Source of the DNA: Candidatus Nomurabacteria bacterium | GTDB taxonomy: Bacteria > Patescibacteriota > Patescibacteriia > HK-STAS-PATE-3 | Reading direction: 5' to 3' | Assembly: GCA_023898465.1 (NCBI GenBank) | Contig: CP060223.1 | Location: 256,001 to 320,000 of the forward strand | Length of the DNA stretch: 64,000 nt | In this document: in pieces, positions 1 through 64,000 of the stretch | Numbering within the stretch: position 1 is the first letter of the stretch | Layout of the letters: each line of letters begins with the position of its first letter | Translations under genes and position numbers: made by a program | The notes under the pieces: model-generated | What the model saw: only the letters and a program-made list of their open reading frames with translations | The model's database searches: none | What the model was told of the DNA's origin: nothing

Positions 1-5
1 TAGTT

Positions 6-365
6 ATGAGCACACATTTAATGCACAAACAAGCAAAATTACAGCGACGAAAGCGCCGAGTTCGCGCGCGAGTTTCTGGCACTGCTGAACGACCTCGTTT
101 AAGCGTCAGCCGCAGCGTGAAACACGTGCTTGTTCAGTTAATTGATGACACTACGCATCGCACACTTTTAACTATGACTGATCGTGGAGCAAAAGATATC
201 ACCGGTACGAAGACCGAACGAGCTCGCGAATTAGGAAAGCGTTTTGCCAAGGCCGCCCAAGAAAAGGGTCTTACCCAAGCAGTTTTTGATCGAGGCGGAC
301 GACTTTATCACGGCCGTGTCCAAGCAATCGCTGAAGGCGCCCGAGAAGCCGGACTTAAATTATAA
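6..365 (+). CDS. rplR: 50S ribosomal protein L18 (uL18)
   Basis: 119-aa ORF with a basic N-terminus and a C-terminal FDRGGRLYHGRVQAIAEGAREAGLKL typical of uL18. It lies directly upstream of S5, as in the spc operon. Confidence 0.9.
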   Translation: MSTHLMHKQAKLQRRKRRVRARVSGTAERPRLSVSRSVKHVLVQLIDDTTHRTLLTMTDRGAKDITGTKTERARELGKRFAKAAQEKGLTQAVFDRGGRLYHGRVQAIAEGAREAGLKL

Positions 366-369
366 GACT

Positions 370-885
370 ATGAGCAATCAGCAACGACGATCTCGACGAG
401 ATGTAGAACAAAAAGACCGCGAATTTGAGCAGCGGGTTGTAGAAATTAGTCGTGTTACCCGTGTGGTAGCCGGCGGTAAGCGCATGCGATTTCGTGCTAC
501 GGTTGTGTTGGGTGATGCCAAGGGTCGGGTTGGTTACGGTACTCGGAAAGGTCTCGATGTCAGTGGTGCAGTCAGTAAGGCTTCTGCGGCAGCGCGTAAA
601 ACCATGATGCGAGTTCCGATGCAAGAGACTACCATTCCTCATGAAGTAAATACGCATTACGGTGCCGCTCATGTGCTTTTGAAGCCAGCTCCAGCCGGTC
701 GTGGTGTTATTGCTGGTGGTGCGGTCCGCATTGTCATGGAATTAGCAGGCGTTAAGGATGTGGTGGCAAAAATGTTTGGCTCACGTAATAAATTGAACAA
801 CATTAAGGCTACGTTCCGTGCCTTAGAGCAACTCCGTCCACCAAAGCCAAAGAAGACGGAAGAGAAGGAGAAGTCACATGACTAA
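370..885 (+). CDS. rpsE: 30S ribosomal protein S5 (uS5)
   Basis: The ORF track gives 244..885. The S5-like sequence starts at the ATG at 370 (MSNQQRRSRR..VVEISRVTRVVAGGKRMRFRATVVLGD..GYGTRKG), just after the L18 stop. The upstream extension overlaps rplR. Confidence 0.9.
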   Translation: MSNQQRRSRRDVEQKDREFEQRVVEISRVTRVVAGGKRMRFRATVVLGDAKGRVGYGTRKGLDVSGAVSKASAAARKTMMRVPMQETTIPHEVNTHYGAAHVLLKPAPAGRGVIAGGAVRIVMELAGVKDVVAKMFGSRNKLNNIKATFRALEQLRPPKPKKTEEKEKSHD

Positions 886-1357
886 AGGTTTGCACACACT
901 TCGCCAACCAAAAGGTGCTAAGTCTGGCAAGCGACGAGGTCGCGGTCATGGCAGCGGTTTAGGTACCTATTCCGGACGCGGTATGAAGGGTCAGCGAGCT
1001 CGTACTGGTGGACGCCAAGGAACCCTGCGACGTACCATGAAGCAGTTGATTGCTCGCATACCAAAGACGCGAGGTTTTTCCAGCGGCAAAAAAGCAGCAA
1101 CTGAAGTATACCTCAGTCAGCTCAATGTTTTTCCTGAGGGCAGTGAAGTATATCCTGGCTTATTGAAGAAACAGGGGATTATTCAGAGTGATCGACTCGT
1201 GAAGGTGATCGGCAACGCTGGATTGGAAAAAAGGCTTGATGTGAAGGCACATCGCTTTTCTGAAGGTGCTCGACGTGCTATAACTGAAAAAGGTGGCAAA
1301 GTTGTTCTCCTTCCTTTACCAATCGGTCCGCAACCAAAGCGACATCAAAGCTCATAG
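878..1357 (+). CDS. rplO: 50S ribosomal protein L15 (uL15)
   Basis: 159 aa with a glycine/arginine-rich N-terminus (GKRRGRGHGSGLGTYSGRGMKGQRAR) typical of uL15. Overlaps the S5 3' end by 8 nt. Confidence 0.9.
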   Translation: MTKGLHTLRQPKGAKSGKRRGRGHGSGLGTYSGRGMKGQRARTGGRQGTLRRTMKQLIARIPKTRGFSSGKKAATEVYLSQLNVFPEGSEVYPGLLKKQGIIQSDRLVKVIGNAGLEKRLDVKAHRFSEGARRAITEKGGKVVLLPLPIGPQPKRHQSS

Positions 1358-1360
1358 CCC

Positions 1361-2638
1361 ATGTGGGAAAAAATCTCACTCATCTGGCGAATTCCTGAAA
1401 TACGAAAAAAGATTCTGATTGTACTCGGACTCTTAGTTGTTTTTCGTGTCGCCGCACACATTCCAATTCCTGGCGTGAACACCTCTGAGTTGCAGAGTTT
1501 TTTTAATTCAAACCAATTCCTCGGACTCCTCAATATTTTTTCTGGAGGAGCCTTAGAGAATTTCTCCATTGTCATGTTGGGCGTAGGTCCATACATTACA
1601 GCTTCAATTATTTTCCAATTGTTGGTGATGATTATCCCTCGCTTAGAAGAGTTGCAAAAAGAAGGCGAGCGTGGACAGCAAAAAATCAACCAATGGACGC
1701 GTCTGCTTACTGTGCCGCTGGCCGTGTTGCAGGGCTATGCCACTATTACTTTTTTGAAACAGCAGCAGGGTGCCCAACTCATTGGCACACTCAGTAGCTT
1801 TGATCTCGTTGTTGCGCTTGTTACCGTTACTGCTGGTACTATTTTCTTAATGTGGATTGGTGAATTGATTTCTGAGCAGAAAGTAGGCAACGGTATTTCC
1901 TTACTTATTTTTGCCGGTATTGTTGCGCAAATTCCATTACAAATTCAACAACTCGCTGCCACCTTTGATGCAACCCAGATACTCAATGTTGGTGTCTTTG
2001 TCCTCATTGGACTTATCACCATCGCTGGGGTGGTCTATGTGACTGAAGCGCAACGAAACATTCCGGTGTCCTACGCTCGCCGCATTCGTGGTAATCGTAT
2101 GTTTGGTGGCGTCAATACCCATTTGCCTTTGCGCGTGAACCAGGCTGGTGTGATTCCAATCATCTTCGCAGTTTCGCTTGTGCTTTTTCCATCCTTGATT
2201 GCGCAGTTTTTTGTGAATTCAACTAATGCTACGGTGGCGGGTATTGCGCAATGGGTGACAACCGCTTTTCAAGGTGGATGGCTCTATGGCACTCTTTATT
2301 TCATCCTCGTGTTTGCCTTTACCTACTTCTACACCTCAGTAGTTTTCCATCCCAATCAGGTTGCAGAGAATTTGCAGAAGCAAGGCGGCTTTATTCCCGG
2401 CATCCGGCCTGGTCGACATACCGAAGAGTACCTAGGCTATGTTTCTAATCGCATCATTTTAGCCGGTGCGCTTTTCCTAGGTATCGTGGCAGTATTACCA
2501 ATTGCCCTCCAATCAGCCGCTCCATCTCAATCCCTCGTGATTGGTGGCACTAGCTTGCTGATTGTGGTAAGCGTGGTCATCGAAACCGTGCGACAAATTG
2601 AGTCCCAGTTGATTGTCCGGGACTACGAAGGATTTTAA
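1361..2638 (+). CDS. secY: Preprotein translocase subunit SecY
   Basis: 425-aa polytopic membrane protein. SecY motifs are present (GVNTSELQ, LGVGPYITASIIFQLL, GISLLIFAGI) and it holds the canonical position after rplO. Confidence 0.95.
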   Translation: MWEKISLIWRIPEIRKKILIVLGLLVVFRVAAHIPIPGVNTSELQSFFNSNQFLGLLNIFSGGALENFSIVMLGVGPYITASIIFQLLVMIIPRLEELQKEGERGQQKINQWTRLLTVPLAVLQGYATITFLKQQQGAQLIGTLSSFDLVVALVTVTAGTIFLMWIGELISEQKVGNGISLLIFAGIVAQIPLQIQQLAATFDATQILNVGVFVLIGLITIAGVVYVTEAQRNIPVSYARRIRGNRMFGGVNTHLPLRVNQAGVIPIIFAVSLVLFPSLIAQFFVNSTNATVAGIAQWVTTAFQGGWLYGTLYFILVFAFTYFYTSVVFHPNQVAENLQKQGGFIPGIRPGRHTEEYLGYVSNRIILAGALFLGIVAVLPIALQSAAPSQSLVIGGTSLLIVVSVVIETVRQIESQLIVRDYEGF

Positions 2639-2646
2639 CTACGCCT

Positions 2647-3246
2647 ATGGACACTACTTCAACGAGTGCGTCGTCTGAGCAGTCGAGTGCTTTGCATATT
2701 ATCATTTTAGGGCCGCAAGGTTCTGGCAAGGGCACCCAGGCTGAGGTGTTGGCGCAAAAGTATAACCTTTTTCACTTAGAAACAGGTAAATTAATGCGAG
2801 CAGCTGCTCAGGAAGAGAGCGACTTAGGTCGTCAGGTGAATGAATACATCAACGTGAAGGGAGAACTTGTGCCCTTCGATATTGTGATGGAAATTTTCCG
2901 GCGAGAAGTTGAACGTGTACCGCTCACTCAAGGAATTGTTTTTGATGGTACACCACGGCGAATGCCAGAAGTGGCATATTGGGATAAAGAGCTGCCCAAG
3001 TTGGGCCGGCGATTTACGCACATCTTTTCGCTGAGTTTATCCGAAGAGAAAACCATGGAGCGACTCATGCTGCGGAAACGAGAAGACGATACTGAGGAAA
3101 CTATTCGCAAGCGCTTGGATGAATACTATCGACAAACTGCTCCAGTATTAGCGCACTATAAAGAGGCAGGGGAGTTGATTGAAATTAACGGCGATCAAAG
3201 TATTGAAGAGGTATTTCGCGACCTTGAAAAGCATTTTCAAGTATGA
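2647..3246 (+). CDS. adk: Adenylate kinase
   Basis: P-loop ILGPQGSGKGTQ; 199 aa; canonical position after secY. There is no obvious zinc-binding lid. Confidence 0.9.
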   Translation: MDTTSTSASSEQSSALHIIILGPQGSGKGTQAEVLAQKYNLFHLETGKLMRAAAQEESDLGRQVNEYINVKGELVPFDIVMEIFRREVERVPLTQGIVFDGTPRRMPEVAYWDKELPKLGRRFTHIFSLSLSEEKTMERLMLRKREDDTEETIRKRLDEYYRQTAPVLAHYKEAGELIEINGDQSIEEVFRDLEKHFQV

Positions 3247-4016
3247 GTCAATTGAAGCAGCCAAATGAAATAAAGAAAATGGCTGCGTCTGGTCGTCAGC
3301 TGGCTGAGATATTAGACGAAGTCAAAAAGCATGTGCGGGTTGGGATAAGCACAGGCGAGCTTGATCGGATTGCCGCAAAACTGATGCAAGATGCCGGCGT
3401 GAAGCCAGCCTTCTTGGGATATCGCGGTTACCCCGGCGTATTGTGTACCTCACGCAATGAACAGGTGGTGCATGGAATTCCTTCAAACGATGAAATATTA
3501 CAGAACGGTGACTTACTGAGTATCGATATCGGCATAGTGAAAGAAGGTTGGTATGCTGACATGGCTGAAACGGTCGCAGTTGGGAACATAAGCTATGCGG
3601 CAGAGCGTTTAATGAGTACCACTCGCGAAGCGCTGCAACGTGGTATTGCCGCTTTAAAAATCGGTGAGCCATTAGGCAGGGTTGGTGCTGCGGTACAGAG
3701 CTTTAGCGAATCGCGTGGTTACGGAGTTGTGCGAGATCTTTGCGGACACGGCATTGGCCGAGCTATGCACGAGGATCCCATGGTGCCGAACTACGGTAGT
3801 GCGGAGAGTGGTCCTATTGTGCAGCCGGGTCTAGTTATTGCGATTGAGCCAATGATCACGGCAGGAAAATGGCAGGTAAAAACTTTAGCCGATGGATGGA
3901 CAGTGGTCACTGCCGATGGAGGCTTAAGCGCCCATTTTGAAAAAACAGTAGCGGTGACCGAACACGGTGTGGAGATATTAACCGGACTCAGCCATGGCAA
4001 GAATTCTCGCGCTTGA
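3243..4016 (+). CDS. map: Methionine aminopeptidase type I
   Basis: 257 aa. Metal-ligand context is present (DIGIVKEGWYADMA, GHGIGRAMHEDP, IEPMI). The start is an ATGA overlap with the adk stop. Confidence 0.9.
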   Translation: MSQLKQPNEIKKMAASGRQLAEILDEVKKHVRVGISTGELDRIAAKLMQDAGVKPAFLGYRGYPGVLCTSRNEQVVHGIPSNDEILQNGDLLSIDIGIVKEGWYADMAETVAVGNISYAAERLMSTTREALQRGIAALKIGEPLGRVGAAVQSFSESRGYGVVRDLCGHGIGRAMHEDPMVPNYGSAESGPIVQPGLVIAIEPMITAGKWQVKTLADGWTVVTADGGLSAHFEKTVAVTEHGVEILTGLSHGKNSRA

Positions 4017-4398
4017 TCTAGGTAAACAAAAGACCGGTCTTGCTTTATCAGACCCTGATCAGCGCTGGGCCTTTGGACGTGGTATCGTCAAGGGCAGTAT
4101 TGAAGATGTAGTAAAGGCGATTACTGACATTCGGACTACTGATGAGATTGAGCGCGTGGTAATTGGCTTACCGCTTTCTCTGCAAGGTACGGGTATAGGG
4201 GAGCAAGAGCAGTGGGTCCGCGAACAGGCTGAAAAGATTCGCCAAGGTGTGCAATTGCCCGTAGAGTTTATGGAAGAACGTTTTAGCAGCGAGATGGGGA
4301 GGCGTTTGCAGCAAGAGGCGGGCAAAAAAGGGGACGATGATGAGGCGGCAGCGAAAATTATTTTGCAGTCTTATTTAGATCAGCGTTTTCGCACATGA
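3994..4398 (+). CDS. ruvX: YqgF/RuvX-like putative pre-16S rRNA nuclease / Holliday junction resolvase
   Basis: 134 aa. The N-terminal ILALDLGKQKTGLALSD and later VIGLPLSLQG match the YqgF family pattern. Confidence 0.8.
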   Translation: MARILALDLGKQKTGLALSDPDQRWAFGRGIVKGSIEDVVKAITDIRTTDEIERVVIGLPLSLQGTGIGEQEQWVREQAEKIRQGVQLPVEFMEERFSSEMGRRLQQEAGKKGDDDEAAAKIILQSYLDQRFRT

Positions 4399-5495
4399 GT
4401 TTTTGGCTTGTCAACGGTATTTTTTTCCTAAGCAGTTTTGTGCTGGCTGCCTTGAGCACGCCGCTTTTTCGCCGGATCGCATATCGATTTCATTTACTTG
4501 ACACCCCGGCCAGCGCACCAGAACGAAAACTGCAGACTCAGCCAATTCCTTTACTTGGAGGTTGGGCGATTTTCTTTTCCTTTACCATGGTTATTCTTTT
4601 GGGTGCGTGGCTCGGCTGGTTTCAGGATGGAGTCATAAGCGCAAAAGCCTTGTATGGTGTGCTCCTCGGTGGTGGACTCATTATGGTTGGCGGTACAATA
4701 GATGATAAGTGGGGAGTAGGCCCGGCTAAGCAACTTATTTGGTCCTTCCTCGCTTGTGCTATTGTTGTGGTTTCAGGAATTGGCATCAGCTTCATTACCA
4801 ATCCATTTGGGGGTGAGTTACGCTTAGACACGCTTTCCTGGTCCGTGTTCACCATGAATGATATTTCTTATCAATTTGTGGTGTGGGCTGATCTGCTCAC
4901 TTTAGCTTGGCTCATGGGCATGATGTATACGACCAAGCTGCTTGATGGTTTAGATGGACTAGTGTCCGGAGTTGGTGCAATTGCCAGCCTTATTCTTTTT
5001 GGCGTCACCCAACTGCAAGATGTGCAGCAAGCGACCACGGGATATATTGCGCTCGCGCTGGCCGGGGCTTGTCTGGGTTTCCTTATATATAATTTTTCGC
5101 CAGCGAAGATATATTTGGGACAAGGTGGAAGTTTGCTTATCGGATTTTTCTTAGGTGTGCTTTCCATCGTGAGTGGAGGAAAAATTGCTACCGCACTTCT
5201 GGTGATGGGGATTCCGATACTGGATGTGGCGTGGGTGATTCTTCGTCGAGTGATTATCGAAAAGCGTTCGCCGCTCTCGGCAGATCGTAAGCATTTGCAT
5301 TTTCGTTTACTCGATGTTGGCTTTAGTCATCGCGGCGCCGTTCTTTTTCTCTATCTGCTCACAGCATTATTCGGTAGTGCGACATTATTCTTCCGAGGAG
5401 TGGCCAAGCTATACGCGCTCGGAGCGCTTCTCTTGGTTATGTGTGCCTTGGGTATCTGGCTCGTACGTCGATATCAAGGTTTCAATAAATCGTAG
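4395..5495 (+). CDS. Glycosyltransferase family 4 polyprenyl-phosphate HexNAc-1-phosphate transferase (WecA/MraY superfamily)
   Basis: 366-aa protein with about 10 TM helices. It has the DDKWG loop, TTKLLDGLDGL, and NFSPAKIYLGQGGSLLIG, characteristic of the MraY/WecA family. Confidence 0.75.
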   Translation: MSFWLVNGIFFLSSFVLAALSTPLFRRIAYRFHLLDTPASAPERKLQTQPIPLLGGWAIFFSFTMVILLGAWLGWFQDGVISAKALYGVLLGGGLIMVGGTIDDKWGVGPAKQLIWSFLACAIVVVSGIGISFITNPFGGELRLDTLSWSVFTMNDISYQFVVWADLLTLAWLMGMMYTTKLLDGLDGLVSGVGAIASLILFGVTQLQDVQQATTGYIALALAGACLGFLIYNFSPAKIYLGQGGSLLIGFFLGVLSIVSGGKIATALLVMGIPILDVAWVILRRVIIEKRSPLSADRKHLHFRLLDVGFSHRGAVLFLYLLTALFGSATLFFRGVAKLYALGALLLVMCALGIWLVRRYQGFNKS

Positions 5496-5498
5496 TCT

Positions 5499-5993
5499 AT
5501 GCAGCGACGTTTTTTCATTGGCCTCATTGTCGTGCTGCTAGGGCTGGCGGCCGGCATAGTTTGGTGGCTTTGGTTCGCGCCAGTGAGCACAAGCGGTACG
5601 CCGACGAGTGGCGATGGTCAGGCAAAGCTGACTATTCATGAACATGAGTTCCTTGTTGATCTAGCTATTCGATCAGAAACGCAAGCTACTGGCTTAGCCT
5701 ATCGTGATGATTTGGCGAGTGACAGGGGAATGTTGTTCCTTTTTACCGAGCCGCAGAGATTGAGTTTTTGGATGAAAGGTATGCGTTTTCCTCTTGATAT
5801 TATTTGGATACGAGATCAGCGGGTCATCGCTATTAGCCCTGAGGTCCCGCTAGCGCCTCGACGGGGCATTTTGCCAACCTATGCACCAAAAAGCCCAGCC
5901 GATGCCGTGCTTGAGGTCAGAGCGGGATTAGCAAAAAACCTAGGAATTTCGGTCGGTGACACAGTTTCTTGGGAGATATTGACGTCAGAGTGA
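5499..5993 (+). CDS. DUF192 domain protein (N-terminal membrane anchor)
   Basis: 164 aa with an N-terminal TM helix. It carries RGMLFLF..FWMKGMRFPLDIIWI, typical of DUF192. Confidence 0.7.
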   Translation: MQRRFFIGLIVVLLGLAAGIVWWLWFAPVSTSGTPTSGDGQAKLTIHEHEFLVDLAIRSETQATGLAYRDDLASDRGMLFLFTEPQRLSFWMKGMRFPLDIIWIRDQRVIAISPEVPLAPRRGILPTYAPKSPADAVLEVRAGLAKNLGISVGDTVSWEILTSE

Positions 5994-6016
5994 GTGCGTG
6001 CTAGCATACTGCCGTT

Positions 6017-6346
6017 ATGCCTAAAGAAGAAAACAAGCAACTCGCGGTTATTGCCCAGGGCGGACGTCAATATGTAGTTCGGCCAAACGCAAAAATTACG
6101 GTCAATTCTTTCACCCATGAAGGCGACACTGTCACGCTCGATAATGTGCTTTTAGTGCATGATGGAAAAACCACCAAGGTTGGTAAGCCTCAAGTGGAGG
6201 GTGCCACGGTTACCGCAAAAGTGCTGAAAGTAGGCAAAGGTAAAAAAGTAGTTATTCAAAAGTACAAGCCAAAGGTACGATACCGTCGCAAGACCGGTCA
6301 TCGCCAAGGTATTGTTGAATTGCAGATACAGGATATTCATTCCTAA
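6017..6346 (+). CDS. rplU: 50S ribosomal protein L21 (bL21)
   Basis: 109 aa. AVIAQGGRQYVV...KVLKVGKGKKVVIQKYKPKVRYRRKTGHRQ matches the bL21 pattern. Confidence 0.9.
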   Translation: MPKEENKQLAVIAQGGRQYVVRPNAKITVNSFTHEGDTVTLDNVLLVHDGKTTKVGKPQVEGATVTAKVLKVGKGKKVVIQKYKPKVRYRRKTGHRQGIVELQIQDIHS

Positions 6347-6382
6347 GCACGAAGTTCGAATTTCGAAACAATATTAAAACAC

Positions 6383-6407
6383 GAATGTTTCAAACATTCT
6401 GTTTTTT
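6383..6407. terminator. Bidirectional rho-independent terminator between rplU (+) and recR (-)
   Basis: GAATGTTT-C-AAACATTC hairpin flanked by a T-run on the plus strand (tgttttttg) and by a run of A residues on its 5' side (aaaac), which reads as a T-run downstream of the hairpin on the minus strand. Confidence 0.6.
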
Positions 6408-6434
6408 GTAATAAAGCTTGTTAGTATTTCGAGA

Positions 6435-7058
6435 TTAGGAATTTTGAGTTTGGTCAGCCTGCATGGCACTTCTCCCTTTTATCGCATTGGAGAGCGTTAC
6501 CTCGTCAGTGTATTCCAAATCGCTTCCCATTGGTAAGCCACGGGCCAGGCGGGTGACTTTTACATGCAGGGGTTTTAACTGCTGATGAAGATATAAGCCG
6601 GTTGCCTCACCCTCCATATCGGGGTTTGTAGCGATAATAAGTTCCTCGATAGATTCTTTCTGCACTCGATCAAGGAGTTGAGTCACGCGCAGTTGCTCAG
6701 GACCGATGCCGTCAATTGGATTGAGTACGCCGCCTAAAACATGATAGCGTCCCTGATACTCACCAGTACTCTCAATAGCCAGCATGTCAGCGCTGGTTGC
6801 TACTACACAGAGGGTATGCAAATCGCGTTGCGTGTCACGGCAAATGCGACAGGGAGAGGATTCAGTATAGGTTCCACAGATCTCGCAGCTGCGCACCTGC
6901 TCTTTAAGCACGCGCAAACTATCCACCAGATGTTCAATCTGTTCCGGGGGCCGAGTGAGGAGATAGAGCACATAGCGCTCGGCGGTTTTACGACCAACAC
7001 CGGGCAGACGAGCAAAATCCTCGATCAAATCATGAATCGGGGCGGGGAATTGCGTCAT
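6435..7058 (-). CDS. recR: Recombination protein RecR
   Basis: 207 aa with an HhH region (LPGVGRKTAERY), a C4 zinc finger (CEICGTYTESSPCRIC) and a Toprim region. Confidence 0.9.
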   Translation of the reverse strand: MTQFPAPIHDLIEDFARLPGVGRKTAERYVLYLLTRPPEQIEHLVDSLRVLKEQVRSCEICGTYTESSPCRICRDTQRDLHTLCVVATSADMLAIESTGEYQGRYHVLGGVLNPIDGIGPEQLRVTQLLDRVQKESIEELIIATNPDMEGEATGLYLHQQLKPLHVKVTRLARGLPMGSDLEYTDEVTLSNAIKGRSAMQADQTQNS

Positions 7059-7067
7059 ACACGTACG

Positions 7068-7364
7068 CTAGCCTAAGCCAGGGATCTGCATGCCTGAGGA
7101 ACGCATTTTCATTGCTACAGCTTTTTGTACTTTTTTTGTAGCCTCAGAAAAAAGTTCCTTGAGAGCCTTTTCCAGTTCATCCTTTTTCTCAGGATTGAGA
7201 AATTCCGGATCAATGGATAGGGAGAGCACTTCTTGATTTCCATCCATGACCAGGGAGATTTTTCCACCCTTTACGTCGTGGTGGATAGTTTCTTGTGCCA
7301 GCATATTTTGCAGCACTTTTGCTTGGTCTCGGAGGTCTTTGATTTGCTTGAGTTTGTTGAACAT
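7068..7364 (-). CDS. ybaB: YbaB/EbfC nucleoid-associated protein
   Basis: 98 aa; KQAKVLQNMLAQ...GGKISLVMDGNQEVLSLSIDPE. Shows the conserved pairing upstream of recR. Confidence 0.85.
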   Translation of the reverse strand: MFNKLKQIKDLRDQAKVLQNMLAQETIHHDVKGGKISLVMDGNQEVLSLSIDPEFLNPEKKDELEKALKELFSEATKKVQKAVAMKMRSSGMQIPGLG

Positions 7365-7436
7365 AGTATGGGAAGTTTAGCAAAAATACCCAATTCTGTC
7401 ACTCTGAAACAAGTTCAGGGTGACAACTGCTTGTGT

Positions 7437-8786
7437 TTAAAATGGTTCCTGAACTCGGGTTTCGAGGTTTTTGAAACTCACCGTGTTCTCATCGAAGAAC
7501 ATTTGCACGATGCCGGTAGGGCCATTACGGTGCTTGGCAATGTGAATTTCAGCCACATTGCGTCGGTCGGTCTCGGGCTTATAGAGTGCTTCACGATAGA
7601 TAAACATCACCACGTCGGCATCTTGCTCAATAGAACCGGATTCGCGCAGGTCGGCCAGCTTTGGTATCGGAGGAGTGCGGGATTCCACTGCACGAGAAAG
7701 CTGAGAAAGTGCTAAGACCGGCACATCGAGCTCTTTTGCAATACCCTTGAGTCCACGCGTGATTTCCGCAACCTGCTGCACACGGCTCTCTGAATCAACA
7801 CGTCCTTCCATTAACTGGAGGTAGTCGACAACAAGTAAGCCGAGGCCGTGTTCAGTTTTGAGGCGACGGGCCTTGGTGCGCATTTCCATGACCGAGGTCA
7901 CTGCTGAGTCATCGATGAAAATTTGTGCTTCGGATAGCGTACCAATCGCGTGGCCAATGCGAGGGAAGTCATCATCCTGTTCATCAGATGAGAGTTTACC
8001 AGTACGCATTTTCCAAAGGCTAACACCAGCTTCAGCACAGATCATACGATCGACCAATTGCTCCTTGGACATTTCTAAGCTGAAAATGCCAACCGGTTGC
8101 TTGCTCTTAATCGCCACATTACGGGCCAGGTCCATTGCCAGCGAAGTTTTACCAACTGATGGACGGGCAGCTAAAATAATGAGGTCAGAACGTTGTAAGC
8201 CCGCCAGGATATTATCAAGATCAGTGTAGCCAGTTGGTAAACCGCGCAGAGTACCACTTTGCTTATGCAGCTCGTCGATGCGTTCAAAAGCATCTGATAG
8301 GGCGCTTTGCAGACTGATAAACTGCTGGCGCATGTATTTTTGCGAGACCTCGAAGAGTCGCTGTTCAGCTTGGTCCAGCAGAATATCAACCTCGTCGGTT
8401 TCTTTATAGCCCAGCGCATTAATTTCCTGAGAAGCACCAATCAAGCGACGCAGCGTAGCCTTGCGTTGCACAATATTGGAATGATGCACGATATTTGAGG
8501 CAGTTGCTACGGCGTTAGAAAGTTCCGCCAAATAACTACGTCCGCCAATCATCTCGAGCTGTTTTCGCTCATTCAGGCGATTGGTGAGCGAGAGGATGTC
8601 GATAGGCTCCTGCTTGGCATAGAGCTCCAACATAGCCTCAAAAATCATTCGATGCGTGTCCTTATAAAAGTCCTCTGGCCGCAGCTGGTCCGCAATCTTA
8701 ATAATGGCGTCTTTATCTATAAGTAGACTGCCAAGAGTGGCCTGCTCTGCTTCGATATTCTGGGGTGGGATGATTTCCTGTGGCAT
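7437..8786 (-). CDS. dnaB: Replicative DNA helicase DnaB
   Basis: 449 aa with PQNIEAEQATLGSLL at the N-terminus, Walker A (ARPSVGKTS), and VVDYLQLM. No intein is present. Confidence 0.95.
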   Translation of the reverse strand: MPQEIIPPQNIEAEQATLGSLLIDKDAIIKIADQLRPEDFYKDTHRMIFEAMLELYAKQEPIDILSLTNRLNERKQLEMIGGRSYLAELSNAVATASNIVHHSNIVQRKATLRRLIGASQEINALGYKETDEVDILLDQAEQRLFEVSQKYMRQQFISLQSALSDAFERIDELHKQSGTLRGLPTGYTDLDNILAGLQRSDLIILAARPSVGKTSLAMDLARNVAIKSKQPVGIFSLEMSKEQLVDRMICAEAGVSLWKMRTGKLSSDEQDDDFPRIGHAIGTLSEAQIFIDDSAVTSVMEMRTKARRLKTEHGLGLLVVDYLQLMEGRVDSESRVQQVAEITRGLKGIAKELDVPVLALSQLSRAVESRTPPIPKLADLRESGSIEQDADVVMFIYREALYKPETDRRNVAEIHIAKHRNGPTGIVQMFFDENTVSFKNLETRVQEPF

Positions 8787-8914
8787 AGGCGTGGGTTGAT
8801 TGTAGGCTGAGCCGGCGGCAAAGGCAAGTCAGCGCTCCACAGCTTTTTCCCCATAATTTTCCCCTGTTTCTCCTGCTTGAAAAGGTGGGAGCTCTTCAGT
8901 ATAATGATCCGGTT

Positions 8915-9442
8915 ATGGGGCAAAATAATCTTGAACTCGTCGTCCTGGATGTAGAAACATCAGGCATGCGGCCAGAAGATGGTCATTGCGTGATTGAATT
9001 GGGCGCCCAACGCTTACGGGGCACCGAAATATTGGCGTCTTTTGATTATCTTATCAAGCCCTCACGTCCATTAGACCCTGAGTCGCAGGCCGTGCACGGT
9101 ATTACCGAAGCGGAATTGCTAGAAAAGGGGAGAGAGCCGGCCGAGGTCTTTGCAGAGTTTCGGGAATTTAGCAAGGATGCAGTTTTAGTGGGACACAATG
9201 TAGGTTTTGATCTTGCCTTCATAAATGCTGAATATCGCCGTTTAGGGCAGGAAGCCTTAACAAACGAAATTCTCGATACTATTGCCTTAGCACGACGTTA
9301 TCTTATTTTACCAAGCTACAGCTTAAAAAACGTCGCAGCATATTTGAAAGTGCCTCAACCAAGCGCCCACCGAGCCTTAGCCGACGTGCAAACAACAACC
9401 GAAGTGCTACTCAAATTGATTGAGCGGGCGAAGCAGCGTTGA
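8915..9442 (+). CDS. DnaQ-like DEDDh 3'-5' exonuclease (DNA polymerase III epsilon family)
   Basis: Exo motifs are present: VVLDVETSG, GHNVGFDLAFI, HRALADV. The ORF track starts at the GTG at 8885; the ATG at 8915 is preferred. Confidence 0.8.
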   Translation: MGQNNLELVVLDVETSGMRPEDGHCVIELGAQRLRGTEILASFDYLIKPSRPLDPESQAVHGITEAELLEKGREPAEVFAEFREFSKDAVLVGHNVGFDLAFINAEYRRLGQEALTNEILDTIALARRYLILPSYSLKNVAAYLKVPQPSAHRALADVQTTTEVLLKLIERAKQR

Positions 9443-9523
9443 GAGAGGTTTCCCTTGCTAGGACTTGAAAAAATATCAGCATTTTGCTATGTTCCCTACG
9501 ATTTAAGGGAAACATAAGAATCT

Positions 9524-9598
9524 GGGTCCATAGCTCAATGGTAGAGCAACTGCCTTTTAAGCAGTGGGTTGGTGGTTCGAGCCCACCTGGACCCACCA
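9524..9598 (+). tRNA. tRNA-Lys (anticodon UUU), CCA encoded
   Basis: Cloverleaf read by eye. Acceptor GGGTCCA/TGGACCC, anticodon stem ACTGC/GCAGT with loop CTTTTAA, T-arm GGTGG-TTCGAGC-CCACC, discriminator A plus CCA. Confidence 0.9.
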
Positions 9599-9662
9599 GT
9601 CATATCGCGCTTTTTGCATACCCAAGAAGCGAGACCCAGCATAGCGTGGGTCTCGTGTGAGT

Positions 9663-10079
9663 TCAGACGCCTTTGCGGGCGTGGGGATTGTGGCGATAGA
9701 TCGCCATTCCCGGCTTTGCGGTACTGGGAACCTCGATCAGGATATCTCCGCTAGCACCGAAGACGTTTCGCGTCGTTGCCCCGAGGTCAACACGCAGGGT
9801 TGTCAGAGGCGCTGCTCCGAGCGGATCCCCGAGACAAATAATGTCTCGATCATGCAGCGTCACTCCTTGTTTGAGGCTGGCCGTATGCGTTCGTTGGAAC
9901 TGCACACTGCCGAGTACGCCAATCTTGATCCAGTCGGTCTGCGTAGCCGCTTGCGTCGACATAGTACCCCCATTCTTCCAGTGAAAGGCACGCACGGATC
10001 TCATCCTGAGAATGTGCAAATCTTGCCACGGAGTGTAGCGCTGTGGATTTTCTTTGTCAAGCAAAACGGACACACTCAA
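9663..10079 (-). CDS. Hypothetical protein (GC-rich island)
   Basis: The 138-aa ORF starts at a TTG. An internal ATG at 9962 (MSTQAATQTDWIKIG...) has a G-rich Shine-Dalgarno-like sequence and may be the real start. A 9-bp hairpin at 9631-9657 lies downstream. I recognised no family. Confidence 0.4.
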   Translation of the reverse strand: MSVSVLLDKENPQRYTPWQDLHILRMRSVRAFHWKNGGTMSTQAATQTDWIKIGVLGSVQFQRTHTASLKQGVTLHDRDIICLGDPLGAAPLTTLRVDLGATTRNVFGASGDILIEVPSTAKPGMAIYRHNPHARKGV

Positions 10080-10100
10080 GTGAGGTGTCCGTAGTTGGGG

Positions 10101-10898
10101 TTAGTTGACGGAGGCGATCTCTTCATCAGGGATTGCGGCTATCAAGCGTCCGAGCGCCTTTTGCAGCGAAAGATTAGAGCGGGCTAAGCGTTCATCATAT
10201 CGGAAGAAGTGAAAGGGGATAGCAGAGGGGTCGGTCAACGCCATTTGTCCAAGCGCTCCAAGCTGCTGGAATACTGCCCCAAGATCGAGTTCGAGGTCGA
10301 ACAGGAGCTCCCAATCAATGCAAGATCGAAGCGCTTCCCAGGGTAGTGGCTCTTCCATGCAGCATGAGCGCCCGGCCAGCATTCTGACAAAGTGGCAGAG
10401 CCCAGGGTTGAAGAAGCTTTTTCTCCTTTGATCAGTCAGCAAGGTGCTTCTTGGGTCAAAGGGGTACACGGTGTCGTCCTCTCCCTGCATGAGCCATCCC
10501 TTGAGCAGCTCAAGATCAACCACGCTGGTGACCAAATCTTGGGTGGCGAGGGCCTTGCGATCAAAGCTCACGATGTCGCCCCAGGGGATCGGCAGACAGA
10601 TTGAGGCAACAAGTTCCACCCAAGCACCTAGTGTGTCTTGGCGATCCTCTGGGACAACCAAGAGAAAAGAATCAAGAGTTCTGGGAAGTGCCATAGCACC
10701 AAGGGCGGAGAGAAAGTTCCCGGCTTTTTTTCCTACAGCGTCGATGATGAGGCTTCGTATAGGCTCACCATCAGTATCTTCCAAGATGCTTTGAGAATCC
10801 TCAAGACTTGAGCAGACGGTGATGGTGTGGCAGTTGATCCGAGCTGCCAAATGGCGGGCTCGTTTCTGACTACCAGAAAAAACCAAGAGGTGTGCCAT
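10101..10898 (-). CDS. Hypothetical protein with receiver-like (CheY-fold-like) N-terminus
   Basis: 265 aa. The N-terminal pattern LLVFSG...ITVCSS...SLIIDAVG resembles the beta1/beta2/beta3 pattern of REC domains. The C-terminal 150 aa are unrecognised. Divergent from the CHAP lipoprotein gene. Confidence 0.5.
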   Translation of the reverse strand: MAHLLVFSGSQKRARHLAARINCHTITVCSSLEDSQSILEDTDGEPIRSLIIDAVGKKAGNFLSALGAMALPRTLDSFLLVVPEDRQDTLGAWVELVASICLPIPWGDIVSFDRKALATQDLVTSVVDLELLKGWLMQGEDDTVYPFDPRSTLLTDQRRKSFFNPGLCHFVRMLAGRSCCMEEPLPWEALRSCIDWELLFDLELDLGAVFQQLGALGQMALTDPSAIPFHFFRYDERLARSNLSLQKALGRLIAAIPDEEIASVN

Positions 10899-10972
10899 AC
10901 TCAGACCTCCGTTGAGTTATGAAGGTGCTTCCTCCTATAGAGAAGTGTAGACGCATTGCGCATCTTCGACAA

Positions 10973-11391
10973 TACTTGACAACCCACTTCACAGGAGTAC
11001 ACTAAATGCACAATTGGTGGCGATCTCTGCCTGGCACTGACCAGGTTGTCCGGAGACGCCATGTTTTTGTATGCGCGTGTTCTTCCTCCTTGCCGCAGGG
11101 TGTAGCTCGGCTCCGCTCGCTACCCATTTCTCGGCATCGGTCTCTTTGCGATGATCGAAACGAAGAGCGTCTTTTTCTACTCTCCTGCAGGGGCGGTGCG
11201 GGAGCGCGGAATAGTTCCGGGCTTCATTTCCTCACATGAGGAAAGCGGCTTTGTTGCCGTTTTGCACCTTGAAATGCATGGAGGTTCGCCATGACTTGGC
11301 GTTTCCGACTCTTCCTGCTCATGGCCATCGCGTTGACCATGACACCCCTCGCTTTCATGACCGGCTGCCAGGAGCTGCCGACGGAGGGGGA
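10973..11391 (+). repeat. Copy A of a duplicated promoter + leader + lipoprotein signal-peptide module
   Basis: Near-identical to 14570..14894, except for a block of about 94 nt present only in copy A and a few substitutions. It ends 33 codons into the downstream CDS. Confidence 0.9.
10976..11003 (+). promoter_or_regulatory. Sigma70-like promoter (TTGACA-N16-TACACT) of module copy A
   Basis: Consensus -35 hexamer and a near-consensus -10, conserved base for base in copy B (14573..14600). Confidence 0.5.
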
Positions 11392-12028
11392 TTCACAGGA
11401 TCAAGTGGTTGAGAGTCCGGAAGCTCAACCCGGTCCAGCGATTCAGTCTACTGGGCCCGAATGGTATAATCAGGTCGTAAGTGAAGCAAAGTACACATTG
11501 TGCCAGCTTCGAAACGGCACATCGCATGAGGTCTATCAGGGTAAGGCTATGGGTGATTGGCCCTACCCACATCAAGGGGATTGTTGTAACGCCCTTGGTG
11601 TAGTCCGTCAATATATGTACGGTGGTGGCTCTCCAGGACCGCTTGGCGAATGGAATGGCTTCCAGCAAGGCGGTTGGTGCAAGTTCTTTGTCAACTTGGT
11701 GCTCTACCGCTCTAGCTATGGCTACCCGGGCGGACATTTGCTCTTGCCCACTTCTACGTATCGTTACAATAATCCACGCCCGGTTTCCGAAGCACAACCT
11801 GGATGGATCTTGCAGTCAGAAACACTACCTCATACTGCGATCGTAGTAGAACGACTAGGCGGTGGCTTGGATGTAATCGATTCAAACTGGATCGGAACTT
11901 ACAAGCGTCCGGACGGAAGTTATTACTACTCATATGCCATCGCAAGGCATGAAATCACAAATACGGAGTTGGATCGCTACGATTTCATGGCATATCGTCC
12001 GCATGAGGCGTGCGTGCTGCATAACTAG
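11291..12028 (+). CDS. Lipoprotein, CHAP / NlpC-P60 superfamily peptidoglycan amidase/peptidase
   Basis: Signal peptide with lipobox (LAFMTGC). Candidate catalytic Cys in GGWCKFFVNLV and His in LPHTAIVVE...DVIDSNW, the CHAP-like Cys/His/polar arrangement. Shine-Dalgarno GGAGG lies 7 nt upstream. Confidence 0.75.
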   Translation: MTWRFRLFLLMAIALTMTPLAFMTGCQELPTEGDSQDQVVESPEAQPGPAIQSTGPEWYNQVVSEAKYTLCQLRNGTSHEVYQGKAMGDWPYPHQGDCCNALGVVRQYMYGGGSPGPLGEWNGFQQGGWCKFFVNLVLYRSSYGYPGGHLLLPTSTYRYNNPRPVSEAQPGWILQSETLPHTAIVVERLGGGLDVIDSNWIGTYKRPDGSYYYSYAIARHEITNTELDRYDFMAYRPHEACVLHN

Positions 12029-12101
12029 ATAGTGGGGGGTGCTGGAAAGTTTTTCAGTTCCCCCCACCTCCCACAAAGTCAATTATTTACTTCATAAGTA
12101 T

Positions 12102-12617
12102 ATGAAAAAAATCCAAATAGTCTTTCTCTTATTTTCAAGCATTGTTCTTGCGTCGGTGATTTTTTATTCCGGACATGCTATTTCATATAAAAATACAACC
12201 TACGGATATTCTTTTAGTACAATAAAAAAGTCTAATATTAAAGTTCTTGATCCAGCGCTTGTTCAAGTTTCAATTATAGGAGAAGAGGTTATTGAGGAGA
12301 GTCCAATAATAAACATATATGCTATTAAGTTGGAGCAAGATTCTTTGTCTGCAACCCAAGAACTTGAAACGTGGGTAGGGGAAGATCTTAATGGTTTCTC
12401 TGATATTAATATTCAGAGTACAACGACCGAAACAGAAAAAATAATTAACGTTACTTATACGGGAGGGGGGATGTCTGGAAGTATTAAATACGTCGGATTT
12501 TATGTTTTCAATCAGGAAGAAAAAACAATAATTAAGGTAGTAGCTTCTCAGTATAATGATAATATGGAATTGTTTGAGGCCTACAAAAAAATTCTTTCTT
12601 CCTTTCAGTTAATATAA
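12102..12617 (+). CDS. Hypothetical membrane-anchored/exported protein (AT-rich)
   Basis: The ORF track starts at the GTG at 12039. The ATG at 12102 gives MKKIQIVFLLFSSIVLASVIFYSG, a signal anchor. No family recognised. Confidence 0.55.
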   Translation: MKKIQIVFLLFSSIVLASVIFYSGHAISYKNTTYGYSFSTIKKSNIKVLDPALVQVSIIGEEVIEESPIINIYAIKLEQDSLSATQELETWVGEDLNGFSDINIQSTTTETEKIINVTYTGGGMSGSIKYVGFYVFNQEEKTIIKVVASQYNDNMELFEAYKKILSSFQLI

Positions 12618-13255
12618 TGACCACCACTCATCGTCTCCTCATATTACTCATTGTCGTAGTTGCCGCAGGCTTTCTCTATCTTGGATTAAGATCAGATTCC
12701 TCCGATGTAACAACGACGAACAAAACAGTCAACAAAGATTTCCGTGAACTTGAAATGCTCAGTTCAGCTGGTCACAAGGTGTTTCAATCAGAGAATTATG
12801 ATTTCACCTATACGATTGATCATGGTGTTGACTGGAGCGTTAGCGAGGCTGCAGAGCCGACTTTGCTCACCACTTGGTTTTCTTTACCAAATCCAAATAG
12901 TGAAGAGGAAGAAAGAGATGATATTCCGAATGGGTTTAATACCTTTGAAAAAAATAGTTTTCGACTTGATGTATATCCTAACTCAGGTTCAGTAAGTCCA
13001 AATGGAGAAGCGGAGCTAAAAGATTGGTTAAAAAATGATCTTAATAGTGAGTATATTCCTGGAAGCTTTTTAACCTTATCCATTGCAAGAAACCGTTTAT
13101 TCAAAGTAGTTGATTTTCAGGGGATTGATGTGCGAGAGGCGCATTATTATCTATTTGGCTCTGCATTTGTATATGTCTTTTCAAGCGGTGATTTCACTGA
13201 GCAAGAAATGCGCGAGTTTATTAGCGGTTTTACCTACGAAAGAGCGCCTTTATAA
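12617..13255 (+). CDS. Hypothetical membrane-anchored/exported protein (AT-rich)
   Basis: 212 aa with an N-terminal TM helix (LLILLIVVVAAGFLYLGL). The start is a TAATG overlap with the upstream gene. Confidence 0.55.
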   Translation: MTTTHRLLILLIVVVAAGFLYLGLRSDSSDVTTTNKTVNKDFRELEMLSSAGHKVFQSENYDFTYTIDHGVDWSVSEAAEPTLLTTWFSLPNPNSEEEERDDIPNGFNTFEKNSFRLDVYPNSGSVSPNGEAELKDWLKNDLNSEYIPGSFLTLSIARNRLFKVVDFQGIDVREAHYYLFGSAFVYVFSSGDFTEQEMREFISGFTYERAPL

Positions 13256-13462
13256 GCGCTTCATCTCATCTTTATTTCTTTACTTGACGCATCTCAGTAG
13301 TCCGAGCATAATCATTTTTGGGTAGTAACCCACGTTTTGATAAGCAGGAGAAGTACGGTAGATTCGATGGATGCGCCATGCGCACCCCATCTGCGTTGGA
13401 TTGTCACACTGAACCTCGGGTCAGGATAGCACCCTGACAAATCTGGAAAGAAAGGAGGCGTC

Positions 13463-14470
13463 ATGAACCGCCTGTTTGTCGTACTCGCGCTGATCACCAT
13501 CGGGGCTCTGGGTTTTGTTGGCTGCGGCGGTAAGGACGCCGCTACGAAGCCGGAAGAAATCCGCAGTCCAGATCAGATCGTGCAGTCTGAGATTGTCTAT
13601 ACCGTGAACCCAGACTACTCAGGGGTGAATGTTTCGTGGAAAACAAACATCCCGACAGTTGGAAGGGTGTACTATGGTAGGACTCCTCAACCAACTGACT
13701 ACGTCATCGAGGAGGTGAGCACTACTCAACATTTGTTGTGTGCACCTCGACTCAGGGGAGATGCGCTCTTCTACTTCCAAGTGCAATCATCCTTTTCCGA
13801 GGAAGTGATTAGCGCTCGGGAACCGAGCGAAGGCGATACACTTCGCACCCCACGATGGGTTGATTGGTCTCCACCTACCGTAAGATGGGTCGATCCTCGA
13901 GAAGGCGCAATAAAGGGCGGGACGATTGATCTCACTGTTTCGGCAAACGAATACGTTGTCAACGGGGTGGTAGAGGTGAAATTCTTTATCGATGGCAGGG
14001 TCATCGCTGTAGTGACTGAACCCGATGACGGTGATAAGATCTTCGTCGTGCATGACTTCAATACTACCCAGCTCACCGATGGCTTGCATAGCTTTCACGC
14101 GTTGGCAACAGATGTAAACGGTAACAGAGAGTCAAGGGGAATTACGGTCGACATCGACAACTCGAAGCCGGTCATCTATCGATGGGATGCTCCGAGAAAT
14201 CAGCGGGAGATCGGGAATTCTATCAATTTGCGAGTGGTGGCTCAGGACTTTCGTGGTGAACACGTCGATGATGTGTACATCACCCTCGATGGTCAACCAT
14301 TTGCGAGGCTTGAGGTGTGTGAACTGCGAGCTAGCGGCGTAGGAGATGTGTGGTGTAGAGACGTTGATACGTCGACGCTGTCACCCGGTCAGCACTACTT
14401 CGGTGCCGTTTCAGTAGATCATGCTGGCAACGAGTCAGATCCGGTCTACATCGGCGTCATCAAGCAGTAG
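13463..14470 (+). CDS. Lipoprotein with two tandem Ig-like (bacterial Ig / Big-like) domains
   Basis: Signal peptide with lipobox (LGFVGCGG). Two similar modules of about 90 aa (IDLTVSAN..VKFFIDG..TDGLHSFHALATDVNGN and INLRVVAQ..VYITLDG..SPGQHYFGAVSVDHAGN). Shine-Dalgarno AAGGAGG. Confidence 0.6.
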   Translation: MNRLFVVLALITIGALGFVGCGGKDAATKPEEIRSPDQIVQSEIVYTVNPDYSGVNVSWKTNIPTVGRVYYGRTPQPTDYVIEEVSTTQHLLCAPRLRGDALFYFQVQSSFSEEVISAREPSEGDTLRTPRWVDWSPPTVRWVDPREGAIKGGTIDLTVSANEYVVNGVVEVKFFIDGRVIAVVTEPDDGDKIFVVHDFNTTQLTDGLHSFHALATDVNGNRESRGITVDIDNSKPVIYRWDAPRNQREIGNSINLRVVAQDFRGEHVDDVYITLDGQPFARLEVCELRASGVGDVWCRDVDTSTLSPGQHYFGAVSVDHAGNESDPVYIGVIKQ

Positions 14471-14569
14471 CCTTTCCAGTCCGTCAGGAATCCAACAGAG
14501 CCTGGGATCATCGATCTCGGGCTCTTCTCTTTTTGATACGCTCCAGAATGAAAAAGTGAAGTTTACTAT

Positions 14570-14894
14570 TACTTGACAACCCACTTCACAGGAGTACACT
14601 AAATGCACAATTGGTGGCGATCTCTGCCTGGCACTGACCAGGATGTCTGGAGACGCCATGTTTTTGTATAGGCGTATTCCACCCTCCCTTGCCGTGGCGT
14701 TGGGGAGCGCGGAATAGTTCCGGGCTTCATTTCCTCACATGAGGAAAGCGGCTTTGTTGCCGTTTTGCACTTTGAAATGCATGGAGGTTCGCCATGACTT
14801 GGCGTTTCCGACTCTTCCTGCTCATGGCCATCGCGTTGACCATGACACCCCTCGCTTTCATGACCGGCTGTCAGGAGCTGCCGACGGAGGGGGA
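14570..14894 (+). repeat. Copy B of the duplicated promoter + leader + lipoprotein signal-peptide module
   Basis: See copy A. The two copies are offset by 3597 nt at the 5' end. The first 33 codons (MTWRFRLFLLMAIALTMTPLAFMTGCQELPTEG) are identical at protein level. Confidence 0.9.
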
Positions 14895-15492
14895 GACTTC
14901 GGTGATCTCTGATGAGTTGCCGGATGCTTCACCCTCAGCTCAGTCAAGCCCGATGACTTGGCCCTCTTCGATCCAGGATTTCAAACTCCCTTATGATGGG
15001 ATCCGGGATGCATGCGGGGGTCAGATTTGGAAGGTTGTTTGCGGGTACGGATGTGGTTATCATCACAACACAAACTACATGGCCGCCGCGTACCATTCGA
15101 TTGATCTTGTACGGCAGGATGCGCCGACCACTCATAGCGCAGTACTCGCTCCGGCGCGTGGCATCGTTTCGTTTGTCGGATGGAGGAATGGGTACGGTTG
15201 GTGCGTGGAGATGGATCATCGAAACGGCTGGAAGTCGCTTGTGGCCCATCTCGAAACGGATCCTTGGGAATTCGTCCATACCTATGACGACCTGCGGCAG
15301 GGGACTTTCCTGGGCTATGCAGGGAACAGCGGAGCGAGTACGACACCCCACATTCACTTCTCGGTGTGGCGGAACAACGTCACTCATACGCTCGATGGCG
15401 TATCGTTGATCAACCCGCGTCTAAATGGGCGATACAATTCCGGCAATGATTATGTTGCGCCACCGACGGGAAATCCGAACCCGATTCCTTAA
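14794..15492 (+). CDS. Lipoprotein, M23 (LytM/lysostaphin-type) metallopeptidase
   Basis: The N-terminal 33 aa are the same as in the CHAP protein. GNSGASTTPHIHFSV matches the M23 HxH motif. An upstream YHSIDL stands where HxxxD is expected, with spacing one residue short. Confidence 0.8.
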   Translation: MTWRFRLFLLMAIALTMTPLAFMTGCQELPTEGETSVISDELPDASPSAQSSPMTWPSSIQDFKLPYDGIRDACGGQIWKVVCGYGCGYHHNTNYMAAAYHSIDLVRQDAPTTHSAVLAPARGIVSFVGWRNGYGWCVEMDHRNGWKSLVAHLETDPWEFVHTYDDLRQGTFLGYAGNSGASTTPHIHFSVWRNNVTHTLDGVSLINPRLNGRYNSGNDYVAPPTGNPNPIP

Positions 15493-15498
15493 CACGAT

Positions 15499-15535
15499 AG
15501 CGGAGAAGGTTTTTCATTAGAAAGCCTTCTCCGCT
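15499..15535 (+). terminator. Hairpin terminator after the M23 gene
   Basis: 11-bp stem AGCGGAGAAGG/CCTTCTCCGCT with a weak T-rich tail. Confidence 0.45.
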
Positions 15536-15668
15536 GTCTCTCCTCTCTATGAATAGTCATGTTGCTATTCTTTCTGTTAGCGATCACCATCCTTTTAGTT
15601 GATTTAGGATTAAAACTATAATTACGTTATTCTGGAGCATTTTCTCATAATATCGTAATCTTACTACT

Positions 15669-16682
15669 ATGAATCGTTTTTCTATCTTCATCGCAGTGTT
15701 CGTTCTTATCAGCGCAGTGGTTTATGCTTTCTTTTTTGCTACATTATTTGGGGAAAAGAAAGCTATTGAAGGAGTGCAGGGACCTGCTTTTATGTTTGCA
15801 ACCCTGCCTGACTCAGATGCATCTGCCGCGATAAGCATTTTTGAGATTCCTACAATGTCGAAGCGAAAGGCTGAAGACACATCTTTGCCAATGCATTTTC
15901 TTAAAAAACTAGGAGATCCGAGAGAGTATTTTGATCCCATACTTTCTTCAAGTGGTGCATATTTGGCTTTTAATCGTAATATTGGGGAGCCGAAACAGGA
16001 TAAGACAAATTTAGTAATACTTGCAGCTGACGGAAAAGAAAGGAGCGTGGAGAGCGGCTCTGCTGGAGATATAGGAATAGGAATGCTCACGCCCTTGCAG
16101 TGGAGTGCTGATGAAAAAACGCTCTACGCTTTTTATACACACGCAACTGAAGGTAATATCGTAGGCCTGGTGGCAATTGATGTGGCAACTTTAAGCCAAC
16201 AACGAATTGAAAAAATTGATGATCTACGTGTAAGTAACTACGTCTTTGATGAAGTCGGAAATACCTACGGTTTTGAACCGCACTATCGATTCCGCCCTGA
16301 AGACGAGGCTCAAACAACCTTTTATCGAATTTCTTTGACTAGTGGCGAAACAAAAAGCTTTACACTCCAGCAATCGAGTTTGGACGATCTCTTGACCGTA
16401 GATCCAAGCGGGAGATACCTCGTGTACGCAAACGGAGATGATTTTAATTCTCGTAACATTTGGATGTATGACATGGAAACCGGTGAGGAGCGCGCGTTGA
16501 CTGAAAATGCTGTTGTTAATGAAATTTTGCCCTGGAAAGATGGATATTTGGTATTTCTGGAGGAAAGTGTAAACACCCCCGCAGAAAAAACACTTGTATC
16601 ATACGATGTAAATTCTGGCATTCGCAAAGTTCTTTTAGAAAATGTTACAGGGACGTTCCGGCTTCTTGGTTGGTATCCCTAA
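15669..16682 (+). CDS. Membrane-anchored beta-propeller-like protein (TolB/PD40-like repeats)
   Basis: 337 aa with an N-terminal TM helix. Repeated D-P-S-G-x-Y-L-(V/A)-(Y/F) type segments (LSSSGAYLAFN, DPSGRYLVYANGD...IWMYDMETGEERALT) resemble WD40-like/PD40 blades. Confidence 0.5.
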   Translation: MNRFSIFIAVFVLISAVVYAFFFATLFGEKKAIEGVQGPAFMFATLPDSDASAAISIFEIPTMSKRKAEDTSLPMHFLKKLGDPREYFDPILSSSGAYLAFNRNIGEPKQDKTNLVILAADGKERSVESGSAGDIGIGMLTPLQWSADEKTLYAFYTHATEGNIVGLVAIDVATLSQQRIEKIDDLRVSNYVFDEVGNTYGFEPHYRFRPEDEAQTTFYRISLTSGETKSFTLQQSSLDDLLTVDPSGRYLVYANGDDFNSRNIWMYDMETGEERALTENAVVNEILPWKDGYLVFLEESVNTPAEKTLVSYDVNSGIRKVLLENVTGTFRLLGWYP

Positions 16683-16940
16683 TTTCATATATCAGTTGGG
16701 AGGTTTTTATTAAACCTTGCCCCTCCCCTTAAAAAGTGGTATAGTCATTGAGCTATTCTGAATATCTCAATATTCTAGCAACCGCGTGAAAATGTCAGCA
16801 AAAACAGACATCGCGGAGGGGGAAATCACTCAAGAGCAGCACATACTCTTGTATACTCAAGCGTCCCTAGTAAAAAGGGATGTTTTTTGTGTGCAAAGTA
16901 GCCTCGTAGCTGCCACAAGTTCTGAAAGGAGCGAAGGCGC

Positions 16941-17600
16941 ATGTTAGGTTATCTTTTGCTCATTATATCGGTTGTAGAGTTTTTTATTGGCCTGTACCTT
17001 ATTTTTCGCTATGAAAAAAGCCAGGCAACAACATATTACGGTCTCTTTGCAATAAGTGTTGCGATCTATGTTGCCGCGAACGGTTTCGGATTTACCCGAG
17101 CTTCTGATAACGAGTTTATTTTTGAGCAACTTGCTTGGTTTGGCGGCTTACTTAGCGCCCCATTTATCCTTGGCTTCAGTTATAGCTTTCCTAGCCCTAA
17201 AAAATATCCCACTGAGCTATTTCCGTGGGTAATTTGGCCAGTAGTGTTATTTGGCGCAGGAATTTTTACTTCAAATATTTTCCTGGAGAAAACGTATATT
17301 TATTCCTTTGCCGAAGGCTACACTGCGCCAATCGGTGTCTTTTTCTGGTTCGCCATTGCAGTATTTGCGATGTATTGGATATGGGCAATACGAAACCTGC
17401 TGTATACGAGATTGCACACAAGCGGTTTTTATAGGAATTTTCTTACCATTGTGCTCATAGGGCTTTTTTCATCACTGCTTATTTCAGCAATTTTTGATAT
17501 TTACATTCCCTTAGTTTCAGTCACGCGCTACGGATATATTGGAGCATTATTCTCGTCTATTTGGCTGTTTACTACCGCGTATTTAATGGTGAGGAAGTAA
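16941..17600 (+). CDS. Stand-alone 7TM module, paralog 1 (histidine-kinase N-terminal 7TM-like)
   Basis: 219 aa with about 7 hydrophobic helices. Aligns by eye with the first 230 aa or so of the kinase at 23014. Ends ...TTAYLMVRK* where the kinase reads ...ISYAIIRHR and continues. Confidence 0.8.
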   Translation: MLGYLLLIISVVEFFIGLYLIFRYEKSQATTYYGLFAISVAIYVAANGFGFTRASDNEFIFEQLAWFGGLLSAPFILGFSYSFPSPKKYPTELFPWVIWPVVLFGAGIFTSNIFLEKTYIYSFAEGYTAPIGVFFWFAIAVFAMYWIWAIRNLLYTRLHTSGFYRNFLTIVLIGLFSSLLISAIFDIYIPLVSVTRYGYIGALFSSIWLFTTAYLMVRK

Positions 17601-17601
17601 G

Positions 17602-18261
17602 ATGATTGGATATATATTACTCATTATCTCAGTTGTTGAAGTAATACTCGGTTTTTATTTGATTTTTCGATATGTAAAAAGTCCAGCAACTATATATTAC
17701 GGCCTATTCGCGCTAAGTGTAGCACTCTATGTAGGTGCAAACGGGTATGGTTTTAGTCCGTTTTCAGAAAATGATATATGGCTGGAAATAATTGCCTGGA
17801 TTGGCGGGACCTTTACCGCTCCTTTTATTCTTGGCTTCAGTTACTCATTCCCTTATCCACGTAAGTCCAATAAGGAAATACTGTCTTTAGTTCTTAGTCC
17901 ACTCGTTTTTTTCTTCGTCGTAATACTTTTTTCTAATACTTTTGTAGATCATAATAGTGTTATCAGCTTTGATGAAGGATTTCAAAGACCTGTCGGGGAG
18001 TTACACTGGTTTGTATTATCAGTATTCTTTTTCTATTGGGTTTGGTCTTTTATTGAACTAGTAAAGAGTCGAAAAAAATCCGACGGCTTTAATAAGAATT
18101 TTCTTCTTATTTTAATTATAGGCTTAGTTTTTTCTTTGTTGGTTTCGGTATTTACTAACATCATTCATCCACTTGTCGATGTTTCAAAGTTAGGTTATAT
18201 GGGCCCCTTAGCCTCTTCAATCTGGCTATTTATTACTGGGTACTTGATATTGAGGAAGTAA
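17602..18261 (+). CDS. Stand-alone 7TM module, paralog 2
   Basis: 219 aa, collinear with paralog 1 (LLIISVVE..YLIFRY.KS.AT.YYGLFA, APFILGFSYSFP, SSIWLF). Starts 1 nt after the upstream stop. Confidence 0.8.
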   Translation: MIGYILLIISVVEVILGFYLIFRYVKSPATIYYGLFALSVALYVGANGYGFSPFSENDIWLEIIAWIGGTFTAPFILGFSYSFPYPRKSNKEILSLVLSPLVFFFVVILFSNTFVDHNSVISFDEGFQRPVGELHWFVLSVFFFYWVWSFIELVKSRKKSDGFNKNFLLILIIGLVFSLLVSVFTNIIHPLVDVSKLGYMGPLASSIWLFITGYLILRK

Positions 18262-18932
18262 TGAACACCTTTCATTTAGTTTTACTTTTTACACTTTTCT
18301 TTATTCACGCGACTCTCGCAATATGGATGTTGCGTAGATATGTGCAGACGCTATCCATTCGTTATTACTCAGGCTTTTTATTTGGACTAGCACTTATTGC
18401 ACTATTAAATGGTTTATTGCTGTTATTTGGCGGTCAGGAGAGTCAAACAGTCCTTCATAAGATCGGCTTTATCTCAGGCACCTTCACTTTTGTGATGTTC
18501 TTTATGTTTAGTAAGTACTTTCCAATTTCTACTGCAAGACCAAACTCCCGCGACATTCTTTTTTGGGTAATTCCGATTACATTTTTTATTCCATTCATAC
18601 TTTTTAATCAGCAGTTTATCCAGTCTGTGATTATAGAAAATGGAATAAGTAAGCCTACATTTGGAGTCTGGTATACACCATTTATGTTAGTTTTGGCCAC
18701 CTTTGTTCTGGGGGCTATCTATAATCTCATACAGAAATATAAAATAACCACTGAACTTGAAATTAGGAAGAACATTAGAGACATTACGGCAGTATTTTTC
18801 GTATCAGGACTCCTTGGCTTTTTGTTGGACGTTGTGTTGCCAAGGTTTAATGTTTATACGGCACATTACTTTGCCATTGAATCTTCACTTTTTGTTGCGC
18901 TAACTACTGCAATTATTATTGCAAAGAAGTAA
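18261..18932 (+). CDS. Stand-alone 7TM module, paralog 3 (divergent)
   Basis: 223 aa with the same helix layout. TAATG overlap with paralog 2. Ends ...AIIIAKK*. Confidence 0.75.
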   Translation: MNTFHLVLLFTLFFIHATLAIWMLRRYVQTLSIRYYSGFLFGLALIALLNGLLLLFGGQESQTVLHKIGFISGTFTFVMFFMFSKYFPISTARPNSRDILFWVIPITFFIPFILFNQQFIQSVIIENGISKPTFGVWYTPFMLVLATFVLGAIYNLIQKYKITTELEIRKNIRDITAVFFVSGLLGFLLDVVLPRFNVYTAHYFAIESSLFVALTTAIIIAKK

Positions 18933-18933
18933 G

Positions 18934-19605
18934 ATGAAAGAGTTTCTCATCATTGCAAATTATCTGGTTGGAATAGGGGAGTTGATGCTCGCTGGATATT
19001 TTTGGAAAACAAACAGCGGCAGCGCAATTCGGAAGGTGATGGTGTTGTTGGCGTTTTCGACTGGTATGTGGGTCATTTTTACCGGAACCTTTACCTACCG
19101 CTGGATTTTGCTTGATTACTTTGATCTCGGCATATCATTTGTATATTTCTTTGGAATTTTGTTCCTTACCGCCTTACTTCATTTAGTAATTCTCTTTCCT
19201 CACAAGATTTTCCCGTTTGATAGGCTACATACAGTTTTGTTGTATATTCCAACACTCATATTAGGTTTTGCCGCTTTTACTCCAGCGATAATTAAAGAAA
19301 ATATCACTCCGTCGAGCGGGTATACCACAAGTTATCCCGGACCAGCACATTGGATGTTTAATAGCTATCTTTTTCTCATGTATGCAATGGTGATAATCCT
19401 ACTCATTGTTAAGATCAAGCGTTTTGATGGATTTAGCAGAGATAACGCAAAAACTTTGCTTTGGGGTATTATTTTAGGCGGCCTACCCATCGTTTTCTTA
19501 GATTTGGTTTTGACAACTTTGGGCATCTACCCAAATGCTGCCGTTGCCAGCCTTTTCACAGTTGTCTGGCTTGGGTTTACTACTTACATAATTGTACGGA
19601 AATGA
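18934..19605 (+). CDS. Stand-alone 7TM module, paralog 4
   Basis: The ATG at 18934 lies 1 nt after the paralog 3 stop (ORF track start is 18919). Ends ...TTYIIVRK*. Confidence 0.75.
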   Translation: MKEFLIIANYLVGIGELMLAGYFWKTNSGSAIRKVMVLLAFSTGMWVIFTGTFTYRWILLDYFDLGISFVYFFGILFLTALLHLVILFPHKIFPFDRLHTVLLYIPTLILGFAAFTPAIIKENITPSSGYTTSYPGPAHWMFNSYLFLMYAMVIILLIVKIKRFDGFSRDNAKTLLWGIILGGLPIVFLDLVLTTLGIYPNAAVASLFTVVWLGFTTYIIVRK

Positions 19606-20288
19606 ACGGAGAAATAGTATTTTTTGATTTAATTTTACTTAGCGTTGTTGGATTATTAGAATTAGCCTTTGGGATTTATTTAATAGTCCGTTATGTGAGG
19701 ACAAGTTCGATAGTATTTTTTGCACTTTTCGTTTTCTTTCTTTCTTTGTGGGTGCTTACAAATGCGGCTGCTTTCGTAATACCAATACATAATGTCTTCT
19801 TTGATATTGATTCAAAGTTGAGTTTTGTTTTTGCAATATTACTTTTTCCAGCGCTATACTTATATGTAATTAATTTTCCCATCCCTACAATATTAATAAA
19901 TTGGCGTTTAATACTTTTTGTGTTTACTGCGCCAATACTTCTTAGTACAATGATTTTAGGGTCGGGAACGGTTGTATTTGGATTTGATAAATTGATAGAG
20001 AATCAGCCAACTATATTTGGAGAAGCTTTTTGGGCCTATTCTTTTTATATGTTGTTCATGTATGCAATTATTTTATTTGAATTAATAAGGCAGATTAATA
20101 AGTCCAAGGGTTCTCACAGATGGTATGCACAAATTTTATTTTTTGCTGTTTTCATTTCTGGCGCAATAGGGCTATTATTTAATCTTGTTCTGCCTTCGAT
20201 GTTCGATATTAGAATTGCTTATTGGATAGCCCCATCTAGTTCAATTATTTGGCTTGCTCTTGTTTGGTGGGCGACGCAGAGGAAATAA
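19602..20288 (+). CDS. Stand-alone 7TM module, paralog 5
   Basis: ATGA overlap with paralog 4. The ORF track start at 19461 runs inside paralog 4. Ends ...SSSIIWLALVWWATQRK*. Confidence 0.75.
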   Translation: MNGEIVFFDLILLSVVGLLELAFGIYLIVRYVRTSSIVFFALFVFFLSLWVLTNAAAFVIPIHNVFFDIDSKLSFVFAILLFPALYLYVINFPIPTILINWRLILFVFTAPILLSTMILGSGTVVFGFDKLIENQPTIFGEAFWAYSFYMLFMYAIILFELIRQINKSKGSHRWYAQILFFAVFISGAIGLLFNLVLPSMFDIRIAYWIAPSSSIIWLALVWWATQRK

Positions 20289-20290
20289 TT

Positions 20291-20959
20291 ATGGATTATG
20301 GTGTATACTTATTATTAGTTATTGCGGGCCTAGAACTTTGGTTGACAATATACATATTTACTCGCTACCAAAGAACAAAAGCTATTTTTTTCTTTGGACT
20401 CTTTACTGCTTGTGTGACTGGATGGGTGCTAACTAATTCTATTCCGCTTCTTTTTTCCTATTCAAGTTGGCAATCTGATTTTTTGCAACGCCTCTCGTTT
20501 TCTTTTGCTGCATTTATTTTTCCTTTTCTTTATTATTATATTCTTTTACATCCATTTCCAAGCATTGATATCAACAAGCGATTCATATTATTCACATCCC
20601 TCCCGGCCTTCTTTGTTTCTATTGCCACTCTCTTTGATAAAAACTTTGTTATAGGATTCTATGATACCTCAGTAAGGGCAACAATATACGGCGACTCTTT
20701 TTGGATGTATGCGGTAGTTATGTTGCTATTTGCAATTCTTATTCCTGTGGAAATAATTTTAAAAAGAAGAAGACTGGATGGATATTATCGCTACCAATTC
20801 AAATTATTATTCAGCGCCTATTTGTTTTCAGCGGCAGTAGGATTACTAATTAATTTAATATTGCCATATTTTTTCGACTTAAAAATTAACTATTGGCTTG
20901 GGCCCGCGTCATCGATTATTTGGGTGAGTATGGTTTGGTGGGTTATTAATAGAAGGTAA
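20291..20959 (+). CDS. Stand-alone 7TM module, paralog 6
   Basis: The ATG lies 2 nt after the paralog 5 stop. Closest to paralog 5 (..ASSIIWVSMVWWVINRR*). Confidence 0.75.
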   Translation: MDYGVYLLLVIAGLELWLTIYIFTRYQRTKAIFFFGLFTACVTGWVLTNSIPLLFSYSSWQSDFLQRLSFSFAAFIFPFLYYYILLHPFPSIDINKRFILFTSLPAFFVSIATLFDKNFVIGFYDTSVRATIYGDSFWMYAVVMLLFAILIPVEIILKRRRLDGYYRYQFKLLFSAYLFSAAVGLLINLILPYFFDLKINYWLGPASSIIWVSMVWWVINRR

Positions 20960-20981
20960 TGTTTAATTGCGATTTTCAAAA

Positions 20982-21641
20982 ATGACAATAGGACATGTAG
21001 TTGAAGAATTTAAAAGTCGGTATATTAAAAGACAACTAGATCATAATTTTATTGTTTTAGAGACTCAAAATAACAACCAACTAAATTTATCATATAGATT
21101 AAGATACGAAGTATATTGTCTAGAATGTAAATATTTAGACGTGAATAATTATCCCAATAGGTCTGAAAAGGATGAGTATGATGATTGTTCAATACATTTC
21201 ATCGCAATAAATAAAAAGACAAAAAATGTTGTTGGCACAATTCGACTTATTAAACGCACTAATAGGAATTTGCCAATAGAGCATGATTTTGGAATTTCTC
21301 TGAATGGATCAATTAGTTCTAAAAAAGTTGTGGAGATTTCTAGACTAGCGGTTGATAAAAAATTTAGGAAGTCGAGTTTAAAGCATCCAAGTATTATGTT
21401 AGGTTTATTAAAAGCATGCTATAGATACGCCGAAGAAAATGGAATTGCAATGTTTGTAGCGGCAATAGATCAAAATGTATATAATATGTTAAAAAAGTTT
21501 CGTTTTTCATTTAATTTATTAGGGGAACCAAAACATTATATGGGTTCAATCTCAGTACCCGTGTTAATTGATATCGAAAAAGAATCGCAGTGGTTAAAAA
21601 TAGTAAATCCTGGACTATGGACATTTCTTTCAAGCAATTAG
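20982..21641 (+). CDS. GNAT-fold N-acyl amino acid / acyl-homoserine-lactone-synthase-like acyltransferase (FeeM / PEP-CTERM-associated acyltransferase-like)
   Basis: LSYRLRYEVYCLECKYLD, IHFIAI...VVGTIRLI, VVEISRLAVDKKFR and MFVAAID follow the pattern I recall for the LuxI-related Acetyltransf_5/N-acyl amino acid synthase family. The ORF track starts at the TTG at 20967; the ATG at 20982 is preferred. Confidence 0.55.
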   Translation: MTIGHVVEEFKSRYIKRQLDHNFIVLETQNNNQLNLSYRLRYEVYCLECKYLDVNNYPNRSEKDEYDDCSIHFIAINKKTKNVVGTIRLIKRTNRNLPIEHDFGISLNGSISSKKVVEISRLAVDKKFRKSSLKHPSIMLGLLKACYRYAEENGIAMFVAAIDQNVYNMLKKFRFSFNLLGEPKHYMGSISVPVLIDIEKESQWLKIVNPGLWTFLSSN

Positions 21642-22276
21642 CTCATAAAATTGTATTATTCTATTTAAGACGGGCTAGCCACAAAAAATACCTAACATTT
21701 AGCTTTAGCGATCTTATTATACTCTGTCCCCCAAACGTGTTCCCGCCTAATTCGTTTACCACTGACCTAATGGCTAAGTGGCTAGTAAACGAAGAGATGG
21801 AAGGTAAACAGGTTTTAGAGATGGGTTGTGGAAGTGGATACATTTCGATTATTGCCGCACGAAAAGGGGCAAAAGTAATTGCAAGCGACATCAGCCCTAT
21901 CGCGGTTGATGCCGCAAAAATCAATACCATAATAAATAAGATAAAAAATGTCGAATGTTATTGCTCGGACTTATTTTCTAACTTAGAAGGAAAGTTTGAT
22001 TTAATTCTCTTCAACGCACCTTTTTTTCATGGAGAACCCACTTCTTTATTAGATAACAATTGGATGAGTAAGGATGGGGAGGTGGTCAGTAAATTTTTTA
22101 AAGACGCAAGAGAATATATTAATCCAATGGGGAAGGTAGTTATTACTAGTTCGACTCTAGTTAATCAAGATGCTCTGAAAATATTAATTAAAGAAAGCGG
22201 ATTTAATATTGAAAACGTGAAAACAAAAAATATTATTATTGAAAAATTTTTCTTGTATGAATGTAGAGCTTTTTAA
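21617..22276 (+). CDS. Class I SAM-dependent methyltransferase (HemK/PrmC-like amino-methyltransferase pattern)
   Basis: Motif I is VLEMGCGSGYISI, the acidic loop is ASDIS, and motif IV is FNAPFF (an NPPY-like variant). The start is ambiguous (GTG at 21590 or ATG at 21617) and overlaps the upstream gene. Confidence 0.7.
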   Translation: MDISFKQLAHKIVLFYLRRASHKKYLTFSFSDLIILCPPNVFPPNSFTTDLMAKWLVNEEMEGKQVLEMGCGSGYISIIAARKGAKVIASDISPIAVDAAKINTIINKIKNVECYCSDLFSNLEGKFDLILFNAPFFHGEPTSLLDNNWMSKDGEVVSKFFKDAREYINPMGKVVITSSTLVNQDALKILIKESGFNIENVKTKNIIIEKFFLYECRAF

Positions 22277-23021
22277 TAGAAATCAACCATTTATAACTAA
22301 AAAAGAACAAAAAATTCTCACAAAACAGAAAGTTTGTTTTATTGGATGTGGTCTTGCAAGTCAAGCCGCACTCCTTATTGCCAGGACAGGTATTGGAAAA
22401 ATAGTACTTTGTGATGGAGACAAGGTCGAGTTGAGTAATCTTAACAGGCAAGCATTTGACATTGGTGATATTGGAGAAAACAAAGCAGAAAGCTTAATGA
22501 GAAAGATATTAAGCATCAATTCAAATATTGAAGTGGAGCAGTATCCGGTTTTTTTAAAAAAATCGATTATTTCAAATGTAATAAAAGATTCAGATATTGT
22601 AGTGAGCACAGTTGATGCGGGTCCTTTATATTTTGAAATTCAGGAATATATTAATAAAAAAGGCATTATGGGAATATTCCCCATGAATATTGCCTTTGGA
22701 TCACTCGTATTCGTATCAAAAAATGGAAAGGGTGATTTTAAATCGTTATTTGGGGAGAAATTACCTGAAAATAATTCTGAATTTTTTTATCAACTTTACA
22801 ATAAACTTAAACAAAATGTACCAAGCTATTTATCTCCTCATATTGAAATCTTATTAAGTGGATTTAAAACAAACAGTCCAATTCCACAGCTAGGATTAAC
22901 GACTTTACTTACCGCATCTTTGATTACTGAGATAATACTGGCTGGGAACAGGGCTGAGCAATTATTGTTAACTCCAAGATTCTATTATTTTGATATTCGT
23001 GAATTCGTTCGAAATGGATAA
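22257..23021 (+). CDS. ThiF/MoeB/HesA-family E1-like adenylyltransferase
   Basis: KVCFIGCGLASQAALLIARTGIGKIVLCDGDKVELSNLNRQ carries the canonical ThiF nucleotide-binding signature. The protein is about 254 aa with no rhodanese or CxxC tail. It overlaps both neighbours. Confidence 0.75.
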   Translation: MNVELFNRNQPFITKKEQKILTKQKVCFIGCGLASQAALLIARTGIGKIVLCDGDKVELSNLNRQAFDIGDIGENKAESLMRKILSINSNIEVEQYPVFLKKSIISNVIKDSDIVVSTVDAGPLYFEIQEYINKKGIMGIFPMNIAFGSLVFVSKNGKGDFKSLFGEKLPENNSEFFYQLYNKLKQNVPSYLSPHIEILLSGFKTNSPIPQLGLTTLLTASLITEIILAGNRAEQLLLTPRFYYFDIREFVRNG

Positions 23022-25785
23022 ATTGCTAATCCCACAAAATTTAGCACTTATTATATTGCTCTTCGGATATTTAAGTCTGATAATTCTTCTTTTGAGACGC
23101 GAGAACACAAGTAGTAGATTATTTGGTGCTACCGTTATTACTCTCTCTCTTTGGATATTATCAATTTTACTTTTAAATATCAGCTCCTCAAAAGAAGAAA
23201 TTTTATTCTTTTCGCGATCGTCATTTATCGGGCCAATTATTCTCATACCAACATTCCTTCTTTTTTCTTGGTATTTTCCGAAAAAAACTATACATCTAAG
23301 GAAAAGTATTATTATTGTCGTTTCTTTAACGGCATGCTTCTTTTTAATTGCGACGTTTACGCCGTATGTAATTCAAGATGTCACAATAAAAGTAGGTGAA
23401 GGAGTCAGTCTAACCTATCAACTTGGAACACTATATTTTTTCCAATTTATTTTTTTAGCATTCTCATTACTTTATTCTTTTTTTATTCTTTATAAAAAAT
23501 ATAAAAAATCAAAAGGCCTAGAAAAATTACAAATTAGATATCTTTTTCTTGGCACCGTTATTACTGCAGTATTGACCTTGAGTACTAACGTAATTTTACC
23601 AATTTTTAATTTTTCATCTCTTGCTGGATTTGGCCCTCTTAGTACTCTATTTCTCTTATTTTTTATTTCATATGCCATCATCCGCCACCGCCTCCTCGAC
23701 ATCCGTCTTGTTATCACGCGTTCCTTAATTTATTTTTTCCTTATCCTGTTCGTCGCAGGATCATTTACTGGAATTACCTTACTCGCAAAGTTATTATTTG
23801 AAGAATTTGTTGGTGAAATAACCGCTACAATACTTGTTTCTCTCATCATCGTTATTGGTTTCGAGCCATTGAAGCGATGGGTCTCTCGTTCTACTGACTC
23901 GGTTTTTTATAAGGCAAAAATTGACTACGCTGATGTGTTGCGGGAAATCAGCGAAATTATTAACCGTGAAATTGTCCTGGATCCGCTCGTCACCTCCATC
24001 AGCGCCACGCTTGAGAGTAGGCTCAAGCTCAAGCACGCGGGCATTGCATTGAAAAGCGCCAAGGGGGATTTTGTTGAATACATAAACCACGATCACTTTG
24101 ATCCCAAAACCTTTTCCAGCCGATCCGGTATGATCGGATTCTTACGTTTCACATCTCGTATCACCATTTTAGAATCGCTCGAGCGCAAAATTCAGGACAC
24201 GAGCGAAGGGGACGAATTAAAAGAGTTGAAGCGATCGCGCGAGGAAATGGAAACGAACCACATTGCCTTAGCTGCTCCGATTGTGGCGCAAGGCAAATTC
24301 AACGCAGTCCTCATCCTGGGGCCGAAACTTTCCGGTGATAGCTTCTCGACCGAAGAGTTGAAGATGATTGAAACGTTGACTCCGCAGATCGGATCAGCGA
24401 TTGAGAAATCCATGCTCTTCGAAGAGGTGAAGAACTTCTCCAGTCAATTAAAGGTGAAAGTTGATGAGGCGACAAAGGAGTTGAAAGAGCGCAATCGTTT
24501 CCTTGGCGCTTTGCAGGATATCACGAGCACCATTACGCACTCTCTTGATTACAAAAAAGTAGGACAGGACATTGTGGACGGAGTAGCCAAGAAGCTCGGT
24601 TACATCGGTGCCGTGCTCCTGCTCTATGATCCAAAGACTGGCCAGTCATGGGCTGAGGCAATTACGCAAACGCCGGTTACTCGCGCGGCAATGAAATTAC
24701 TGCCCAAGCCGGTGAACGAATACCATGGGCACGTGGATGAGAATTCCATGACCGACCAAGTTATTTTGACTGGTGAAATGCGCGAAAGTGATTCACTAGC
24801 TGAATTCTTAGCACCGGCCGTGCCTAAAGCTTTTTGTTTCGCCATGCAGAAGTTGATTCGCGCAAAGTATATTGTGGCAGTGCCAATCTATGCCGAGGGT
24901 GAAATTCTCGGTGCCTTGGTTTTTGTGCTCGGGAAGAAGAAAGAGGAGATCAGTAGTCAGGAGCGGGCTATGATGATCGCTTTAGGTGACCAGGCCGGAA
25001 TCGTGCTGCACAATATTAAACTCTTTGATCGCATCCAGGATACGAATAAGCAGTTGGAGCAGGCGAATGAACACTTGAAGCAGCTTGATCAAGCTAAGTC
25101 GGAATTCGTCTCCATTGCCTCGCACCAATTACGCACGCCGATGACTGGCATTATGGGCTATCTTTCCATGATGGTGCAGGGGGATTTCGGTAAAATGGAG
25201 CCGGAGCACACCAAACTGCTGACTGAATTGTTGAGTGAGAGTCAGCGCATGATTCGTCTCATCAACCTCTTCTTGAACGTCTCAAAGATTGAGTCAGGTA
25301 AGATGACGATTAACAAGCAGCCGACGCAGATTAAGGATCTCATTGACCAACAGATTAAGGATCAGAAAAAGCCAGCCGAGGATAAAGGATTGGTGCTGAA
25401 AGTGGAAGTTGATAAAGAGCTGCCGATAATTGAAGCTGACGGTGATAAGCTCATGAACGTGGTGCAGAACCTGATTGATAACGCTATCAAATATACAGAG
25501 CGGGGAAGCGTGACTGTTCGCGCCTTTCAGACCGATGGCCATATCCAGGTAGAAATTCAAGACACTGGCGTTGGTATTAAGCGCGAAGATGTGCATGAAC
25601 TCTTTGGTAAGTTTGTGCGCGGGTCTGGCATTGCGCAGATCAATCCTGATGGCTCCGGTCTCGGACTCTTTATTGCCAAGTCAATTGTGGAAATGCACGG
25701 CGGTAAGATTTGGGTAGAATCAGAAGGTGAAGGGAAAGGTACTAAATTCGCATTCACGATACCAATTACACAGCCGAAAAAATGA
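23014..25785 (+). CDS. Sensor histidine kinase: N-terminal 7TM module + GAF-like regions + HisKA + HATPase_c
   Basis: About 230 aa of 7TM region, then long soluble GAF-like regions. H-box FVSIASHQLRTPMT, N-box NLIDNAIKYT, G-boxes DTGVGI and GSGLGL. The ATG at 23014 overlaps the ThiF stop by 8 nt. Confidence 0.9.
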   Translation: MDKLLIPQNLALIILLFGYLSLIILLLRRENTSSRLFGATVITLSLWILSILLLNISSSKEEILFFSRSSFIGPIILIPTFLLFSWYFPKKTIHLRKSIIIVVSLTACFFLIATFTPYVIQDVTIKVGEGVSLTYQLGTLYFFQFIFLAFSLLYSFFILYKKYKKSKGLEKLQIRYLFLGTVITAVLTLSTNVILPIFNFSSLAGFGPLSTLFLLFFISYAIIRHRLLDIRLVITRSLIYFFLILFVAGSFTGITLLAKLLFEEFVGEITATILVSLIIVIGFEPLKRWVSRSTDSVFYKAKIDYADVLREISEIINREIVLDPLVTSISATLESRLKLKHAGIALKSAKGDFVEYINHDHFDPKTFSSRSGMIGFLRFTSRITILESLERKIQDTSEGDELKELKRSREEMETNHIALAAPIVAQGKFNAVLILGPKLSGDSFSTEELKMIETLTPQIGSAIEKSMLFEEVKNFSSQLKVKVDEATKELKERNRFLGALQDITSTITHSLDYKKVGQDIVDGVAKKLGYIGAVLLLYDPKTGQSWAEAITQTPVTRAAMKLLPKPVNEYHGHVDENSMTDQVILTGEMRESDSLAEFLAPAVPKAFCFAMQKLIRAKYIVAVPIYAEGEILGALVFVLGKKKEEISSQERAMMIALGDQAGIVLHNIKLFDRIQDTNKQLEQANEHLKQLDQAKSEFVSIASHQLRTPMTGIMGYLSMMVQGDFGKMEPEHTKLLTELLSESQRMIRLINLFLNVSKIESGKMTINKQPTQIKDLIDQQIKDQKKPAEDKGLVLKVEVDKELPIIEADGDKLMNVVQNLIDNAIKYTERGSVTVRAFQTDGHIQVEIQDTGVGIKREDVHELFGKFVRGSGIAQINPDGSGLGLFIAKSIVEMHGGKIWVESEGEGKGTKFAFTIPITQPKK

Positions 25786-26216
25786 AACAGGTAAGGGGGA
25801 AACAACCAAAACGCATCCTACTTGTCGAGGACGAGCCGCTCTTAGCAACGATGTATATGTTGGCGTTGCAGCAACGAGTAAAGGCTGAGGTGTACGGGGC
25901 TAAGACACGCGAAGAAGCGGAGCGCATTATTGAGCGTGTGAAGCCGGATTTAGTGCTGCTTGATCTCATGATTCCCTCGATTACCATCCAAGACACGGAG
26001 CAGGATTTTCATCATCCAGTAGGGCTGCAATTCTTAGCCCAAATTCGGAAGAGTCCAAAGACGCGTTCAATCAAGGTAATGATTCTCTCCAACCTTGATG
26101 CGGATGAGCAACGCAAGCGGGCCATTGATTTAGGTGCCGAGGATTACCTATTAAAAGCCAGTCTGCAGCCGCACGCGATTGTGGAAAAGGTAAAGCATAG
26201 TTTAGGGATAAAATAA
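25782..26216 (+). CDS. Stand-alone response-regulator receiver (CheY-like) protein
   Basis: ILLVEDEP, DLVLLDLMIP and a lysine in ..LLKAS. There is no output domain. ATGA overlap with the kinase stop. Confidence 0.85.
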   Translation: MKQVRGKQPKRILLVEDEPLLATMYMLALQQRVKAEVYGAKTREEAERIIERVKPDLVLLDLMIPSITIQDTEQDFHHPVGLQFLAQIRKSPKTRSIKVMILSNLDADEQRKRAIDLGAEDYLLKASLQPHAIVEKVKHSLGIK

Positions 26217-26333
26217 GCCAGTCAATAATCTCATCCTTGACAGAGCCGGTGGTTTTTGTATACTTTCTGGCCCTGTTCTTTCCCATCGCGAATATCGGCA
26301 ACGGCCTCATTCTTAACATGTTTGGGAGGCCGT

Positions 26334-26531
26334 ATGTCGATTGCGTTTACTCCCACTGAGCTTATTCTCCTCGGAGGATTTCTCGTCTGGATCATGGCCC
26401 AAATCTATGCTCCAATGAAAGGTCGCCGCAAAGCTGTCAGCTTCGGCGCCATCGAGATTGTCTTCCTGCTCGTGGGTCTCGCGGTATTGCTCCTCGGAGC
26501 AATCACCCTTGCACAGAATCCTGCCTTCTAG
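26334..26531 (+). CDS. Small two-TM membrane protein, hypothetical
   Basis: 65 aa from an ATG with GGGAGG 5 nt upstream. Preceded by TTGACA-N16-TATACT (26236-26263). The ORF track start at 26256 is less likely. Confidence 0.5.
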   Translation: MSIAFTPTELILLGGFLVWIMAQIYAPMKGRRKAVSFGAIEIVFLLVGLAVLLLGAITLAQNPAF

Positions 26532-26547
26532 GCGGGATTCTTTTTTT
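26516..26547 (+). terminator. Rho-independent terminator
   Basis: GAATCCTGCC / GGCGGGATTC stem followed by TTTTTTT. Confidence 0.7.
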
Positions 26548-26568
26548 AAAAGATGCTAGAGTATAGCT

Positions 26569-27003
26569 ATGAAAAATATTTTTCCAAAAGGGGTCGAGGT
26601 AGTAGCGGGGGTAATAATATTCCATAAAGGGAAGATTCTGATTGCACGCTCACCGAAGTGGTCAGATAAATGGACATTGCCGGGCGGCCATATTGATCCC
26701 GGAGAAACAATTGCAGAGGCGGCTATGCGAGAAGCGGAAGAAGAGACGGGCTTAAAGGTTCATCCACTTGGTTTTGTGAAAGCAGGTGAACTTATTTATT
26801 CAAAGGATTTTCACCGGCCTGCGCATTTTCTCTATTTTGATTATGCTGTTGAAGCAGATGATGGTAATGCAACACTTGATAAGCGCGAATTAACGGAAAT
26901 GCAATGGTGTTCTCCAAAAGAAGCGCTCCAGATGGACTTAGCAGAAAGTTTTTCTGAATCAATCCAAGCTTTTTTAGAAAAGTTTCCGCAATACGCCGGG
27001 TAG
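26569..27003 (+). CDS. NUDIX hydrolase
   Basis: Nudix box GGHIDPGETIAEAAMREAEEETGL. Confidence 0.85.
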   Translation: MKNIFPKGVEVVAGVIIFHKGKILIARSPKWSDKWTLPGGHIDPGETIAEAAMREAEEETGLKVHPLGFVKAGELIYSKDFHRPAHFLYFDYAVEADDGNATLDKRELTEMQWCSPKEALQMDLAESFSESIQAFLEKFPQYAG

Positions 27004-27045
27004 TGCTGCTTTTCTGAAGCGCGAAAAAATGGTATAGTAGGGCGC

Positions 27046-29721
27046 ATGACAGGGGGGCAAACCTGGCACAAATACAGCACAAAAGACACAATACAAAAAC
27101 TGCGGGGGAGCCGACAGGGTCTTCGTTCTAAGCAAGCGCAGCAACGGCTCAAGCAGTACGGACCAAATGTGTTACCCGCGGCAGCTGGACGTACCGCGCT
27201 GCAAATTTGGGGTAGGCAATTTGCCAGTCCATTGATGTTGTTATTGATCGCGGCAGCTGGAGTGAGCTTTGCCCTGCGCGATACCATCGATGCACAAGTA
27301 ATTCTCGCCGCAGTTGTTTTAAATGTGGTGGTAGGATTTATCCAGGAGTATCGAGCCGAACGTACTTTGGAATCTTTGCGCAAGGTGGTTACTTTTGATG
27401 CGCTGGTGTTGCGCGATGGAGTAGAGCGGAGCGTGGCGGCGCAGGATATTGTGCCCGGTGATGTTTTGGTAGTGCGGGCCGGGATGCGAGTGGTGGCTGA
27501 TGCGCGTCTTCTCGAAGTAAATGATTTGCAGGTAAATGAAGCAAGTCTCACCGGTGAAAGCACGCCAGTAGAGAAAATACATAGTGCCCTCGACGGACAT
27601 TTGGGTTTAGGCGACCAGCACAACATGCTTTTTAACGGAACAACGGTTATTGCCGGTTCAGGTCAGGCAATAGTCGTAGCGACCGGCACCTCGACCGAGT
27701 TCGGTCAAATTGCTCAAACCGTGCAGAATGTAAAAGAGGATGCGACACCCTGGCAGCAGCGTTTGCAACGATTTAGCCGTTTTATTACCCTGGTCGTCCT
27801 GGGCGTTGCGGCAGCAATTTTCATATTAGGTGCTTTTACTGGCCGTTCCTTGCCTGAAATGTTTGCTGTGTCGGTAGCCATCGCTGTTGCCGCAATTCCG
27901 GAGGGTTTGGCTATTGGGGTAACTGTGGTGCTGGTGATTGGCATGCGACGTATTTTGCAGCAGCAAGCGCTGACTCGACAGCTGGTCGCCGTGGAAACGC
28001 TCGGTGCAATCAGTGTGCTGTGCTTTGATAAGACAGGCACGGTGACTGAAGGCAACATGGCTGTAGTGCGCGTGGTAACCGAAAACCATGATCTGCACGC
28101 CTCCTCCGACGAGCTGCACGCGCATAGTAAAGATGTGGCTTCAACCAAGAGCACTGTCCGACTTTTCAAAATCGCTCTGCTCTGCAATGACGCGCATATT
28201 GAAAATGAAGATAAAGCGCTGGAGCATCGCCTGGTCACGGGTAATCCCACTGAGCGCGCGCTCGTAAATGCAGCCCACGCTCTAGGATTGACTCGACATG
28301 CCCTCGAATCTGACGCGCCTCGAGTCGCCAGCATACCCTTTAGCTCAAATCGTAAATTCATGCTAACCGTGCATCATGATGCGCAAGGCGATGTGGCCTA
28401 TGCAAAAGGCGCGCCAGAGGTAATTTTACAGGCCACGCATGCTATAGATTTGGATGGGAAGGAAGTAAAGATACACAATGATCGTCGTCGTGAGCTTCTC
28501 CAACGCGCTGAGACTTTGAGTCGCGAAGGCCTCCGCGTCCTCGCTTTTGCCTATGCACGCTTGCCTGATCATAAGAATGACGAGCCAAGTGCGCTGCCGC
28601 AACTCACCTTTGTCGGATTTGCCGGCTTAAAAGATCCACTCCGCGCTGAGGCAAAAACAGCTGTGCAGGCGCTCCAACACGCTGGCATTCACGCTGCCAT
28701 GATTACCGGTGATCACAAATTTACTGCTCAGGCAATTGCGAAAGAGTTAGGCTTACCCATTGCGGCAAAACACATCCTAACTGGCCAGGACCTAGAGCGA
28801 CTCAGCGATGCGGACCTGCAAAAGAAAATTCGCGGCATCCATGTGTACGCTCGCGTGTCGGCAAAAGACAAGATACGCATTGTAAAAGCCTGGAAAGCCT
28901 TAGGCGAGGTGGTGGCTATGACCGGCGATGGTATCAACGACGCCGCAGCCTTGAAAGCAGCTGACGTTGGCATTGGTTTAGGGTCAGGTACTGAGGTAGC
29001 CAAAGAAGCTGCTAAGGTAATTCTGCTCAACGATAATATTCAAACGATTGAGTCAGCAGTGGAGCAGGGGAGGATAATTTTTGAAAATATTAAAAAGGTG
29101 ACGCTGTATTTACTTTCCGATGCCTTTTCCGCAGTTATTTTAGTCGCACTCAGTTTACTTGGCGGTTTACCACTGGCGCTTTCAGCTGCGCAGATACTCT
29201 GGATAAACCTTGTTACCGACGGCCTGCCAAACATGGCCCTGACTATTGAGCCAAAGGAGCGTAATGTGATGGCAGAAAAACCGCGTCCACGCAGCGAGCC
29301 ACTGCTTGATCAGACCGGTAAAATCTTTGTCGCCAGTATCAGTGCAGTTACGGGCGTGTTGTCTTTCATACTCTTCTTCATTGTGTTGCGGGAAAGTGGC
29401 AATGAAATTCTGGCTCGCTCGGTTGCCTATGCCGCCTTAGGCACTACGACTTTGCTATACGCCTTTAGCCTGCGTCATATCCGACAAGGCTTATTTAGTG
29501 GTAATCCATTTCAGAATCGTTGGCTCAATCTCGCGGTCGGTGTTGGACTCATTCTCCAAATCGGCGTGTTGTATTGGGCTCCTTTGCAGCATTTCCTTGG
29601 CACAACTGCGATTGACTGGACGCATTGGAAGTTAATTTTTGTTATGAATATCACGGTCTTGCTCTTTATTGAAGCGTTGAAGCTTTTTGTCCACAGTGGA
29701 AAGAAAAAGGCAGCTGCGTAG
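27046..29721 (+). CDS. P-type cation-transporting ATPase (type II, Ca2+/Mg2+-like)
   Basis: 891 aa with TGES, the phosphorylation site CFDKTGTVT, MITGDH and GDGINDAAALKAADVG. Confidence 0.9.
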   Translation: MTGGQTWHKYSTKDTIQKLRGSRQGLRSKQAQQRLKQYGPNVLPAAAGRTALQIWGRQFASPLMLLLIAAAGVSFALRDTIDAQVILAAVVLNVVVGFIQEYRAERTLESLRKVVTFDALVLRDGVERSVAAQDIVPGDVLVVRAGMRVVADARLLEVNDLQVNEASLTGESTPVEKIHSALDGHLGLGDQHNMLFNGTTVIAGSGQAIVVATGTSTEFGQIAQTVQNVKEDATPWQQRLQRFSRFITLVVLGVAAAIFILGAFTGRSLPEMFAVSVAIAVAAIPEGLAIGVTVVLVIGMRRILQQQALTRQLVAVETLGAISVLCFDKTGTVTEGNMAVVRVVTENHDLHASSDELHAHSKDVASTKSTVRLFKIALLCNDAHIENEDKALEHRLVTGNPTERALVNAAHALGLTRHALESDAPRVASIPFSSNRKFMLTVHHDAQGDVAYAKGAPEVILQATHAIDLDGKEVKIHNDRRRELLQRAETLSREGLRVLAFAYARLPDHKNDEPSALPQLTFVGFAGLKDPLRAEAKTAVQALQHAGIHAAMITGDHKFTAQAIAKELGLPIAAKHILTGQDLERLSDADLQKKIRGIHVYARVSAKDKIRIVKAWKALGEVVAMTGDGINDAAALKAADVGIGLGSGTEVAKEAAKVILLNDNIQTIESAVEQGRIIFENIKKVTLYLLSDAFSAVILVALSLLGGLPLALSAAQILWINLVTDGLPNMALTIEPKERNVMAEKPRPRSEPLLDQTGKIFVASISAVTGVLSFILFFIVLRESGNEILARSVAYAALGTTTLLYAFSLRHIRQGLFSGNPFQNRWLNLAVGVGLILQIGVLYWAPLQHFLGTTAIDWTHWKLIFVMNITVLLFIEALKLFVHSGKKKAAA

Positions 29722-29784
29722 TCATTAGGGTAAAGTTGACGTTTCGCTTCAGAATAAGTACAATTTTAAGGTATTTACTGAACT

Positions 29785-31077
29785 ATGCCGACACTTCGGA
29801 TATCGGATATTGCTGAGCGTACCGGAGAGGAAATCACGCTCAAGGGTTGGGTAGCGAACCTGCGTTCCTCAGGTTCCATACTTTTTGTGCAGTTTCGTGA
29901 CGGAAGCGGCTTATTGCAGGCAATAGTGAGCAAAGACGCAGTTGGCGAGGAGCTTTTTCAGCAGGCAAAAACACTTACCATAGAGTCGTCCCTTAGCTTA
30001 ACCGGCGTCGTGCAGCAGGATGATCGCGCTCCGGGCGGCTATGAAATGCAGGTAAGTGCCTTGCACATCGTGCAGGTAGGTCAGGAATACCCCATAGGTA
30101 AAAAGGAGCACGGCGTTGATTTCCTCATGGATCATCGCCATTTGTGGCTGCGTTCACCGCGTCAGACTGCGATTTTGCGTATTCGCGACGAGATTATTTG
30201 GCAGTTGCGCAAATGGATGAAGGAAAACGGTTTTGTGTTAACTGATACGCCGATTCTCACTCCAACCTCTTGCGAAGGAACTACTACGCTTTTTGAAACT
30301 GATTACTTTGGCGAACCAGCGTATCTCGCACAGTCAGGTCAACTCTATTTAGAGGCAACCACTGCGGCCTTTGGGCGCGCCTATGACTTTGGACCGACCT
30401 TCCGGGCAGAAAAATCCAAAACCCGTCGCCATTTAACCGAATTCTGGATGCTCGATGCTGAAGCGGCTTTTGTGGACTTTGCCGGCAACATGGAAATTCA
30501 AGAGCAAATGATTTCGGCGGTCGTGCAAAATGTGTTACGGGAGCGTCAAAGTGATTTTGCCTTACTTGAACGCGATACCAGCTTCCTCGAAAAAGTAAAA
30601 GCGCCATTTCCACGACTCCGTTACGACGATGCCGTGAAAAAACTTCAGGAATTAGGAAATCCCATTAAAGTTGGTGACGATATTGGGGCTGACGAGGAAA
30701 TGCTTTTAACTAAGGAGTACGACACACCTTTCTTCCTCACGCATTTCCCCGCAGCGATTAAGGGATTTTATTTCCAGCCTGAGGAGGGGAACCCAGAGCG
30801 CGTCTTGGGCAGTGATTTACTCGCTCCTGAGGGTTATGGAGAGATTATTGGCGGCGCCCAGCGTATTCATGATCTCGCTTTACTCGAACAAAAAATGAAG
30901 GAATATAAGTTGCCGGTCAAAGACTACCAATGGTATCTCGACCTGCGTCGCTATGGTTCTTTCCCACATTCCGGTTTTGGACTCGGCTTGGAGCGAGTTG
31001 TGGCCTGGATGTGTGGATTGGATCACGTGCGAGAGAGTATTCCTTTTCCTCGACTCTTAACCAGACTACGCCCATGA
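29785..31077 (+). CDS. asnS: Asparaginyl-tRNA synthetase
   Basis: 430-aa class IIb enzyme. [27 protein letters not shown] matches AsnRS rather than archaeal-type AspRS. Motif 3 is GFGLGLERV. Confidence 0.8.
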
Positions 31078-31487
31078 ACAAACAATGGATCATCTCCATC
31101 GTGAGTATTGCAGTTCTTTCTTTTGCTGCTGGCGTTTTCTTACTTGCTCGCGAGCAAAATAACTCTATCGATGCAGAAGTGCGCGGAGCAACCGATACGC
31201 GCGGTGTGTACAGTGTCTTAGTGCAAGCACATAGCCAAACAAGCGCTGATTTAAGCGGAATTCAGATTGAGGCGAGTCAATTAGGGACTGTGCAAGGTGA
31301 AAATCCTTTTTCTCAAATCTTAGCGATTGATACACAAAACGAGATTGTTTTTTCTCTTCCTGAAGGCAAATATTTACTGCATCCGGTGGATCAGGAATCC
31401 TATGCCGGTAGCACAGTTGTCGAGTTAAAGGGAAATACTACGGTTGATTTACGACTTGTTATGAAAACCCAAGAGGAAGCGCAATGA
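31074..31487 (+). CDS. Hypothetical membrane-anchored protein
   Basis: 137 aa from an ATG in an ATGA overlap with the asnS stop. N-terminal TM helix ([21 protein letters not shown]). Its own stop overlaps the aspS start, again as ATGA. Confidence 0.5.
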
Positions 31488-32893
31488 ATCGACGATTAAC
31501 TCGGGAAACGCCGGAACTTGTTGGCGAGGAAATAGTCTTAAAAGGATGGGTACATGCTCGCCGAAACATGGGTAAGCTTGTGTTTGTAGATTTGCGCGAC
31601 CGCTCTGGACTTGTACAGCTGGTTTTTTCGCAGGAAAACGCTGAGGTATACGCGATTGGTAAAAGTTTCCGCTCTGAGTTTGTGGTGAGCGTGCAAGGCA
31701 AGGTAGTGGAAAGAGAGGCAAATCGCGTTTCTGATGCGCCAAATGGTAAAGTTGAGGTGCTAGTGGAAAAAGCCGAGATTATCAGCCAATCTGAAACGCC
31801 TCCCTTTGAAATCGTGAATGAGGATCGCCAGGCAAATGACGAGCTGCGCTTGCAATATCGCTATCTAGATTTGCGACATGAACGCATGCAGCGAAATATC
31901 AAGAAGCGACATCAGATGGCACAGTTTGTTCGCCGCTATTTAAGCGAGCAGGATTTCACTGAAATTCACACGCCGATTTTATCGAAATCGACTCCAGAAG
32001 GCGCTCGTGACTTCCTGGTGCCGTCGCGATTACAAGCTGGTAAATTTTTTGCCCTACCGCAGTCTCCTCAACAGTATAAGCAGCTTTTGATGGTAGCCGG
32101 CTTTGAGCGCTATTTCCAAATCGCTCCATGCTTCCGCGATGAAGATGCTCGAGTCGATCGAGCGCCGGGCGACTTTTATCAAATTGATATGGAGTTGTCG
32201 TTTGTGACCCAGGATGAAATCCTTCGCTTGACTGAGGAAATGTTCACCAAGCTAATCGCTGAAGTATTTCCAGAAAAGAAAATCCTGCAATCGCCCTGGC
32301 CGCGGCTCACACACGCTGAGGTGATGGAGAAATACGGCACGGACAAACCTGATTTGCGTAAGAATAAAGACGACGATAATGAGCTGGCTTTTGCCTGGGT
32401 GCTTGATTTCCCGCTTTTTGTCACGCAGTCTGAGGAAGATTTCTTTCACGGTTCTGGGAAATCTCGTTACGCGCCTTCGCACCACATGTTCACCGCGCCC
32501 AAGGAAGAGGATATTCCTATGCTCGACAGCGATCCTGGCAAAGTGCGCTCATACCAGCATGATTTAGTGCTGAATGGCTTTGAAGTCGGTGGGGGAAGTA
32601 TGCGTATTCATCAACCAGAGATTCAGGAAAAAGTGTTTGACATCATTGGTTTTACCAAGGAGCAAAAAAAAGAATTCCGTCACTTACTCACTGCGTTTAA
32701 ATACGGCGTGCCTCCGCACGGTGGTATTGCTCCAGGCTTTGATCGCTTACTTTTCCGTTTATTGGGCGAGACAAGCATTCGGGAAATTATTCCTTTCCCG
32801 CTCACGTCAGATGGCCGTGATCCAATGATGGGATCGCCTTCAAAAGTCGCTCCAAATCAACTTCGCGATTTACATATTCGTGTAGAGAAGTAA
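31484..32893 (+). CDS. aspS: Aspartyl-tRNA synthetase, bacterial type lacking the GAD insertion domain
   Basis: QSPQQYKQLLMVAGFERYFQIAPCFRDEDARVDRAPGDFYQIDMELSF and GGIAPGFDRL are present. At 469 aa, the sequence runs from DKPDLR almost straight into FAWVLDFPLF. Confidence 0.9.
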   Translation: MNRRLTRETPELVGEEIVLKGWVHARRNMGKLVFVDLRDRSGLVQLVFSQENAEVYAIGKSFRSEFVVSVQGKVVEREANRVSDAPNGKVEVLVEKAEIISQSETPPFEIVNEDRQANDELRLQYRYLDLRHERMQRNIKKRHQMAQFVRRYLSEQDFTEIHTPILSKSTPEGARDFLVPSRLQAGKFFALPQSPQQYKQLLMVAGFERYFQIAPCFRDEDARVDRAPGDFYQIDMELSFVTQDEILRLTEEMFTKLIAEVFPEKKILQSPWPRLTHAEVMEKYGTDKPDLRKNKDDDNELAFAWVLDFPLFVTQSEEDFFHGSGKSRYAPSHHMFTAPKEEDIPMLDSDPGKVRSYQHDLVLNGFEVGGGSMRIHQPEIQEKVFDIIGFTKEQKKEFRHLLTAFKYGVPPHGGIAPGFDRLLFRLLGETSIREIIPFPLTSDGRDPMMGSPSKVAPNQLRDLHIRVEK

Positions 32894-32895
32894 GT

Positions 32896-33228
32896 ATGGG
32901 CCTCTCGCGCCTGCAGAAATATATCCTGAGGGAATTGGCGCAGACTCGACAAAAACAGGTGCCGAGCCAGCAGTTTCGTAAGTATTACACGAAGCAGTCA
33001 GCCAAGCCCAAGCAGAACGACATCGTTTCCATTGTCAGCACTTCCATTGAGCGTTTAATTGAGAGGGGGCTAGTCGTTGGCTACGGACGTCGCACCAAAG
33101 AGAAGTGGTTTATTGAAACGATTAGTCTGACTCCGAACGGTCGACATATCGCCAGAGCCTTACTCGGTCAACAACAGCGCTTGCCGCTCTTCCGCAGAAA
33201 AAAACATTCATCATCTTCCCATGCCTAA
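32896..33228 (+). CDS. Hypothetical basic protein (possible winged-helix)
   Basis: 110 aa, lysine/arginine/glutamine-rich. No family recognised. Confidence 0.4.
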   Translation: MGLSRLQKYILRELAQTRQKQVPSQQFRKYYTKQSAKPKQNDIVSIVSTSIERLIERGLVVGYGRRTKEKWFIETISLTPNGRHIARALLGQQQRLPLFRRKKHSSSSHA

Positions 33229-33814
33229 AAAAACTCCAAAGATTCCTCCCAAAGTAGATCGTTACCTTAGCCAAGCTGAATATCGCTTCGAGGCTTTTGT
33301 ACACCGAACGGTTTTTACGGCCTATGATTTAGCGCAGACCCTGAAATTTCCTTTAGAGAAAATCGCGAAAGTATTGCTGGTGCGGGCTGATAAGGACTTC
33401 GCGCTTATTGTGGTGGCAGCTAAGCGACGCCTGGACATGGCCAAAATCAAGAAGGCGCTCAAAGTAAAAAGCGTGAAAATTGCCAGCGAGAAAGATATGG
33501 TGAAGTACTTTAAGGTAAAAGCCGGTGCGATGACTGCCTTTGCCAAACTGCACGGCATTACCATGGCGCTGGATCGCGGATTAGCCAAAGAGTCGCAGGT
33601 GCTTTTCCCCAGTGGTGATTTTCAAATCGCCTTGCGGCTTTCTCCTAAGCAAGTGGTGAAGAATGAAGAGGCTATCCTGGCTGATTTGAGCGTTGCCACT
33701 AATCTGAAACTGCAGACACCCAAAAAGCCTCAGAAGAAATCCCGCCCAAAGAAAAAGGCGCGTCCCAGCAAAAAGAAAGTTTCATCGCCTAAACGGAAGA
33801 AGGGGAAGCGCTAG
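33221..33814 (+). CDS. YbaK/ProX-type aminoacyl-tRNA deacylase domain protein with polybasic C-terminal tail
   Basis: The core (KVLLVRADKDFALIVVAAKRRLDMAKIKKAL...GAMTAF) resembles the YbaK/EbsC family. The last 35 aa or so are PKKPQKKSRPKKKARPSKKKVSSPKRKKGKR. Confidence 0.65.
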   Translation: MPKKTPKIPPKVDRYLSQAEYRFEAFVHRTVFTAYDLAQTLKFPLEKIAKVLLVRADKDFALIVVAAKRRLDMAKIKKALKVKSVKIASEKDMVKYFKVKAGAMTAFAKLHGITMALDRGLAKESQVLFPSGDFQIALRLSPKQVVKNEEAILADLSVATNLKLQTPKKPQKKSRPKKKARPSKKKVSSPKRKKGKR

Positions 33815-34533
33815 TGTATCAAATCAAGCTGCAGCAATTTGAAGGGCCGCTTGATCTGCTTTTGCGTTTGATTGAGCAGAATCAGCTGGATATTTCTCAA
33901 TTAGCCCTGGCGGAAGTCACCGAGCAGTTTATTGCAGAGATTGAAGCGGCTGAGTATATGAGTCCGGAGGAGCTGGCTGACTTCTTAGTCGTGGCTGCTA
34001 AACTGCTCTACATCAAGTCAAAAATACTCTTACCGCGTGATGAAGAGGATGAGGAAGAAGACCCGGGCATTTCCTTAGAGCAGCAGCTACGTCTTTACCG
34101 AGCCTACATTGATGCAGCCAAGCATATTGCCGAGCGCTGGCAAAAAGGCGATCGTATGTTTGTGCGCGAGCAGGCTAGTTTGCCTGAATCAATTTTCTTA
34201 CCACCACCGGGTGTGACACCAACCTTGCTCCAAGAGTTACTCTTGCACGTGATTGCCGGTATTGAGCCGATTGTGAATGTGAACGAAGGTGTGGTGCGCG
34301 CCACCGTAAACATCCGCGAAAAAATTACGCAAATTCGCGACATGCTGACTGCACAGCCCGACATTCGCTTCAATTCCTTGCTCGAAAAAATTACCACCAA
34401 GACTGAACTCGTTGTTACCTTCTTAGCCATGCTGGAGTTGGTCAAGCAGCGTTCAGTATTGCTGCACCAAGAAGATAATTTTTCCGACATTGTTATTTCC
34501 AGTTATAATGAAAGTCCTAACGAAAACGTATGA
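33814..34533 (+). CDS. scpA: Segregation and condensation protein A
   Basis: GTG start. FEGPLDLLLRLIEQNQLDISQLALAEVTEQF is the typical ScpA N-terminus. Confidence 0.85.
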   Translation: MYQIKLQQFEGPLDLLLRLIEQNQLDISQLALAEVTEQFIAEIEAAEYMSPEELADFLVVAAKLLYIKSKILLPRDEEDEEEDPGISLEQQLRLYRAYIDAAKHIAERWQKGDRMFVREQASLPESIFLPPPGVTPTLLQELLLHVIAGIEPIVNVNEGVVRATVNIREKITQIRDMLTAQPDIRFNSLLEKITTKTELVVTFLAMLELVKQRSVLLHQEDNFSDIVISSYNESPNENV

Positions 34534-35237
34534 CACTTGAAGCCCAAATCGAAGCATTACTTTTTGCCAGCGCCCGATCTATCAGCCTGAAAAAAATCAG
34601 CGAGCTTACGCAGCAAGACACTGAGAAGGTGCAAAGCGCGGTAGAGCAGCTTATTGAAAAATATCGCAGCGAAGAGCGAGGGATTCGACTTATTCGTCAG
34701 GCGCAATCCGTCCAAATGGCCACCAGCGCTGAGGCCAGCGACATTGTCACCGCTCTGGTAAAGGATGATCAGCGGGCTGAGCTGACCAAACCGGCCCTGG
34801 AAACACTCACCATCATTGCTTACCGTGGACCGATTACCAAGGCAGAGCTCGACACTATCCGTGGTGTGAACTGCAGTTTGATTCTCCGCAACCTGATGAT
34901 TAAGGGCTTGGTGGAAACAGCGGAACGCGGACAAAAAATAATGACGAGCTATCAAGTGACCAATGATTTTCTGAGCTTCCTTGGATTGGAAAATATTGAT
35001 CAACTGCCTGACTATGCTACCTTGCATAGTGAAGAGCACATGAATAAGCTCCTGGAAAACGACGCAAAAGCCGCTACAGAAGCAGAAAAGACTGCTGAGG
35101 AAGGCGAGGACAAGCCTCAGGAGCAGTCTGAAGAGCCGACTCAAGCTATAGAGGACGAGACAAGCTCCAGTGAACATGCTTCATCAGATGGAAACGATGA
35201 GGCGAGCGAAGGGGAACATGATCAAAACACCAACTGA
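34530..35237 (+). CDS. scpB: Segregation and condensation protein B with acidic C-terminal tail
   Basis: IEALLFAS, LETLTIIAYRGPITKAELDTIRGV. The C-terminal region is glutamate/aspartate/serine-rich. Confidence 0.85.
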   Translation: MTLEAQIEALLFASARSISLKKISELTQQDTEKVQSAVEQLIEKYRSEERGIRLIRQAQSVQMATSAEASDIVTALVKDDQRAELTKPALETLTIIAYRGPITKAELDTIRGVNCSLILRNLMIKGLVETAERGQKIMTSYQVTNDFLSFLGLENIDQLPDYATLHSEEHMNKLLENDAKAATEAEKTAEEGEDKPQEQSEEPTQAIEDETSSSEHASSDGNDEASEGEHDQNTN

Positions 35238-36051
35238 ATTTACCAAGCGCAATGAGCCCTTCTTTGTGTTGGGCAATTGGAAAATGCATTTACGCGCCAG
35301 TGAGAGTGCGCGCATAGCCAAGGGTTTGGTGAGCACGGCCAAGCGCGTGCAGGGCAAGGTGACGACGGTGGTCTTCCCTAGCTTTCCCGCATTAGAGAAG
35401 GTCCACACCCAGGTAAAAAAGAGCGCGGTGCAGCTGGGAGCGCAAAATATGTCTTGGGAACTAGATGCCAGTGATACTGGTGAGGTTTCGGCTGAGCAGA
35501 TTAAGGAATTTGGTGCGTCCTGGGTTATTATTGGCCATTCTGAACGGCGCTTAAAACTGGCTGAGTCAGATGAAATGATAGAGCGTAAATTGGCTGCAGC
35601 GCTTTTGCGCGGGTTGCAGCCGGTCTTATGCGTGGGCGAGTCTGCACTTGAGCGTAACCAAGGCAGGGGATTATTGCATATCATGCATCAAGTTGAATCA
35701 GCCATGCGTTACGTGCAGCCGCAAAAAGATCAGGTGATTACCATTGCCTATGAGCCAATCTGGGCTATTTCACCTGGTAAACCCTGCGAGCCGGCTGATG
35801 CTGATGAAATGACGCAAAATATCCGACAAGTTCTCATTGACCGCTACGGGGTAAAACCAGCCTACCAACATTTCCGGATTCTCTATGGCGGGAGCGTCGA
35901 TGCCAACAATATTGCCTCGTATTTACGCTTAGATGAAGTTTCCGGCGTACTTGTCGGCAGCGCCTCGCTGAAAATTCCTTCATTTCGTGCTATGCTAGTG
36001 AAAGCTGCTCAGCTTCGGCAGTCGTTAGTAAAGAAGCGCACTCATTCCTAA
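35218..36051 (+). CDS. tpiA: Triosephosphate isomerase
   Basis: GNWKMH, IIGHSERR, YEPIWAI, YGGSV. The ATG at 35218 has GAAGGGGA upstream; the ORF track starts at 35170. Confidence 0.85.
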   Translation: MIKTPTEFTKRNEPFFVLGNWKMHLRASESARIAKGLVSTAKRVQGKVTTVVFPSFPALEKVHTQVKKSAVQLGAQNMSWELDASDTGEVSAEQIKEFGASWVIIGHSERRLKLAESDEMIERKLAAALLRGLQPVLCVGESALERNQGRGLLHIMHQVESAMRYVQPQKDQVITIAYEPIWAISPGKPCEPADADEMTQNIRQVLIDRYGVKPAYQHFRILYGGSVDANNIASYLRLDEVSGVLVGSASLKIPSFRAMLVKAAQLRQSLVKKRTHS

Positions 36052-36064
36052 TACTCCCGTATCC

Positions 36065-37090
36065 ATGCCACGTAAGACTTCTGCAAAACGACGACTCGCC
36101 ATTAACGGATTTGGCCGAATTGGACGAGCTGCTTTTAAAATTGCTTTAGAAAGTAAAAAGTTTGATATTGTCGCGATTAACGACCTGACTGATACCGAAA
36201 GTCTGGCCATGCTCCTGAAGCATGATTCGGTGTATCGCAACTTCAATCACAAGGTTGGCTTTACCAAGGATTCCCTTATTGTGGATGGTAAAAAAATTCG
36301 CATTCTGGCTGAAAAAGATCCGGCTATGTTGCCTTGGAAGCGTCTGAAGATTGACGTGGTGCTCGAATGTACTGGCCGCTTTGTGAAGGATGGCGCTGCC
36401 CGGGCCCATATCAAAGCAGGTGCCAAAGCAGCTGTCGTTTCTGCGCCAACCAAGGGCGGAGACATCCCAACAGCCTTACTCGGTGTGCGTCAACCAAAGC
36501 CCGGCGAGCAGGTCGTTTCTAACGCTTCTTGCACTACGAATAACGTCGCACCGGTCACTCGAGTGATTATGGAGAATTTCGGCGTGTTGCGAGCAGCCAT
36601 GACCACGATTCACTCCTACACGGCTGAGCAAAACTTGGTTGACGGCCCACCGCCACCATTGCACCGCGATTTACGACGTATGCGAGCTGCTGCGGTTAAC
36701 CTCGTACCAACCACTTCTGGCGCGGCTATTGCCACGACCGAGGTGATTCCTGAGCTTAAGGGCTCCTTTGATGGTTTTGCTATTCGCGTGCCAACACCAG
36801 TGGTGTCCTTGTCTGACTTCACTTTCCTGGTAAAGAAAAAGACCACTATCGAAGAAGTAAACCGAGCCATGAAAAAGGCGGCTGAGGATCCTTCCTACAA
36901 AAATGTGCTGGCCGTAAATGAAGAACCACGCGTCTCTAGCGACTTTATTGGCGACCCACATTCTGCAATAGTTGACTTACCGCTCACGAATGTGATAGGT
37001 GGCGACCTTGTCAAAATCGTGGCTTGGTATGATAATGAATGGGGATATTCAACGCGGCTGGTAGAGATGGCACAGAAAGTGCATATCTAA
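36065..37090 (+). CDS. gap: Glyceraldehyde-3-phosphate dehydrogenase
   Basis: INGFGRIGR, the active site SNASCTTN, and WYDNEWGYS. Confidence 0.95.
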   Translation: MPRKTSAKRRLAINGFGRIGRAAFKIALESKKFDIVAINDLTDTESLAMLLKHDSVYRNFNHKVGFTKDSLIVDGKKIRILAEKDPAMLPWKRLKIDVVLECTGRFVKDGAARAHIKAGAKAAVVSAPTKGGDIPTALLGVRQPKPGEQVVSNASCTTNNVAPVTRVIMENFGVLRAAMTTIHSYTAEQNLVDGPPPPLHRDLRRMRAAAVNLVPTTSGAAIATTEVIPELKGSFDGFAIRVPTPVVSLSDFTFLVKKKTTIEEVNRAMKKAAEDPSYKNVLAVNEEPRVSSDFIGDPHSAIVDLPLTNVIGGDLVKIVAWYDNEWGYSTRLVEMAQKVHI

Positions 37091-37126
37091 AAGCACGCAA
37101 AAAACGAAAGGGGGTGTATTCCGTAC

Positions 37127-37312
37127 ATGTTACAGCTTAATTCATCAATGCTCGCCAGAGCCTTTCTCTGGTTCGGCCTCGTTTGTGGGTTGTTTGCCGT
37201 ATTAACCCAGCTGTCTGGTAAGACTTTCTTTGCCAGCTCGTTTTTCTATCTACAGGCCGGTATTTTAGGCGTCTTAGCCAGCATTGCCGTCCGAATGGAT
37301 AAGAATAAGTAG
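37127..37312 (+). CDS. Small two-TM membrane protein, hypothetical
   Basis: 61-aa hydrophobic ORF. Confidence 0.35.
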   Translation: MLQLNSSMLARAFLWFGLVCGLFAVLTQLSGKTFFASSFFYLQAGILGVLASIAVRMDKNK

Positions 37313-37381
37313 TTTGAGCAGGGCCATAATGAAGGGCTTGGCGAATTGCGTAGTTTTTGTTACCCTACGCTGGTATTTCGG

Positions 37382-37456
37382 GGCCCTATCGTCTAGTGGC
37401 TAGGACGCATGGTTCTCATCCATGTAACAGGGGTTCGATTCCCCTTAGGGCTACCA
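37382..37456 (+). tRNA. tRNA-Glu (anticodon CUC), CCA encoded
   Basis: Acceptor GGCCCTA/TAGGGCT (G1-U72), D-stem GTCT/GGAC, anticodon stem CATGG/CCATG with loop TTCTCAT, T-arm AGGGG-TTCGATT-CCCCT, and ACCA. Confidence 0.85.
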
Positions 37457-37522
37457 GCCCGCTTAGCGGGCTCTGCTGATAAGGATAGAAGAAAGTAAAA
37501 GTGGAATGTTTAGCATGTTGTT

Positions 37523-37860
37523 TTATAAGTTAAGGAATCGAACGGGCGAGGACGTCTGCCAGCGGCAGGCGACCGCAAGCCCCGGCCTGAAGTCCCGATA
37601 GGGACGGAATGGTCGATTCCCCTTAGGGCTACCACGGGCCATTGCGCCGTGCGGACTGCGTCCGACCAGGTCGGACTCCGCCCTTACGGCGCATGTCCCT
37701 TTCCCCATTGCAAACAGTCCCTCTCGGCAGCCTCGAGGTCCTTGGTTTGCAACGGGGGCCCCGATAAGAGTGCGGGCCCAAGTGCTCGGCATTACAAAGC
37801 GTCCCAGAAAAAATGCCAGACACAAGTCTTCGGCATTTAATGAGAAGAAGACGTAGGTCA
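37523..37860 (+). other. GC-rich, hairpin-dense noncoding segment (candidate structured RNA or remnant of foreign DNA)
   Basis: Only overlapping, low-complexity ORFs on both strands. Successive strong hairpins include GTCCC-GATA-GGGAC and a stem of about 19 bp at 37642-37690. Strand assignment is tentative. Confidence 0.3.
37613..37634 (+). repeat. Exact 22-nt direct repeat of the tRNA-Glu 3' end (att-like)
   Basis: TCGATTCCCCTTAGGGCTACCA occurs at 37435-37456 (inside the tRNA) and again at 37613-37634. The second copy has no upstream tRNA body. Confidence 0.85.
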
Positions 37861-37927
37861 ACTTCAGAGTGAGTCACCACAAACATCGTCGCTGCGCTAG
37901 AGGCAGCATAATTCAGGAGGAAAAAAT

Positions 37928-38467
37928 ATGTCACGTAGCGTACTCATTTTCATCGTACTCCTCGTTATCCTCGCAGTAGGCGGTGGAATTGTTTGGTGGA
38001 TGGTCACCAACCCAAGCGAAAATAGCAACACAAATAATGCCGTTGTCGCGAATACCAACACTGAGGTGAATGCAAATGCTGCACCGAATATTGATGTACA
38101 GGCCGGTGCGGTGGATGTAGGACGAGAAGCCTTGCTGACCAGTGCGAACTTCCGCGCCAGCTCAGCTTCATTGCTCAGCGAATTTGACGGCCTAAGCGCC
38201 GCTGAAGATAAAAGCTACCTGGTTGTCTATTACATGTTGACGCCTTACGAAGGATCAAGCGAAAACGTGCCAAATCTGAACGATCAAAACGTTTCAGTCA
38301 GCAGCGGTGACACTTCCTATACACTGCAAGCAATTGGCACCACCCAGAGCGAAACTGATGGCGAAGAACTTGGCTATCTGCGTTTCGAAGTGCCTGTTGA
38401 CGCAAGCGGATTTGTCCTAACGATTTTAGACGGCGACATAGAGCAGACGATTGATCTGGGCTTTTAA
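37928..38467 (+). CDS. Hypothetical membrane-anchored exported protein
   Basis: 179 aa with an N-terminal TM helix and an asparagine/threonine-rich linker. Shine-Dalgarno AGGAGG. Confidence 0.55.
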   Translation: MSRSVLIFIVLLVILAVGGGIVWWMVTNPSENSNTNNAVVANTNTEVNANAAPNIDVQAGAVDVGREALLTSANFRASSASLLSEFDGLSAAEDKSYLVVYYMLTPYEGSSENVPNLNDQNVSVSSGDTSYTLQAIGTTQSETDGEELGYLRFEVPVDASGFVLTILDGDIEQTIDLGF

Positions 38468-38520
38468 CCTATTGAGTGCCGGGTGAGTAACGGGGGATTG
38501 GCATTAGCGCAGGAGATGGC

Positions 38521-39633
38521 ATGAAGATTGGCATAGTTACGCAGAGCTTTTTCCCCATTCGCGGAGGTGTCGCAGAACACGTCTATCATACAGCGCATGC
38601 TTTAGAGCGGCGCGGACACGAGGTCGTTATTATTACGGCCAATTTTAGTCGTTTTGATGAGGATAGGGGATGTCGGGTCGAGCGCATCGGCCGCGATTTA
38701 ACCATTCCCTTTAATCAGGCTTTTGTAAACCTGACCATTAGCTGGAATATCCCGCAGGAGTTACGCCACCTAGAGCGCAAGTACGGCTTCGACGTGGTGC
38801 ATATTCACGGACCCTACGAACCATTTTTACCTGCCCTGGCGCTGAAGAATATCGAGTGCCCAAAGGTTGGCACTTTTCATGCCTTTAACGCGCATCCCTC
38901 GTTGGGCTATCGCGTGTTTGAAAATTACATCCGAACCTTTAAGGATCGTTTGTCAGCCCGCATCGCGGTTTCGCAAGCCGCTAAGGACTTTATCTCGCAT
39001 CATTTCCCGGATGATTATGAAATCATCCCAAACGGCGTGGATGTGCAGCGCTTTAGTCCGCAGGTCAAACCCTTCCCTTGGTATAACCCAGAGAAATTCA
39101 CCATCCTCTTTGTCGGTCGTATGGATCCGCGCAAAGGTTTGAAATATCTCTTACGCGCCTTCACCATGATCGCGTCCGAGTTCCCGCAGGCCGAGGTGGT
39201 GGTTGTCGGCAATGGTATATTGCGTCGCTATTACGAAACCTTTTTAGAGCCGAGCCTGAAAGATCGCGTGCGTTTCGAGGGCTTTGTCTCGGCTGCAGAT
39301 TTACCGCGCTACTATGCCTCCAGCGATGTGTATGTGTCGCCAGCCACCGGCAATGAGAGTTTCGGCATTGTCTTGCTCGAGGGTATGGCCAGCGGCAAGC
39401 CGGTGATTGCGTCGGATATTGACGGGTATCGGGATGTGATTCGCCATGGCCAGGATGGGATTTTGGTGCCAAAATCTGACCCAGCCGCCCTAGCCCAGGC
39501 TCTCCGCACCCTGGCCCGTGACCCGCAAGAAAGAGCAAAATACCAGCAGGCCGGCCGTCAGCGGGCTGAGGAATTCTCCTGGGAGTCTATTACTGACCGC
39601 TTGGAGGAGGTGTATAGGAGGGTGGTGTATTGA
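38521..39633 (+). CDS. Glycosyltransferase family 4 (GT-B, PimA-like)
   Basis: GGVAEHVYHTAHAL at the N-terminus. The C-terminal E-x7-E region is PATGNESFGIVLLEGMASGKPVIASD. Confidence 0.85.
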   Translation: MKIGIVTQSFFPIRGGVAEHVYHTAHALERRGHEVVIITANFSRFDEDRGCRVERIGRDLTIPFNQAFVNLTISWNIPQELRHLERKYGFDVVHIHGPYEPFLPALALKNIECPKVGTFHAFNAHPSLGYRVFENYIRTFKDRLSARIAVSQAAKDFISHHFPDDYEIIPNGVDVQRFSPQVKPFPWYNPEKFTILFVGRMDPRKGLKYLLRAFTMIASEFPQAEVVVVGNGILRRYYETFLEPSLKDRVRFEGFVSAADLPRYYASSDVYVSPATGNESFGIVLLEGMASGKPVIASDIDGYRDVIRHGQDGILVPKSDPAALAQALRTLARDPQERAKYQQAGRQRAEEFSWESITDRLEEVYRRVVY

Positions 39634-39666
39634 ACGTAGCAATGGAAGAATTATTAAAGTAAAAGA

Positions 39667-42600
39667 ATGGACTCTGCCCCATTAACACTACAAACGAAGA
39701 CACTGCAGAGGTCTTCCGATCTAAATAATTACAGACTCTATCGCGCAGCTCTTGAATGGGAGTTGATTGATCCTATTGTCATAGAAGACCGGGATGACAT
39801 GCATTCCGAAAGTAGTTGGCGTGATCGTCTTGAGCCGTATCATCATCAAGTAACTAACCTAATAACTTTTTGTCGTCGCCTACCTGTTACTTTACTGGCG
39901 GATGATGTCGGGTTAGGAAAAACAATTAGTGCTGGCCTAGTTTTAAGCGAGTTAATTTCGCGCGGGAGAATTTCAAAAATATTAATAGTTTGCCCAAAAA
40001 TACTTCGAGATCAGTGGAAAGAAGAATTGGAAATAAAGTTCCGAATTCCGTCCACAATTGTGACAGGAAGAGAATTAATTACGGCAAAGCCTCCTGAAGA
40101 ACCAGGAGCGGTAATTACCACATACAATACGGCCAGACTGTATTTAGATAGAATTGACCAGAATGGTTTTGAAATATTGATACTTGATGAGGCGCATAAA
40201 TTGCGGAATCTATATGGTGTTGACCCAACACCTCAAGTTGCAATTAAATTCCGTAAAGCTCTGGCTGACCGGATGTTTAAGTACGTATTAATGTTAACTG
40301 CAACGCCGATCCAGAACAGACTATGGGATCTCTACTCGTTGGTTGACTTATTAACCGTTGCACGCGGCCATGAAAATCCCTTTGGAACGCCAGGTATTTT
40401 TGCGAGAAAATTTATTGCAGATAGTCGCACACAAGCGCGTCAGCTTAATCCGGAGATGCGGGATGAGTTTCGCTCAATTATTTACGGTTATATGTCTCGG
40501 GTTCGTCGTGGAGATGCAAAACTCCACTTCCCAGAGCGGGTAGTACAGTTGCATAAAGTTGACCCAACACCAGAAGAATTGCAGTTGATCGGTGTGGTCG
40601 GAAAATCTATACAACAACTGAATGCGCTTACACAAATTGTAATCCTCCAAGCTTTGGTGAGTAGTCCAGAAGCGCTAATAAAGATGTTAGAAGGAATGGC
40701 TAAAAAAGGAACCGTACCGCGTGAGGTGTTGGCGAACGTTAAGGAATCAGCCAAAGAAATTCAAATCACTACAAAACTAAAAGGTTTGGGCGCGTTAGTT
40801 GAAAAACTTAGAAAGGAGCAACCCAATACTTGGCGGGTGGTAGTTTTTACAAGATGGCGAGAAACTCAAACAACTATCGAAACTTTTCTTGAAAAGCAAG
40901 GAGTAAAATGCGGCTTGATAAATGGCGATTCAAGTAAGCGAAATCAGGAAACAATCCAAAGATTTAAAAAAGACTTACCAGACATTAATGTAATTATTTC
41001 TACTGAAGCAGGTTCGGAGGGCGTTAACCTTCAGGCCGCTAATGTTTTGGTTAATTACGATCTCCCCTGGAATCCAATGATAGTGGAACAAAGAATAGGT
41101 CGTATTCAAAGACTTGCTTCTAATTATGCAAATGTTTCTATTTTTAATATTGTTTTGCAAAATACCTTTGAAGAATATATTGTAGGGCGCTTGATGGAAA
41201 AGTTGCAGATGGCTTCTCATGCAATTGGGGATATTGAAGCACTATTGGAAGCATCCGGCATTGATGAAGGTGAAGAAAATGGCTCAAGTGGTTTTGAAGA
41301 AAAAATTCGCCAGTTAGTAGTTGCATCTTTAGCTGGAAAAGATGTTGAGCAGGCAACTCGTAAAGCTGAACAGAGTATTTCAGAAGCTAAAACAGAATTA
41401 GACCATGAAGAAAAGAACATTAATGCTTTACTTGGGGGGATGAGTGATTCTCTAGATTCTGGTCCAAGATGTCCGAAGCTTCCTCAAACTACTAAGTCGA
41501 TGGATGTCCGTGATTTTACTACGGCTGCTCTTATGAGCTTAGGCGCGGAACTACATCCAAAAAAGGATGGTTTATTAGTTTCACAACTTGCTGGGAAAAA
41601 AGAATTAATCCGATTTGATAATAACACTCTGAGCAGTGAAGAGGAGAGTGTCTTATATGCACCGGGAACTTCAACTTTTGAACGCTTAGTCCATAAAGTT
41701 GCAAATGTAGGAAAACACATTGTTGAAGACCTTGATAAAAACCCCCAACAGCAAATTGAGAAAGTAAGTCGTCAATGGGTCGAAAGTTTTGGCGGAGACT
41801 TCGAAAATGTAACGGTAGAGGACGTTTCTCGATGTTTTGCAGGAGTAGCAATAATTCGTGCAAGATCAACAGTAGCTCACGATAGTTATGAGCGTCTCAT
41901 TGAGGTTTCGTGCGCTCCCACTGAGCATTTCAGTTTTGTGACAAGAACGGGATTGGAACCCATCGGAGACTATATTGAAAATCCGACATCTGTTGGTGCG
42001 CTTTCAGAAAAATTAATTGAAAAAGCCAGCCAAGACTCGAGTATTCTTGAGTTCTGTAGATTTTATTTAGAACGAAGATCTCAAGAAATTGCCTCCGCAG
42101 GAAATGACGAAAGAAAAAAGAAAAAGCTTGAGGATGAGTTTACGCCCCGTCTTGAATTTTCCCTAGTCGGTCTTGAGGGCAAGGTTCATCGGATAGTTAA
42201 AAATCAGGTCTCTTATAGAATTGAACGTGAGGGCCAATACAAAAGTACCCTCATGATAACCCCCTCTTCTGGGCAAGTTGATATGCCGGGGATGGGACAA
42301 TGCATGAAAACAGGTAAGACTGTACCGAGCGATTGCTTAGCAAAGTGCGAAATAAGCGGACTTATAGTATTGCGGCATTTTCTTGATCAATCAGAGATCA
42401 GTAATCGACTGGCGCTCCCTGAGCACATCGTTTTATGTACGTTAAGCAACAAGCGAGTGCTAGCGGACGAAGCTATAAAATCAGATGTTACGGGCAAACT
42501 AGTCGCAAAGAAGTTTTTAAAAACATCTTCTCTGAGTGGCAAATTCGCTGAACCACAGTTCATTAACACTTGTGAGTTTACAAAAACAGAAGTTCTGGAA

Positions 42601-43194
42601 AGCGAAATTGCGGTCAGCCAGATTTCAGGAAAAAGATATCGCATTGATGAGCAACTTAAATCCGCAGTTTCAGGAAAACTAGGCCATCGACAAGAATTTG
42701 TAGCAAGTAGTATTTCATCAGCCCCACTTCTTGAAGAAGAAGCCATTCGTTCGGTCACTGGAAAATTTTGTGCACCAATGGAAGCGAGGCCCTGCACTTG
42801 GAGTGGTCGAAAGTGTCACCCCGAAGACCTTAGGACTTGCGAGTTGACCGGAGTCCAAATTCATTCAGAGTACGTAACGCTCGAACCACCAATTCGTTTA
42901 GAAACCCTAAATAATCTTTTGAATGGCACGAGGAGCAAATCTGACAAATTGGAAGTATGGCCTTCACTTTCAAATAGCGTTACAGCTTTATTAAAAGCAA
43001 AACGTTGTAAAATTGAAACAGCAGAAGTTTCACCTAGTGACGATATTTTGGCCGCTTCTATAGAGCTTCGAACTTTTCTAGGCCTGCGCGTGAGTCACAT
43101 TGGCGTACTTTATTCAATAAAGGATGGATCCGTAGTCGGGCGTGTTGCTAGAGGCAAGCGTGGTGATAAGGGCTGGAATCAAACTAAGAACTAA
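39667..43194 (+). CDS. SNF2-family helicase/translocase with a long C-terminal extension containing 15-residue repeats
   Basis: Motif I LADDVGLGKT, motif II LILDEAHKLRN, motif III LMLTATPIQN, helicase-C STEAGSEGVNLQ and QRIGRIQRL. About 650 further aa follow. AT-rich relative to the flanks. Confidence 0.85.
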   Translation: MDSAPLTLQTKTLQRSSDLNNYRLYRAALEWELIDPIVIEDRDDMHSESSWRDRLEPYHHQVTNLITFCRRLPVTLLADDVGLGKTISAGLVLSELISRGRISKILIVCPKILRDQWKEELEIKFRIPSTIVTGRELITAKPPEEPGAVITTYNTARLYLDRIDQNGFEILILDEAHKLRNLYGVDPTPQVAIKFRKALADRMFKYVLMLTATPIQNRLWDLYSLVDLLTVARGHENPFGTPGIFARKFIADSRTQARQLNPEMRDEFRSIIYGYMSRVRRGDAKLHFPERVVQLHKVDPTPEELQLIGVVGKSIQQLNALTQIVILQALVSSPEALIKMLEGMAKKGTVPREVLANVKESAKEIQITTKLKGLGALVEKLRKEQPNTWRVVVFTRWRETQTTIETFLEKQGVKCGLINGDSSKRNQETIQRFKKDLPDINVIISTEAGSEGVNLQAANVLVNYDLPWNPMIVEQRIGRIQRLASNYANVSIFNIVLQNTFEEYIVGRLMEKLQMASHAIGDIEALLEASGIDEGEENGSSGFEEKIRQLVVASLAGKDVEQATRKAEQSISEAKTELDHEEKNINALLGGMSDSLDSGPRCPKLPQTTKSMDVRDFTTAALMSLGAELHPKKDGLLVSQLAGKKELIRFDNNTLSSEEESVLYAPGTSTFERLVHKVANVGKHIVEDLDKNPQQQIEKVSRQWVESFGGDFENVTVEDVSRCFAGVAIIRARSTVAHDSYERLIEVSCAPTEHFSFVTRTGLEPIGDYIENPTSVGALSEKLIEKASQDSSILEFCRFYLERRSQEIASAGNDERKKKKLEDEFTPRLEFSLVGLEGKVHRIVKNQVSYRIEREGQYKSTLMITPSSGQVDMPGMGQCMKTGKTVPSDCLAKCEISGLIVLRHFLDQSEISNRLALPEHIVLCTLSNKRVLADEAIKSDVTGKLVAKKFLKTSSLSGKFAEPQFINTCEFTKTEVLESEIAVSQISGKRYRIDEQLKSAVSGKLGHRQEFVASSISSAPLLEEEAIRSVTGKFCAPMEARPCTWSGRKCHPEDLRTCELTGVQIHSEYVTLEPPIRLETLNNLLNGTRSKSDKLEVWPSLSNSVTALLKAKRCKIETAEVSPSDDILAASIELRTFLGLRVSHIGVLYSIKDGSVVGRVARGKRGDKGWNQTKN

Positions 43195-43195
43195 T

Positions 43196-44686
43196 ATGAA
43201 CCCTCTACTTACAAAAACCGATTATCTTCTTTACCGGGAATGCCCAAAGAATGTTTGGTATAAAATCCAAAAACCTGAATTGTATGCTACATCGGAGCTA
43301 ACAGAGTTTGAAAAATCGATAATGGAAACAGGTAATGAGGTTGAAAAGATTGCAAGGCAACTTTTTCCAAACGGGGTGTTAGTAACTTATCGTGATGCGC
43401 GCGGTCAAGCTGAGACACAAAAGCTATTGGCGGAGAACAAGGATGTGATTTTTCAGCCAGTTTTTGTCAAAAATAACTTTTTGGCTGCTATTGATGTTCT
43501 ACAAAAAGAAAAGAATGGCAAGGGCTACAATGTTTACGAAATAAAATCGACTAGTGATGTAGATAAGAAAACACATTTTCACGACCTAGCATTTCAAGTA
43601 AACGTTCTCAGAATGACAGGCCTGGGAATTAATAAATCATTTGTCATTCATCTAAACTCTGAATATATTCGAAAGGGAGAAATTGAGCTGGATCAGTTAT
43701 TTAAAGTATCAGATGTGACGGATGAAGTAGAAAGTCTTTTACCGGATGTTGCGACTGAGGCGGAAGAAGCATTGAAGTATATTAGCCAAACTTCTGAACC
43801 AGAGGGGTACTGCTGCTGTATTTATAAAGGTCGATCAAGGCATTGTTCAACCTTTCAGCTAGCGAACCCCGAAGTACCCGAATATAGTGTCCACGATATT
43901 TCTAGGATAGGGGTAAGCAAGGCTAAATTAAAAGAGCTAATTGACGGAAGTATTTTTCACCTGGACAAGATTCCGCCACACATTAAATTAAGCGAAATTC
44001 AACAAGGTCAAGTTGAAACCTATAAATTGAATAAGGTATTAGTAGATAAGGAAAGAATTGCGGAAGAATTTAGTGGTCTCACATTCCCACTTTATTTTCT
44101 TGATTATGAAACATTTCCATCAGCAATACCAAGATATGATGGCTTTTCACCATATAAACAAATTCCGTTCCAGTATTCTGTTTACAAACTAGATTCAGTC
44201 GAGAGTGAGCCAACTCATTTTGATTTTTTGTACTCTGGTCCCGAAGACCCCAGCAAGCACTTTGCCGAGTCTTTAAGGGAACATATCGGGGATAAAGGCT
44301 CGATCATCGTTTGGCATAAAGACTTCGAGTGTGGCAGAAATAATGAAATAGGTAGTCGAATTCCTACTTCGAAGGCTTTTTTTGACTCTGTTAATCAGCG
44401 AGTATACGATCTCGAAGACATTTTCAAGAAACAATACCACGTTCATCGAGATTATAAGGGAAGCACATCTATTAAAAACGTATTGCCTGTTTTAGTGCCA
44501 GAATTAACGTATAAAGACCTTGAAATTCGTGATGGTGGCAGTGCAGCGGATAGTTGGGACAAAATAATTAGTGGTGTATATAACGAGACAGAGAAAGAAA
44601 AGGTAATAAAAGATTTAAAGATTTATTGTGGTCTTGATACATTTGCAATGTATGCTATTTGGAATTGCTTGAACAAGCTACTCTAA
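43196..44686 (+). CDS. DUF2779-like dual nuclease (N-terminal Cas4/RecB-like PD-(D/E)XK with Cys cluster + C-terminal DEDD-type exonuclease-like half)
   Basis: The ATG lies 1 nt after the SNF2 stop. YRECPKNVW ... AAIDVL ... VYEIKS ... GYCCCIYKGRSRHC gives a D..ExK motif plus four Cys. The C-terminal half has YFLDYET, WHKDFE, and YCGLDTFAMY. Confidence 0.65.
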   Translation: MNPLLTKTDYLLYRECPKNVWYKIQKPELYATSELTEFEKSIMETGNEVEKIARQLFPNGVLVTYRDARGQAETQKLLAENKDVIFQPVFVKNNFLAAIDVLQKEKNGKGYNVYEIKSTSDVDKKTHFHDLAFQVNVLRMTGLGINKSFVIHLNSEYIRKGEIELDQLFKVSDVTDEVESLLPDVATEAEEALKYISQTSEPEGYCCCIYKGRSRHCSTFQLANPEVPEYSVHDISRIGVSKAKLKELIDGSIFHLDKIPPHIKLSEIQQGQVETYKLNKVLVDKERIAEEFSGLTFPLYFLDYETFPSAIPRYDGFSPYKQIPFQYSVYKLDSVESEPTHFDFLYSGPEDPSKHFAESLREHIGDKGSIIVWHKDFECGRNNEIGSRIPTSKAFFDSVNQRVYDLEDIFKKQYHVHRDYKGSTSIKNVLPVLVPELTYKDLEIRDGGSAADSWDKIISGVYNETEKEKVIKDLKIYCGLDTFAMYAIWNCLNKLL

Positions 44687-44690
44687 ACCT

Positions 44691-45392
44691 ATGAGCTTTC
44701 TTAAGATTTTTAGTGATGATTCTAAAGACAAGCCAAAAGAAAATGATAGTCGGAAACCTGAATGTCCATACTGTCAGGGCGTTTTAGTTAAAATTCCTGC
44801 TAGAAAAACAAAATGTTTTCACTGTGGGAAATATATTTTTGTACGAACACAGACAAAGGACAGAAAGCTCGTTTTGGTTACTGAAGAAAATTCGGCCGCG
44901 ATAGACTCTGAATGGGAGTCAAAACAAGCCGCTACGATCACTTCATTGGTGGAGAAAGTAGATTTTACAAAGAAAAAAGAAGGTCTGCGCGAAGGGTTTG
45001 GGGACAAGGAACCCTCCGTTAGTGACATAAAGTGGGGCTTGTGGAACAAGAGGCTTCAGGAAGCAATGAAACGCAATGATTTTTCAGAACTTTCAGGAAT
45101 ATATTTTCAAATGGCTCTGCGCTTGCACGAAAGTGGAAAAGACAGCTTTAAACTTCAGGGCCAGGCTCAAAAAATGTTTTTGTTTAAAGAAAAGCAAAGC
45201 GGTGTTGTTTCTAGCGTAGAGGTTTTTTCTAGAGATGGCTGTGAAGAATGTAAGAAAATAAACGGAAAGAAATTTGTTATTTTTGAAGCACTAAAACTCA
45301 TGCCACTACCCGTTCAATCCTGCACAAACAAACTGAATAAGAATGCGCCCAATGGTTGGTGTCGATGCACTTTTCTTCCTTTTATAGATTAA
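44691..45392 (+). CDS. Hypothetical protein with N- and C-terminal zinc-ribbon-like Cys motifs
   Basis: CPYCQG-x17-CFHCGK at the N-terminus. CEECKK ... SCTN ... GWCRCTF at the C-terminus. The middle is predicted helical. Confidence 0.5.
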   Translation: MSFLKIFSDDSKDKPKENDSRKPECPYCQGVLVKIPARKTKCFHCGKYIFVRTQTKDRKLVLVTEENSAAIDSEWESKQAATITSLVEKVDFTKKKEGLREGFGDKEPSVSDIKWGLWNKRLQEAMKRNDFSELSGIYFQMALRLHESGKDSFKLQGQAQKMFLFKEKQSGVVSSVEVFSRDGCEECKKINGKKFVIFEALKLMPLPVQSCTNKLNKNAPNGWCRCTFLPFID

Positions 45393-45546
45393 GACTTTGC
45401 CACCAATACTTTTGTTTCGGTCGCTGAGCATCCACCCTTTTTATCCCCCTCTGCCGATCTTCTAAAAAGAAACGGGAATTTAATCACGTAAAAAATAAAG
45501 AGGACCCATTATAACCCCTTGCCTCCGTCATTCGCGAACGACGGGG

Positions 45547-45575
45547 TTGACAGGGCTTTTTTGTTATACTATTCT
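45547..45575 (+). promoter_or_regulatory. Putative sigma70-type promoter of the hrcA operon (TTGACA-N17-TATTCT)
   Basis: A consensus -35 sits 17 nt from TATTCT. CIRCE begins 5 nt downstream. Confidence 0.4.
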
Positions 45576-45579
45576 TGTT

Positions 45580-45606
45580 TTAGCACTCAAATATTGAGAG
45601 TGCTAA
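45580..45606 (+). promoter_or_regulatory. CIRCE operator (HrcA binding site)
   Basis: A perfect TTAGCACTC-N9-GAGTGCTAA inverted repeat lies 10 nt upstream of the hrcA start. Confidence 0.9.
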
Positions 45607-45615
45607 TTCAAGCCC

Positions 45616-46341
45616 ATGAAGCTCTCAGAACGACAACAACACATATTACAGGCCGTGATTCAAGAACACCTGGTGCAGGGGAAGCCGGTTGGTTCGCAGC
45701 AACTGGTGACGGCCGGTGGATTCGACGTGTCGAGCGCGACTATGCGCAATGAAATGGCTGAATTAGAGGAAAAGGGCTTTTTAACGCATCCCCACACCTC
45801 AGCCGGTCGGATTCCGACGGAGCAGGGTTGGCGCTACTACCTCGACCATATCATTGAAAAAAAAGAGCTAAGTAAAAAGGAAGAAAGCTATCTGCAGCAG
45901 CAAGTGAAAAGCAGCGAGCCAGCTGGTCCGCAAAAAGTGAAAACCTTAGCCAAAGCACTGGCTGAGCTGTCAGAAGAAGCCATCATGATCGGTTTCGCGC
46001 CAAATGATGTGTACTACACCGGCTTGCGTAACCTTTTCTCTAAACCGGAATTCCAGGATTTTGCCGTGGTGACGCAGTTGTCTGAAGTGATTGACCATTT
46101 GGACGAGGCCTTGTCTCGCTTATTTCTACGAAAAGAAAAGTCCCAGCAGGATGTAACAGTATTAGTGGGACAGGAGCATCCTTTTGGCGCTGACTGCAGT
46201 GTCATTATGACGCAGATTCCGGTGGCCAAGGGGAATGCGACCGGTATACTCGGTATCCTGGGCCCGATGCGGCAGCAATATGCAGACAACATTGCTCGAT
46301 TAGATTATTCTCGTCATTTACTTACTGAATTATTTTCCTAA
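45616..46341 (+). CDS. hrcA: Heat-inducible transcription repressor HrcA (short form, 241 aa)
   Basis: LSERQQHILQAVIQEHLVQGKPVGSQ...SSATMRNEMAELEEKGFLTHPHTSAGRIPT is the canonical HrcA N-terminus. It is about 100 aa shorter than typical HrcA. Confidence 0.85.
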   Translation: MKLSERQQHILQAVIQEHLVQGKPVGSQQLVTAGGFDVSSATMRNEMAELEEKGFLTHPHTSAGRIPTEQGWRYYLDHIIEKKELSKKEESYLQQQVKSSEPAGPQKVKTLAKALAELSEEAIMIGFAPNDVYYTGLRNLFSKPEFQDFAVVTQLSEVIDHLDEALSRLFLRKEKSQQDVTVLVGQEHPFGADCSVIMTQIPVAKGNATGILGILGPMRQQYADNIARLDYSRHLLTELFS

Positions 46342-46344
46342 AGC

Positions 46345-46848
46345 ATGAGCACGAACGAAAACGAAGTCCAAGAAGACACTTCACCTGAAATGAGCACCCT
46401 GCAAAAGAAGGCGGAAGAGTACCTAGCCGGCTGGCAGCGCGCCAAGGCAGACTATCAAAACCTGAAGCGTCAGAATGAAAAAGAGCGCGAAGAGCTCATG
46501 AGTATGACCACTGGTGCGCTCATCCTCGACCTCCTGCCCGTGAAAACCAACTTTGACCTAGCCTGGCAACATCTGCCAGAGGATCTGAAAGACCACGCCT
46601 GGGTAAAGGGCATGGAACACGTGCAAAAGCAGTTTACCGAATTTTTACAAACCCTGGGTATTAGTTCCTATCAACCATCACATGAAGCCTTTGACCCCAG
46701 TAGCATGGAAGCGATCGAGCACACGGCTGACGCAGAAGTGCCCGAGGGTCAGGTGATCCGCACCACTGAGCCAGGCTATCGGATGCGCGACAAAGTCATC
46801 CGTCCGGCCAAAGTGGTGGTCAGCTCAGGTCCTAGTCAAGAATCGTAA
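46345..46848 (+). CDS. grpE: Nucleotide exchange factor GrpE
   Basis: RAKADYQNLKRQNEKE and the C-terminal beta domain GYRMRDKVIRPAKVVV. Confidence 0.9.
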   Translation: MSTNENEVQEDTSPEMSTLQKKAEEYLAGWQRAKADYQNLKRQNEKEREELMSMTTGALILDLLPVKTNFDLAWQHLPEDLKDHAWVKGMEHVQKQFTEFLQTLGISSYQPSHEAFDPSSMEAIEHTADAEVPEGQVIRTTEPGYRMRDKVIRPAKVVVSSGPSQES

Positions 46849-46883
46849 TCTTCTCTCAACATTAACCCTTAAGGAGAAACACT

Positions 46884-47294
46884 ATGGCAATTATCAAATG
46901 GAGTCCTTTTGCAGACATGCTTGGCGAAGATTTCTTCGAAGACATGCCGCTGGCTCGTAATTATCGCTTTGTCCCGGCCCTCGACATTTATGAGGATAAG
47001 GACAACATCGTAGTAGAAACCCCACTCTCGGGCATTGATCCAAACAAAGTAAATATTGAGATCGAGGACAACATCCTCAAAATCTCTGGATCAACCGAAA
47101 AGAAATCCGAAGTGGATGAAAAAAACTACTACCGCAAAGAAGTCCGCAGTGGACAATTCTTCCGCTCGGTTGCCCTGCCAAAAGCAGTGGATGCAGATAA
47201 GGCTGATGCGCAATATCACGACGGTATCCTGAAAATCACCGTGCCAAAGCGCGAAGAAGCCAAGCCAAAGACTATTTCCGTTCAAGTAAAGTAA
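46884..47294 (+). CDS. Hsp20/alpha-crystallin family small heat-shock protein
   Basis: PALDIYEDKDNIVVETPLSGIDP...FFRSVALP...A.YHDGILKITVPK. Confidence 0.9.
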   Translation: MAIIKWSPFADMLGEDFFEDMPLARNYRFVPALDIYEDKDNIVVETPLSGIDPNKVNIEIEDNILKISGSTEKKSEVDEKNYYRKEVRSGQFFRSVALPKAVDADKADAQYHDGILKITVPKREEAKPKTISVQVK

Positions 47295-47358
47295 ATTCGC
47301 CGTTTGAGCAGCCCCGCCTACGCTAAAAGCTTTGGCGGGGAACTGAGACGAGGAACCT

Positions 47359-47715
47359 ATGTCACAACAACGTATACCAGCCCCGCAATTTAATAACCCG
47401 CTCCTGCGGATGAATGGTCGCTGTCCGGTCTGCAATAGTTTGTACGACGTTCAGCAGCTGCGCATCCTGGCTGAAAAAGAGCAGTCTATCCTGGCGCACC
47501 TCGAGTGCAGCAACTGCTCAACCGCGGTGCTGTCTTATCTGCAGTTGAGCGGCATGGGCTTATCCAATCACGCATTGATTACGGATTTAACTCCGGATGA
47601 GGTGCACGATCGGATGGGAAGCTCGCCGCCTATTTCCAGCGATGACATCATTCTCTTCCACAGCTATCTGGAGAATGAGGTCAAGGCGACTGATCTCTAC
47701 AGTGAAGATAGCTAA
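47359..47715 (+). CDS. Hypothetical zinc-ribbon protein inside the heat-shock cluster
   Basis: 118 aa with CPVCNS...CSNCST. Confidence 0.45.
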   Translation: MSQQRIPAPQFNNPLLRMNGRCPVCNSLYDVQQLRILAEKEQSILAHLECSNCSTAVLSYLQLSGMGLSNHALITDLTPDEVHDRMGSSPPISSDDIILFHSYLENEVKATDLYSEDS

Positions 47716-47751
47716 CACTTATTTGTAAATCTCTTTAATCTCAACACACCT

Positions 47752-49686
47752 ATGGCAAAAATTCTCGGAATCGATCTCGGTACGACCAACTCAGCAATGG
47801 CTGTAGTGGAGGGTGGTGAACCGAAAATCATTGAAAACAACGAAGGCAATCGCACGACACCTTCTATGGTGGCGATGGCCAAAAACGGCGAGCGCTTAGC
47901 TGGACAGCTGGCCAAGCGACAAGCGGTTACCAATCCAGAAAACACAATTTTCTCGGTCAAGCGTTTAATTGGACGCCACTGGGATGATGCAGAAGTGCAG
48001 CGTGATGTAAAAACCATGCCCTACAAGATTACTCAGGGCGGTGAAGGCGTGAAAGTGAAGCTGGGTGATAAGGAATACACCCCGCAGGAAATTTCCGCCA
48101 TGATCCTGCAGAAGTTAAAGGCAGACGCTGAGGAGCGCTTGGGCGAAAAAATCACTGAAGCGGTCATTACGGTTCCAGCCTACTTTGATGACAGTCAGCG
48201 CCAAGCTACCAAAGACGCGGGTCGCATTGCCGGCTTTGACGTGAAGCGCATTATTAACGAGCCAACTGCTGCAGCCTTGGCCTATGGCTTTAACAAGAAA
48301 AAGGATGAGAAGATCGCCGTGTATGACCTTGGCGGCGGTACTTTTGACATCTCTATTCTCGAAGTGTCAGCTGACACGGTGGAAGTGAAATCCACCAATG
48401 GTGACACGCACTTGGGCGGTGATGACTTTGACCAAGTGATTATTCACTGGATCATTGATGAGTTTAAGAAACTGGAAGGCATTGATCTGTCTAAGGACAC
48501 CCAAGCGCTCCAACGCTTAAAGGATTCAGCAGAAAAAGCCAAGCATGAGCTTTCCACTGCTATGGAAACAGAAATCAGTCAGCCTTTCATCACCACTGAT
48601 GCCAGCGGTCCAAAGCACTTGAGCTTGAAATTGACCCGGGCCAAACTCGAAGGCCTGGTAGGCGAGCTGGTTGAAAAAACCCTGGTGCCGGTCAAGCAGG
48701 CGCTGAAGGATGCCGGCCTAGAAGCCAGCGATATCAATGAAGTCATTATGGTTGGTGGACAGACACGCATGCCTTTGGTGCAAAAAACCGTTGAGCAATT
48801 CTTTGGCAAGAAACCACACCTGGGCGTGAACCCTGACGAAGTGGTCGCCCTCGGTGCTGCAGTGCAGGCCGGCGTGCTCCAAGGTGATGTGAAAGACGTG
48901 CTGCTACTCGACGTCACACCTTTGACCCTTGGCTTAGAAACCCTGGGCGGTGTAGCGACTCCTTTAATCGAGCGTAACACGACTGTGCCGACCTCGAAGT
49001 CGCAAACCTTCTCCACCGCAGCTGATAATCAGACCTCAGTGGAAATCCATGTGCTGCAGGGTGAGCGACCAATGGCCAGCGATAACAAGACCTTAGGCAA
49101 ATTTATCCTCTCTGGTATTCCACCAGCTCCTCGAGGTGTGCCGCAGGTTGAAGTGACCTTTGATATTGACGCCAATGGTATCCTGAACGTGAAGGCAAAA
49201 GATAAGGCCTCGGGCAAAGAGCAGTCGATTACCATTACTGCTTCCACGCAGCTCTCCAAAGATGAAATTGAGCGCATGCGTACCGAAGCTGAGTCACATG
49301 CGGAAGAGGATAAGAAAAAGCGCGAGTCAATTGAGCTGAAGAACCAGGCTGAAACCCTTATCTACACGGCTGAGAAAGCGCTCAAAGACGCTGGCGATAA
49401 AGTTACTGATGATGTGAAAAAAGAAGTGCAAGAGAAGATTGATGCCCTGAAGAAGGCGCAAGAAAGTGATGACGCCGCGCAAATCCAGCCAGCCCTTGAT
49501 GTGCTCAATCAAAGCATGCAAAAAATCGGCCAAGCCATGTACGGCCAGCAGCAGCCAGGTCAGCCCGGCGCTGAACAAGCTGGTCAAGATGCTGGAGCAG
49601 CCGGTCAGGCCTCTGAAGAACCCAAAACTGATAACGCCAAAGATAGCGATACGGTAGAGGGGAACTACGAGGAAGTAAAAAAATAA
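47752..49686 (+). CDS. dnaK: Chaperone DnaK (Hsp70)
   Basis: [25 protein letters not shown]; 644 aa. Confidence 0.97.
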
Positions 49687-49755
49687 GCGCACTAACCCCG
49701 CCGTGTCTGCAAAGGCACGGCGGGATCGCAAATAATCTTCATAACTAGGAATACT

Positions 49756-50085
49756 ATGGCCAACAATTACAATATGCCCCCACAACAACAACGCCCGCAG
49801 ATTCAGATTAAGATTGCTGATGAGCAATTAAAAGGTGCTTACACCAACTCGGTGGCAGTTTTTCACTCCAAAGAGGAGTTTGTGCTTGATTTCATGAACG
49901 TGTATCCACCGCAAGGCATGGGCACGGTTGTCAGTCGCGTGATCACCAGCCCGGGACACATGAAGCGCCTCCTGGCAGCTCTGCAGGACAATATTGCCAA
50001 ATATGAGAAGCAACATGGTAAAATAGAAGAGGCAAAAACGCCTGACGCATCATTTGGCTTTAATACCGAAGAAAAGGATAAATAA
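49756..50085 (+). CDS. DUF3467-like protein
   Basis: 109 aa. GAYTNSVAVFHSKEEFVLDFMNV matches my recollection of the DUF3467 core. Confidence 0.6.
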   Translation: MANNYNMPPQQQRPQIQIKIADEQLKGAYTNSVAVFHSKEEFVLDFMNVYPPQGMGTVVSRVITSPGHMKRLLAALQDNIAKYEKQHGKIEEAKTPDASFGFNTEEKDK

Positions 50086-50337
50086 ATGGAAGAAGATAGT
50101 GAAAATAAATTAGTAAGCTGGAAAATAAAATTTATTTTTGGAGCCGTGATCGTGTCACTTTTTGCGGTTGAGGTAGGTGCTTTGTATGAACATGCGCCGA
50201 TGAATGATCATACAGGACCATGTAAGGTTATTGATTGCCATCAGGATCATACTGAAGAGTCTATATTTAACGGGGCAGTAAGTGGTATTTCTCCGTCAGG
50301 AACCATGGATTATACTGACCTTAACATTCCAAGCTAG
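50086..50337 (+). CDS. Small membrane-anchored hypothetical protein
   Basis: 83 aa with one TM helix. Its start abuts the upstream stop. Confidence 0.4.
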   Translation: MEEDSENKLVSWKIKFIFGAVIVSLFAVEVGALYEHAPMNDHTGPCKVIDCHQDHTEESIFNGAVSGISPSGTMDYTDLNIPS

Positions 50338-50351
50338 TAGTTATAGTTATT

Positions 50352-51419
50352 ATGGCCTCGAAGCAAAACAAAAAAAAGAAAGAAGAGCCAGTCGCGCCTT
50401 TGCAATACCATCAGCGTAATCGTTTGATAGGGATATACGCCTTTGCGATTCTTGCTTGGGCAGGCTTTTGGTGGCTCATCCGGACGGCCTTTGCTGCAGA
50501 GATGCTACTTAGCGCAGAAACGCTTTGGCTCGTCAGTGGTGCTTTTGTGCTGTTTGGGCTTTCCCTTGGACTCTTTGGCTTGATGGCGGCAGTTGTTCGC
50601 ATACCGCGTTGGGGCGTTCTCTATGCCGCCGGAGCTGGGCTATTGCCGATCGCGTTTTTCCCTTTGAACCTTTTTACTTTGGCCGGAGCTTTACTGCTCA
50701 TGGCAGTGTGGTTTCGCTATTGGGCCATGGTAACGGAGGAGTCTGAGCATCGCATTCGCTTCAATCTAGTAAAAAGTGTTACCCACGGACTTGGTACGAT
50801 AATTTACCTGACCGTATTAAGTGTGGCCGTGTTTTATCTGGCCGTGACCAGTCAGTCGAATCAAACAAGCACGACATTTATTGATAACGTAACAAACTCC
50901 GCCTCTGATGCCGTCTTAGCAGTGCTGGATAATCAGCTGCCGGAATTTGATGCACAAATGACTTTGGATGCATTTATTACGCAGTATAGCGACCAGGATA
51001 TCACCGCCCTTTTACCTGAAAACTTTTTACCGGAAGACGTAAATAAATCCTTATTGGAAGAAAACACGCAGCAGAATATTGAAAACCTGGACGAAACCGC
51101 GCGGCAAGCAGCTATTGAAGAAGCGCGTACGCAGTTATTGCAAGCCTTGAATATTCACGCTGAGGGTAGTGACAGTATGGAAACGGTGGTGCGTCGCTTA
51201 GTGGAAGATAAACTGCAGCCGTTACTTGAGCGTTATGATACTGTTATCCCGCCAGTGCTCGCCTTAGCACTTTTCTCAGTCCTTTCCATCCTGGGCCTGG
51301 TGTATTTCTGGTGGATCGTGTTGTGGGCTTTCATTTGCTATGGTATCCTGCGAATTCTTCGCTGGGTGGAATTTGTTGAACATACGCAGACCGTCACCCG
51401 CGCGGAAATAAAGAACTGA
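50352..51419 (+). CDS. Hypothetical polytopic membrane protein
   Basis: 355 aa with several TM helices flanking an acidic soluble loop. Confidence 0.55.
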
Positions 51420-51423
51420 AGCT

Positions 51424-52530
51424 ATGGCTAGAGATTATTACGAAATCCTCGGCGTCAGCCGCAACGCCTCGCAGGATGATATTAAAAAAGCATATCGCAA
51501 ATTAGCGCATCAACACCACCCAGATAAAAAGGGCGGGGATGAGGCAAAGTTTAAAGAGGTAAACGAGGCCTACCAGGTATTAGGCAACGCGGACAAACGG
51601 GCCAAGTACGATCAATTTGGCAGTGCTGTGTTCCAAGGTGGCGGAGCAGGCCCGGGCGGCGCCCAGTGGTCTGATTTCGCGCGCGGTGGTGGTTTCGGCG
51701 GCGGACAAGCCTATGGCAATGTTGATTTTGGTGACCTGGGAGATATTTTTGGCGACATTTTTGGTTTTGGTGGGCAGCGAGGCGGCCGCGGGAGTCGTCA
51801 GCAGCGCGGGAATGACGTGGAAACTGAAGTCCATATCTCCTTGAAAGACGCTGCTTTTGGTGTAAGTAAGTCTTTAGAGCTGACACAAGATTTGCCTTGC
51901 AGCACCTGTAAAGGAAACGGCGCTAAGCCAGGCTCAAAAGTGGATACCTGCTCGACCTGCGGAGGCAGCGGGCAAGTCGCTCAAGTGCGTAACACCTTAT
52001 TCGGTGCTATGCAGACCGTGGGTGCCTGTCCAAATTGCCAGGGCGAGGGGACTATCGTGAAAGAAGCCTGTACCACCTGCCGAGGCAGTGGAGTTGAGCG
52101 ACGGAAGCGCACACTAAAAGTACAGATCCCGGCCGGAATCGCTGATGGGCAGAGTATACGTTTGAACGGCGAAGGACAGGCAGGCAAGCGGGGAGTCGCA
52201 CCTGGAGATTTATATGTCCGAGTACGCGTTGATATGGATGCGAGTTTCGAGCGACAAGGCGATGATCTCTACATGCGCGTTCCCGTGTCGGTTTCCCAAG
52301 CTGCCTTAGGCGATAGCATTCAGATTGCCACCATCGATGGAGAAGTGAAGCTTGATATCCCGTCCGGTACGCAGCCAAATAGCAAGATACGCCTGAAGGG
52401 TAAGGGTATGACTCATCTGCGCTCCCGCGGCCGCGGCGATCTTTACGTTGTGGTGAAAGTGGAGATTCCAAAGAAGCTGAGCAAGGAAGCGAAAAAGGCG
52501 CTGGAGGTGTTGCGCGGCGAGGGGGTTTAG
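51424..52530 (+). CDS. dnaJ: Chaperone DnaJ (Hsp40), type I
   Basis: J-domain with HPD, a G/F region, and four CxxCxGxG zinc motifs. Confidence 0.95.
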
Positions 52531-52757
52531 TTTCATAGACAAGGCGTCCCGGCCTTGTCGTAGTTTTTTGTTATTCCATCCCGCCCTCACCGTGTTGTTA
52601 TAAGTAACTGCTCAAAGTACCACCTTTGAGCAGTAGTAGCGCTCCTCCCTGAACGTGGTAGTTCATGGAGTTGGGTAGTTCTTGCGTGAAGGTATGCGCT
52701 CTGCTACCATACGGGCGTTTTCACGTTCCTTAGGAGTGAATCAAGAGGAGGGAGCAC

Positions 52758-53081
52758 ATGTCCTGCACTTTTACCTTTCCCGTACCCAAGGGCGTCACGG
52801 AGTTTCGGATCACCACACCCAATTCTGAGAAACTGGCCGGCACCGGACCTCGCTGGGTGGAGGTCAAGGAAGGCTGGACCAGATCCTACAAGCCGATCGA
52901 GGGTGGGCCTGGTACCATCAGAGTGACCAAGGTTGGTCAGGTGCGAGGCGGACACCGTATGGTGACCGTCGAGCTGGTCGACATGACCGCCACCTACGAG
53001 GCGGTGCTGCACTGCAAGCCGGCACCGAGCCAGGCAGTGCAGGAGGCCAGACAGGAGGTCCCGGTCGCCCAAGCATCCTAG
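52758..53081 (+). CDS. Hypothetical protein in a GC-rich micro-island
   Basis: 107 aa. Shine-Dalgarno AGGAGGGAG upstream. A terminator-like hairpin (AACGGCC/GGCCGTT plus T-run) lies at about 53106-53140. Confidence 0.45.
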   Translation: MSCTFTFPVPKGVTEFRITTPNSEKLAGTGPRWVEVKEGWTRSYKPIEGGPGTIRVTKVGQVRGGHRMVTVELVDMTATYEAVLHCKPAPSQAVQEARQEVPVAQAS

Positions 53082-53199
53082 CTTCTCGACGCGCATAGTC
53101 CACAACGGCCTAGTATTGCACTGGGCCGTTTTCTTTTACGCGTTCATTGCAGCAGATTCGCGATTGTGGTATAATGCAAATAGATAAACACATACACAC

Positions 53200-53745
53200 A
53201 TGGGGGAAGCACAACAATTTGTCGCAAATATTGACTGGGCCACGCCTACTTGGGATTTATTCATCATCCTCTTCTTTGTGGTGGCTGGTTTGCTCTATGG
53301 TTTGAGTCTTGGTCGCGATCGCATTGTGGTTATCTTGGTGTCGATTTATATGGCTATGGCAGTGGCAACTACCGCGCCCTATATTGGCGAGTTAAATGCG
53401 CAAATCGGCATTCAGAATGTGTTTGTGTTCCAAATCTCCGCCTTCCTCGTTGCCTTTATTGCGCTTTTTCTGCTCTTGTCGCGCTCAGCCTTGCTCAAAA
53501 CAATTGCTGTTGGTGATGCGCAAGGCAGCTGGTGGCAGGTGCTGGTCTTCAGCATTCTCCATGTTGGCTTATTGGTGAGCATTACTTTGTCCTTTTTGCC
53601 GCCTGAAGCAGCTGAGGGTCTGTCACCACTCACACGTCAAATGTTTGCCTCCGAGGGCGCTCGCTTTGGCTGGATTATTGCGCCGATTATCTTAATGGTG
53701 CTCTTGCGCACGGATAACAAAAAGAAGTTTAAGTACGATATGTAG
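53200..53745 (+). CDS. Hypothetical 4-5 TM membrane protein (weak CvpA-like look)
   Basis: 181-aa hydrophobic ORF. Confidence 0.5.
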   Translation: MGEAQQFVANIDWATPTWDLFIILFFVVAGLLYGLSLGRDRIVVILVSIYMAMAVATTAPYIGELNAQIGIQNVFVFQISAFLVAFIALFLLLSRSALLKTIAVGDAQGSWWQVLVFSILHVGLLVSITLSFLPPEAAEGLSPLTRQMFASEGARFGWIIAPIILMVLLRTDNKKKFKYDM

Positions 53746-53829
53746 GAGAAATTCGAAATACTAATTTCGAAAATCAAAACAAATACTAAATCCGAATAAT
53801 ACAGAAGGAGGAATTGAGTCCCTAGAAAT

Positions 53830-54828
53830 TTATTTTTCCACTGCTGTGACCTCCTGCGGGAGGATTTTTTCTATTTGCTCAACTGATTCCACTTGTACGA
53901 GTTTTTGACGCAAGGCAGAGGCGCCTTCGATTCCGCGGATGTACCAGGTGAGATGCTTGCGAATTTCAAACATGCCGCGGCGTCCTTTTCGTTCATAGAG
54001 TAGTTCAGCATGTCGGAGCATGAGCGCGCGGATTTCCGGCCAGCTGATTGGATCGTAGGATCCACTTTCTAAATACTGACGCGTTTGACGGAAAATCCAC
54101 GCCTGTCCCTGGCTGCCACGGGCAATACCCACTCCATCAGCACCAGTTTGCTCGAGCATGCGTTTTGTATCCTCAGGTGTTTTAATACCCCCGTTCGCGA
54201 GTACTAATCCTTTGAAACGCTGCTTCACTGCTTGAATCATTTCAGTGTCTACTTCGCCACTATGACCCATTTCATATGAACGTCCGTGGATCATGATAGT
54301 GCTGACCGGGAGATCTTCAATTGCCTCGACGAGATCTAGGGCAGTATAACGCTCTTGGCATCCCGGGTCTTCTTCCTTACTTCGCTTGCGTATACTCGAA
54401 CGCACTTTAATAGAGAGGGGGATGGATACGCTGCCTAAAACAGATTCAATAAGCGCACGACAATAGGCTGGTTTGCGAAGCAGTGCCGCGCCAGAGCCGT
54501 GGCCCACCACCTTACGAGCCGGGCAGCCAAAGTTAATATCAATGCCGGAAAATCCGCGCGCCTCCACCTCTTTAGCTGCTTTTGCAAAAGCCTCGATGTC
54601 GTGTCCAAAGATTTGACAGACCACCGGTTGCTCAGCCGGATCAAAATCCATTTTCGCCAAAGCGGTGCGACCGCGATGTGCGATTGCGTCAGAAGAAATA
54701 AATTCGGTATATGCAACGGCAGCTCCTTGTTCGCGACAAAGCTGACGAAATGCCGAATCAGTCACGCCCTCCATGGGTGCCAGGGCGATAATCGGCTGCT
54801 TGAGTTGTGTCCAAAAGTTAGTAGCCAT
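53830..54828 (-). CDS. dusB: tRNA-dihydrouridine synthase
   Basis: LAPMEGVTDSAFR, DINFGCPARKV, and IMIHGR. Confidence 0.9.
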   Translation of the reverse strand: MATNFWTQLKQPIIALAPMEGVTDSAFRQLCREQGAAVAYTEFISSDAIAHRGRTALAKMDFDPAEQPVVCQIFGHDIEAFAKAAKEVEARGFSGIDINFGCPARKVVGHGSGAALLRKPAYCRALIESVLGSVSIPLSIKVRSSIRKRSKEEDPGCQERYTALDLVEAIEDLPVSTIMIHGRSYEMGHSGEVDTEMIQAVKQRFKGLVLANGGIKTPEDTKRMLEQTGADGVGIARGSQGQAWIFRQTRQYLESGSYDPISWPEIRALMLRHAELLYERKGRRGMFEIRKHLTWYIRGIEGASALRQKLVQVESVEQIEKILPQEVTAVEK

Positions 54829-54949
54829 ACGCAGATGCCCACTTTTCCTACCACGTTTTTGCTCTGCCGGTCAATACAAAGCGTGTGTGTCATTGACTTT
54901 TCGCTTGAGGCGAGTTAGCGTTTTGTTAGACCTTTACAGGGAGGGAAGT

Positions 54950-55216
54950 ATGGCTTCACTGCAGGTTTTTGTGCAAGAGGGCTCCAGGAAGCTCGTGCCT
55001 TTGGAAATCGTACTGGACGGAGGGCGTTTGACCTTCCGGGTGATTACCTCGCTCGGAGAAATGGGGGATACTGAGGCGCGCAGTGTGCTTGCCTCCTTGG
55101 TGGAGACCTGCCAAGGCGAGGGCTTGGCGTATACTCCAGAGTGCATTCGGGATGGAGATCGGCATGTGATCGACATGCTCTTTTTTACCCTGAATGCAAA
55201 GCCCACCACCTCGTGA
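54950..55216 (+). CDS. Hypothetical small protein in a GC-rich micro-island
   Basis: 88 aa from an ATG with AGGGAGGGA upstream. The longer ORF-track start at 54773 overlaps the dus 5' end. Confidence 0.4.
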   Translation: MASLQVFVQEGSRKLVPLEIVLDGGRLTFRVITSLGEMGDTEARSVLASLVETCQGEGLAYTPECIRDGDRHVIDMLFFTLNAKPTTS

Positions 55217-55264
55217 GTGGAGGAGATGATCAGAAACGTCTCGGTTATACCGGGGCGTTTTCCT

Positions 55265-56362
55265 TTAGACGTCGCGTACTCGGAATGACTTCCAGGCCAG
55301 TAAGAAGGACAGGAGAATCCAGCCACCCAGGATGCTGAACTCATAACCGAAGTCACTTATTGGGCTGCCATTTACTGCTACGCCACGTAAGACCTTGAGC
55401 AGTGAAGTGAGTGGCAAGAAGTCAACAATCCGTTCCACAGCTGGTGGTAACATGTCAGGCGAGAAAAAGACGCCAGACAAGAACATCATCGGCGTGGTGA
55501 AAGCATTAGACATTGCCTCAGCAGTATTCACTGTTTTTGCTTGTCCAGCCACAAAGAATCCGATGTTGAGGAAGACGATTGTGCCAATAAGTGTAACCAG
55601 AGTAAGCAGTAACAAGCTGCCGTGAATTTCGACACCAAAGACTAAGCGGGCCACGCTGAGAATTACCGTGATCTGCATTAAAGACAGCACGAGATAAGAT
55701 CCAACCTCAGCCACTAAGAAATTTCGTACCTTAATCGGCGTAGCTAATAAACGCTTGAGGATTTTTCGTTCACGATAGCGCGTAATGCCCACAGCAATAC
55801 CAATGATGGCCGAGAACATGATAGCCATGCCCAGGATGCCCGGGGTAAGGAAATCGAGGTATTTCACATCTTGACCCTGCACACCCTCGGTTGCCACGGT
55901 GAAAATAGGTTGGGCGCCCGCGATTTGCAGATTTACCTTATTTAAAAAGTCATTAAGCACGCTGACGATAATACCGCTCTGCTGATTTGTTTCATCCAGT
56001 ATAACGGTGAAGTTGAGCGGCTCAGTTACTTCATTTTGGGGGACTTGGCCATAGGCGTCTGGGATAACAATAATCCCATCGAGCTCACCATCTTTCATGC
56101 TTTGCACCGCCTCATCCTTATTCGTAATATCGGATTCAGTGAAAATTTCTAAGGAGAACATTTGCTCGCGCAGCATTTGAGAGGATTCAGTTTGTGCCTC
56201 ATCAATCACTGCAATATCAAAGGAGGCTGGAGCATCAAAATTAAATAAGCCAAAAATAACTAGGAAGAGCAGGGGAAAGACCAGCGACCAAAAGAGAGAC
56301 TGCCGGTCGCGAAACAGCATTTTGAGGTTGGAAAGGAAAAGCCTCCAGGTAGGGTTATTCAC
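55265..56362 (-). CDS. ABC-2 type transporter permease
   Basis: 365 aa: one N-terminal TM helix, a large external loop, then a C-terminal bundle of 5 TM helices. Overlaps the ATPase gene. Confidence 0.8.
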   Translation of the reverse strand: MNNPTWRLFLSNLKMLFRDRQSLFWSLVFPLLFLVIFGLFNFDAPASFDIAVIDEAQTESSQMLREQMFSLEIFTESDITNKDEAVQSMKDGELDGIIVIPDAYGQVPQNEVTEPLNFTVILDETNQQSGIIVSVLNDFLNKVNLQIAGAQPIFTVATEGVQGQDVKYLDFLTPGILGMAIMFSAIIGIAVGITRYRERKILKRLLATPIKVRNFLVAEVGSYLVLSLMQITVILSVARLVFGVEIHGSLLLLTLVTLIGTIVFLNIGFFVAGQAKTVNTAEAMSNAFTTPMMFLSGVFFSPDMLPPAVERIVDFLPLTSLLKVLRGVAVNGSPISDFGYEFSILGGWILLSFLLAWKSFRVRDV

Positions 56363-57296
56363 GGAGTTTGCTCCCGGTTAAGTGCAAGAAGACATCCTCC
56401 AAGGTTGCTCGAGTGACTTCAATATCTTCCAAGTGCATTTGATGCTGCTCAGCCCAACGGATGAGTGGAGGGAGTACGGCTGAGGCGTGAGTTATTTGTA
56501 ATCGGTATGAGTTTGGCTCACCGTTCATTTCAGCTTTGATGACACCTTCCATGTTAGTGAATTCACTCACTTCTACAGCCTGCGGTGTTTTAAAAGCAAG
56601 ATGGGCAGACGCGTCCAGCTGATCAATCAGTGCCTTAGGCGTATCCAAAGCTACAATCTTACCGTGATCTATGACGCCAATACGATCACAAAGCTCCTCA
56701 GCTTCTTCCATATAGTGGGTGGTGAGGACGACGGTCTTGCCTTGTTCCTTAATCTTGCGAATGAATTGCCACATATGCCGACGCGCCTGTGGGTCCAGAC
56801 CAGTGGTCGGCTCATCCAAGAATACAATCTCCGGATCATTCACTAGGCTAACGGCAATTGAGAAACGTTGCTGCTGACCGCCGGATAATTCCTTTACCAG
56901 TGCTTTTCGCTTTTCGTAGAGGTCAACAATCTTCAGTAGCTCCTCAGCATTTTTTTGCTTTGGGTAAAAAGTGCCAAACAGTTTCAAAATTTCTTCCAGT
57001 GACAGGTAATCGTAAAAAGATGATGACTGTAGTTGGATACCAATGCGTTGCTTTACTTTTTCTACCTCGTGATGAGAATCAAAGCCAAGCACCTTGGCTG
57101 AGCCTCGGGTGGGTACTTGCAGGCCTTCAATTATTTCCAGTGTGGTGGTTTTCCCGGCGCCATTAGGACCCAGGAAGCCAAAAATTTCACCTTGGGCCAC
57201 TTGGAAACTAATGCCGTCCACTGCAGTAAGTTTGCCTGAGCCTTTACCCGGGAGAGGAAATTCTTTGACTAGTTCTTGTACTTCGATGACAGACAT
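56355..57296 (-). CDS. ABC transporter ATP-binding protein
   Basis: Walker A GPNGAGKTT, signature LSGGQQQR, Walker B VFLDEP. The start is either the ATG at 57296 or the one at 57320. Confidence 0.9.
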   Translation of the reverse strand: MSVIEVQELVKEFPLPGKGSGKLTAVDGISFQVAQGEIFGFLGPNGAGKTTTLEIIEGLQVPTRGSAKVLGFDSHHEVEKVKQRIGIQLQSSSFYDYLSLEEILKLFGTFYPKQKNAEELLKIVDLYEKRKALVKELSGGQQQRFSIAVSLVNDPEIVFLDEPTTGLDPQARRHMWQFIRKIKEQGKTVVLTTHYMEEAEELCDRIGVIDHGKIVALDTPKALIDQLDASAHLAFKTPQAVEVSEFTNMEGVIKAEMNGEPNSYRLQITHASAVLPPLIRWAEQHQMHLEDIEVTRATLEDVFLHLTGSKLRE

Positions 57297-57409
57297 AAAG
57301 CAAAGGGGAGTGTAGTACATTCAAATGTGGGTGTAAAGGGAGCATTTGACATATTTTCATATTGTTTTATCCTTAGTCAGGATCTTTCGAAGAAATCAAT
57401 AGAGATGGC

Positions 57410-57818
57410 CTAACCCGCTCTTGGGGTTGAAGTCAACGTTGTTGCATTTCTCGGGTCCCTTTGGGACTCATGCAACCGATCGACAAACTGTTCTTCGGAA
57501 CAGGGGTCTGAGCCAAAACCAGTGTCGTGTACGTTGTACGACGTTGCGACTCTGGGGTTGTGGGGCATGCAGTAGAGTTCCGTACAGAAACTCATCGAGT
57601 AAGAAAATCGAGGGTTGAGAAGCCCCACGATCTCGACTAGCATGTACCCTGGACTTCGGTCCGCTGGGTGTTCGTCCCTTCGTGGTATATCGGCCTTCAT
57701 GGTCGAGCGCACATCCATGGCTAAACAATAGAAAGATCCTTTTGACCAGGACCTAGTCCTGTGCTCTCGAGGGGTGACACCACGTGTGCTCACCCCTCTC
57801 TTTCTTGCTTGTTTTCTG
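57410..57818 (+). ncRNA. Candidate structured RNA of unknown class ending in an intrinsic terminator
   Basis: Two UUCG-tetraloop hairpins on the plus strand (57488-57503 CTGTTC-TTCG-GAACAG; 57651-57662 GGAC-TTCG-GTCC). Nested helices (GTGGGGC 57560 / GCCCCAC 57622). A terminal 9-bp stem GAGGGGTGA/TCACCCCTC plus a T-rich tail. Only implausible ORFs overlap it. Confidence 0.35.
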
Positions 57819-57871
57819 CTTCTCGCCTAGACTGACCATAGCTCTTTTGTTTCGTCGATCGAGGAGGGACC

Positions 57872-58051
57872 ATGAGGTTGTTTCTTCTTTGTGTCACCAT
57901 CGTCGCCCTGCCAAGCATGTTTGGCTATGCGGTGCTATGGGCGAGTGCTCGAGGAGCAAAGGCCATCGAGGATGAGCTCCCTGACGACAGGGAAGGGCGG
58001 CGGGCAGCTCATTTGGCCAGATCGCTTGATCCACCTTTTCCTGACTACTAA
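57872..58051 (+). CDS. Unlisted 59-aa ORF, putative small membrane-anchored protein
   Basis: MRLFLLCVTIVALPSMFGYAVLWA... with GAGGAGGGA 2 nt upstream. A hairpin terminator (AGACGACT/AGTCGTCT plus TTTT) lies at about 58070-58098. It is below the 60-aa cutoff of the ORF track. Confidence 0.35.
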   Translation: MRLFLLCVTIVALPSMFGYAVLWASARGAKAIEDELPDDREGRRAAHLARSLDPPFPDY

Positions 58052-58147
58052 GTCAGGTGCATTCCATTGAGACGACTTTGCCCGGAGTCGTCTTTTCATA
58101 GCGTCTTTTCGAGAAAATTGCTATAGTGGAAGCTGAATTACGGGGGT

Positions 58148-59980
58148 ATGACGCAAAAATTTTCTTCATTAGAAAAAATAGCTGCCCAGCTTCGTTATGA
58201 TGTGCTCACCATGACGTCGCGGGCCGGATCAGGTCATCCATCATCTTGCTTATCCGCAGTCGAGATAATGACTGCTTTGTTTTTTGGAGGAGTATTTCAC
58301 GCTGATCTGACGAAGCCGGAGTATGCGAATAACGACCGACTTATTTTTTCAAAAGGTCATGCTGCTCCATTGCTCTATGCGCTCTACGCAAGTGCAGGTC
58401 AAGTAACGGAAAAAGAGCTGCTGAGTTTGCGTGCGTTCCAAAGTCCGCTGGAGGGGCACCCTAGTCGCGCTTTTCCTTACACTGAGGTGCCGACCGGATC
58501 GCTAGGACAAGGTTTATCCAATGGCATAGGTATGGCTGAGTACGCACACCGTCATCGTTTGTCGTATCACACCTATGTGCTTCTTGGTGACAGTGAAATG
58601 AGTGAAGGTTCAAACTGGGAGGCAATGGAGTATGCGGCCTCGCATAAGTTGAGTGCACTCGTGGCGCTTATTGACCTGAATGATTTAGGTCAAAGCATGC
58701 GCACTCTGCCACTCGCTAAGGCGGAACAATTAGCTGCTCGGATAAAGTCATTTGGATGGCAAGTCTATGTTGTTGATGGGCATACTATCCCACAACTCTT
58801 GTCCGTGTTGAGTAAGGCAAAAAAGAGTCTCCAAAAACCCGTAGCGATTATTGCTCGGACGGTAAAAGGGAAAGGCGTCTCTTTTATCGAGGGGCGTCAA
58901 GGCTGGCATGGAAAAGCGCTGAGCAATGAAGAGCTGGAAAAAGCTTTAAAAGAAATTCCGTATCCAAAAAATAGAGTGCGAGGAAAGCTAGCCCAGCCGC
59001 AGAAAAAATCCCTGCCAGAATCAACAGCACGTCCAGTGCCGAATTGCCAGTACCGTAAGAGCACTTCAGTTTCCACTCGACGGGCGGCTGCCCATGCACT
59101 TGTCCGATTGGCGCCAAAGTATCCGGAGCTGCTTGTCCTAGACACTGAGGTAGGAAACTCAACGCATACGGAAGACTTTGCCGAAGTGTATCCTGAGCGT
59201 TTTTTGCAGTGTGGCATAGCTGAACAAAATGCCGTTGGCATGGTTAATGGCTTAGCGCGTCGCGGCGCTTTACCAGTCTACGCTACCTTTAGCGCCTTTC
59301 TCACACGAGCCTTTGATCAGCTGCGCATGAATCAATACAGCGACACGCGTCAGGTGTATATTGGTACGCATTCGGGTGTTTCTATTGGCGCGGATGGTCC
59401 ATCGCAAATGGGTCTGCAGGACATTGCCATGTTTCGTTCGCTGGAAAAAAGCGTGGTGCTTTATCCATCTGATGCCTTTGCAGCTGAGCGCTTAGTTGAG
59501 GAGGCTATGAAGCAGAGCGGTATGGTCTATATCCGCGCGACCCGGCCTCGAGTACCTATACTGTACAGCGCAGGGACAAAGTTTATTGTCGGCGGCAGTC
59601 AGACTTTGCGTCAAAGTACAAATGATAAACTCACCATTCTCGCCGCTGGCATCACTGTGTTTGAGGCATTAAAAGCTGCTGATGCATTAGCTGGCAGGGG
59701 CGTTAAGGTGCGAGTGATCGACCTCTATAGTGTGAAGCCGCTTGATGTGTCAACCTTACGCAAGGCGGCTAAGCAAACGAAAGCCTTCATCGTTGTAGAG
59801 GATCATAACCCTGAGGGCGGTATTGCCGAAGCAGTGCGTAGTGCTTTTATCCAATGCCCAGTACCCATCTATAGCCTAGCGGTGCAAAAACGACCCAAGA
59901 GCGGAACGCCAGAAGAACTTTTAAAATATTGCAATATTGATGCCAGTGCCATACTTCGTAAAGCGCAGACACTCATATGA
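58148..59980 (+). CDS. tkt: Transketolase (single-chain)
   Basis: 610 aa with GHPSSCLS, SKGHAAP, GDSEMSEGSNWEA, and a C-terminal pyrimidine-binding region. Confidence 0.9.
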   Translation: MTQKFSSLEKIAAQLRYDVLTMTSRAGSGHPSSCLSAVEIMTALFFGGVFHADLTKPEYANNDRLIFSKGHAAPLLYALYASAGQVTEKELLSLRAFQSPLEGHPSRAFPYTEVPTGSLGQGLSNGIGMAEYAHRHRLSYHTYVLLGDSEMSEGSNWEAMEYAASHKLSALVALIDLNDLGQSMRTLPLAKAEQLAARIKSFGWQVYVVDGHTIPQLLSVLSKAKKSLQKPVAIIARTVKGKGVSFIEGRQGWHGKALSNEELEKALKEIPYPKNRVRGKLAQPQKKSLPESTARPVPNCQYRKSTSVSTRRAAAHALVRLAPKYPELLVLDTEVGNSTHTEDFAEVYPERFLQCGIAEQNAVGMVNGLARRGALPVYATFSAFLTRAFDQLRMNQYSDTRQVYIGTHSGVSIGADGPSQMGLQDIAMFRSLEKSVVLYPSDAFAAERLVEEAMKQSGMVYIRATRPRVPILYSAGTKFIVGGSQTLRQSTNDKLTILAAGITVFEALKAADALAGRGVKVRVIDLYSVKPLDVSTLRKAAKQTKAFIVVEDHNPEGGIAEAVRSAFIQCPVPIYSLAVQKRPKSGTPEELLKYCNIDASAILRKAQTLI

Positions 59981-60807
59981 ATATAGTTTTTGACATTGGT
60001 GGTACAAACATTCGCATTGCGCGAGTAAAAGGCACTCGCCTTGATCGAATTGAGAAATTTTCCACTCCCTCAAAGCCACAAGCTGCATTTACCTTGATGG
60101 TAAAGCACATTGATGCGCTTCGAGGTGAGGAAAAAGTCACACGGATTATCGGTGGCGTACCCGGGTCAGTGGATAGTACACGTCAACAGTTAGTCCGGGC
60201 AGCTAATTTAACGCAATGGAAAAAATTCGCCCTGGGAAAAAAACTTGCCCAGCATTATTCCGCTCGTGTACAACTTTATAATGATGCTGATCTCGCAGGA
60301 TTAGGTGAAGCATATTATGGCGCGGGAAAAGGCAAAGAAGTGTTTGCTTACCTTACCCTGAGCACCGGCATCGGCGGCACGAGAATCGTGAAAGGGAAAA
60401 TTGACCAGGCAAGTGGAACATTTGAACCTGGACACCACGTGATAGATGCTGCAACTGTCCTTCGGAAGGGCCCACGGTCAGAAGGCTATTGGGAAAAATT
60501 CGTTTCTGGTTCAGCTCTGCAGCGCCGCTTCCATAACCCAGCTGAAAAAATACATGATGCCAAAGTGTGGCAGGAATTTCATGCATATATTGCCCTGGGT
60601 TTGGTCAACGTCAGTATTTTTTGGTCACCGGAGGCCATAGTCTTAGGTGGCGCGCTTATGCAGAATACGCACGTTTCCATATCCCGTTTGCAAAAACTTT
60701 TACAAAAGTATTATTACATTTCCAGTCCTACACCCAAGCTCATCCGAGGCAAGTTAGGGGATAGAGCGGGCTTGTATGGCGCAATGAGTTTACTTCGTCA
60801 TATTTAA
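59977..60807 (+). CDS. ROK-family sugar kinase (glucokinase-like)
   Basis: FDIGGTNIRIA, NDADLAGLGE, and LSTGIGG. Confidence 0.75.
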   Translation: MNIVFDIGGTNIRIARVKGTRLDRIEKFSTPSKPQAAFTLMVKHIDALRGEEKVTRIIGGVPGSVDSTRQQLVRAANLTQWKKFALGKKLAQHYSARVQLYNDADLAGLGEAYYGAGKGKEVFAYLTLSTGIGGTRIVKGKIDQASGTFEPGHHVIDAATVLRKGPRSEGYWEKFVSGSALQRRFHNPAEKIHDAKVWQEFHAYIALGLVNVSIFWSPEAIVLGGALMQNTHVSISRLQKLLQKYYYISSPTPKLIRGKLGDRAGLYGAMSLLRHI

Positions 60808-60816
60808 GGAGCGTAT

Positions 60817-61251
60817 ATGCTTTATCTCGCATCCGACCACGGTGGATATCAACTCAAAGAGAAGTTAAAAAAACAATTAGGCAAGGCAAATATTTCTTTT
60901 GTCGACTTGGGTGCAAAAACAGTGAAGCCGGATGATGATTATCCCATCATTACCAAGCAGCTGGCCGAGGCGGTGGCAAAGTCCTCGAAGCATCAGGGCA
61001 TACTGGTCTGTCGATCTGGTACTGGGGTGTGCATTGCCGCGAATAAGATGAAAAAGATTCGAGCAGTGGCAGCGGGCGATGCGTGGACAGCCAGACGCGG
61101 CAAACGCGATGAAAATGCAAACGTGCTTTGTCTAGGATCTGAGCATCCTAATGCGGCCCAGAGCTGGAGCATTGTCCAGGCTTGGTTAAAGCAAGCATTT
61201 CGTAATAGCACTCGGGATAAGCGTCGCCTCATTCAGATAAGTACTTTGTAA
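60817..61251 (+). CDS. rpiB: Ribose-5-phosphate isomerase B
   Basis: ASDHGGYQLKEKL and GILVCRSGTGVCIAANK. Confidence 0.9.
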   Translation: MLYLASDHGGYQLKEKLKKQLGKANISFVDLGAKTVKPDDDYPIITKQLAEAVAKSSKHQGILVCRSGTGVCIAANKMKKIRAVAAGDAWTARRGKRDENANVLCLGSEHPNAAQSWSIVQAWLKQAFRNSTRDKRRLIQISTL

Positions 61252-61890
61252 ATGGCGAAGGTCCTGCTTACTCCATCAATTCTCACTGCCTCGATCGCGG
61301 TTGCGCAAAAGCAAGTAAAACTTTTTCATAGCTTTTGCCCTCGACTGCACTTGGATTTAATGGACGGCGTCTTTGTTGCGCAGCGATCATTCAGTCCGAA
61401 GCAGCTCATGAAGCTGCGTTTGCCGCGGCAGACAAGTGCGCATTTAATGGTGCATGATCCCAGCGAATGGATGAGCCAAGGGGTGCAGGCGGGGATTCGT
61501 AGTTTTATCTTACATACCAGCTCTGACTTCACTCCAGTCTTGTTACGCGAGTTGTCTGCGCAATATACATTGCGTCTGGCTGTCCGGCCGGGCGTTTCCT
61601 TGAGCGAGGTGAAGAAGCTGGCCAAGTATGCAAAAGGTCTACATGTGATGACAGTTGAGCCGGGCCGTCAGGGTGGACCCTTTTTGCCTGCTCAGATAAG
61701 CGTGCTGAGGCGTTTGCGTAAGCTTTATCCGCGCATGTCGATCAGCGTAGATGGACACATGAATGCTGATACCATACCACTCGCCGTTGAGGCAGGGGCA
61801 AACGAGATCATTTTAGGTTCAGTATTGACTCGGTCTCGTGAGCCAAAGAAAGTGTTTCACGCTTTGCAAAAAATAGCCCAGGCAGTTTAG
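61252..61890 (+). CDS. rpe: Ribulose-phosphate 3-epimerase (divergent)
   Basis: PSILTAS...HLDLMDG.F....F, HLMV, and the VDG.. pattern; 212 aa. Confidence 0.7.
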   Translation: MAKVLLTPSILTASIAVAQKQVKLFHSFCPRLHLDLMDGVFVAQRSFSPKQLMKLRLPRQTSAHLMVHDPSEWMSQGVQAGIRSFILHTSSDFTPVLLRELSAQYTLRLAVRPGVSLSEVKKLAKYAKGLHVMTVEPGRQGGPFLPAQISVLRRLRKLYPRMSISVDGHMNADTIPLAVEAGANEIILGSVLTRSREPKKVFHALQKIAQAV

Positions 61891-61932
61891 GAGATTGCGC
61901 CGCCGGCAGACTTCCAGTATAGTAGCCACTGT

Positions 61933-63807
61933 ATGAACGCCCAGTCTATTCGTAAGGAATTTCTAGAATATTTTGCGTCCAAAGGTCACGCGGTAGTGCC
62001 CTCATCTTCGCTCATACCAGATAATGATGCGTCAGTATTGCTGACCACGGCTGGAATGCAACAGTTTAAGCCATACTTCTTAGGGCAGCGTGATCCTAAA
62101 GAAGACTTTGGTGCGAATCGTCTTTGCTCGGTACAGAAGTGTTATCGCACGAGTGATATTGAGCCGGTCGGCGATGCCTCGCATCACACCTTTTTTGAAA
62201 TGCTGGGTAACTTCGCCATGCATGATTATTTTAAACCCGAAGCAATTGCTTTTGCCTGGGAGTTTCTGACCAAGAAAATGCACCTCCACAAGGATCGACT
62301 TTGGGCAACCTATTATGCCGGAGACGAGTTGGTGGGTGAGGATAGTGAGGCGGCAAAGCTATGGGAAGAGTATTTACCAAAAGAACGCATCCAGGGCTTT
62401 GGTCGCGATGCCAACTGGTGGGGTCCACCAGGTAATACCGGGTCTTGCGGTCCTTGCGCTGAGCTGCACTATGACATGACGGAAAAGGCCTGTGCCCTGG
62501 GAGAACAGTGTAAGCCAAACTGTGCCTGCGGTCGTTTCGTAGAGCTCTGGAATCTTGTGTTCACGGAGTACGAAAAAAATGAGAAAGGCGAATTCACTCC
62601 TTTGCCAACCAAGAATATTGATACCGGCATGGGTTTAGAGCGCCTGGCGACCGTTGTCCAAAAAAAGCAGAGCAACTACGAAACAGATTTATTTGCACCA
62701 ATTTTCGAGTTTCTAGAAAAAGACGAACACTTTGGTCAATTGGAATTTGCTTCAGAGAATTTGAAGCGCATGCGTATTGTGGCTGATCATATTCGAGGCG
62801 CGGTTTTCTTATTAGCTGATGGTGTGCGCTTTAGTAATAAGGATCGGGGATATGTGTTGCGTCGTGTGGTCCGTCGAGCAATTGATCAGTATGCATCGCT
62901 TGAACTTACTTTTGCCGGCATTGTTGAAACGATAGTGAGCATGTACGAAATGCCATATCCGTACTTGCGAGAGCATCAGTCAGAAATAGTGAGCTTGTTG
63001 GAAAAAGAGCTCGAAGGCTACCGTCGAGTATTAAAAGCTGATGTCACGGTGGTGTATAAGAAAGTGCAGAAGCAGCTTGGGTCGCAAGAGCTTGAAGAAA
63101 TGACAGAGCGGACACCGAGCGAACGGGACATAAGTGCTGAAGAAGCTTTTCGACTATTTACTAGCTACGGCTTTTCACCTGATCGATTAAAGAAAGAGGG
63201 CTATCGTTTTGATGAGGCAGCCTTCCAAGAGTTTCTCAAGCAGCATCAGGATGTTTCACGATCGCAGTCAGGGAAGGTGACTGGATTCCATGGAGGTTTA
63301 GCAGACACCAAGCCAAACACTGTGCGCGGGCATACTGCAACACACTTACTCCAAGCGGCTTTGCGTGAAGTGCTGGGGAATCATGTGGCACAAAAGGGAA
63401 GTAATATCACTACTGAACGCGTGCGTTTTGACTTCCTGCATCCTGATAAAATGACACCTGAGCAGATTCAGCAAGTTGAGCAGATTGTGAATGAAAAGAT
63501 CAAGGCGGATTTACCGGTCTATAAGAAGTGGTACACGGTAGCTGAAGCCAAAGAGATTGGCGCCTTAGGTTTATTTGAAGAGCGCTACGGCGATAAGGTG
63601 TCAGTATATTTAATGGGAAGTGAAGATCCGGCAAAAGTTTTTTCAAAAGAGTTTTGTGGAGGCCCTCACGTTGCGCACACCGGCTTAATCGGCAGCTTTA
63701 AAATAAGCAAGGAAGAATCTTCTAGTGCTGGGGTGCGCCGTATTAAAGCCTTGGTGGGGGAGAGTCTTGACCCTTCTTTGGCTGGAAAAGAAATCGAAAC
63801 GCTCTAA
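61933..63807 (+). CDS. alaS: Alanyl-tRNA synthetase, short form lacking the C-terminal C-Ala/DHHA1 region
   Basis: FFEMLGNF, WGPPGNTGSCGPCAELHYD, and the editing-domain motifs HTATHLL and CGGPHV. It ends at 624 aa. Confidence 0.9.
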   Translation: MNAQSIRKEFLEYFASKGHAVVPSSSLIPDNDASVLLTTAGMQQFKPYFLGQRDPKEDFGANRLCSVQKCYRTSDIEPVGDASHHTFFEMLGNFAMHDYFKPEAIAFAWEFLTKKMHLHKDRLWATYYAGDELVGEDSEAAKLWEEYLPKERIQGFGRDANWWGPPGNTGSCGPCAELHYDMTEKACALGEQCKPNCACGRFVELWNLVFTEYEKNEKGEFTPLPTKNIDTGMGLERLATVVQKKQSNYETDLFAPIFEFLEKDEHFGQLEFASENLKRMRIVADHIRGAVFLLADGVRFSNKDRGYVLRRVVRRAIDQYASLELTFAGIVETIVSMYEMPYPYLREHQSEIVSLLEKELEGYRRVLKADVTVVYKKVQKQLGSQELEEMTERTPSERDISAEEAFRLFTSYGFSPDRLKKEGYRFDEAAFQEFLKQHQDVSRSQSGKVTGFHGGLADTKPNTVRGHTATHLLQAALREVLGNHVAQKGSNITTERVRFDFLHPDKMTPEQIQQVEQIVNEKIKADLPVYKKWYTVAEAKEIGALGLFEERYGDKVSVYLMGSEDPAKVFSKEFCGGPHVAHTGLIGSFKISKEESSSAGVRRIKALVGESLDPSLAGKEIETL

Positions 63808-63827
63808 ATTTTTTCTTAAGAAAAAGT

Positions 63828-63850
63828 AAGCCCTCCCAAGGGCTTTTTTG
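63828..63850 (+). terminator. Rho-independent terminator after alaS
   Basis: AAGCCCT-CCCA-AGGGCTT followed by TTTT. Confidence 0.65.
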
Positions 63851-64000
63851 TATTGACGAAACCATTTTAAGTGATAAAATACTTGCGTAATAAGCCGTCG
63901 CATATAAAGCGCGACGGCGCACAAAAAAGAAATATTCGCTCTCTTACAAAGTTCTCAAAACATTTATTACAAAATCCGCGCCGTCGCAATGTGAGCGCCG

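What the first reader, a model, noticed from the sequence alone, without database searches (positions are those of the whole stretch)
43196..44686. Two nuclease folds in one polypeptide
The N-terminal half has one early Cys (RECPKNVW), a D...E-x-K arrangement (AAIDVL ... VYEIKS) and a CCC-x8-C cluster, like Fe-S Cas4/AddB nucleases. The C-terminal half has D-x-E (LDYET), a central acidic motif (WHKDFE) and Y-x3-D (YCGLDTFAMY), like DEDDy 3'-5' exonucleases. An endo/5' nuclease fused to a 3' exonuclease and coupled to a translocase could degrade DNA from both polarities.
Basis: partly seen in the sequence, partly recalled or inferred. Interest (0 to 1): 0.5.

Follow-up and report, generated by a model that had tools for sequence, protein, structure and literature searches.

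The report
Two-nuclease DUF2779 protein beside helicase
The gene encodes an ordinary member of the large, uncharacterised DUF2779 family, in which a Cas4-like nuclease is fused to a proofreading-type 3'-5' exonuclease; the fusion is already described in silico, but its recurrent pairing with one particular SNF2 helicase subfamily does not appear in the literature I could search.

Summary

- An N-terminal Cas4/RecB-type PD-(D/E)XK domain, with D100, E115-x-K117 and four cysteines (C16, C206, C208, C217).
- A C-terminal DEDDy exonuclease domain, with D303-x-E305, E378 and Y477-x3-D481.

Two details need correcting. The conserved central acid is E378, not D376. The middle Cys of "CCC" is not conserved.

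The protein is a typical DUF2779 (PF11074) member. That fusion was predicted by Majorek et al. (2014) and again in a 2026 mSphere paper, so the core finding is not new.

What I add concerns context. The gene sits in a low-GC three-gene island made of an SNF2 helicase, DUF2779 and a small zinc-ribbon protein. From the helicase side, 29 of 51 informative loci of this SNF2 subfamily carry an adjacent dual nuclease. That nuclease is either DUF2779 or its homologue, the TM0106 family. DUF2779 genes themselves have many other neighbours.

The most likely role is a mobile helicase-nuclease module that degrades DNA, either for defence or for end processing. No biochemistry exists.

The parts
43196..44686 (+). 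DUF2779-family dual nuclease gene (496 aa)
   Evidence: ORF list. Pfam PF11074 scores 123.5 bits against a cut-off of 23.3. 2358 homologues at E<=0.001 among the 8000 candidates scored, and 7613 cluster representatives. AlphaFold model has pLDDT 95.3 and pTM 0.90.
43196..43870 (+). N-terminal Cas4/RecB-like PD-(D/E)XK nuclease domain (aa 1-225). Contains motif I G46..E50, D100, E115-x-K117 and D130/Q134
43241..43243 (+). C16, the N-terminal candidate Fe-S ligand
   Evidence: Cys in 50/56 homologues. Aligns with C14 of the TM0106 family, which has the canonical Cas4 four-Cys set.
43811..43846 (+). Cys cluster C206-x-C208-x8-C217, candidate Fe-S ligands. C207 is not conserved
   Evidence: C208 52/56, C217 52/56, C206 33/56 (invariant in the close subfamily), C207 5/56. 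C208 and C217 align with the first two Cys of C-x2-C-x5-C in TM0106.
43871..44080 (+). Helical linker (aa 226-295) with a helix-hairpin-helix-like stretch (HDISRIGVSKAKLKELI)
   Evidence: R237 and G239 are invariant in the close subfamily. The model shows helices here. Only 3/56 members weakly hit the Pol lambda fingers domain PF10391. This is a weak inference.
44081..44683 (+). C-terminal DEDDy 3'-5' exonuclease domain (aa 296-496). ExoI D303-x-E305, ExoII H374-K-D-F-E378, ExoIII Y477-x3-D481, plus invariant D405, S425, K427 and Y439
39667..43194 (+). SNF2-family ATPase gene (1175 aa). SNF2 motor in aa ~55-520, followed by a ~600-aa C-terminal domain of unknown fold with internal S-x-[VI]-[ST]-G-K repeats
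   Evidence: Pfam SNF2-rel_dom and Helicase_C. Best solved relatives are SsoRad54-like 1z63 and RapA. The C-terminal domain has no PDB sequence match. Orthologue sits directly upstream of DUF2779 in L010, L025 and L038.
44691..45392 (+). Small Cys-rich (zinc-ribbon-like) protein gene (233 aa), third gene of the island
   Evidence: No family reaches threshold. Only 7 homologue clusters exist. Found beside DUF2779 in L001 and L171 but without it in L169/L170.
39634..45615 (.). Low-GC three-gene island between a glycosyltransferase gene and hrcA
   Evidence: GC is 0.416, 0.376 and 0.387 for the three genes against 0.50 on both flanks. No flanking direct repeats were found.

Best explanation
The ORF encodes a catalytically intact member of the DUF2779 family, a single polypeptide with two nuclease domains.

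**The protein**
- aa 1-225 form a Cas4/RecB-type PD-(D/E)XK nuclease. The metal site is built by E50, D100, E115 and K117. Four cysteines (C16, C206, C208, C217) lie where Cas4, AddB and Dna2 hold a [4Fe-4S] cluster.
- aa 226-295 form a helical linker.
- aa 296-496 form a DEDDy (proofreading-type) 3'-5' exonuclease with D303, E305, E378, Y477 and D481.

**The setting**
- The gene is the middle gene of a horizontally acquired, tightly packed three-gene island: SNF2 ATPase, dual nuclease, small zinc-ribbon protein.

**Proposed mechanism**
- The SNF2 motor finds and translocates on target DNA.
- It hands over or exposes DNA ends or single-stranded regions to the nuclease.
- The Cas4-like domain trims 5' strands and the DEDDy domain trims 3' strands, so both strands are destroyed.
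- The most likely purpose is defence against incoming DNA. DNA-end processing for repair is the main alternative.

**Shown:** gene structure, both folds, conservation of all catalytic residues, the compositional island, and the recurrent SNF2/dual-nuclease adjacency.

**Inferred:** Fe-S binding, the polarity of each domain, physical or functional coupling to the SNF2 protein, and the biological role.
For: **Domains and residues**
- Profile hits.
- Invariant catalytic residues in 56 homologues.
- High-confidence model.
- Residue-by-residue alignment with the TM0106 family (hhalign probability 99.2%, E 2.8e-19). TM0106 carries the canonical Cas4 C...C-x2-C-x5-C and QxxxY motifs.
- Published in-silico predictions of the same fusion.

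**Operon and island**
- Intergenic gaps of 1 nt and 4 nt.
- GC 0.38-0.42 against 0.50 in the flanks.

**Coupling to the helicase**
- The SNF2 orthologue (56-74% identical, including its C-terminal domain) lies directly upstream of DUF2779 in three other genomes, one of them a gammaproteobacterial MAG.
- Of 69 non-redundant loci of this SNF2 subfamily, 29 carry an adjacent dual nuclease: 12 DUF2779-type and 17 TM0106-type. That is 29 of the 51 loci with enough flank to judge.

**Defence flavour**
Against: - No biochemistry exists for any DUF2779 protein.
- SNF2 enzymes translocate on duplex DNA without separating strands, so it is unclear how they would feed single-strand-specific nucleases.
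- From the DUF2779 side the SNF2 neighbour is rare: 3 of 80 genome loci.
- A 94%-identical copy has no SNF2 gene next to it.
- Many patescibacterial copies lie in a core-looking neighbourhood with DsbA, an ExoX-like exonuclease, rpoD and dnaG.
- The Mycoplasma homologue is quasi-essential and lacks the four-Cys set. Both points argue for a housekeeping DNA-metabolism role in at least part of the family.
- The Cys spacing C-x-C-x8-C differs from the canonical Cas4/AddB C-x2-C-x5-C.
- The island holds no methyltransferase or other self/non-self device.
- PADLOC v2 has no model for the dual nuclease.
Confidence: 0.6

Rival explanations
1. It is a housekeeping DNA repair or recombination nuclease. 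The dual nuclease processes DNA ends, flaps or damaged strands, in the manner of AddAB/RecBCD, Dna2 or the MrfA-MrfB helicase-exonuclease pair. The SNF2 protein would be a repair motor, and the defence-island neighbours would be incidental.
For: - About a quarter of sampled patescibacterial loci show a conserved core neighbourhood with DsbA, an ExoX-like RNase_T exonuclease, a small RNase_H_2-type exonuclease, rpoD and dnaG.
- Other neighbours include RmuC, a Y-family polymerase, ExoVII and RuvX.
- The Mycoplasma homologue MMSYN1_0389 is quasi-essential in JCVI-syn3.0.
- A DUF2779 transposon mutant was recovered in a Mycoplasma bovis cell-culture growth screen.
Against: - This copy lies in a low-GC island and not in the core neighbourhood.
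- Its nearest relatives sit in different, defence-rich or mobile contexts in different phyla.
- Partners include Hhe-like anti-phage helicases.
Confidence: 0.28
2. It is a stand-alone nuclease whose adjacency to the SNF2 gene is only co-residence in a variable island. The two proteins would act independently.
For: - DUF2779 genes have very heterogeneous neighbours. No family was found in more than about 11 of 80 loci.
- The 94%-identical copy lacks SNF2.
- 22 informative SNF2 loci lack any dual nuclease.
Against: - 29 of 51 informative SNF2 loci carry one of two homologous dual-nuclease families, usually within about 120 nt or overlapping the SNF2 gene.
- SNF2 and DUF2779 show parallel divergence: 72-74% with 68-69% identity, and 56% with 43%.
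- The gap here is 1 nt.
- Helicase-dual-nuclease fusions exist.
Confidence: 0.1
3. It is a CRISPR adaptation accessory. A Cas4 plus DnaQ-like trimmer would process prespacers, as Cas4 and Cas2-DEDDh do.
Against: - There is no CRISPR array in the 64-kb window.
- No cas1 or cas2 gene was seen in any of the neighbourhoods inspected.
- No Cas4 family model reaches its cut-off.
Confidence: 0.02

Closest known systems
DUF2779 / PF11074 proteins, including Mycoplasma MMSYN1_0389 and the Ureaplasma UU173 family (NF045869)
   Same: Same family and same two-domain layout: Cas4-like N-terminus and DEDDy C-terminus. It shares the D...E-x-K triad and the D-x-E...E...Y-x3-D residues. The fusion was predicted in silico by Majorek et al. 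2014 (family F.17) and in mSphere 2026.
   Different: - The mollicute proteins are longer (about 650 aa) and keep only two of the four cysteines.
- This protein scores 75 bits against a cut-off of 225 on the UU173 model.
- This copy keeps all four Cys.
- It sits in a mobile SNF2 island, not in a minimal-genome core.
TM0106 family RecB-like putative nuclease (TIGR03491; COG2251; Pfam PDDEXK_1 + RNase_H_2)
   Same: Homologous over both domains (hhalign probability 99.2%, 444 columns), with all catalytic residues aligned. It has the same partner: it replaces DUF2779 next to the same SNF2 subfamily.
   Different: - It is a separate family. The window protein does not hit TIGR03491.
- TM0106 has the canonical C-x2-C-x5-C cluster motif, D-x-K in place of E-x-K, and QxxxY.
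- It is often convergent with the SNF2 gene instead of co-directional.
- Long forms carry an SF1 helicase.
Cas4 (SSO0001 4ic1, Pcal_0546 4r5q, Geobacter Cas4-Cas1 7mi4)
   Same: Same fold, catalytic triad and placement of four cysteines. Cas4 is a 5'-3' ssDNA exonuclease with an Fe-S cluster (literature cited).
   Different: - No CRISPR-cas context.
- Different Cys spacing.
- Fused to a second nuclease.
- Cas4 profile scores lie well below the curated cut-offs: 28 bits on a PADLOC Cas4 model, and no PF01930 hit for this protein.
MrfA-MrfB of Bacillus subtilis (helicase plus DEDDh exonuclease operon)
   Different: - MrfB is DEDDh and has no PD-(D/E)XK domain.
- MrfA is described from my own knowledge as a DEXH-box helicase, not an SNF2 enzyme.
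- No sequence-level relationship was tested here.
AddAB / RecBCD, Dna2, WRN and DinG-exo helicase-nucleases
   Same: All combine a motor with an Fe-S PD-(D/E)XK nuclease (AddB, Dna2) or with a DEDD exonuclease (WRN, DinG) to process DNA ends. They appear among the structural hits.
   Different: - Their motors are SF1 or SF2 helicases that unwind DNA, whereas the partner here is an SNF2 duplex translocase.
- None of them has both nuclease types in one chain.
SNF2-containing defence proteins (DISARM DrmD, BREX BrxHI, Zorya ZorD, Dpd DpdE)
   Same: The neighbouring SNF2 protein gives its best defence-library hits to these (E 1e-54 to 1e-63). ZorD also combines an SNF2 motor with a nuclease, according to the PADLOC description.
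   Different: - All scores are far below the curated cut-offs, for example DrmD 215 bits against 610.
- None of the other components of those systems is in the island.
- The nuclease is encoded separately and is of a different type.

Membership tests
DUF2779 (Pfam PF11074) | Match to the family HMM above the gathering score | tested here: met
   123.5 bits against 23.3, covering aa 300-425 and all 126 profile positions.
DUF2779 (Pfam PF11074) | Full-length collinearity with family members, including the N-terminal nuclease not covered by the Pfam model | tested here: met
   Representatives align over query residues ~4-495 in proteins of ~470-500 aa. A1 and A2 align end to end.
Cas4 / RecB-like PD-(D/E)XK nucleases | Catalytic D...(D/E)-x-K triad on the core beta-strands | tested here: met
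   D100, E115 and K117 are invariant in 56/56. In the model they lie at strand 95-98/101-104 and strand 111-116. They align to D99, D113-x-K115 of TM0106.
Cas4 / RecB-like PD-(D/E)XK nucleases | Fold similarity to solved Cas4, AddB or Dna2 nuclease domains | tested here: met
   [not shown]
Cas4 / RecB-like PD-(D/E)XK nucleases | Four Cys with the canonical spacing C...C-x2-C-x5-C that bind an Fe-S cluster | tested here: inconclusive
   Four Cys are present and conserved in the subfamily, but the spacing is C16...C206-x-C208-x8-C217. Some family branches use C-x6-C-x-C or have lost the cysteines. Cluster binding cannot be tested with these tools.
Cas4 proper (PF01930 / TIGR00372, CRISPR-associated) | Score above the curated cut-off and linkage to cas1/cas2 and a CRISPR array | tested here: not met
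   No PF01930 or TIGR00372 hit for this protein; only a PADLOC Cas4 model at 28.5 bits. No array in the window. No cas genes in any inspected neighbourhood.
DEDDy (DnaQ-like) 3'-5' exonucleases | ExoI D-x-E, ExoII N-x2-(F/Y)-D and ExoIII Y-x3-D motifs | tested here: met
D303-x-E305 and Y477-x3-D481 are invariant. ExoII is (N/H)-K-x-F-E378, with Glu in place of Asp, invariant in 56/56.
DEDDy (DnaQ-like) 3'-5' exonucleases | RNase H-like fold of the exonuclease clade | tested here: met
   [not shown]
DEDDy (DnaQ-like) 3'-5' exonucleases | Metal-dependent 3'-5' exonuclease activity | not testable with these tools
   Requires purified protein.
TM0106 family (TIGR03491) | Score above the NCBIfam cut-off (97.45 bits) | tested here: not met
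   Not listed for the window protein at E<=1, whereas the SNF2-adjacent C0 proteins score 222-250 bits. The two families are homologous but distinct.
Known SNF2-based defence systems (DISARM, BREX, Zorya, Dpd) | SNF2 component above the family cut-off, plus the system's other genes nearby | tested here: not met
   DrmD 215 bits against 610 or 950, DpdE 171 against 500, ZorD 73 against 1500. The island holds only three genes and none is a methyltransferase.

The most novel reading that the evidence does not exclude
One SNF2 subfamily, defined by a conserved ~600-aa repeat-containing C-terminal domain, together with an interchangeable Cas4-like/DEDDy dual nuclease (DUF2779 or TM0106 type), forms an undescribed, horizontally mobile two-gene helicase-nuclease system. 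The system would be for anti-phage or anti-plasmid defence. The SNF2 motor would deliver DNA to a nuclease that can attack both 5' and 3' strands. The small zinc-ribbon protein would be an optional accessory.
Probability: 0.35. Interest if true: 0.6.

Novelty: new member of a known kind. Interest (0 to 1): 0.38.

Why it matters
**The family is large and unstudied.**
- DUF2779 has more than 7,600 clusters at 50% identity.
- It has no experimental characterisation.
- One member is quasi-essential in the minimal cell JCVI-syn3.0.

**What a confirmed fold and residue assignment provides.**
- It gives direct mutational targets: D100 and K117 for the first site, D303 and E305 for the second, and C16, C206, C208 and C217 for the cluster.

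**What the SNF2 pairing provides.**
- It names a specific partner and a testable two-gene cassette.
- If the pair is a defence system, it would add a helicase-nuclease system with a two-polarity effector.
- It would be one that occurs in Patescibacteria, a group whose defence systems are, to my knowledge, little studied.
- If the pair is a repair module, it could explain how reduced genomes process DNA ends.

**As a scan finding.**
- The two-nuclease architecture itself is already in the literature, so the core observation is correct but not new.

Tried and rejected
- **Sequence searches of the PDB found no relevant relative.** I searched with the single protein and with a 56-sequence profile. 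Only structure comparison and profile-profile comparison bridged the gap.
- **The first AlphaFold run was mediocre.** With 23 close homologues it gave pLDDT 74.6, with low confidence around the Cys cluster. I replaced it with a run on a more diverse alignment.
- **The afdb50 fold library was unavailable**.
- **PHROGs gave no match** for the nuclease.
- **PADLOC gave only a weak Cas4 hit.** The protein is therefore not a catalogued defence component in that release.
- **No flanking direct repeats or att-like sites** bound the island. No recombinase lies inside it.
- **Promoter and terminator scans were at or below shuffle expectation**.
- **The CRISPR-adaptation idea was rejected.** There is no array and there are no cas genes.
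- **A single obligate partner gene for DUF2779 was rejected.** A census of 139 immediate neighbours plus 11 large upstream proteins found none.
- **The third gene as a constant partner was rejected.** It has only 7 homologue clusters, and two contexts lack DUF2779.
- **Literature searches found no description of the helicase/dual-nuclease pairing.** I searched on COG2251/TM0106/TIGR03491 and on Cas4-like + SNF2 + defense system + exonuclease. The searchable library is incomplete.
Full report
**1. The observation**

Window 43196-44686 (+) is a single open reading frame of 496 codons. It has an ATG at 43196 and a stop at 44684-44686. An in-frame GTG lies 54 nt upstream, but all 22 close homologues start at the position of the ATG.

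The gene is tightly packed with its neighbours. The stop of the upstream SNF2 gene lies 1 nt before the ATG. The downstream 233-codon gene starts 4 nt after the stop.

**2. Family membership and prior description**

- Pfam places aa 300-425 in DUF2779 (PF11074, E 8e-36, 123.5 bits against a cut-off of 23.3).
- A PADLOC Cas4 profile matches aa 12-182 (E 4.6e-7).
- The family is very large. 2358 of the 8000 candidate proteins scored in the 5.8-billion-protein set had E<=0.001, and 7613 cluster representatives at 50% identity match. Nearly all are ~470-500 aa and collinear with the query from end to end.
- NCBI names close relatives "DUF2779 domain-containing protein" in Patescibacteria and Margulisiibacteriota.
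- The window itself comes from a Candidatus Nomurabacteria MAG. The third gene's product is 100% identical to H6760_01435 (context).

The two-nuclease reading is already published as a prediction:
- Majorek et al. 2014 put DUF2779 (their family F.17) in the 3'-5' exonuclease clade of the RNase H-like superfamily. They noted its co-occurrence with a DUF83/PD-(D/E)XK domain.
- A 2026 mSphere paper describes the Mycoplasma homologue MMSYN1_0389 as a Cas4-like plus DEDDy fusion, based on HHpred.

**3. Tests of the two folds**

*Conservation.* Fifty-six homologues spanning 31-94% identity were aligned (A2).
- Invariant columns: K7, D100, E115, K117, D303, E305, P312, E378, D405, S425, K427, Y439, Y477, C478 and D481.
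- Cysteines: C16 50/56, C206 33/56, C207 5/56, C208 52/56, C217 52/56.
- Within the close subfamily C16, C206, C208 and C217 are invariant.
- Other branches use a C-x6-C-x-C arrangement or have lost the cysteines. This agrees with the mollicute case.

The conserved central acid is E378, not D376, giving an ExoII motif (N/H)-K-x-F-E. The middle Cys of "CCC" is not a conserved ligand.

*Transitive profile evidence.* Of the 56 members, 25 hit Pfam RNase_H_2, 15 hit Cas_Cas4, 3 hit the 3'-5' exonuclease family PF01612 and 1 hits PDDEXK_1.

*Structure.*
- A first model from 23 close sequences was mediocre (pLDDT 74.6).
- A second model from the diverse alignment reached pLDDT 95.3 and pTM 0.90.
- Foldseek puts Cas4 4r5q first with both models.
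- In the model D100 follows strand 95-98, and E115/K117 lie on strand 111-116.
- D303/E305 lie on the first strand of the RNase H-like sheet (299-308).
- E378 is at the start of the helix after strand 369-372.
- Y477/D481 lie in the last long helix.
- From my knowledge of the two folds, these are the canonical positions for the catalytic residues in each.

*Residue-level check.* A profile-profile comparison was run with the TM0106 family (A6). Its members score above threshold on PDDEXK_1, RNase_H_2 and TIGR03491 and carry the canonical Cas4 motifs C...C-x2-C-x5-C and QxxxY. The comparison gives probability 99.2%, E 2.8e-19, over 444 columns.

| This protein | TM0106 family |
|---|---|
| C16 | C14 |
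| D100 | D99 |
| E115-x-K117 | D113-x-K115 |
| Q134 | Q141 |
| C208, C217 | C216, C219 |
| D303, E305 | D322, E324 |
| E378 | E388 |
| D405 | D419 |
| K427 | K439 |
| Y477, D481 | Y481, D485 |

Fe-S binding itself is inferred only. The spacing C-x-C-x8-C is not the canonical one, and I could not measure distances in the model.

**4. Genomic setting in the window**

The three genes have markedly lower GC than both flanks.

| Region | Coordinates | GC |
|---|---|---|
| SNF2 ATPase gene | 39667-43194 | 0.416 |
| DUF2779 gene | 43196-44686 | 0.376 |
| Third gene | 44691-45392 | 0.387 |
| Flanks | both sides | 0.50 |

- The island lies between a glycosyltransferase gene and the hrcA-grpE-hsp20-dnaK cluster.
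- No flanking repeats or recombinase were found.
- The SNF2 protein has intact motor motifs that can be read in the translation: GLGKT, DEAH and QRIGRIQR.
- Its best solved relatives are SsoRad54-like and RapA.
- Its scores on DrmD, BrxHI, DpdE and ZorD models are far below their cut-offs.
- Its ~600-aa C-terminal domain has no PDB sequence match.

**5. The link to the translocase**

*From the nuclease side the link is weak.*
- Among the 80 best genome loci, the orthologous SNF2 gene (56-74% identity, C-terminal domain included) is directly upstream in only three: a Uhrbacteria MAG (L010), a Giovannonibacteria MAG (L025) and a gammaproteobacterial MAG (L038).
- Other co-directional upstream neighbours include Hhe/PDC-S37-like SF1 helicase-nucleases (L037, L049, L009, L015, L058). 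The PADLOC assignment was tested on L037 only (E 4.5e-290).
- Further upstream neighbours are ResIII helicases (L070, L074), an AAA_13 ATPase, an Eco57I-type enzyme and PIN-TPR proteins.
- Gabija and Vsr/RE/Dcm genes flank the Margulisiibacteriota copy.
- Roughly a quarter of patescibacterial loci show a core-looking neighbourhood with DsbA, an ExoX-like RNase_T exonuclease, a small RNase_H_2 exonuclease, rpoD and dnaG.

*From the helicase side the link is strong.* Of the 194 confirmed metagenome loci that encode the SNF2 C-terminal domain, the 80 best were kept, and these collapse to 69 non-redundant ones.
- 12 have an adjacent DUF2779-type gene.
- 17 have an adjacent TM0106-type gene.
- 22 have enough flank and have neither.
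- 18 are too short to judge.

This tally comes, with the L133 and L166 groups re-read from their longer duplicates. So 29 of 51 informative loci pair this helicase with one of two homologous dual nucleases, usually within about 120 nt or overlapping the SNF2 gene.

Fusions point the same way:
- DUF4391 with DUF2779 (P0144).
- DUF2779 with a DUF2726/REase domain (P0139).
- TM0106 nuclease with an SF1 helicase (L129).

Hudaiberdiev et al. 2017 had already noted recurrent Cas4-like/helicase links in defence contexts (UvrD fusions and COG1205). That paper does not mention SNF2 or a DEDD domain.

**6. The third gene**

- It encodes a 233-aa Cys-rich, zinc-ribbon-like protein with no family assignment.
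- It has only seven homologue clusters.
- It accompanies DUF2779 in the window, in L001 (downstream) and in L171, where the order is SF1 helicase, this protein, DUF2779, with a 4-nt overlap.
- In L169/L170 it occurs without DUF2779, beside an HTH gene and a recombinase.
- I treat it as an optional accessory.

**7. Interpretation**

*Shown:* a catalytically intact dual nuclease of the DUF2779 family, in a compositionally foreign, tightly packed three-gene unit. Its helicase belongs to a subfamily that preferentially travels with dual nucleases.

*Inferred:*
- The Cas4-like domain threads and degrades 5' strands using an Fe-S-stabilised domain.
- The DEDDy domain removes 3' strands.
- The SNF2 motor supplies the substrate.

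A defence role is favoured by mobility, by the defence-island company of the closest relatives and by the fusions. A repair role is favoured by the core neighbourhoods and by quasi-essentiality in Mycoplasma. I weight these at roughly 0.6 for the coupled helicase-nuclease module, with defence the likelier purpose, and 0.28 for housekeeping repair. The main mechanistic gap is how a duplex translocase would feed single-strand nucleases.

**8. Novelty and score**

- The architecture is known in silico, and this protein is a typical member, so the finding as written is a new member of a known kind.
- The SNF2/dual-nuclease pairing, with two interchangeable nuclease families, was not found in the searchable literature.
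- Neither dual nuclease has its own model in PADLOC v2. The pairing is the most interesting lead.
- Interest: 0.38.

Noticed in passing
L089-L168 (metagenome loci), e.g. L110:7911-9422 (-), L161:7918-9426 (+), L129:31-3615 (-): The SNF2 subfamily found here is more often paired with a TM0106-family protein (TIGR03491; PDDEXK_1 + RNase_H_2) than with DUF2779. The TM0106 gene is often convergent and overlaps the SNF2 stop. Long forms add an SF1 helicase. The two nuclease families are homologous over their full length (hhalign 99.2%).
   Followed up: yes
window 42300-42900 (SNF2 aa ~880-1080); L038:4744-7002: The SNF2 C-terminal domain contains short repeats of the form S-x-[VI]-[ST]-G-K...(E/Q)F. 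The gammaproteobacterial orthologue carries about 180 extra residues of additional copies. The domain has no PDB sequence match and no Pfam assignment.
   Followed up: partly
[not shown]
   Followed up: partly
window 45547-45606: A perfect CIRCE-type inverted repeat (TTAGCACTC-N9-GAGTGCTAA, 45580-45606) lies just upstream of hrcA (45616). It is preceded by a TTGACA-17-TATTCT promoter-like site (45547-45575). This is the ordinary HrcA operator of the hrcA-grpE-hsp20-dnaK cluster.
   Followed up: partly
window 16941-25785: This is a second low-GC region (0.33-0.41). It holds six tandem paralogous ~220-aa multi-pass membrane protein genes (16941-20959). These are followed by a ~224-aa ORF I guessed by eye to be acyltransferase-like, a methyltransferase-like gene and a ThiF-like gene. 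Then comes a 931-aa histidine kinase that also begins with a hydrophobic, multi-pass-looking region (not compared with the paralogues). All domain labels here are by eye; no family search was run.
   Followed up: no
L016, L017, L018, L028, L029, L035, L050, L055, L060 (genome loci): In many Patescibacteria the DUF2779 gene lies in a recurring neighbourhood with a DsbA-like protein, a ~191-aa RNase_H_2-type exonuclease, an ExoX-like RNase_T exonuclease, rpoD and dnaG. This puts up to three DnaQ-fold exonuclease genes within a few kilobases.
   Followed up: partly
[not shown]
   Followed up: partly
L173:6137-7663 versus window 43196: The public gene call for this same gene uses an upstream start, giving 508 aa that overlap the SNF2 gene by 35 nt. 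The homologue alignment supports the ATG at 43196 (496 aa).
   Followed up: yes

What the first reader, a model, noticed from the sequence alone, without database searches (positions are those of the whole stretch)
57410..57818. Approximately 400-nt plus-strand structured element with two UUCG tetraloops and a terminal intrinsic terminator
Located between the ABC exporter promoter region and a small ORF upstream of tkt. On the plus strand I can draw these helices:
- GTTGCAT..GGGTCCC-ttt-GGGACTC-ATGCAAC at 57441-57477
- CTGTTC-UUCG-GAACAG at 57488-57503
- a long-range helix GTGGGGC (57560) / GCCCCAC (57622) enclosing GAGTT..AACTC
- ACCC-t-GGAC-UUCG-GUCC-gct-GGGU at 57646-57669
- CAGGAC-cta-GTCCTG at 57748-57762
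- GAGGGGTGA-N12-TCACCCCTC followed by a T-rich tail at 57769-57818

The UUCG loops and the terminator polarity both point to the plus strand. The ORFs on the track here (127, 86 and 65 aa on both strands) look like noise. I could not find the conserved cores of RNase P RNA (GGAAAGUCC / ACAGAA..GGCUUA), tmRNA (acceptor plus tag ORF) or SRP RNA.
Basis: seen in the sequence. Interest (0 to 1): 0.55.

Follow-up and report, generated by a model that had tools for sequence, protein, structure and literature searches.

The report
Orphan structured RNA candidate, CPR bacterium
An unannotated stretch of about 440 bases in a tiny-genome (Patescibacteria) bacterium has a promoter, an unusually well-defined multi-hairpin fold and a terminator, so it is probably a non-coding RNA gene of no known family, but no relatives could be retrieved to prove it.

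Summary
The element is larger than flagged. A sigma-70-like promoter (57346-57373) places the start near 57380. A perfect 10-bp helix (57379-57388 / 57731-57740) closes a six-branch core of about 360 nt. A small hairpin and an intrinsic terminator (57769-57818) follow.

Evidence for a plus-strand RNA:
- Folding z-score is -5.0, and the MFE is the lowest of 142 same-size windows.
- Ensemble diversity is 29, against about 110 for shuffles and about 100 for other genomic windows.
- The only two C(UUCG)G hairpins on the plus strand of the whole 64 kb both lie inside it.

The overlapping ORFs look spurious by codon usage, Pfam and a search of 1.8 billion proteins. Rfam 15 gives nothing even at E<=10, and ARAGORN finds no tmRNA. 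GenBank annotates nothing here.

No homologue was found by synteny with relatives, nhmmer, three covariance models, a metagenome scan, or phage and plasmid BLAST. Covariation therefore remains untested. A relative about 89% identical in the flanking genes exists in SRR17818317, but its copy of this region could not be fetched.

Verdict: a credible orphan candidate for a large structured ncRNA. Its function is unknown. A long leader of the downstream 59-aa ORF, or a non-functional rearrangement scar, remain real alternatives.

The parts
57346..57373 (+). Sigma-70-like promoter: -35 TTGACA (57346-57351), 16-nt spacer, -10 TATCCT (57368-57373). The predicted start is about 57380.
   Evidence: 10 of 12 matches; sequence.
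57309..57337 (-). Back-to-back divergent promoter-like site (TTTACA-17-TACACT) for the ABC exporter operon. The ATPase starts at 57296. This is context, not part of the RNA.
   Evidence: The 313-aa ATPase start matches USN53829.1.
57379..57388 (+). P1 5' strand, AGGAUCUUUC. It pairs with 57731-57740 and sits at the predicted 5' end of the transcript.
   Evidence: mean pair probability 0.98; I4 (10/10 complementary).
57391..57451 (+). Domain A: a long imperfect hairpin (AGAAAUCAAUAG.../...UUGUUGCAUUUCU) with a 7-nt apical loop.
   Evidence: helix probabilities 0.93-0.99. An alternative pairing of 57441-57447 with 57470-57476 exists.
57453..57469 (+). Hairpin B: GGGUCCC-UUU-GGGACUC.
   Evidence: probability 0.99.
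57472..57561 (+). Domain C: a three-way junction closed by GCAACC/GGUUGU. It contains the C(UUCG)G hairpin 57488-57503 and hairpin 57519-57555. The 10-nt junction strand is UGAGCCAAAA.
57562..57649 (+). Domain D: closed by GGGGCAUGCAGU/ACUAGCAUGUACCC. It contains hairpins 57575-57593 and 57596-57635. The competing helix is 57560-57566 / 57622-57628.
   Evidence: I14.
57651..57662 (+). Hairpin E: GGAC-UUCG-GUCC, the second C(UUCG)G tetraloop.
   Evidence: probability 1.00.
57663..57721 (+). Domain F: a branched hairpin (GGGUGU/ACAUCC, UCGGCC/GGUCGA).
57731..57740 (+). P1 3' strand, GAAAGAUCCU, preceded by the single-stranded UAAACAAUA (57722-57730).
57747..57761 (+). Hairpin G: CAGGAC-CUA-GUCCUG, between the core and the terminator.
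   Evidence: probability 0.99.
57769..57819 (+). Intrinsic terminator: a 12-bp GC-rich stem (GAGGGGUGACAC / GUG-C-UCACCCCUC, 57769-57798) followed by the U-rich tract UCUUUCUUGCUUGUUUUCU.
   Evidence: probability 1.00; I1 and I8; sequence. The simple scanner missed it because the stem has a bulge and its outer loop is 12 nt.
57872..58051 (+). Downstream neighbour: a 59-aa orphan ORF (H6760_01515). It has a GGAGG Shine-Dalgarno at 57863-57867, an N-terminal hydrophobic helix, and its own terminator at 58071-58098. It may be read through from the element.
   Evidence: only itself among 5.8 billion proteins; codon score -0.02, ambiguous; sequence.

Best explanation
The region 57379-57819 on the plus strand is most likely a free-standing gene for a structured non-coding RNA of about 430-440 nt that belongs to no described family.

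Proposed working:
- RNA polymerase starts at about 57380 from the TTGACA/TATCCT promoter, which sits back-to-back with the ABC-exporter promoter.
- The transcript folds into a compact core in which its very 5' end pairs with nt 57731-57740 (P1, 10 bp).
- P1 closes a junction from which six stem-loop domains (A-F) radiate. Two of them are capped by hyper-stable C(UUCG)G tetraloops.
- A short hairpin and a strong GC-rich terminator hairpin with a U-rich tail end the transcript.
- The paired 5' end and the 3' hairpins would protect it from exonucleases, as in other stable bacterial RNAs.

Shown by computation: the sequence signals, the thermodynamic exceptionality, the strand, the lack of coding potential, and the lack of membership in any Rfam family.

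Inferred only: that it is transcribed, that it is stable, and that it acts in trans. My guess for its role is a protein-binding or scaffold RNA rather than a metabolite-sensing switch. No terminator/antiterminator alternative stands out, and the fold is one dominant structure rather than a bistable one.
For: - Promoter with a perfect -35, ending 6 nt before P1.
- P1 is 10/10 bp, and nearly all helices have pair probability >=0.9.
- The z-score is -5.03 on the plus strand versus -2.73 on the minus strand.
- The MFE is the lowest of 142 equal-size windows.
- Ensemble diversity is 29 versus 114+-32 (shuffles, minimum 44) and 101+-23 (genomic, minimum 67). 79% of positions are determined at >0.9, versus 32% and 35%.
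- Both C(UUCG)G hairpins of the window's plus strand lie inside it.
- It has a strong terminator hairpin with a U-rich tail.
- No coding signal was found: Pfam, 1.84 billion proteins, codon log-odds of -0.10, -0.10 and -0.21 versus 0.23+-0.11 for genes.
- The gap between the ABC ATPase and tkt is about 850 nt in an otherwise tightly packed genome.
- GenBank annotates nothing between H6760_01510 and H6760_01515.
- Complementarity of the terminator arms with upstream sequence is no better than chance, p about 0.15-0.4. This argues against a riboswitch-type switch.
Against: - There is no comparative evidence at all. Relatives with an ABC ATPase 66-75% identical, or tkt 56-59% identical, have other genes at this position.
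- nhmmer, blastn and three covariance models hit nothing outside the window's own copy.
- The metagenome scan gave only two chance 20-mers.
- All other copies retrieved are 100% identical over the element.
- 120-nt sub-windows of the element are not individually exceptional apart from the terminator.
- One coding region in the window reaches a stronger z-score.
- The -10 hexamer is only 4 of 6, and the U-tract is interrupted by C and G.
- The junction lies at a genome rearrangement point relative to relatives, where non-functional DNA can accumulate.
- There are no expression data.
Confidence: 0.42

Rival explanations
1. It is a long structured 5' leader, a cis-regulator, of the 59-aa ORF and possibly of the tkt operon. 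The same promoter drives both. The terminator at 57769-57819 stops most transcripts, and a signal sensed by the structured core lets some read through into the ORF.
For: - The order promoter, structured domain, terminator, Shine-Dalgarno plus ORF is the classical attenuator layout.
- No convincing separate promoter lies between 57820 and 57870. My own reading finds only TTGCTT-17-TAGACT, 7 of 12.
- The terminator 5' arm UCGAGGGGUGAC resembles the Shine-Dalgarno region UCGAGGAGGGAC. An 11-nt complementarity also links 57477-57487 with 57851-57861, just before the Shine-Dalgarno (D1 and I5).
Against: - No antiterminator pairing exceeds chance. With the 3' arm removed, the 5' arm simply stays unpaired.
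- The ensemble is a single dominant fold, not bistable.
- 390 nt is far larger than any known leader for a 59-aa gene.
- No riboswitch, T-box or leader family matches.
- The ORF itself is an orphan with an ambiguous codon score.
- The short complementarities listed are of a kind expected by chance in 530 nt (one search lists 16 of them).
Confidence: 0.17
2. It is non-functional DNA: a scar left by the rearrangement that joined the ABC operon to the tkt operon in this lineage, or a decayed gene. Its hairpins and promoter- and terminator-like motifs would be fortuitous or vestigial.
For: - In five relatives the ABC operon faces infA and the ribosomal genes, a large NHL protein, or proC, not tkt.
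- tkt relatives have unrelated genes upstream.
- Both the element and the adjacent ORF are orphans.
- No covariation is available.
- Thermodynamic z-scores alone have a substantial false-positive rate. A coding window scored z=-7.
Against: - Several independent signals coincide: the promoter abuts a perfect 10-bp end-to-end helix, there are two C(UUCG)G loops, there is a terminator, and the structure is extremely well defined.
- No trace of protein homology exists in any frame tested.
- A 1.08-Mb reduced genome seldom keeps 0.8 kb of junk. This last point rests on general knowledge, not on a test here.
Confidence: 0.28
3. It is an extremely divergent member of a known housekeeping RNA family (RNase P RNA, tmRNA, SRP RNA or 6S RNA) that the models fail to recognise in this isolated CPR lineage.
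For: The size, a terminal helix joining the 5' and 3' ends, and the UUCG loops are reminiscent of RNase P RNA. CPR RNAs are often atypical (my own knowledge). Whether rnpB, ssrA or ffs are annotated elsewhere in this genome could not be checked.
Against: - No Rfam family matches, even at E<=10 with permissive filters on 371-901 nt.
- ARAGORN finds no tmRNA.
- The central junction has almost no unpaired strands to form a P4-like long-range helix, and no GGAAAGUCC or ACAGAA..GGCUUA cores are present.
- NCBI's pipeline annotated no RNA gene here.
Confidence: 0.05
4. It is a miniature inverted-repeat mobile element (MITE-like), and the 'P1' helix is really its terminal inverted repeats.
For: Perfect 10-bp inverted repeats lie 342 bp apart at the element's ends (I4). 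The element is lineage-specific.
Against: - There is no second copy in 64 kb, or in about 300 kb of relatives.
- There is no match in phage or plasmid collections.
- There is no perfect target-site duplication (TTAGTC versus TTTGAC).
- The interior folds as six separate hairpins rather than one long palindrome.
Confidence: 0.04
5. The region encodes a protein, namely the 127-aa minus-strand ORF 57410-57793 or one of the 65-aa or 86-aa ORFs.
For: ORFs of these lengths exist.
Against: - Pfam gives nothing meaningful.
- Only three hits, E 3e-7 to 2e-4, were found, to 641-1665-aa proteins with 6-11 repetitive stretches, and no orthologue, among 1.84 billion representatives.
- Codon scores fall within the spurious-ORF distribution.
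- Neither Logan's nor NCBI's gene callers called them.
- No Shine-Dalgarno precedes them.
Confidence: 0.02

Closest known systems
Large, lineage-restricted structured bacterial ncRNAs of unknown function (OLE, GOLLD, ROOL, HEARO, raiA, and the orphan motifs of Weinberg et al. 2010, PMC2864571, and 2017, PMC5737381)
   Same: It lies in an intergenic region, is several hundred nucleotides long, and has many GC-rich hairpins around multi-helix junctions. It has its own promoter and terminator, no obvious cis target, and a restricted phylogenetic range.
   Different: None of those covariance models matches. Those classes were defined by covariation across many representatives. This one has a single known sequence and no comparative support.
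Bacterial RNase P RNA (types A and B)
   Same: The size is 350-400 nt, the 5' and 3' ends pair in a terminal helix (P1), and there are UUCG-capped peripheral hairpins.
   Different: There is no P4 pseudoknot-like helix, no CR-I to CR-V sequences, no Rfam hit at E<=10, and the junction strands are too short for long-range pairing.
Riboswitch, T-box and attenuator leaders
   Same: The order is promoter, folded domain, intrinsic terminator, then Shine-Dalgarno and ORF on the same strand.
   Different: It is two to four times larger. No competing antiterminator exceeds chance, and the fold is a single dominant one. No family matches. The downstream gene is an orphan 59-aa ORF.
6S RNA and Ms1-type stable regulatory RNAs
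   Same: It would be a stable, end-paired, independently transcribed RNA that could act by binding a protein.
   Different: It has no long irregular rod with a central bubble. It has a six-branch architecture and no Rfam match.

Membership tests
Bacterial RNase P RNA (RF00010/RF00011) | Match to the family covariance model, including the P4 helix and the conserved CR-I (GGAAAGUCC) and CR-V (ACAGAA..GGCUUA) nucleotides | tested here: not met
   No hit at gathering score or at E<=10 on 901 nt and 371 nt. By eye there is no CR-I or CR-V and no free strands for P4.
Bacterial RNase P RNA (RF00010/RF00011) | Terminal helix P1 joining the 5' and 3' ends | tested here: met
   10/10-bp helix 57379-57388 / 57731-57740. 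This feature is not specific to the family.
tmRNA | tRNA-like acceptor and T-arm domain plus a tag-peptide reading frame | tested here: not met
   ARAGORN finds only two tRNAs in the window. There is no Rfam tmRNA hit.
SRP RNA / 6S RNA | Match to the family covariance model (helix 8 motif; rod with central bubble) | tested here: not met
   No Rfam hit at E<=10. The predicted architecture is a six-branch junction.
Known large ncRNAs (OLE, GOLLD, ROOL, HEARO, raiA and others in Rfam 15) | Match to the family covariance model | tested here: not met
   zero matches among 4227 families.
Riboswitch / T-box / transcription-attenuation leader | Mutually exclusive terminator and antiterminator structures | tested here: not met
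   The best upstream duplex with the terminator 5' arm is -15.8 kcal/mol, reached by 17% of shuffles and 14% of genomic segments. The 5' arm stays unpaired when the 3' arm is removed.
Riboswitch / T-box / transcription-attenuation leader | Same-strand gene immediately downstream of the terminator | tested here: met
   The 59-aa ORF 57872-58051 with a GGAGG Shine-Dalgarno lies 53 nt after the tail.
Stand-alone bacterial ncRNA gene (generic) | Own promoter and intrinsic terminator on one strand, and no coding potential | tested here: met
   Promoter; terminator; no coding signal.
Stand-alone bacterial ncRNA gene (generic) | Evolutionary conservation with compensatory base changes | not testable with these tools
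   No homologue was retrievable. The ~89%-identical relative in SRR17818317 is only reachable through exact protein look-ups, and the contigs obtained stop short of the element.
Stand-alone bacterial ncRNA gene (generic) | Detectable transcript of the predicted size and strand | not testable with these tools
MITE / small mobile repeat | Terminal inverted repeats, target-site duplication and multiple genomic copies | tested here: not met
   A 10-bp inverted repeat is present. There is no perfect flanking duplication and no second copy in the window or fetched loci. The rest of the 1.08-Mb genome was not searchable.

The most novel reading that the evidence does not exclude
This is the first representative of a new class of large structured non-coding RNA (core of about 360 nt) confined to a little-sampled Patescibacteria (CPR) lineage. 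It would be comparable in rank to OLE, ROOL or GOLLD, and kept in a 1.08-Mb reduced genome because it does something essential or host-interaction-related.
Probability: 0.3. Interest if true: 0.65.

Novelty: new variant of a known kind. Interest (0 to 1): 0.4.

Why it matters
Large structured RNAs of unknown function are rare in bacteria. Each one characterised so far (RNase P, tmRNA, 6S, OLE, ROOL and GOLLD assemblies) has revealed unexpected biochemistry. None is known to be specific to the Candidate Phyla Radiation, whose genomes are so reduced that about 0.8 kb of retained non-coding DNA calls for an explanation.

If real, this element would be a tractable entry point into RNA-based functions of episymbiotic ultra-small bacteria. 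If it is a rearrangement scar, it is a useful caution that single-sequence thermodynamic signals can look very convincing.

Tried and rejected
1. Known RNA families. Rfam 15 was run at gathering score on the whole window, and at E<=10 on 57250-58150 and 57375-57745. Nothing matched. ARAGORN found no tmRNA.

2. Protein coding.
- Pfam was run on the 127-, 86-, 65- and 59-aa ORFs.
- HMMER was run with the 127-aa ORF against 1.84 billion proteins. It gave three weak hits to long repetitive proteins.
- Codon log-odds fell in the spurious range.

3. Synteny-based homologues.
- tkt relatives came from GTDB genomes (L006, L007, Kerfeldbacteria, 56-57%) and from Logan and JGI.
- ABC-ATPase relatives of 66-75% identity were also fetched.
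- None has a comparable intergenic region next to either gene.
- The 59-aa ORF has no homologue at all.

4. Sequence and structure searches of everything fetched. I ran blastn and nhmmer and three single-sequence covariance models, R1-R3. Only the window itself hit.

5. Metagenome scan with the 20-mer GGGGTCTGAGCCAAAACCAG from the domain C junction. It returned two unrelated contigs, which are chance matches. In hindsight a 20-nt exact pattern could only have found near-identical strains.

6. Phage and plasmid BLAST in distant mode: no match.

7. Riboswitch-type antiterminator: not above chance.

8. A close relative found through 90% protein clusters (SRR17818317).
- It is 82-83% identical over dnaJ and the 181-aa gene, and 89% identical over ROK to rpe.
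- Its contigs end 106 nt upstream of ROK and about 3.6 kb to the left of the element, so the RNA region was not reached.

9. Literature search for CPR-specific structured RNAs or atypical RNase P RNA in Patescibacteria: nothing relevant.

10. The 120-nt sliding z-score scan was too noisy, and cut helices too often, to be informative for this element.

Full report
**Where the window comes from**

The transketolase encoded at 58148-59980 is 100% identical to a GenBank protein of a 'Candidatus Nomurabacteria bacterium' MAG. Its contig is 1,082,586 bp long, so it is a Patescibacteria/CPR genome. The nearest GTDB relatives by tkt are Kerfeldbacteria, at 56-57% identity.

Copies of the locus in four other assemblies are identical across the element. 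The only difference is one SNP, at 57341 in L004, which lies outside the RNA.

GenBank locus tags run H6760_01500 (88-aa protein), 01505 (permease), 01510 (ATPase) and 01515 (59-aa ORF). Protein accessions run USN53829 (ATPase) to USN53831 (tkt). So nothing, neither gene, pseudogene nor RNA, is annotated between the ABC ATPase and the 59-aa ORF.

**Observation**

A perfect 10-bp helix joins AGGAUCUUUC (57379-57388) to GAAAGAUCCU (57731-57740).

Its 5' strand begins 6 nt after a sigma-70-like promoter, TTGACA-16 nt-TATCCT, at 57346-57373. That promoter stands back-to-back with a minus-strand promoter-like site for the ABC operon, at 57337-57309.

With this boundary, the minimum-energy fold of -170.2 kcal/mol is a closed core with six branches:
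- domain A, 57391-57451
- hairpin B, 57453-57469
- three-way domain C, 57472-57561, with the first C(UUCG)G loop
- domain D, 57562-57649
- hairpin E, 57651-57662, with the second C(UUCG)G loop
- domain F, 57663-57721

After the core come hairpin G (57747-57761) and a 12-bp terminator stem (57769-57798) with the tail UCUUUCUUGCUUGUUUUCU.

Nearly every helix has a pair probability of at least 0.9. They were part of the optimum for the shorter interval.

**Is it more than chance?**

- The plus-strand z-score is -5.03 (100 dinucleotide shuffles, none as good). The minus strand gives -2.73.
- Among 142 equal-size windows tiled over the 64 kb on both strands, the element has the lowest free energy: -168 against a mean of -121 and an sd of 23. 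It ranks fourth by z-score. The top-ranked window turned out to be a small membrane-protein gene with a terminator, which shows that z-score alone is not specific.
- More telling is how well defined the fold is. Ensemble diversity is 29, against 114+-32 for shuffles (minimum 44) and 101+-23 for 40 other genomic windows (minimum 67). 79% of positions are fixed at probability >0.9, against 32% and 35%.
- The only two UUCG hairpins with perfect stems of at least 4 bp on the plus strand of the whole window are the two in this element. About one per strand per 64 kb is expected. By my own Poisson estimate, two falling within 445 nt has a probability of order 3e-5 per window.
- Short 120-nt sub-windows are not individually remarkable, apart from the terminator.

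**Not coding**

- The 127-, 86- and 65-aa ORFs have no meaningful Pfam match.
- Their codon log-odds are -0.10, -0.10 and -0.21. That is typical of spurious ORFs (-0.07+-0.11) and far from genes (0.23+-0.11).
- No gene caller called them.
- The 127-aa ORF finds only three weak hits, to 641-1665-aa proteins with 6-11 repeated stretches, among 1.84 billion representatives.

**Not a known RNA**

Rfam 15 (4227 families) gives no match at the curated thresholds. It also gives none at E<=10 with permissive filters on 901-nt and 371-nt slices. ARAGORN finds no tmRNA.

The junction strands of the predicted core are 0-2 nt long, except for a 9-nt 3' strand. This leaves no room for an RNase-P-like P4 helix, and the CR-I and CR-V sequences are absent.

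**Search for relatives**

This is where the case stays open.

- tkt relatives (56-59% identity) and ABC-ATPase relatives (66-75%) were fetched with their flanks. This gave about 300 kb of sequence in L006, L007 and L019-L033.
- In them the ABC operon faces infA and the ribosomal-protein cluster, an NHL-repeat gene, or proC. tkt is preceded by unrelated genes. So the ABC/tkt junction is specific to this lineage.
- blastn, nhmmer and three covariance models built from domains A+B, C and D-F found only the window's own copy.
- The neighbouring 59-aa ORF has no homologue among 5.8 billion proteins.
- A metagenome scan with a 20-mer from the domain C junction returned two unrelated contigs.
- Phage and plasmid collections gave nothing.
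- Through 90%-identity protein clusters I did find a close relative in run SRR17818317. It is 83% and 81% identical over dnaJ and the 181-aa gene, and 89% identical and colinear over ROK, rpiB, rpe and the next gene.

**Free-standing RNA or leader?**

The layout also fits an attenuator. The terminator is followed after 53 nt by a 59-aa ORF with a GGAGG Shine-Dalgarno, and I see no good separate promoter for it.

Four points argue against a switch:
- The best pairing between the terminator's 5' arm and upstream sequence (-15.8 kcal/mol) is matched by 14-17% of controls.
- Removing the 3' arm does not create an alternative structure.
- The ensemble is dominated by one fold.
- A 390-nt sensor for an orphan 59-aa gene would be unprecedented.

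I therefore favour a free-standing stable RNA, with some read-through possible.

A MITE is unlikely. There is a single copy and no target-site duplication, and the interior is not one long palindrome.

A non-functional rearrangement scar cannot be excluded. It is my second choice.

**Verdict**

It is best described as an orphan candidate for a large structured ncRNA in a CPR bacterium. It belongs to no described family, but it is of a known general kind.

Confidences:
- about 0.6 that it is a functional RNA element of some sort
- 0.42 for the free-standing version
- 0.17 for the leader version

Interest is moderate, at 0.4. It would rise to about 0.65 if the relative's copy shows compensatory changes or a transcript is seen.

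Noticed in passing
window 57872-58051 (+), Shine-Dalgarno 57863-57867, terminator 58071-58098: A 59-aa orphan ORF (H6760_01515) with a strong Shine-Dalgarno, an N-terminal hydrophobic helix, a charged tail and its own terminator. It has no homologue among 5.8 billion proteins, and its codon score (-0.02) lies between genes and spurious ORFs. No clear promoter of its own was found. It could be a small membrane protein expressed by read-through from the element.
   Followed up: partly
window 26334-26531 (+), with terminator about 26532-26565: The strongest 445-nt folding z-score in the window (-7.05) falls in the gap between ORFs 25782..26216 and 26569..27003. The gap holds a 65-aa two-helix hydrophobic ORF (MSIAFTPTELILLGGFLVWIM...) followed by a canonical terminator. 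This is a small membrane-protein gene rather than an RNA.
   Followed up: partly
L032 4725-4880 (minus strand): In a relative with an ATPase 66% identical, the 393-nt gap divergent from the ABC ATPase has a promoter (TTGACA-17-TACGAT) and a strong terminator about 120 nt apart on the strand opposite the ABC operon. The fold z-score for the whole gap is -4.55. It shows no sequence similarity to the window element, but the position is analogous: a divergent small transcription unit.
   Followed up: partly
L036 and L037 (Logan, SRR17818317) versus window 51442-53759 and 59871-63248: A sister species exists. It is 83% and 81% identical over dnaJ and the 181-aa gene, and 89% identical with no gaps over ROK, rpiB, rpe and the next gene. 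It lacks the ~460-nt segment 52684-53145 that holds the 107-aa orphan ORF H6760_01485. This is the best source for a covariation test.
   Followed up: partly
window 57595, 57608, 57703, 57767, 57859: The pentamer UCGAG occurs 5 times in 490 nt, against 0.5 expected (p about 1.5e-4 before correction for 374 k-mers). Three copies extend to (A/C)UCGAGGNNNGA, in domain D, in the terminator 5' arm and in the Shine-Dalgarno region of the small ORF. This could be a repeated binding motif or a by-product of CGAG/CUCG stems.
   Followed up: partly
window 58148-59980 versus 56358-57296: The transketolase has no relative above 59% identity in 5.8 billion proteins. The neighbouring ABC ATPase has relatives at 66-75%. 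The gene order around the junction also differs from all relatives. The tkt-ROK-rpiB-rpe block may have a different history from the ABC operon.
   Followed up: no
window 57341: The only difference among five independent assemblies of this locus is G>A at 57341 in L004 (SRR14234116). It lies 5 nt upstream of the -35 hexamer. The RNA itself is invariant.
   Followed up: no
window 15496-15538 (+): A perfect 19-bp hairpin (GCGGAGAAGGUUUUUC...GAAAGCCUUCUCCGC region) lies right after ORF 14794..15492. It gave the top 120-nt z-score (-7.07). It is probably an ordinary strong terminator.
   Followed up: partly
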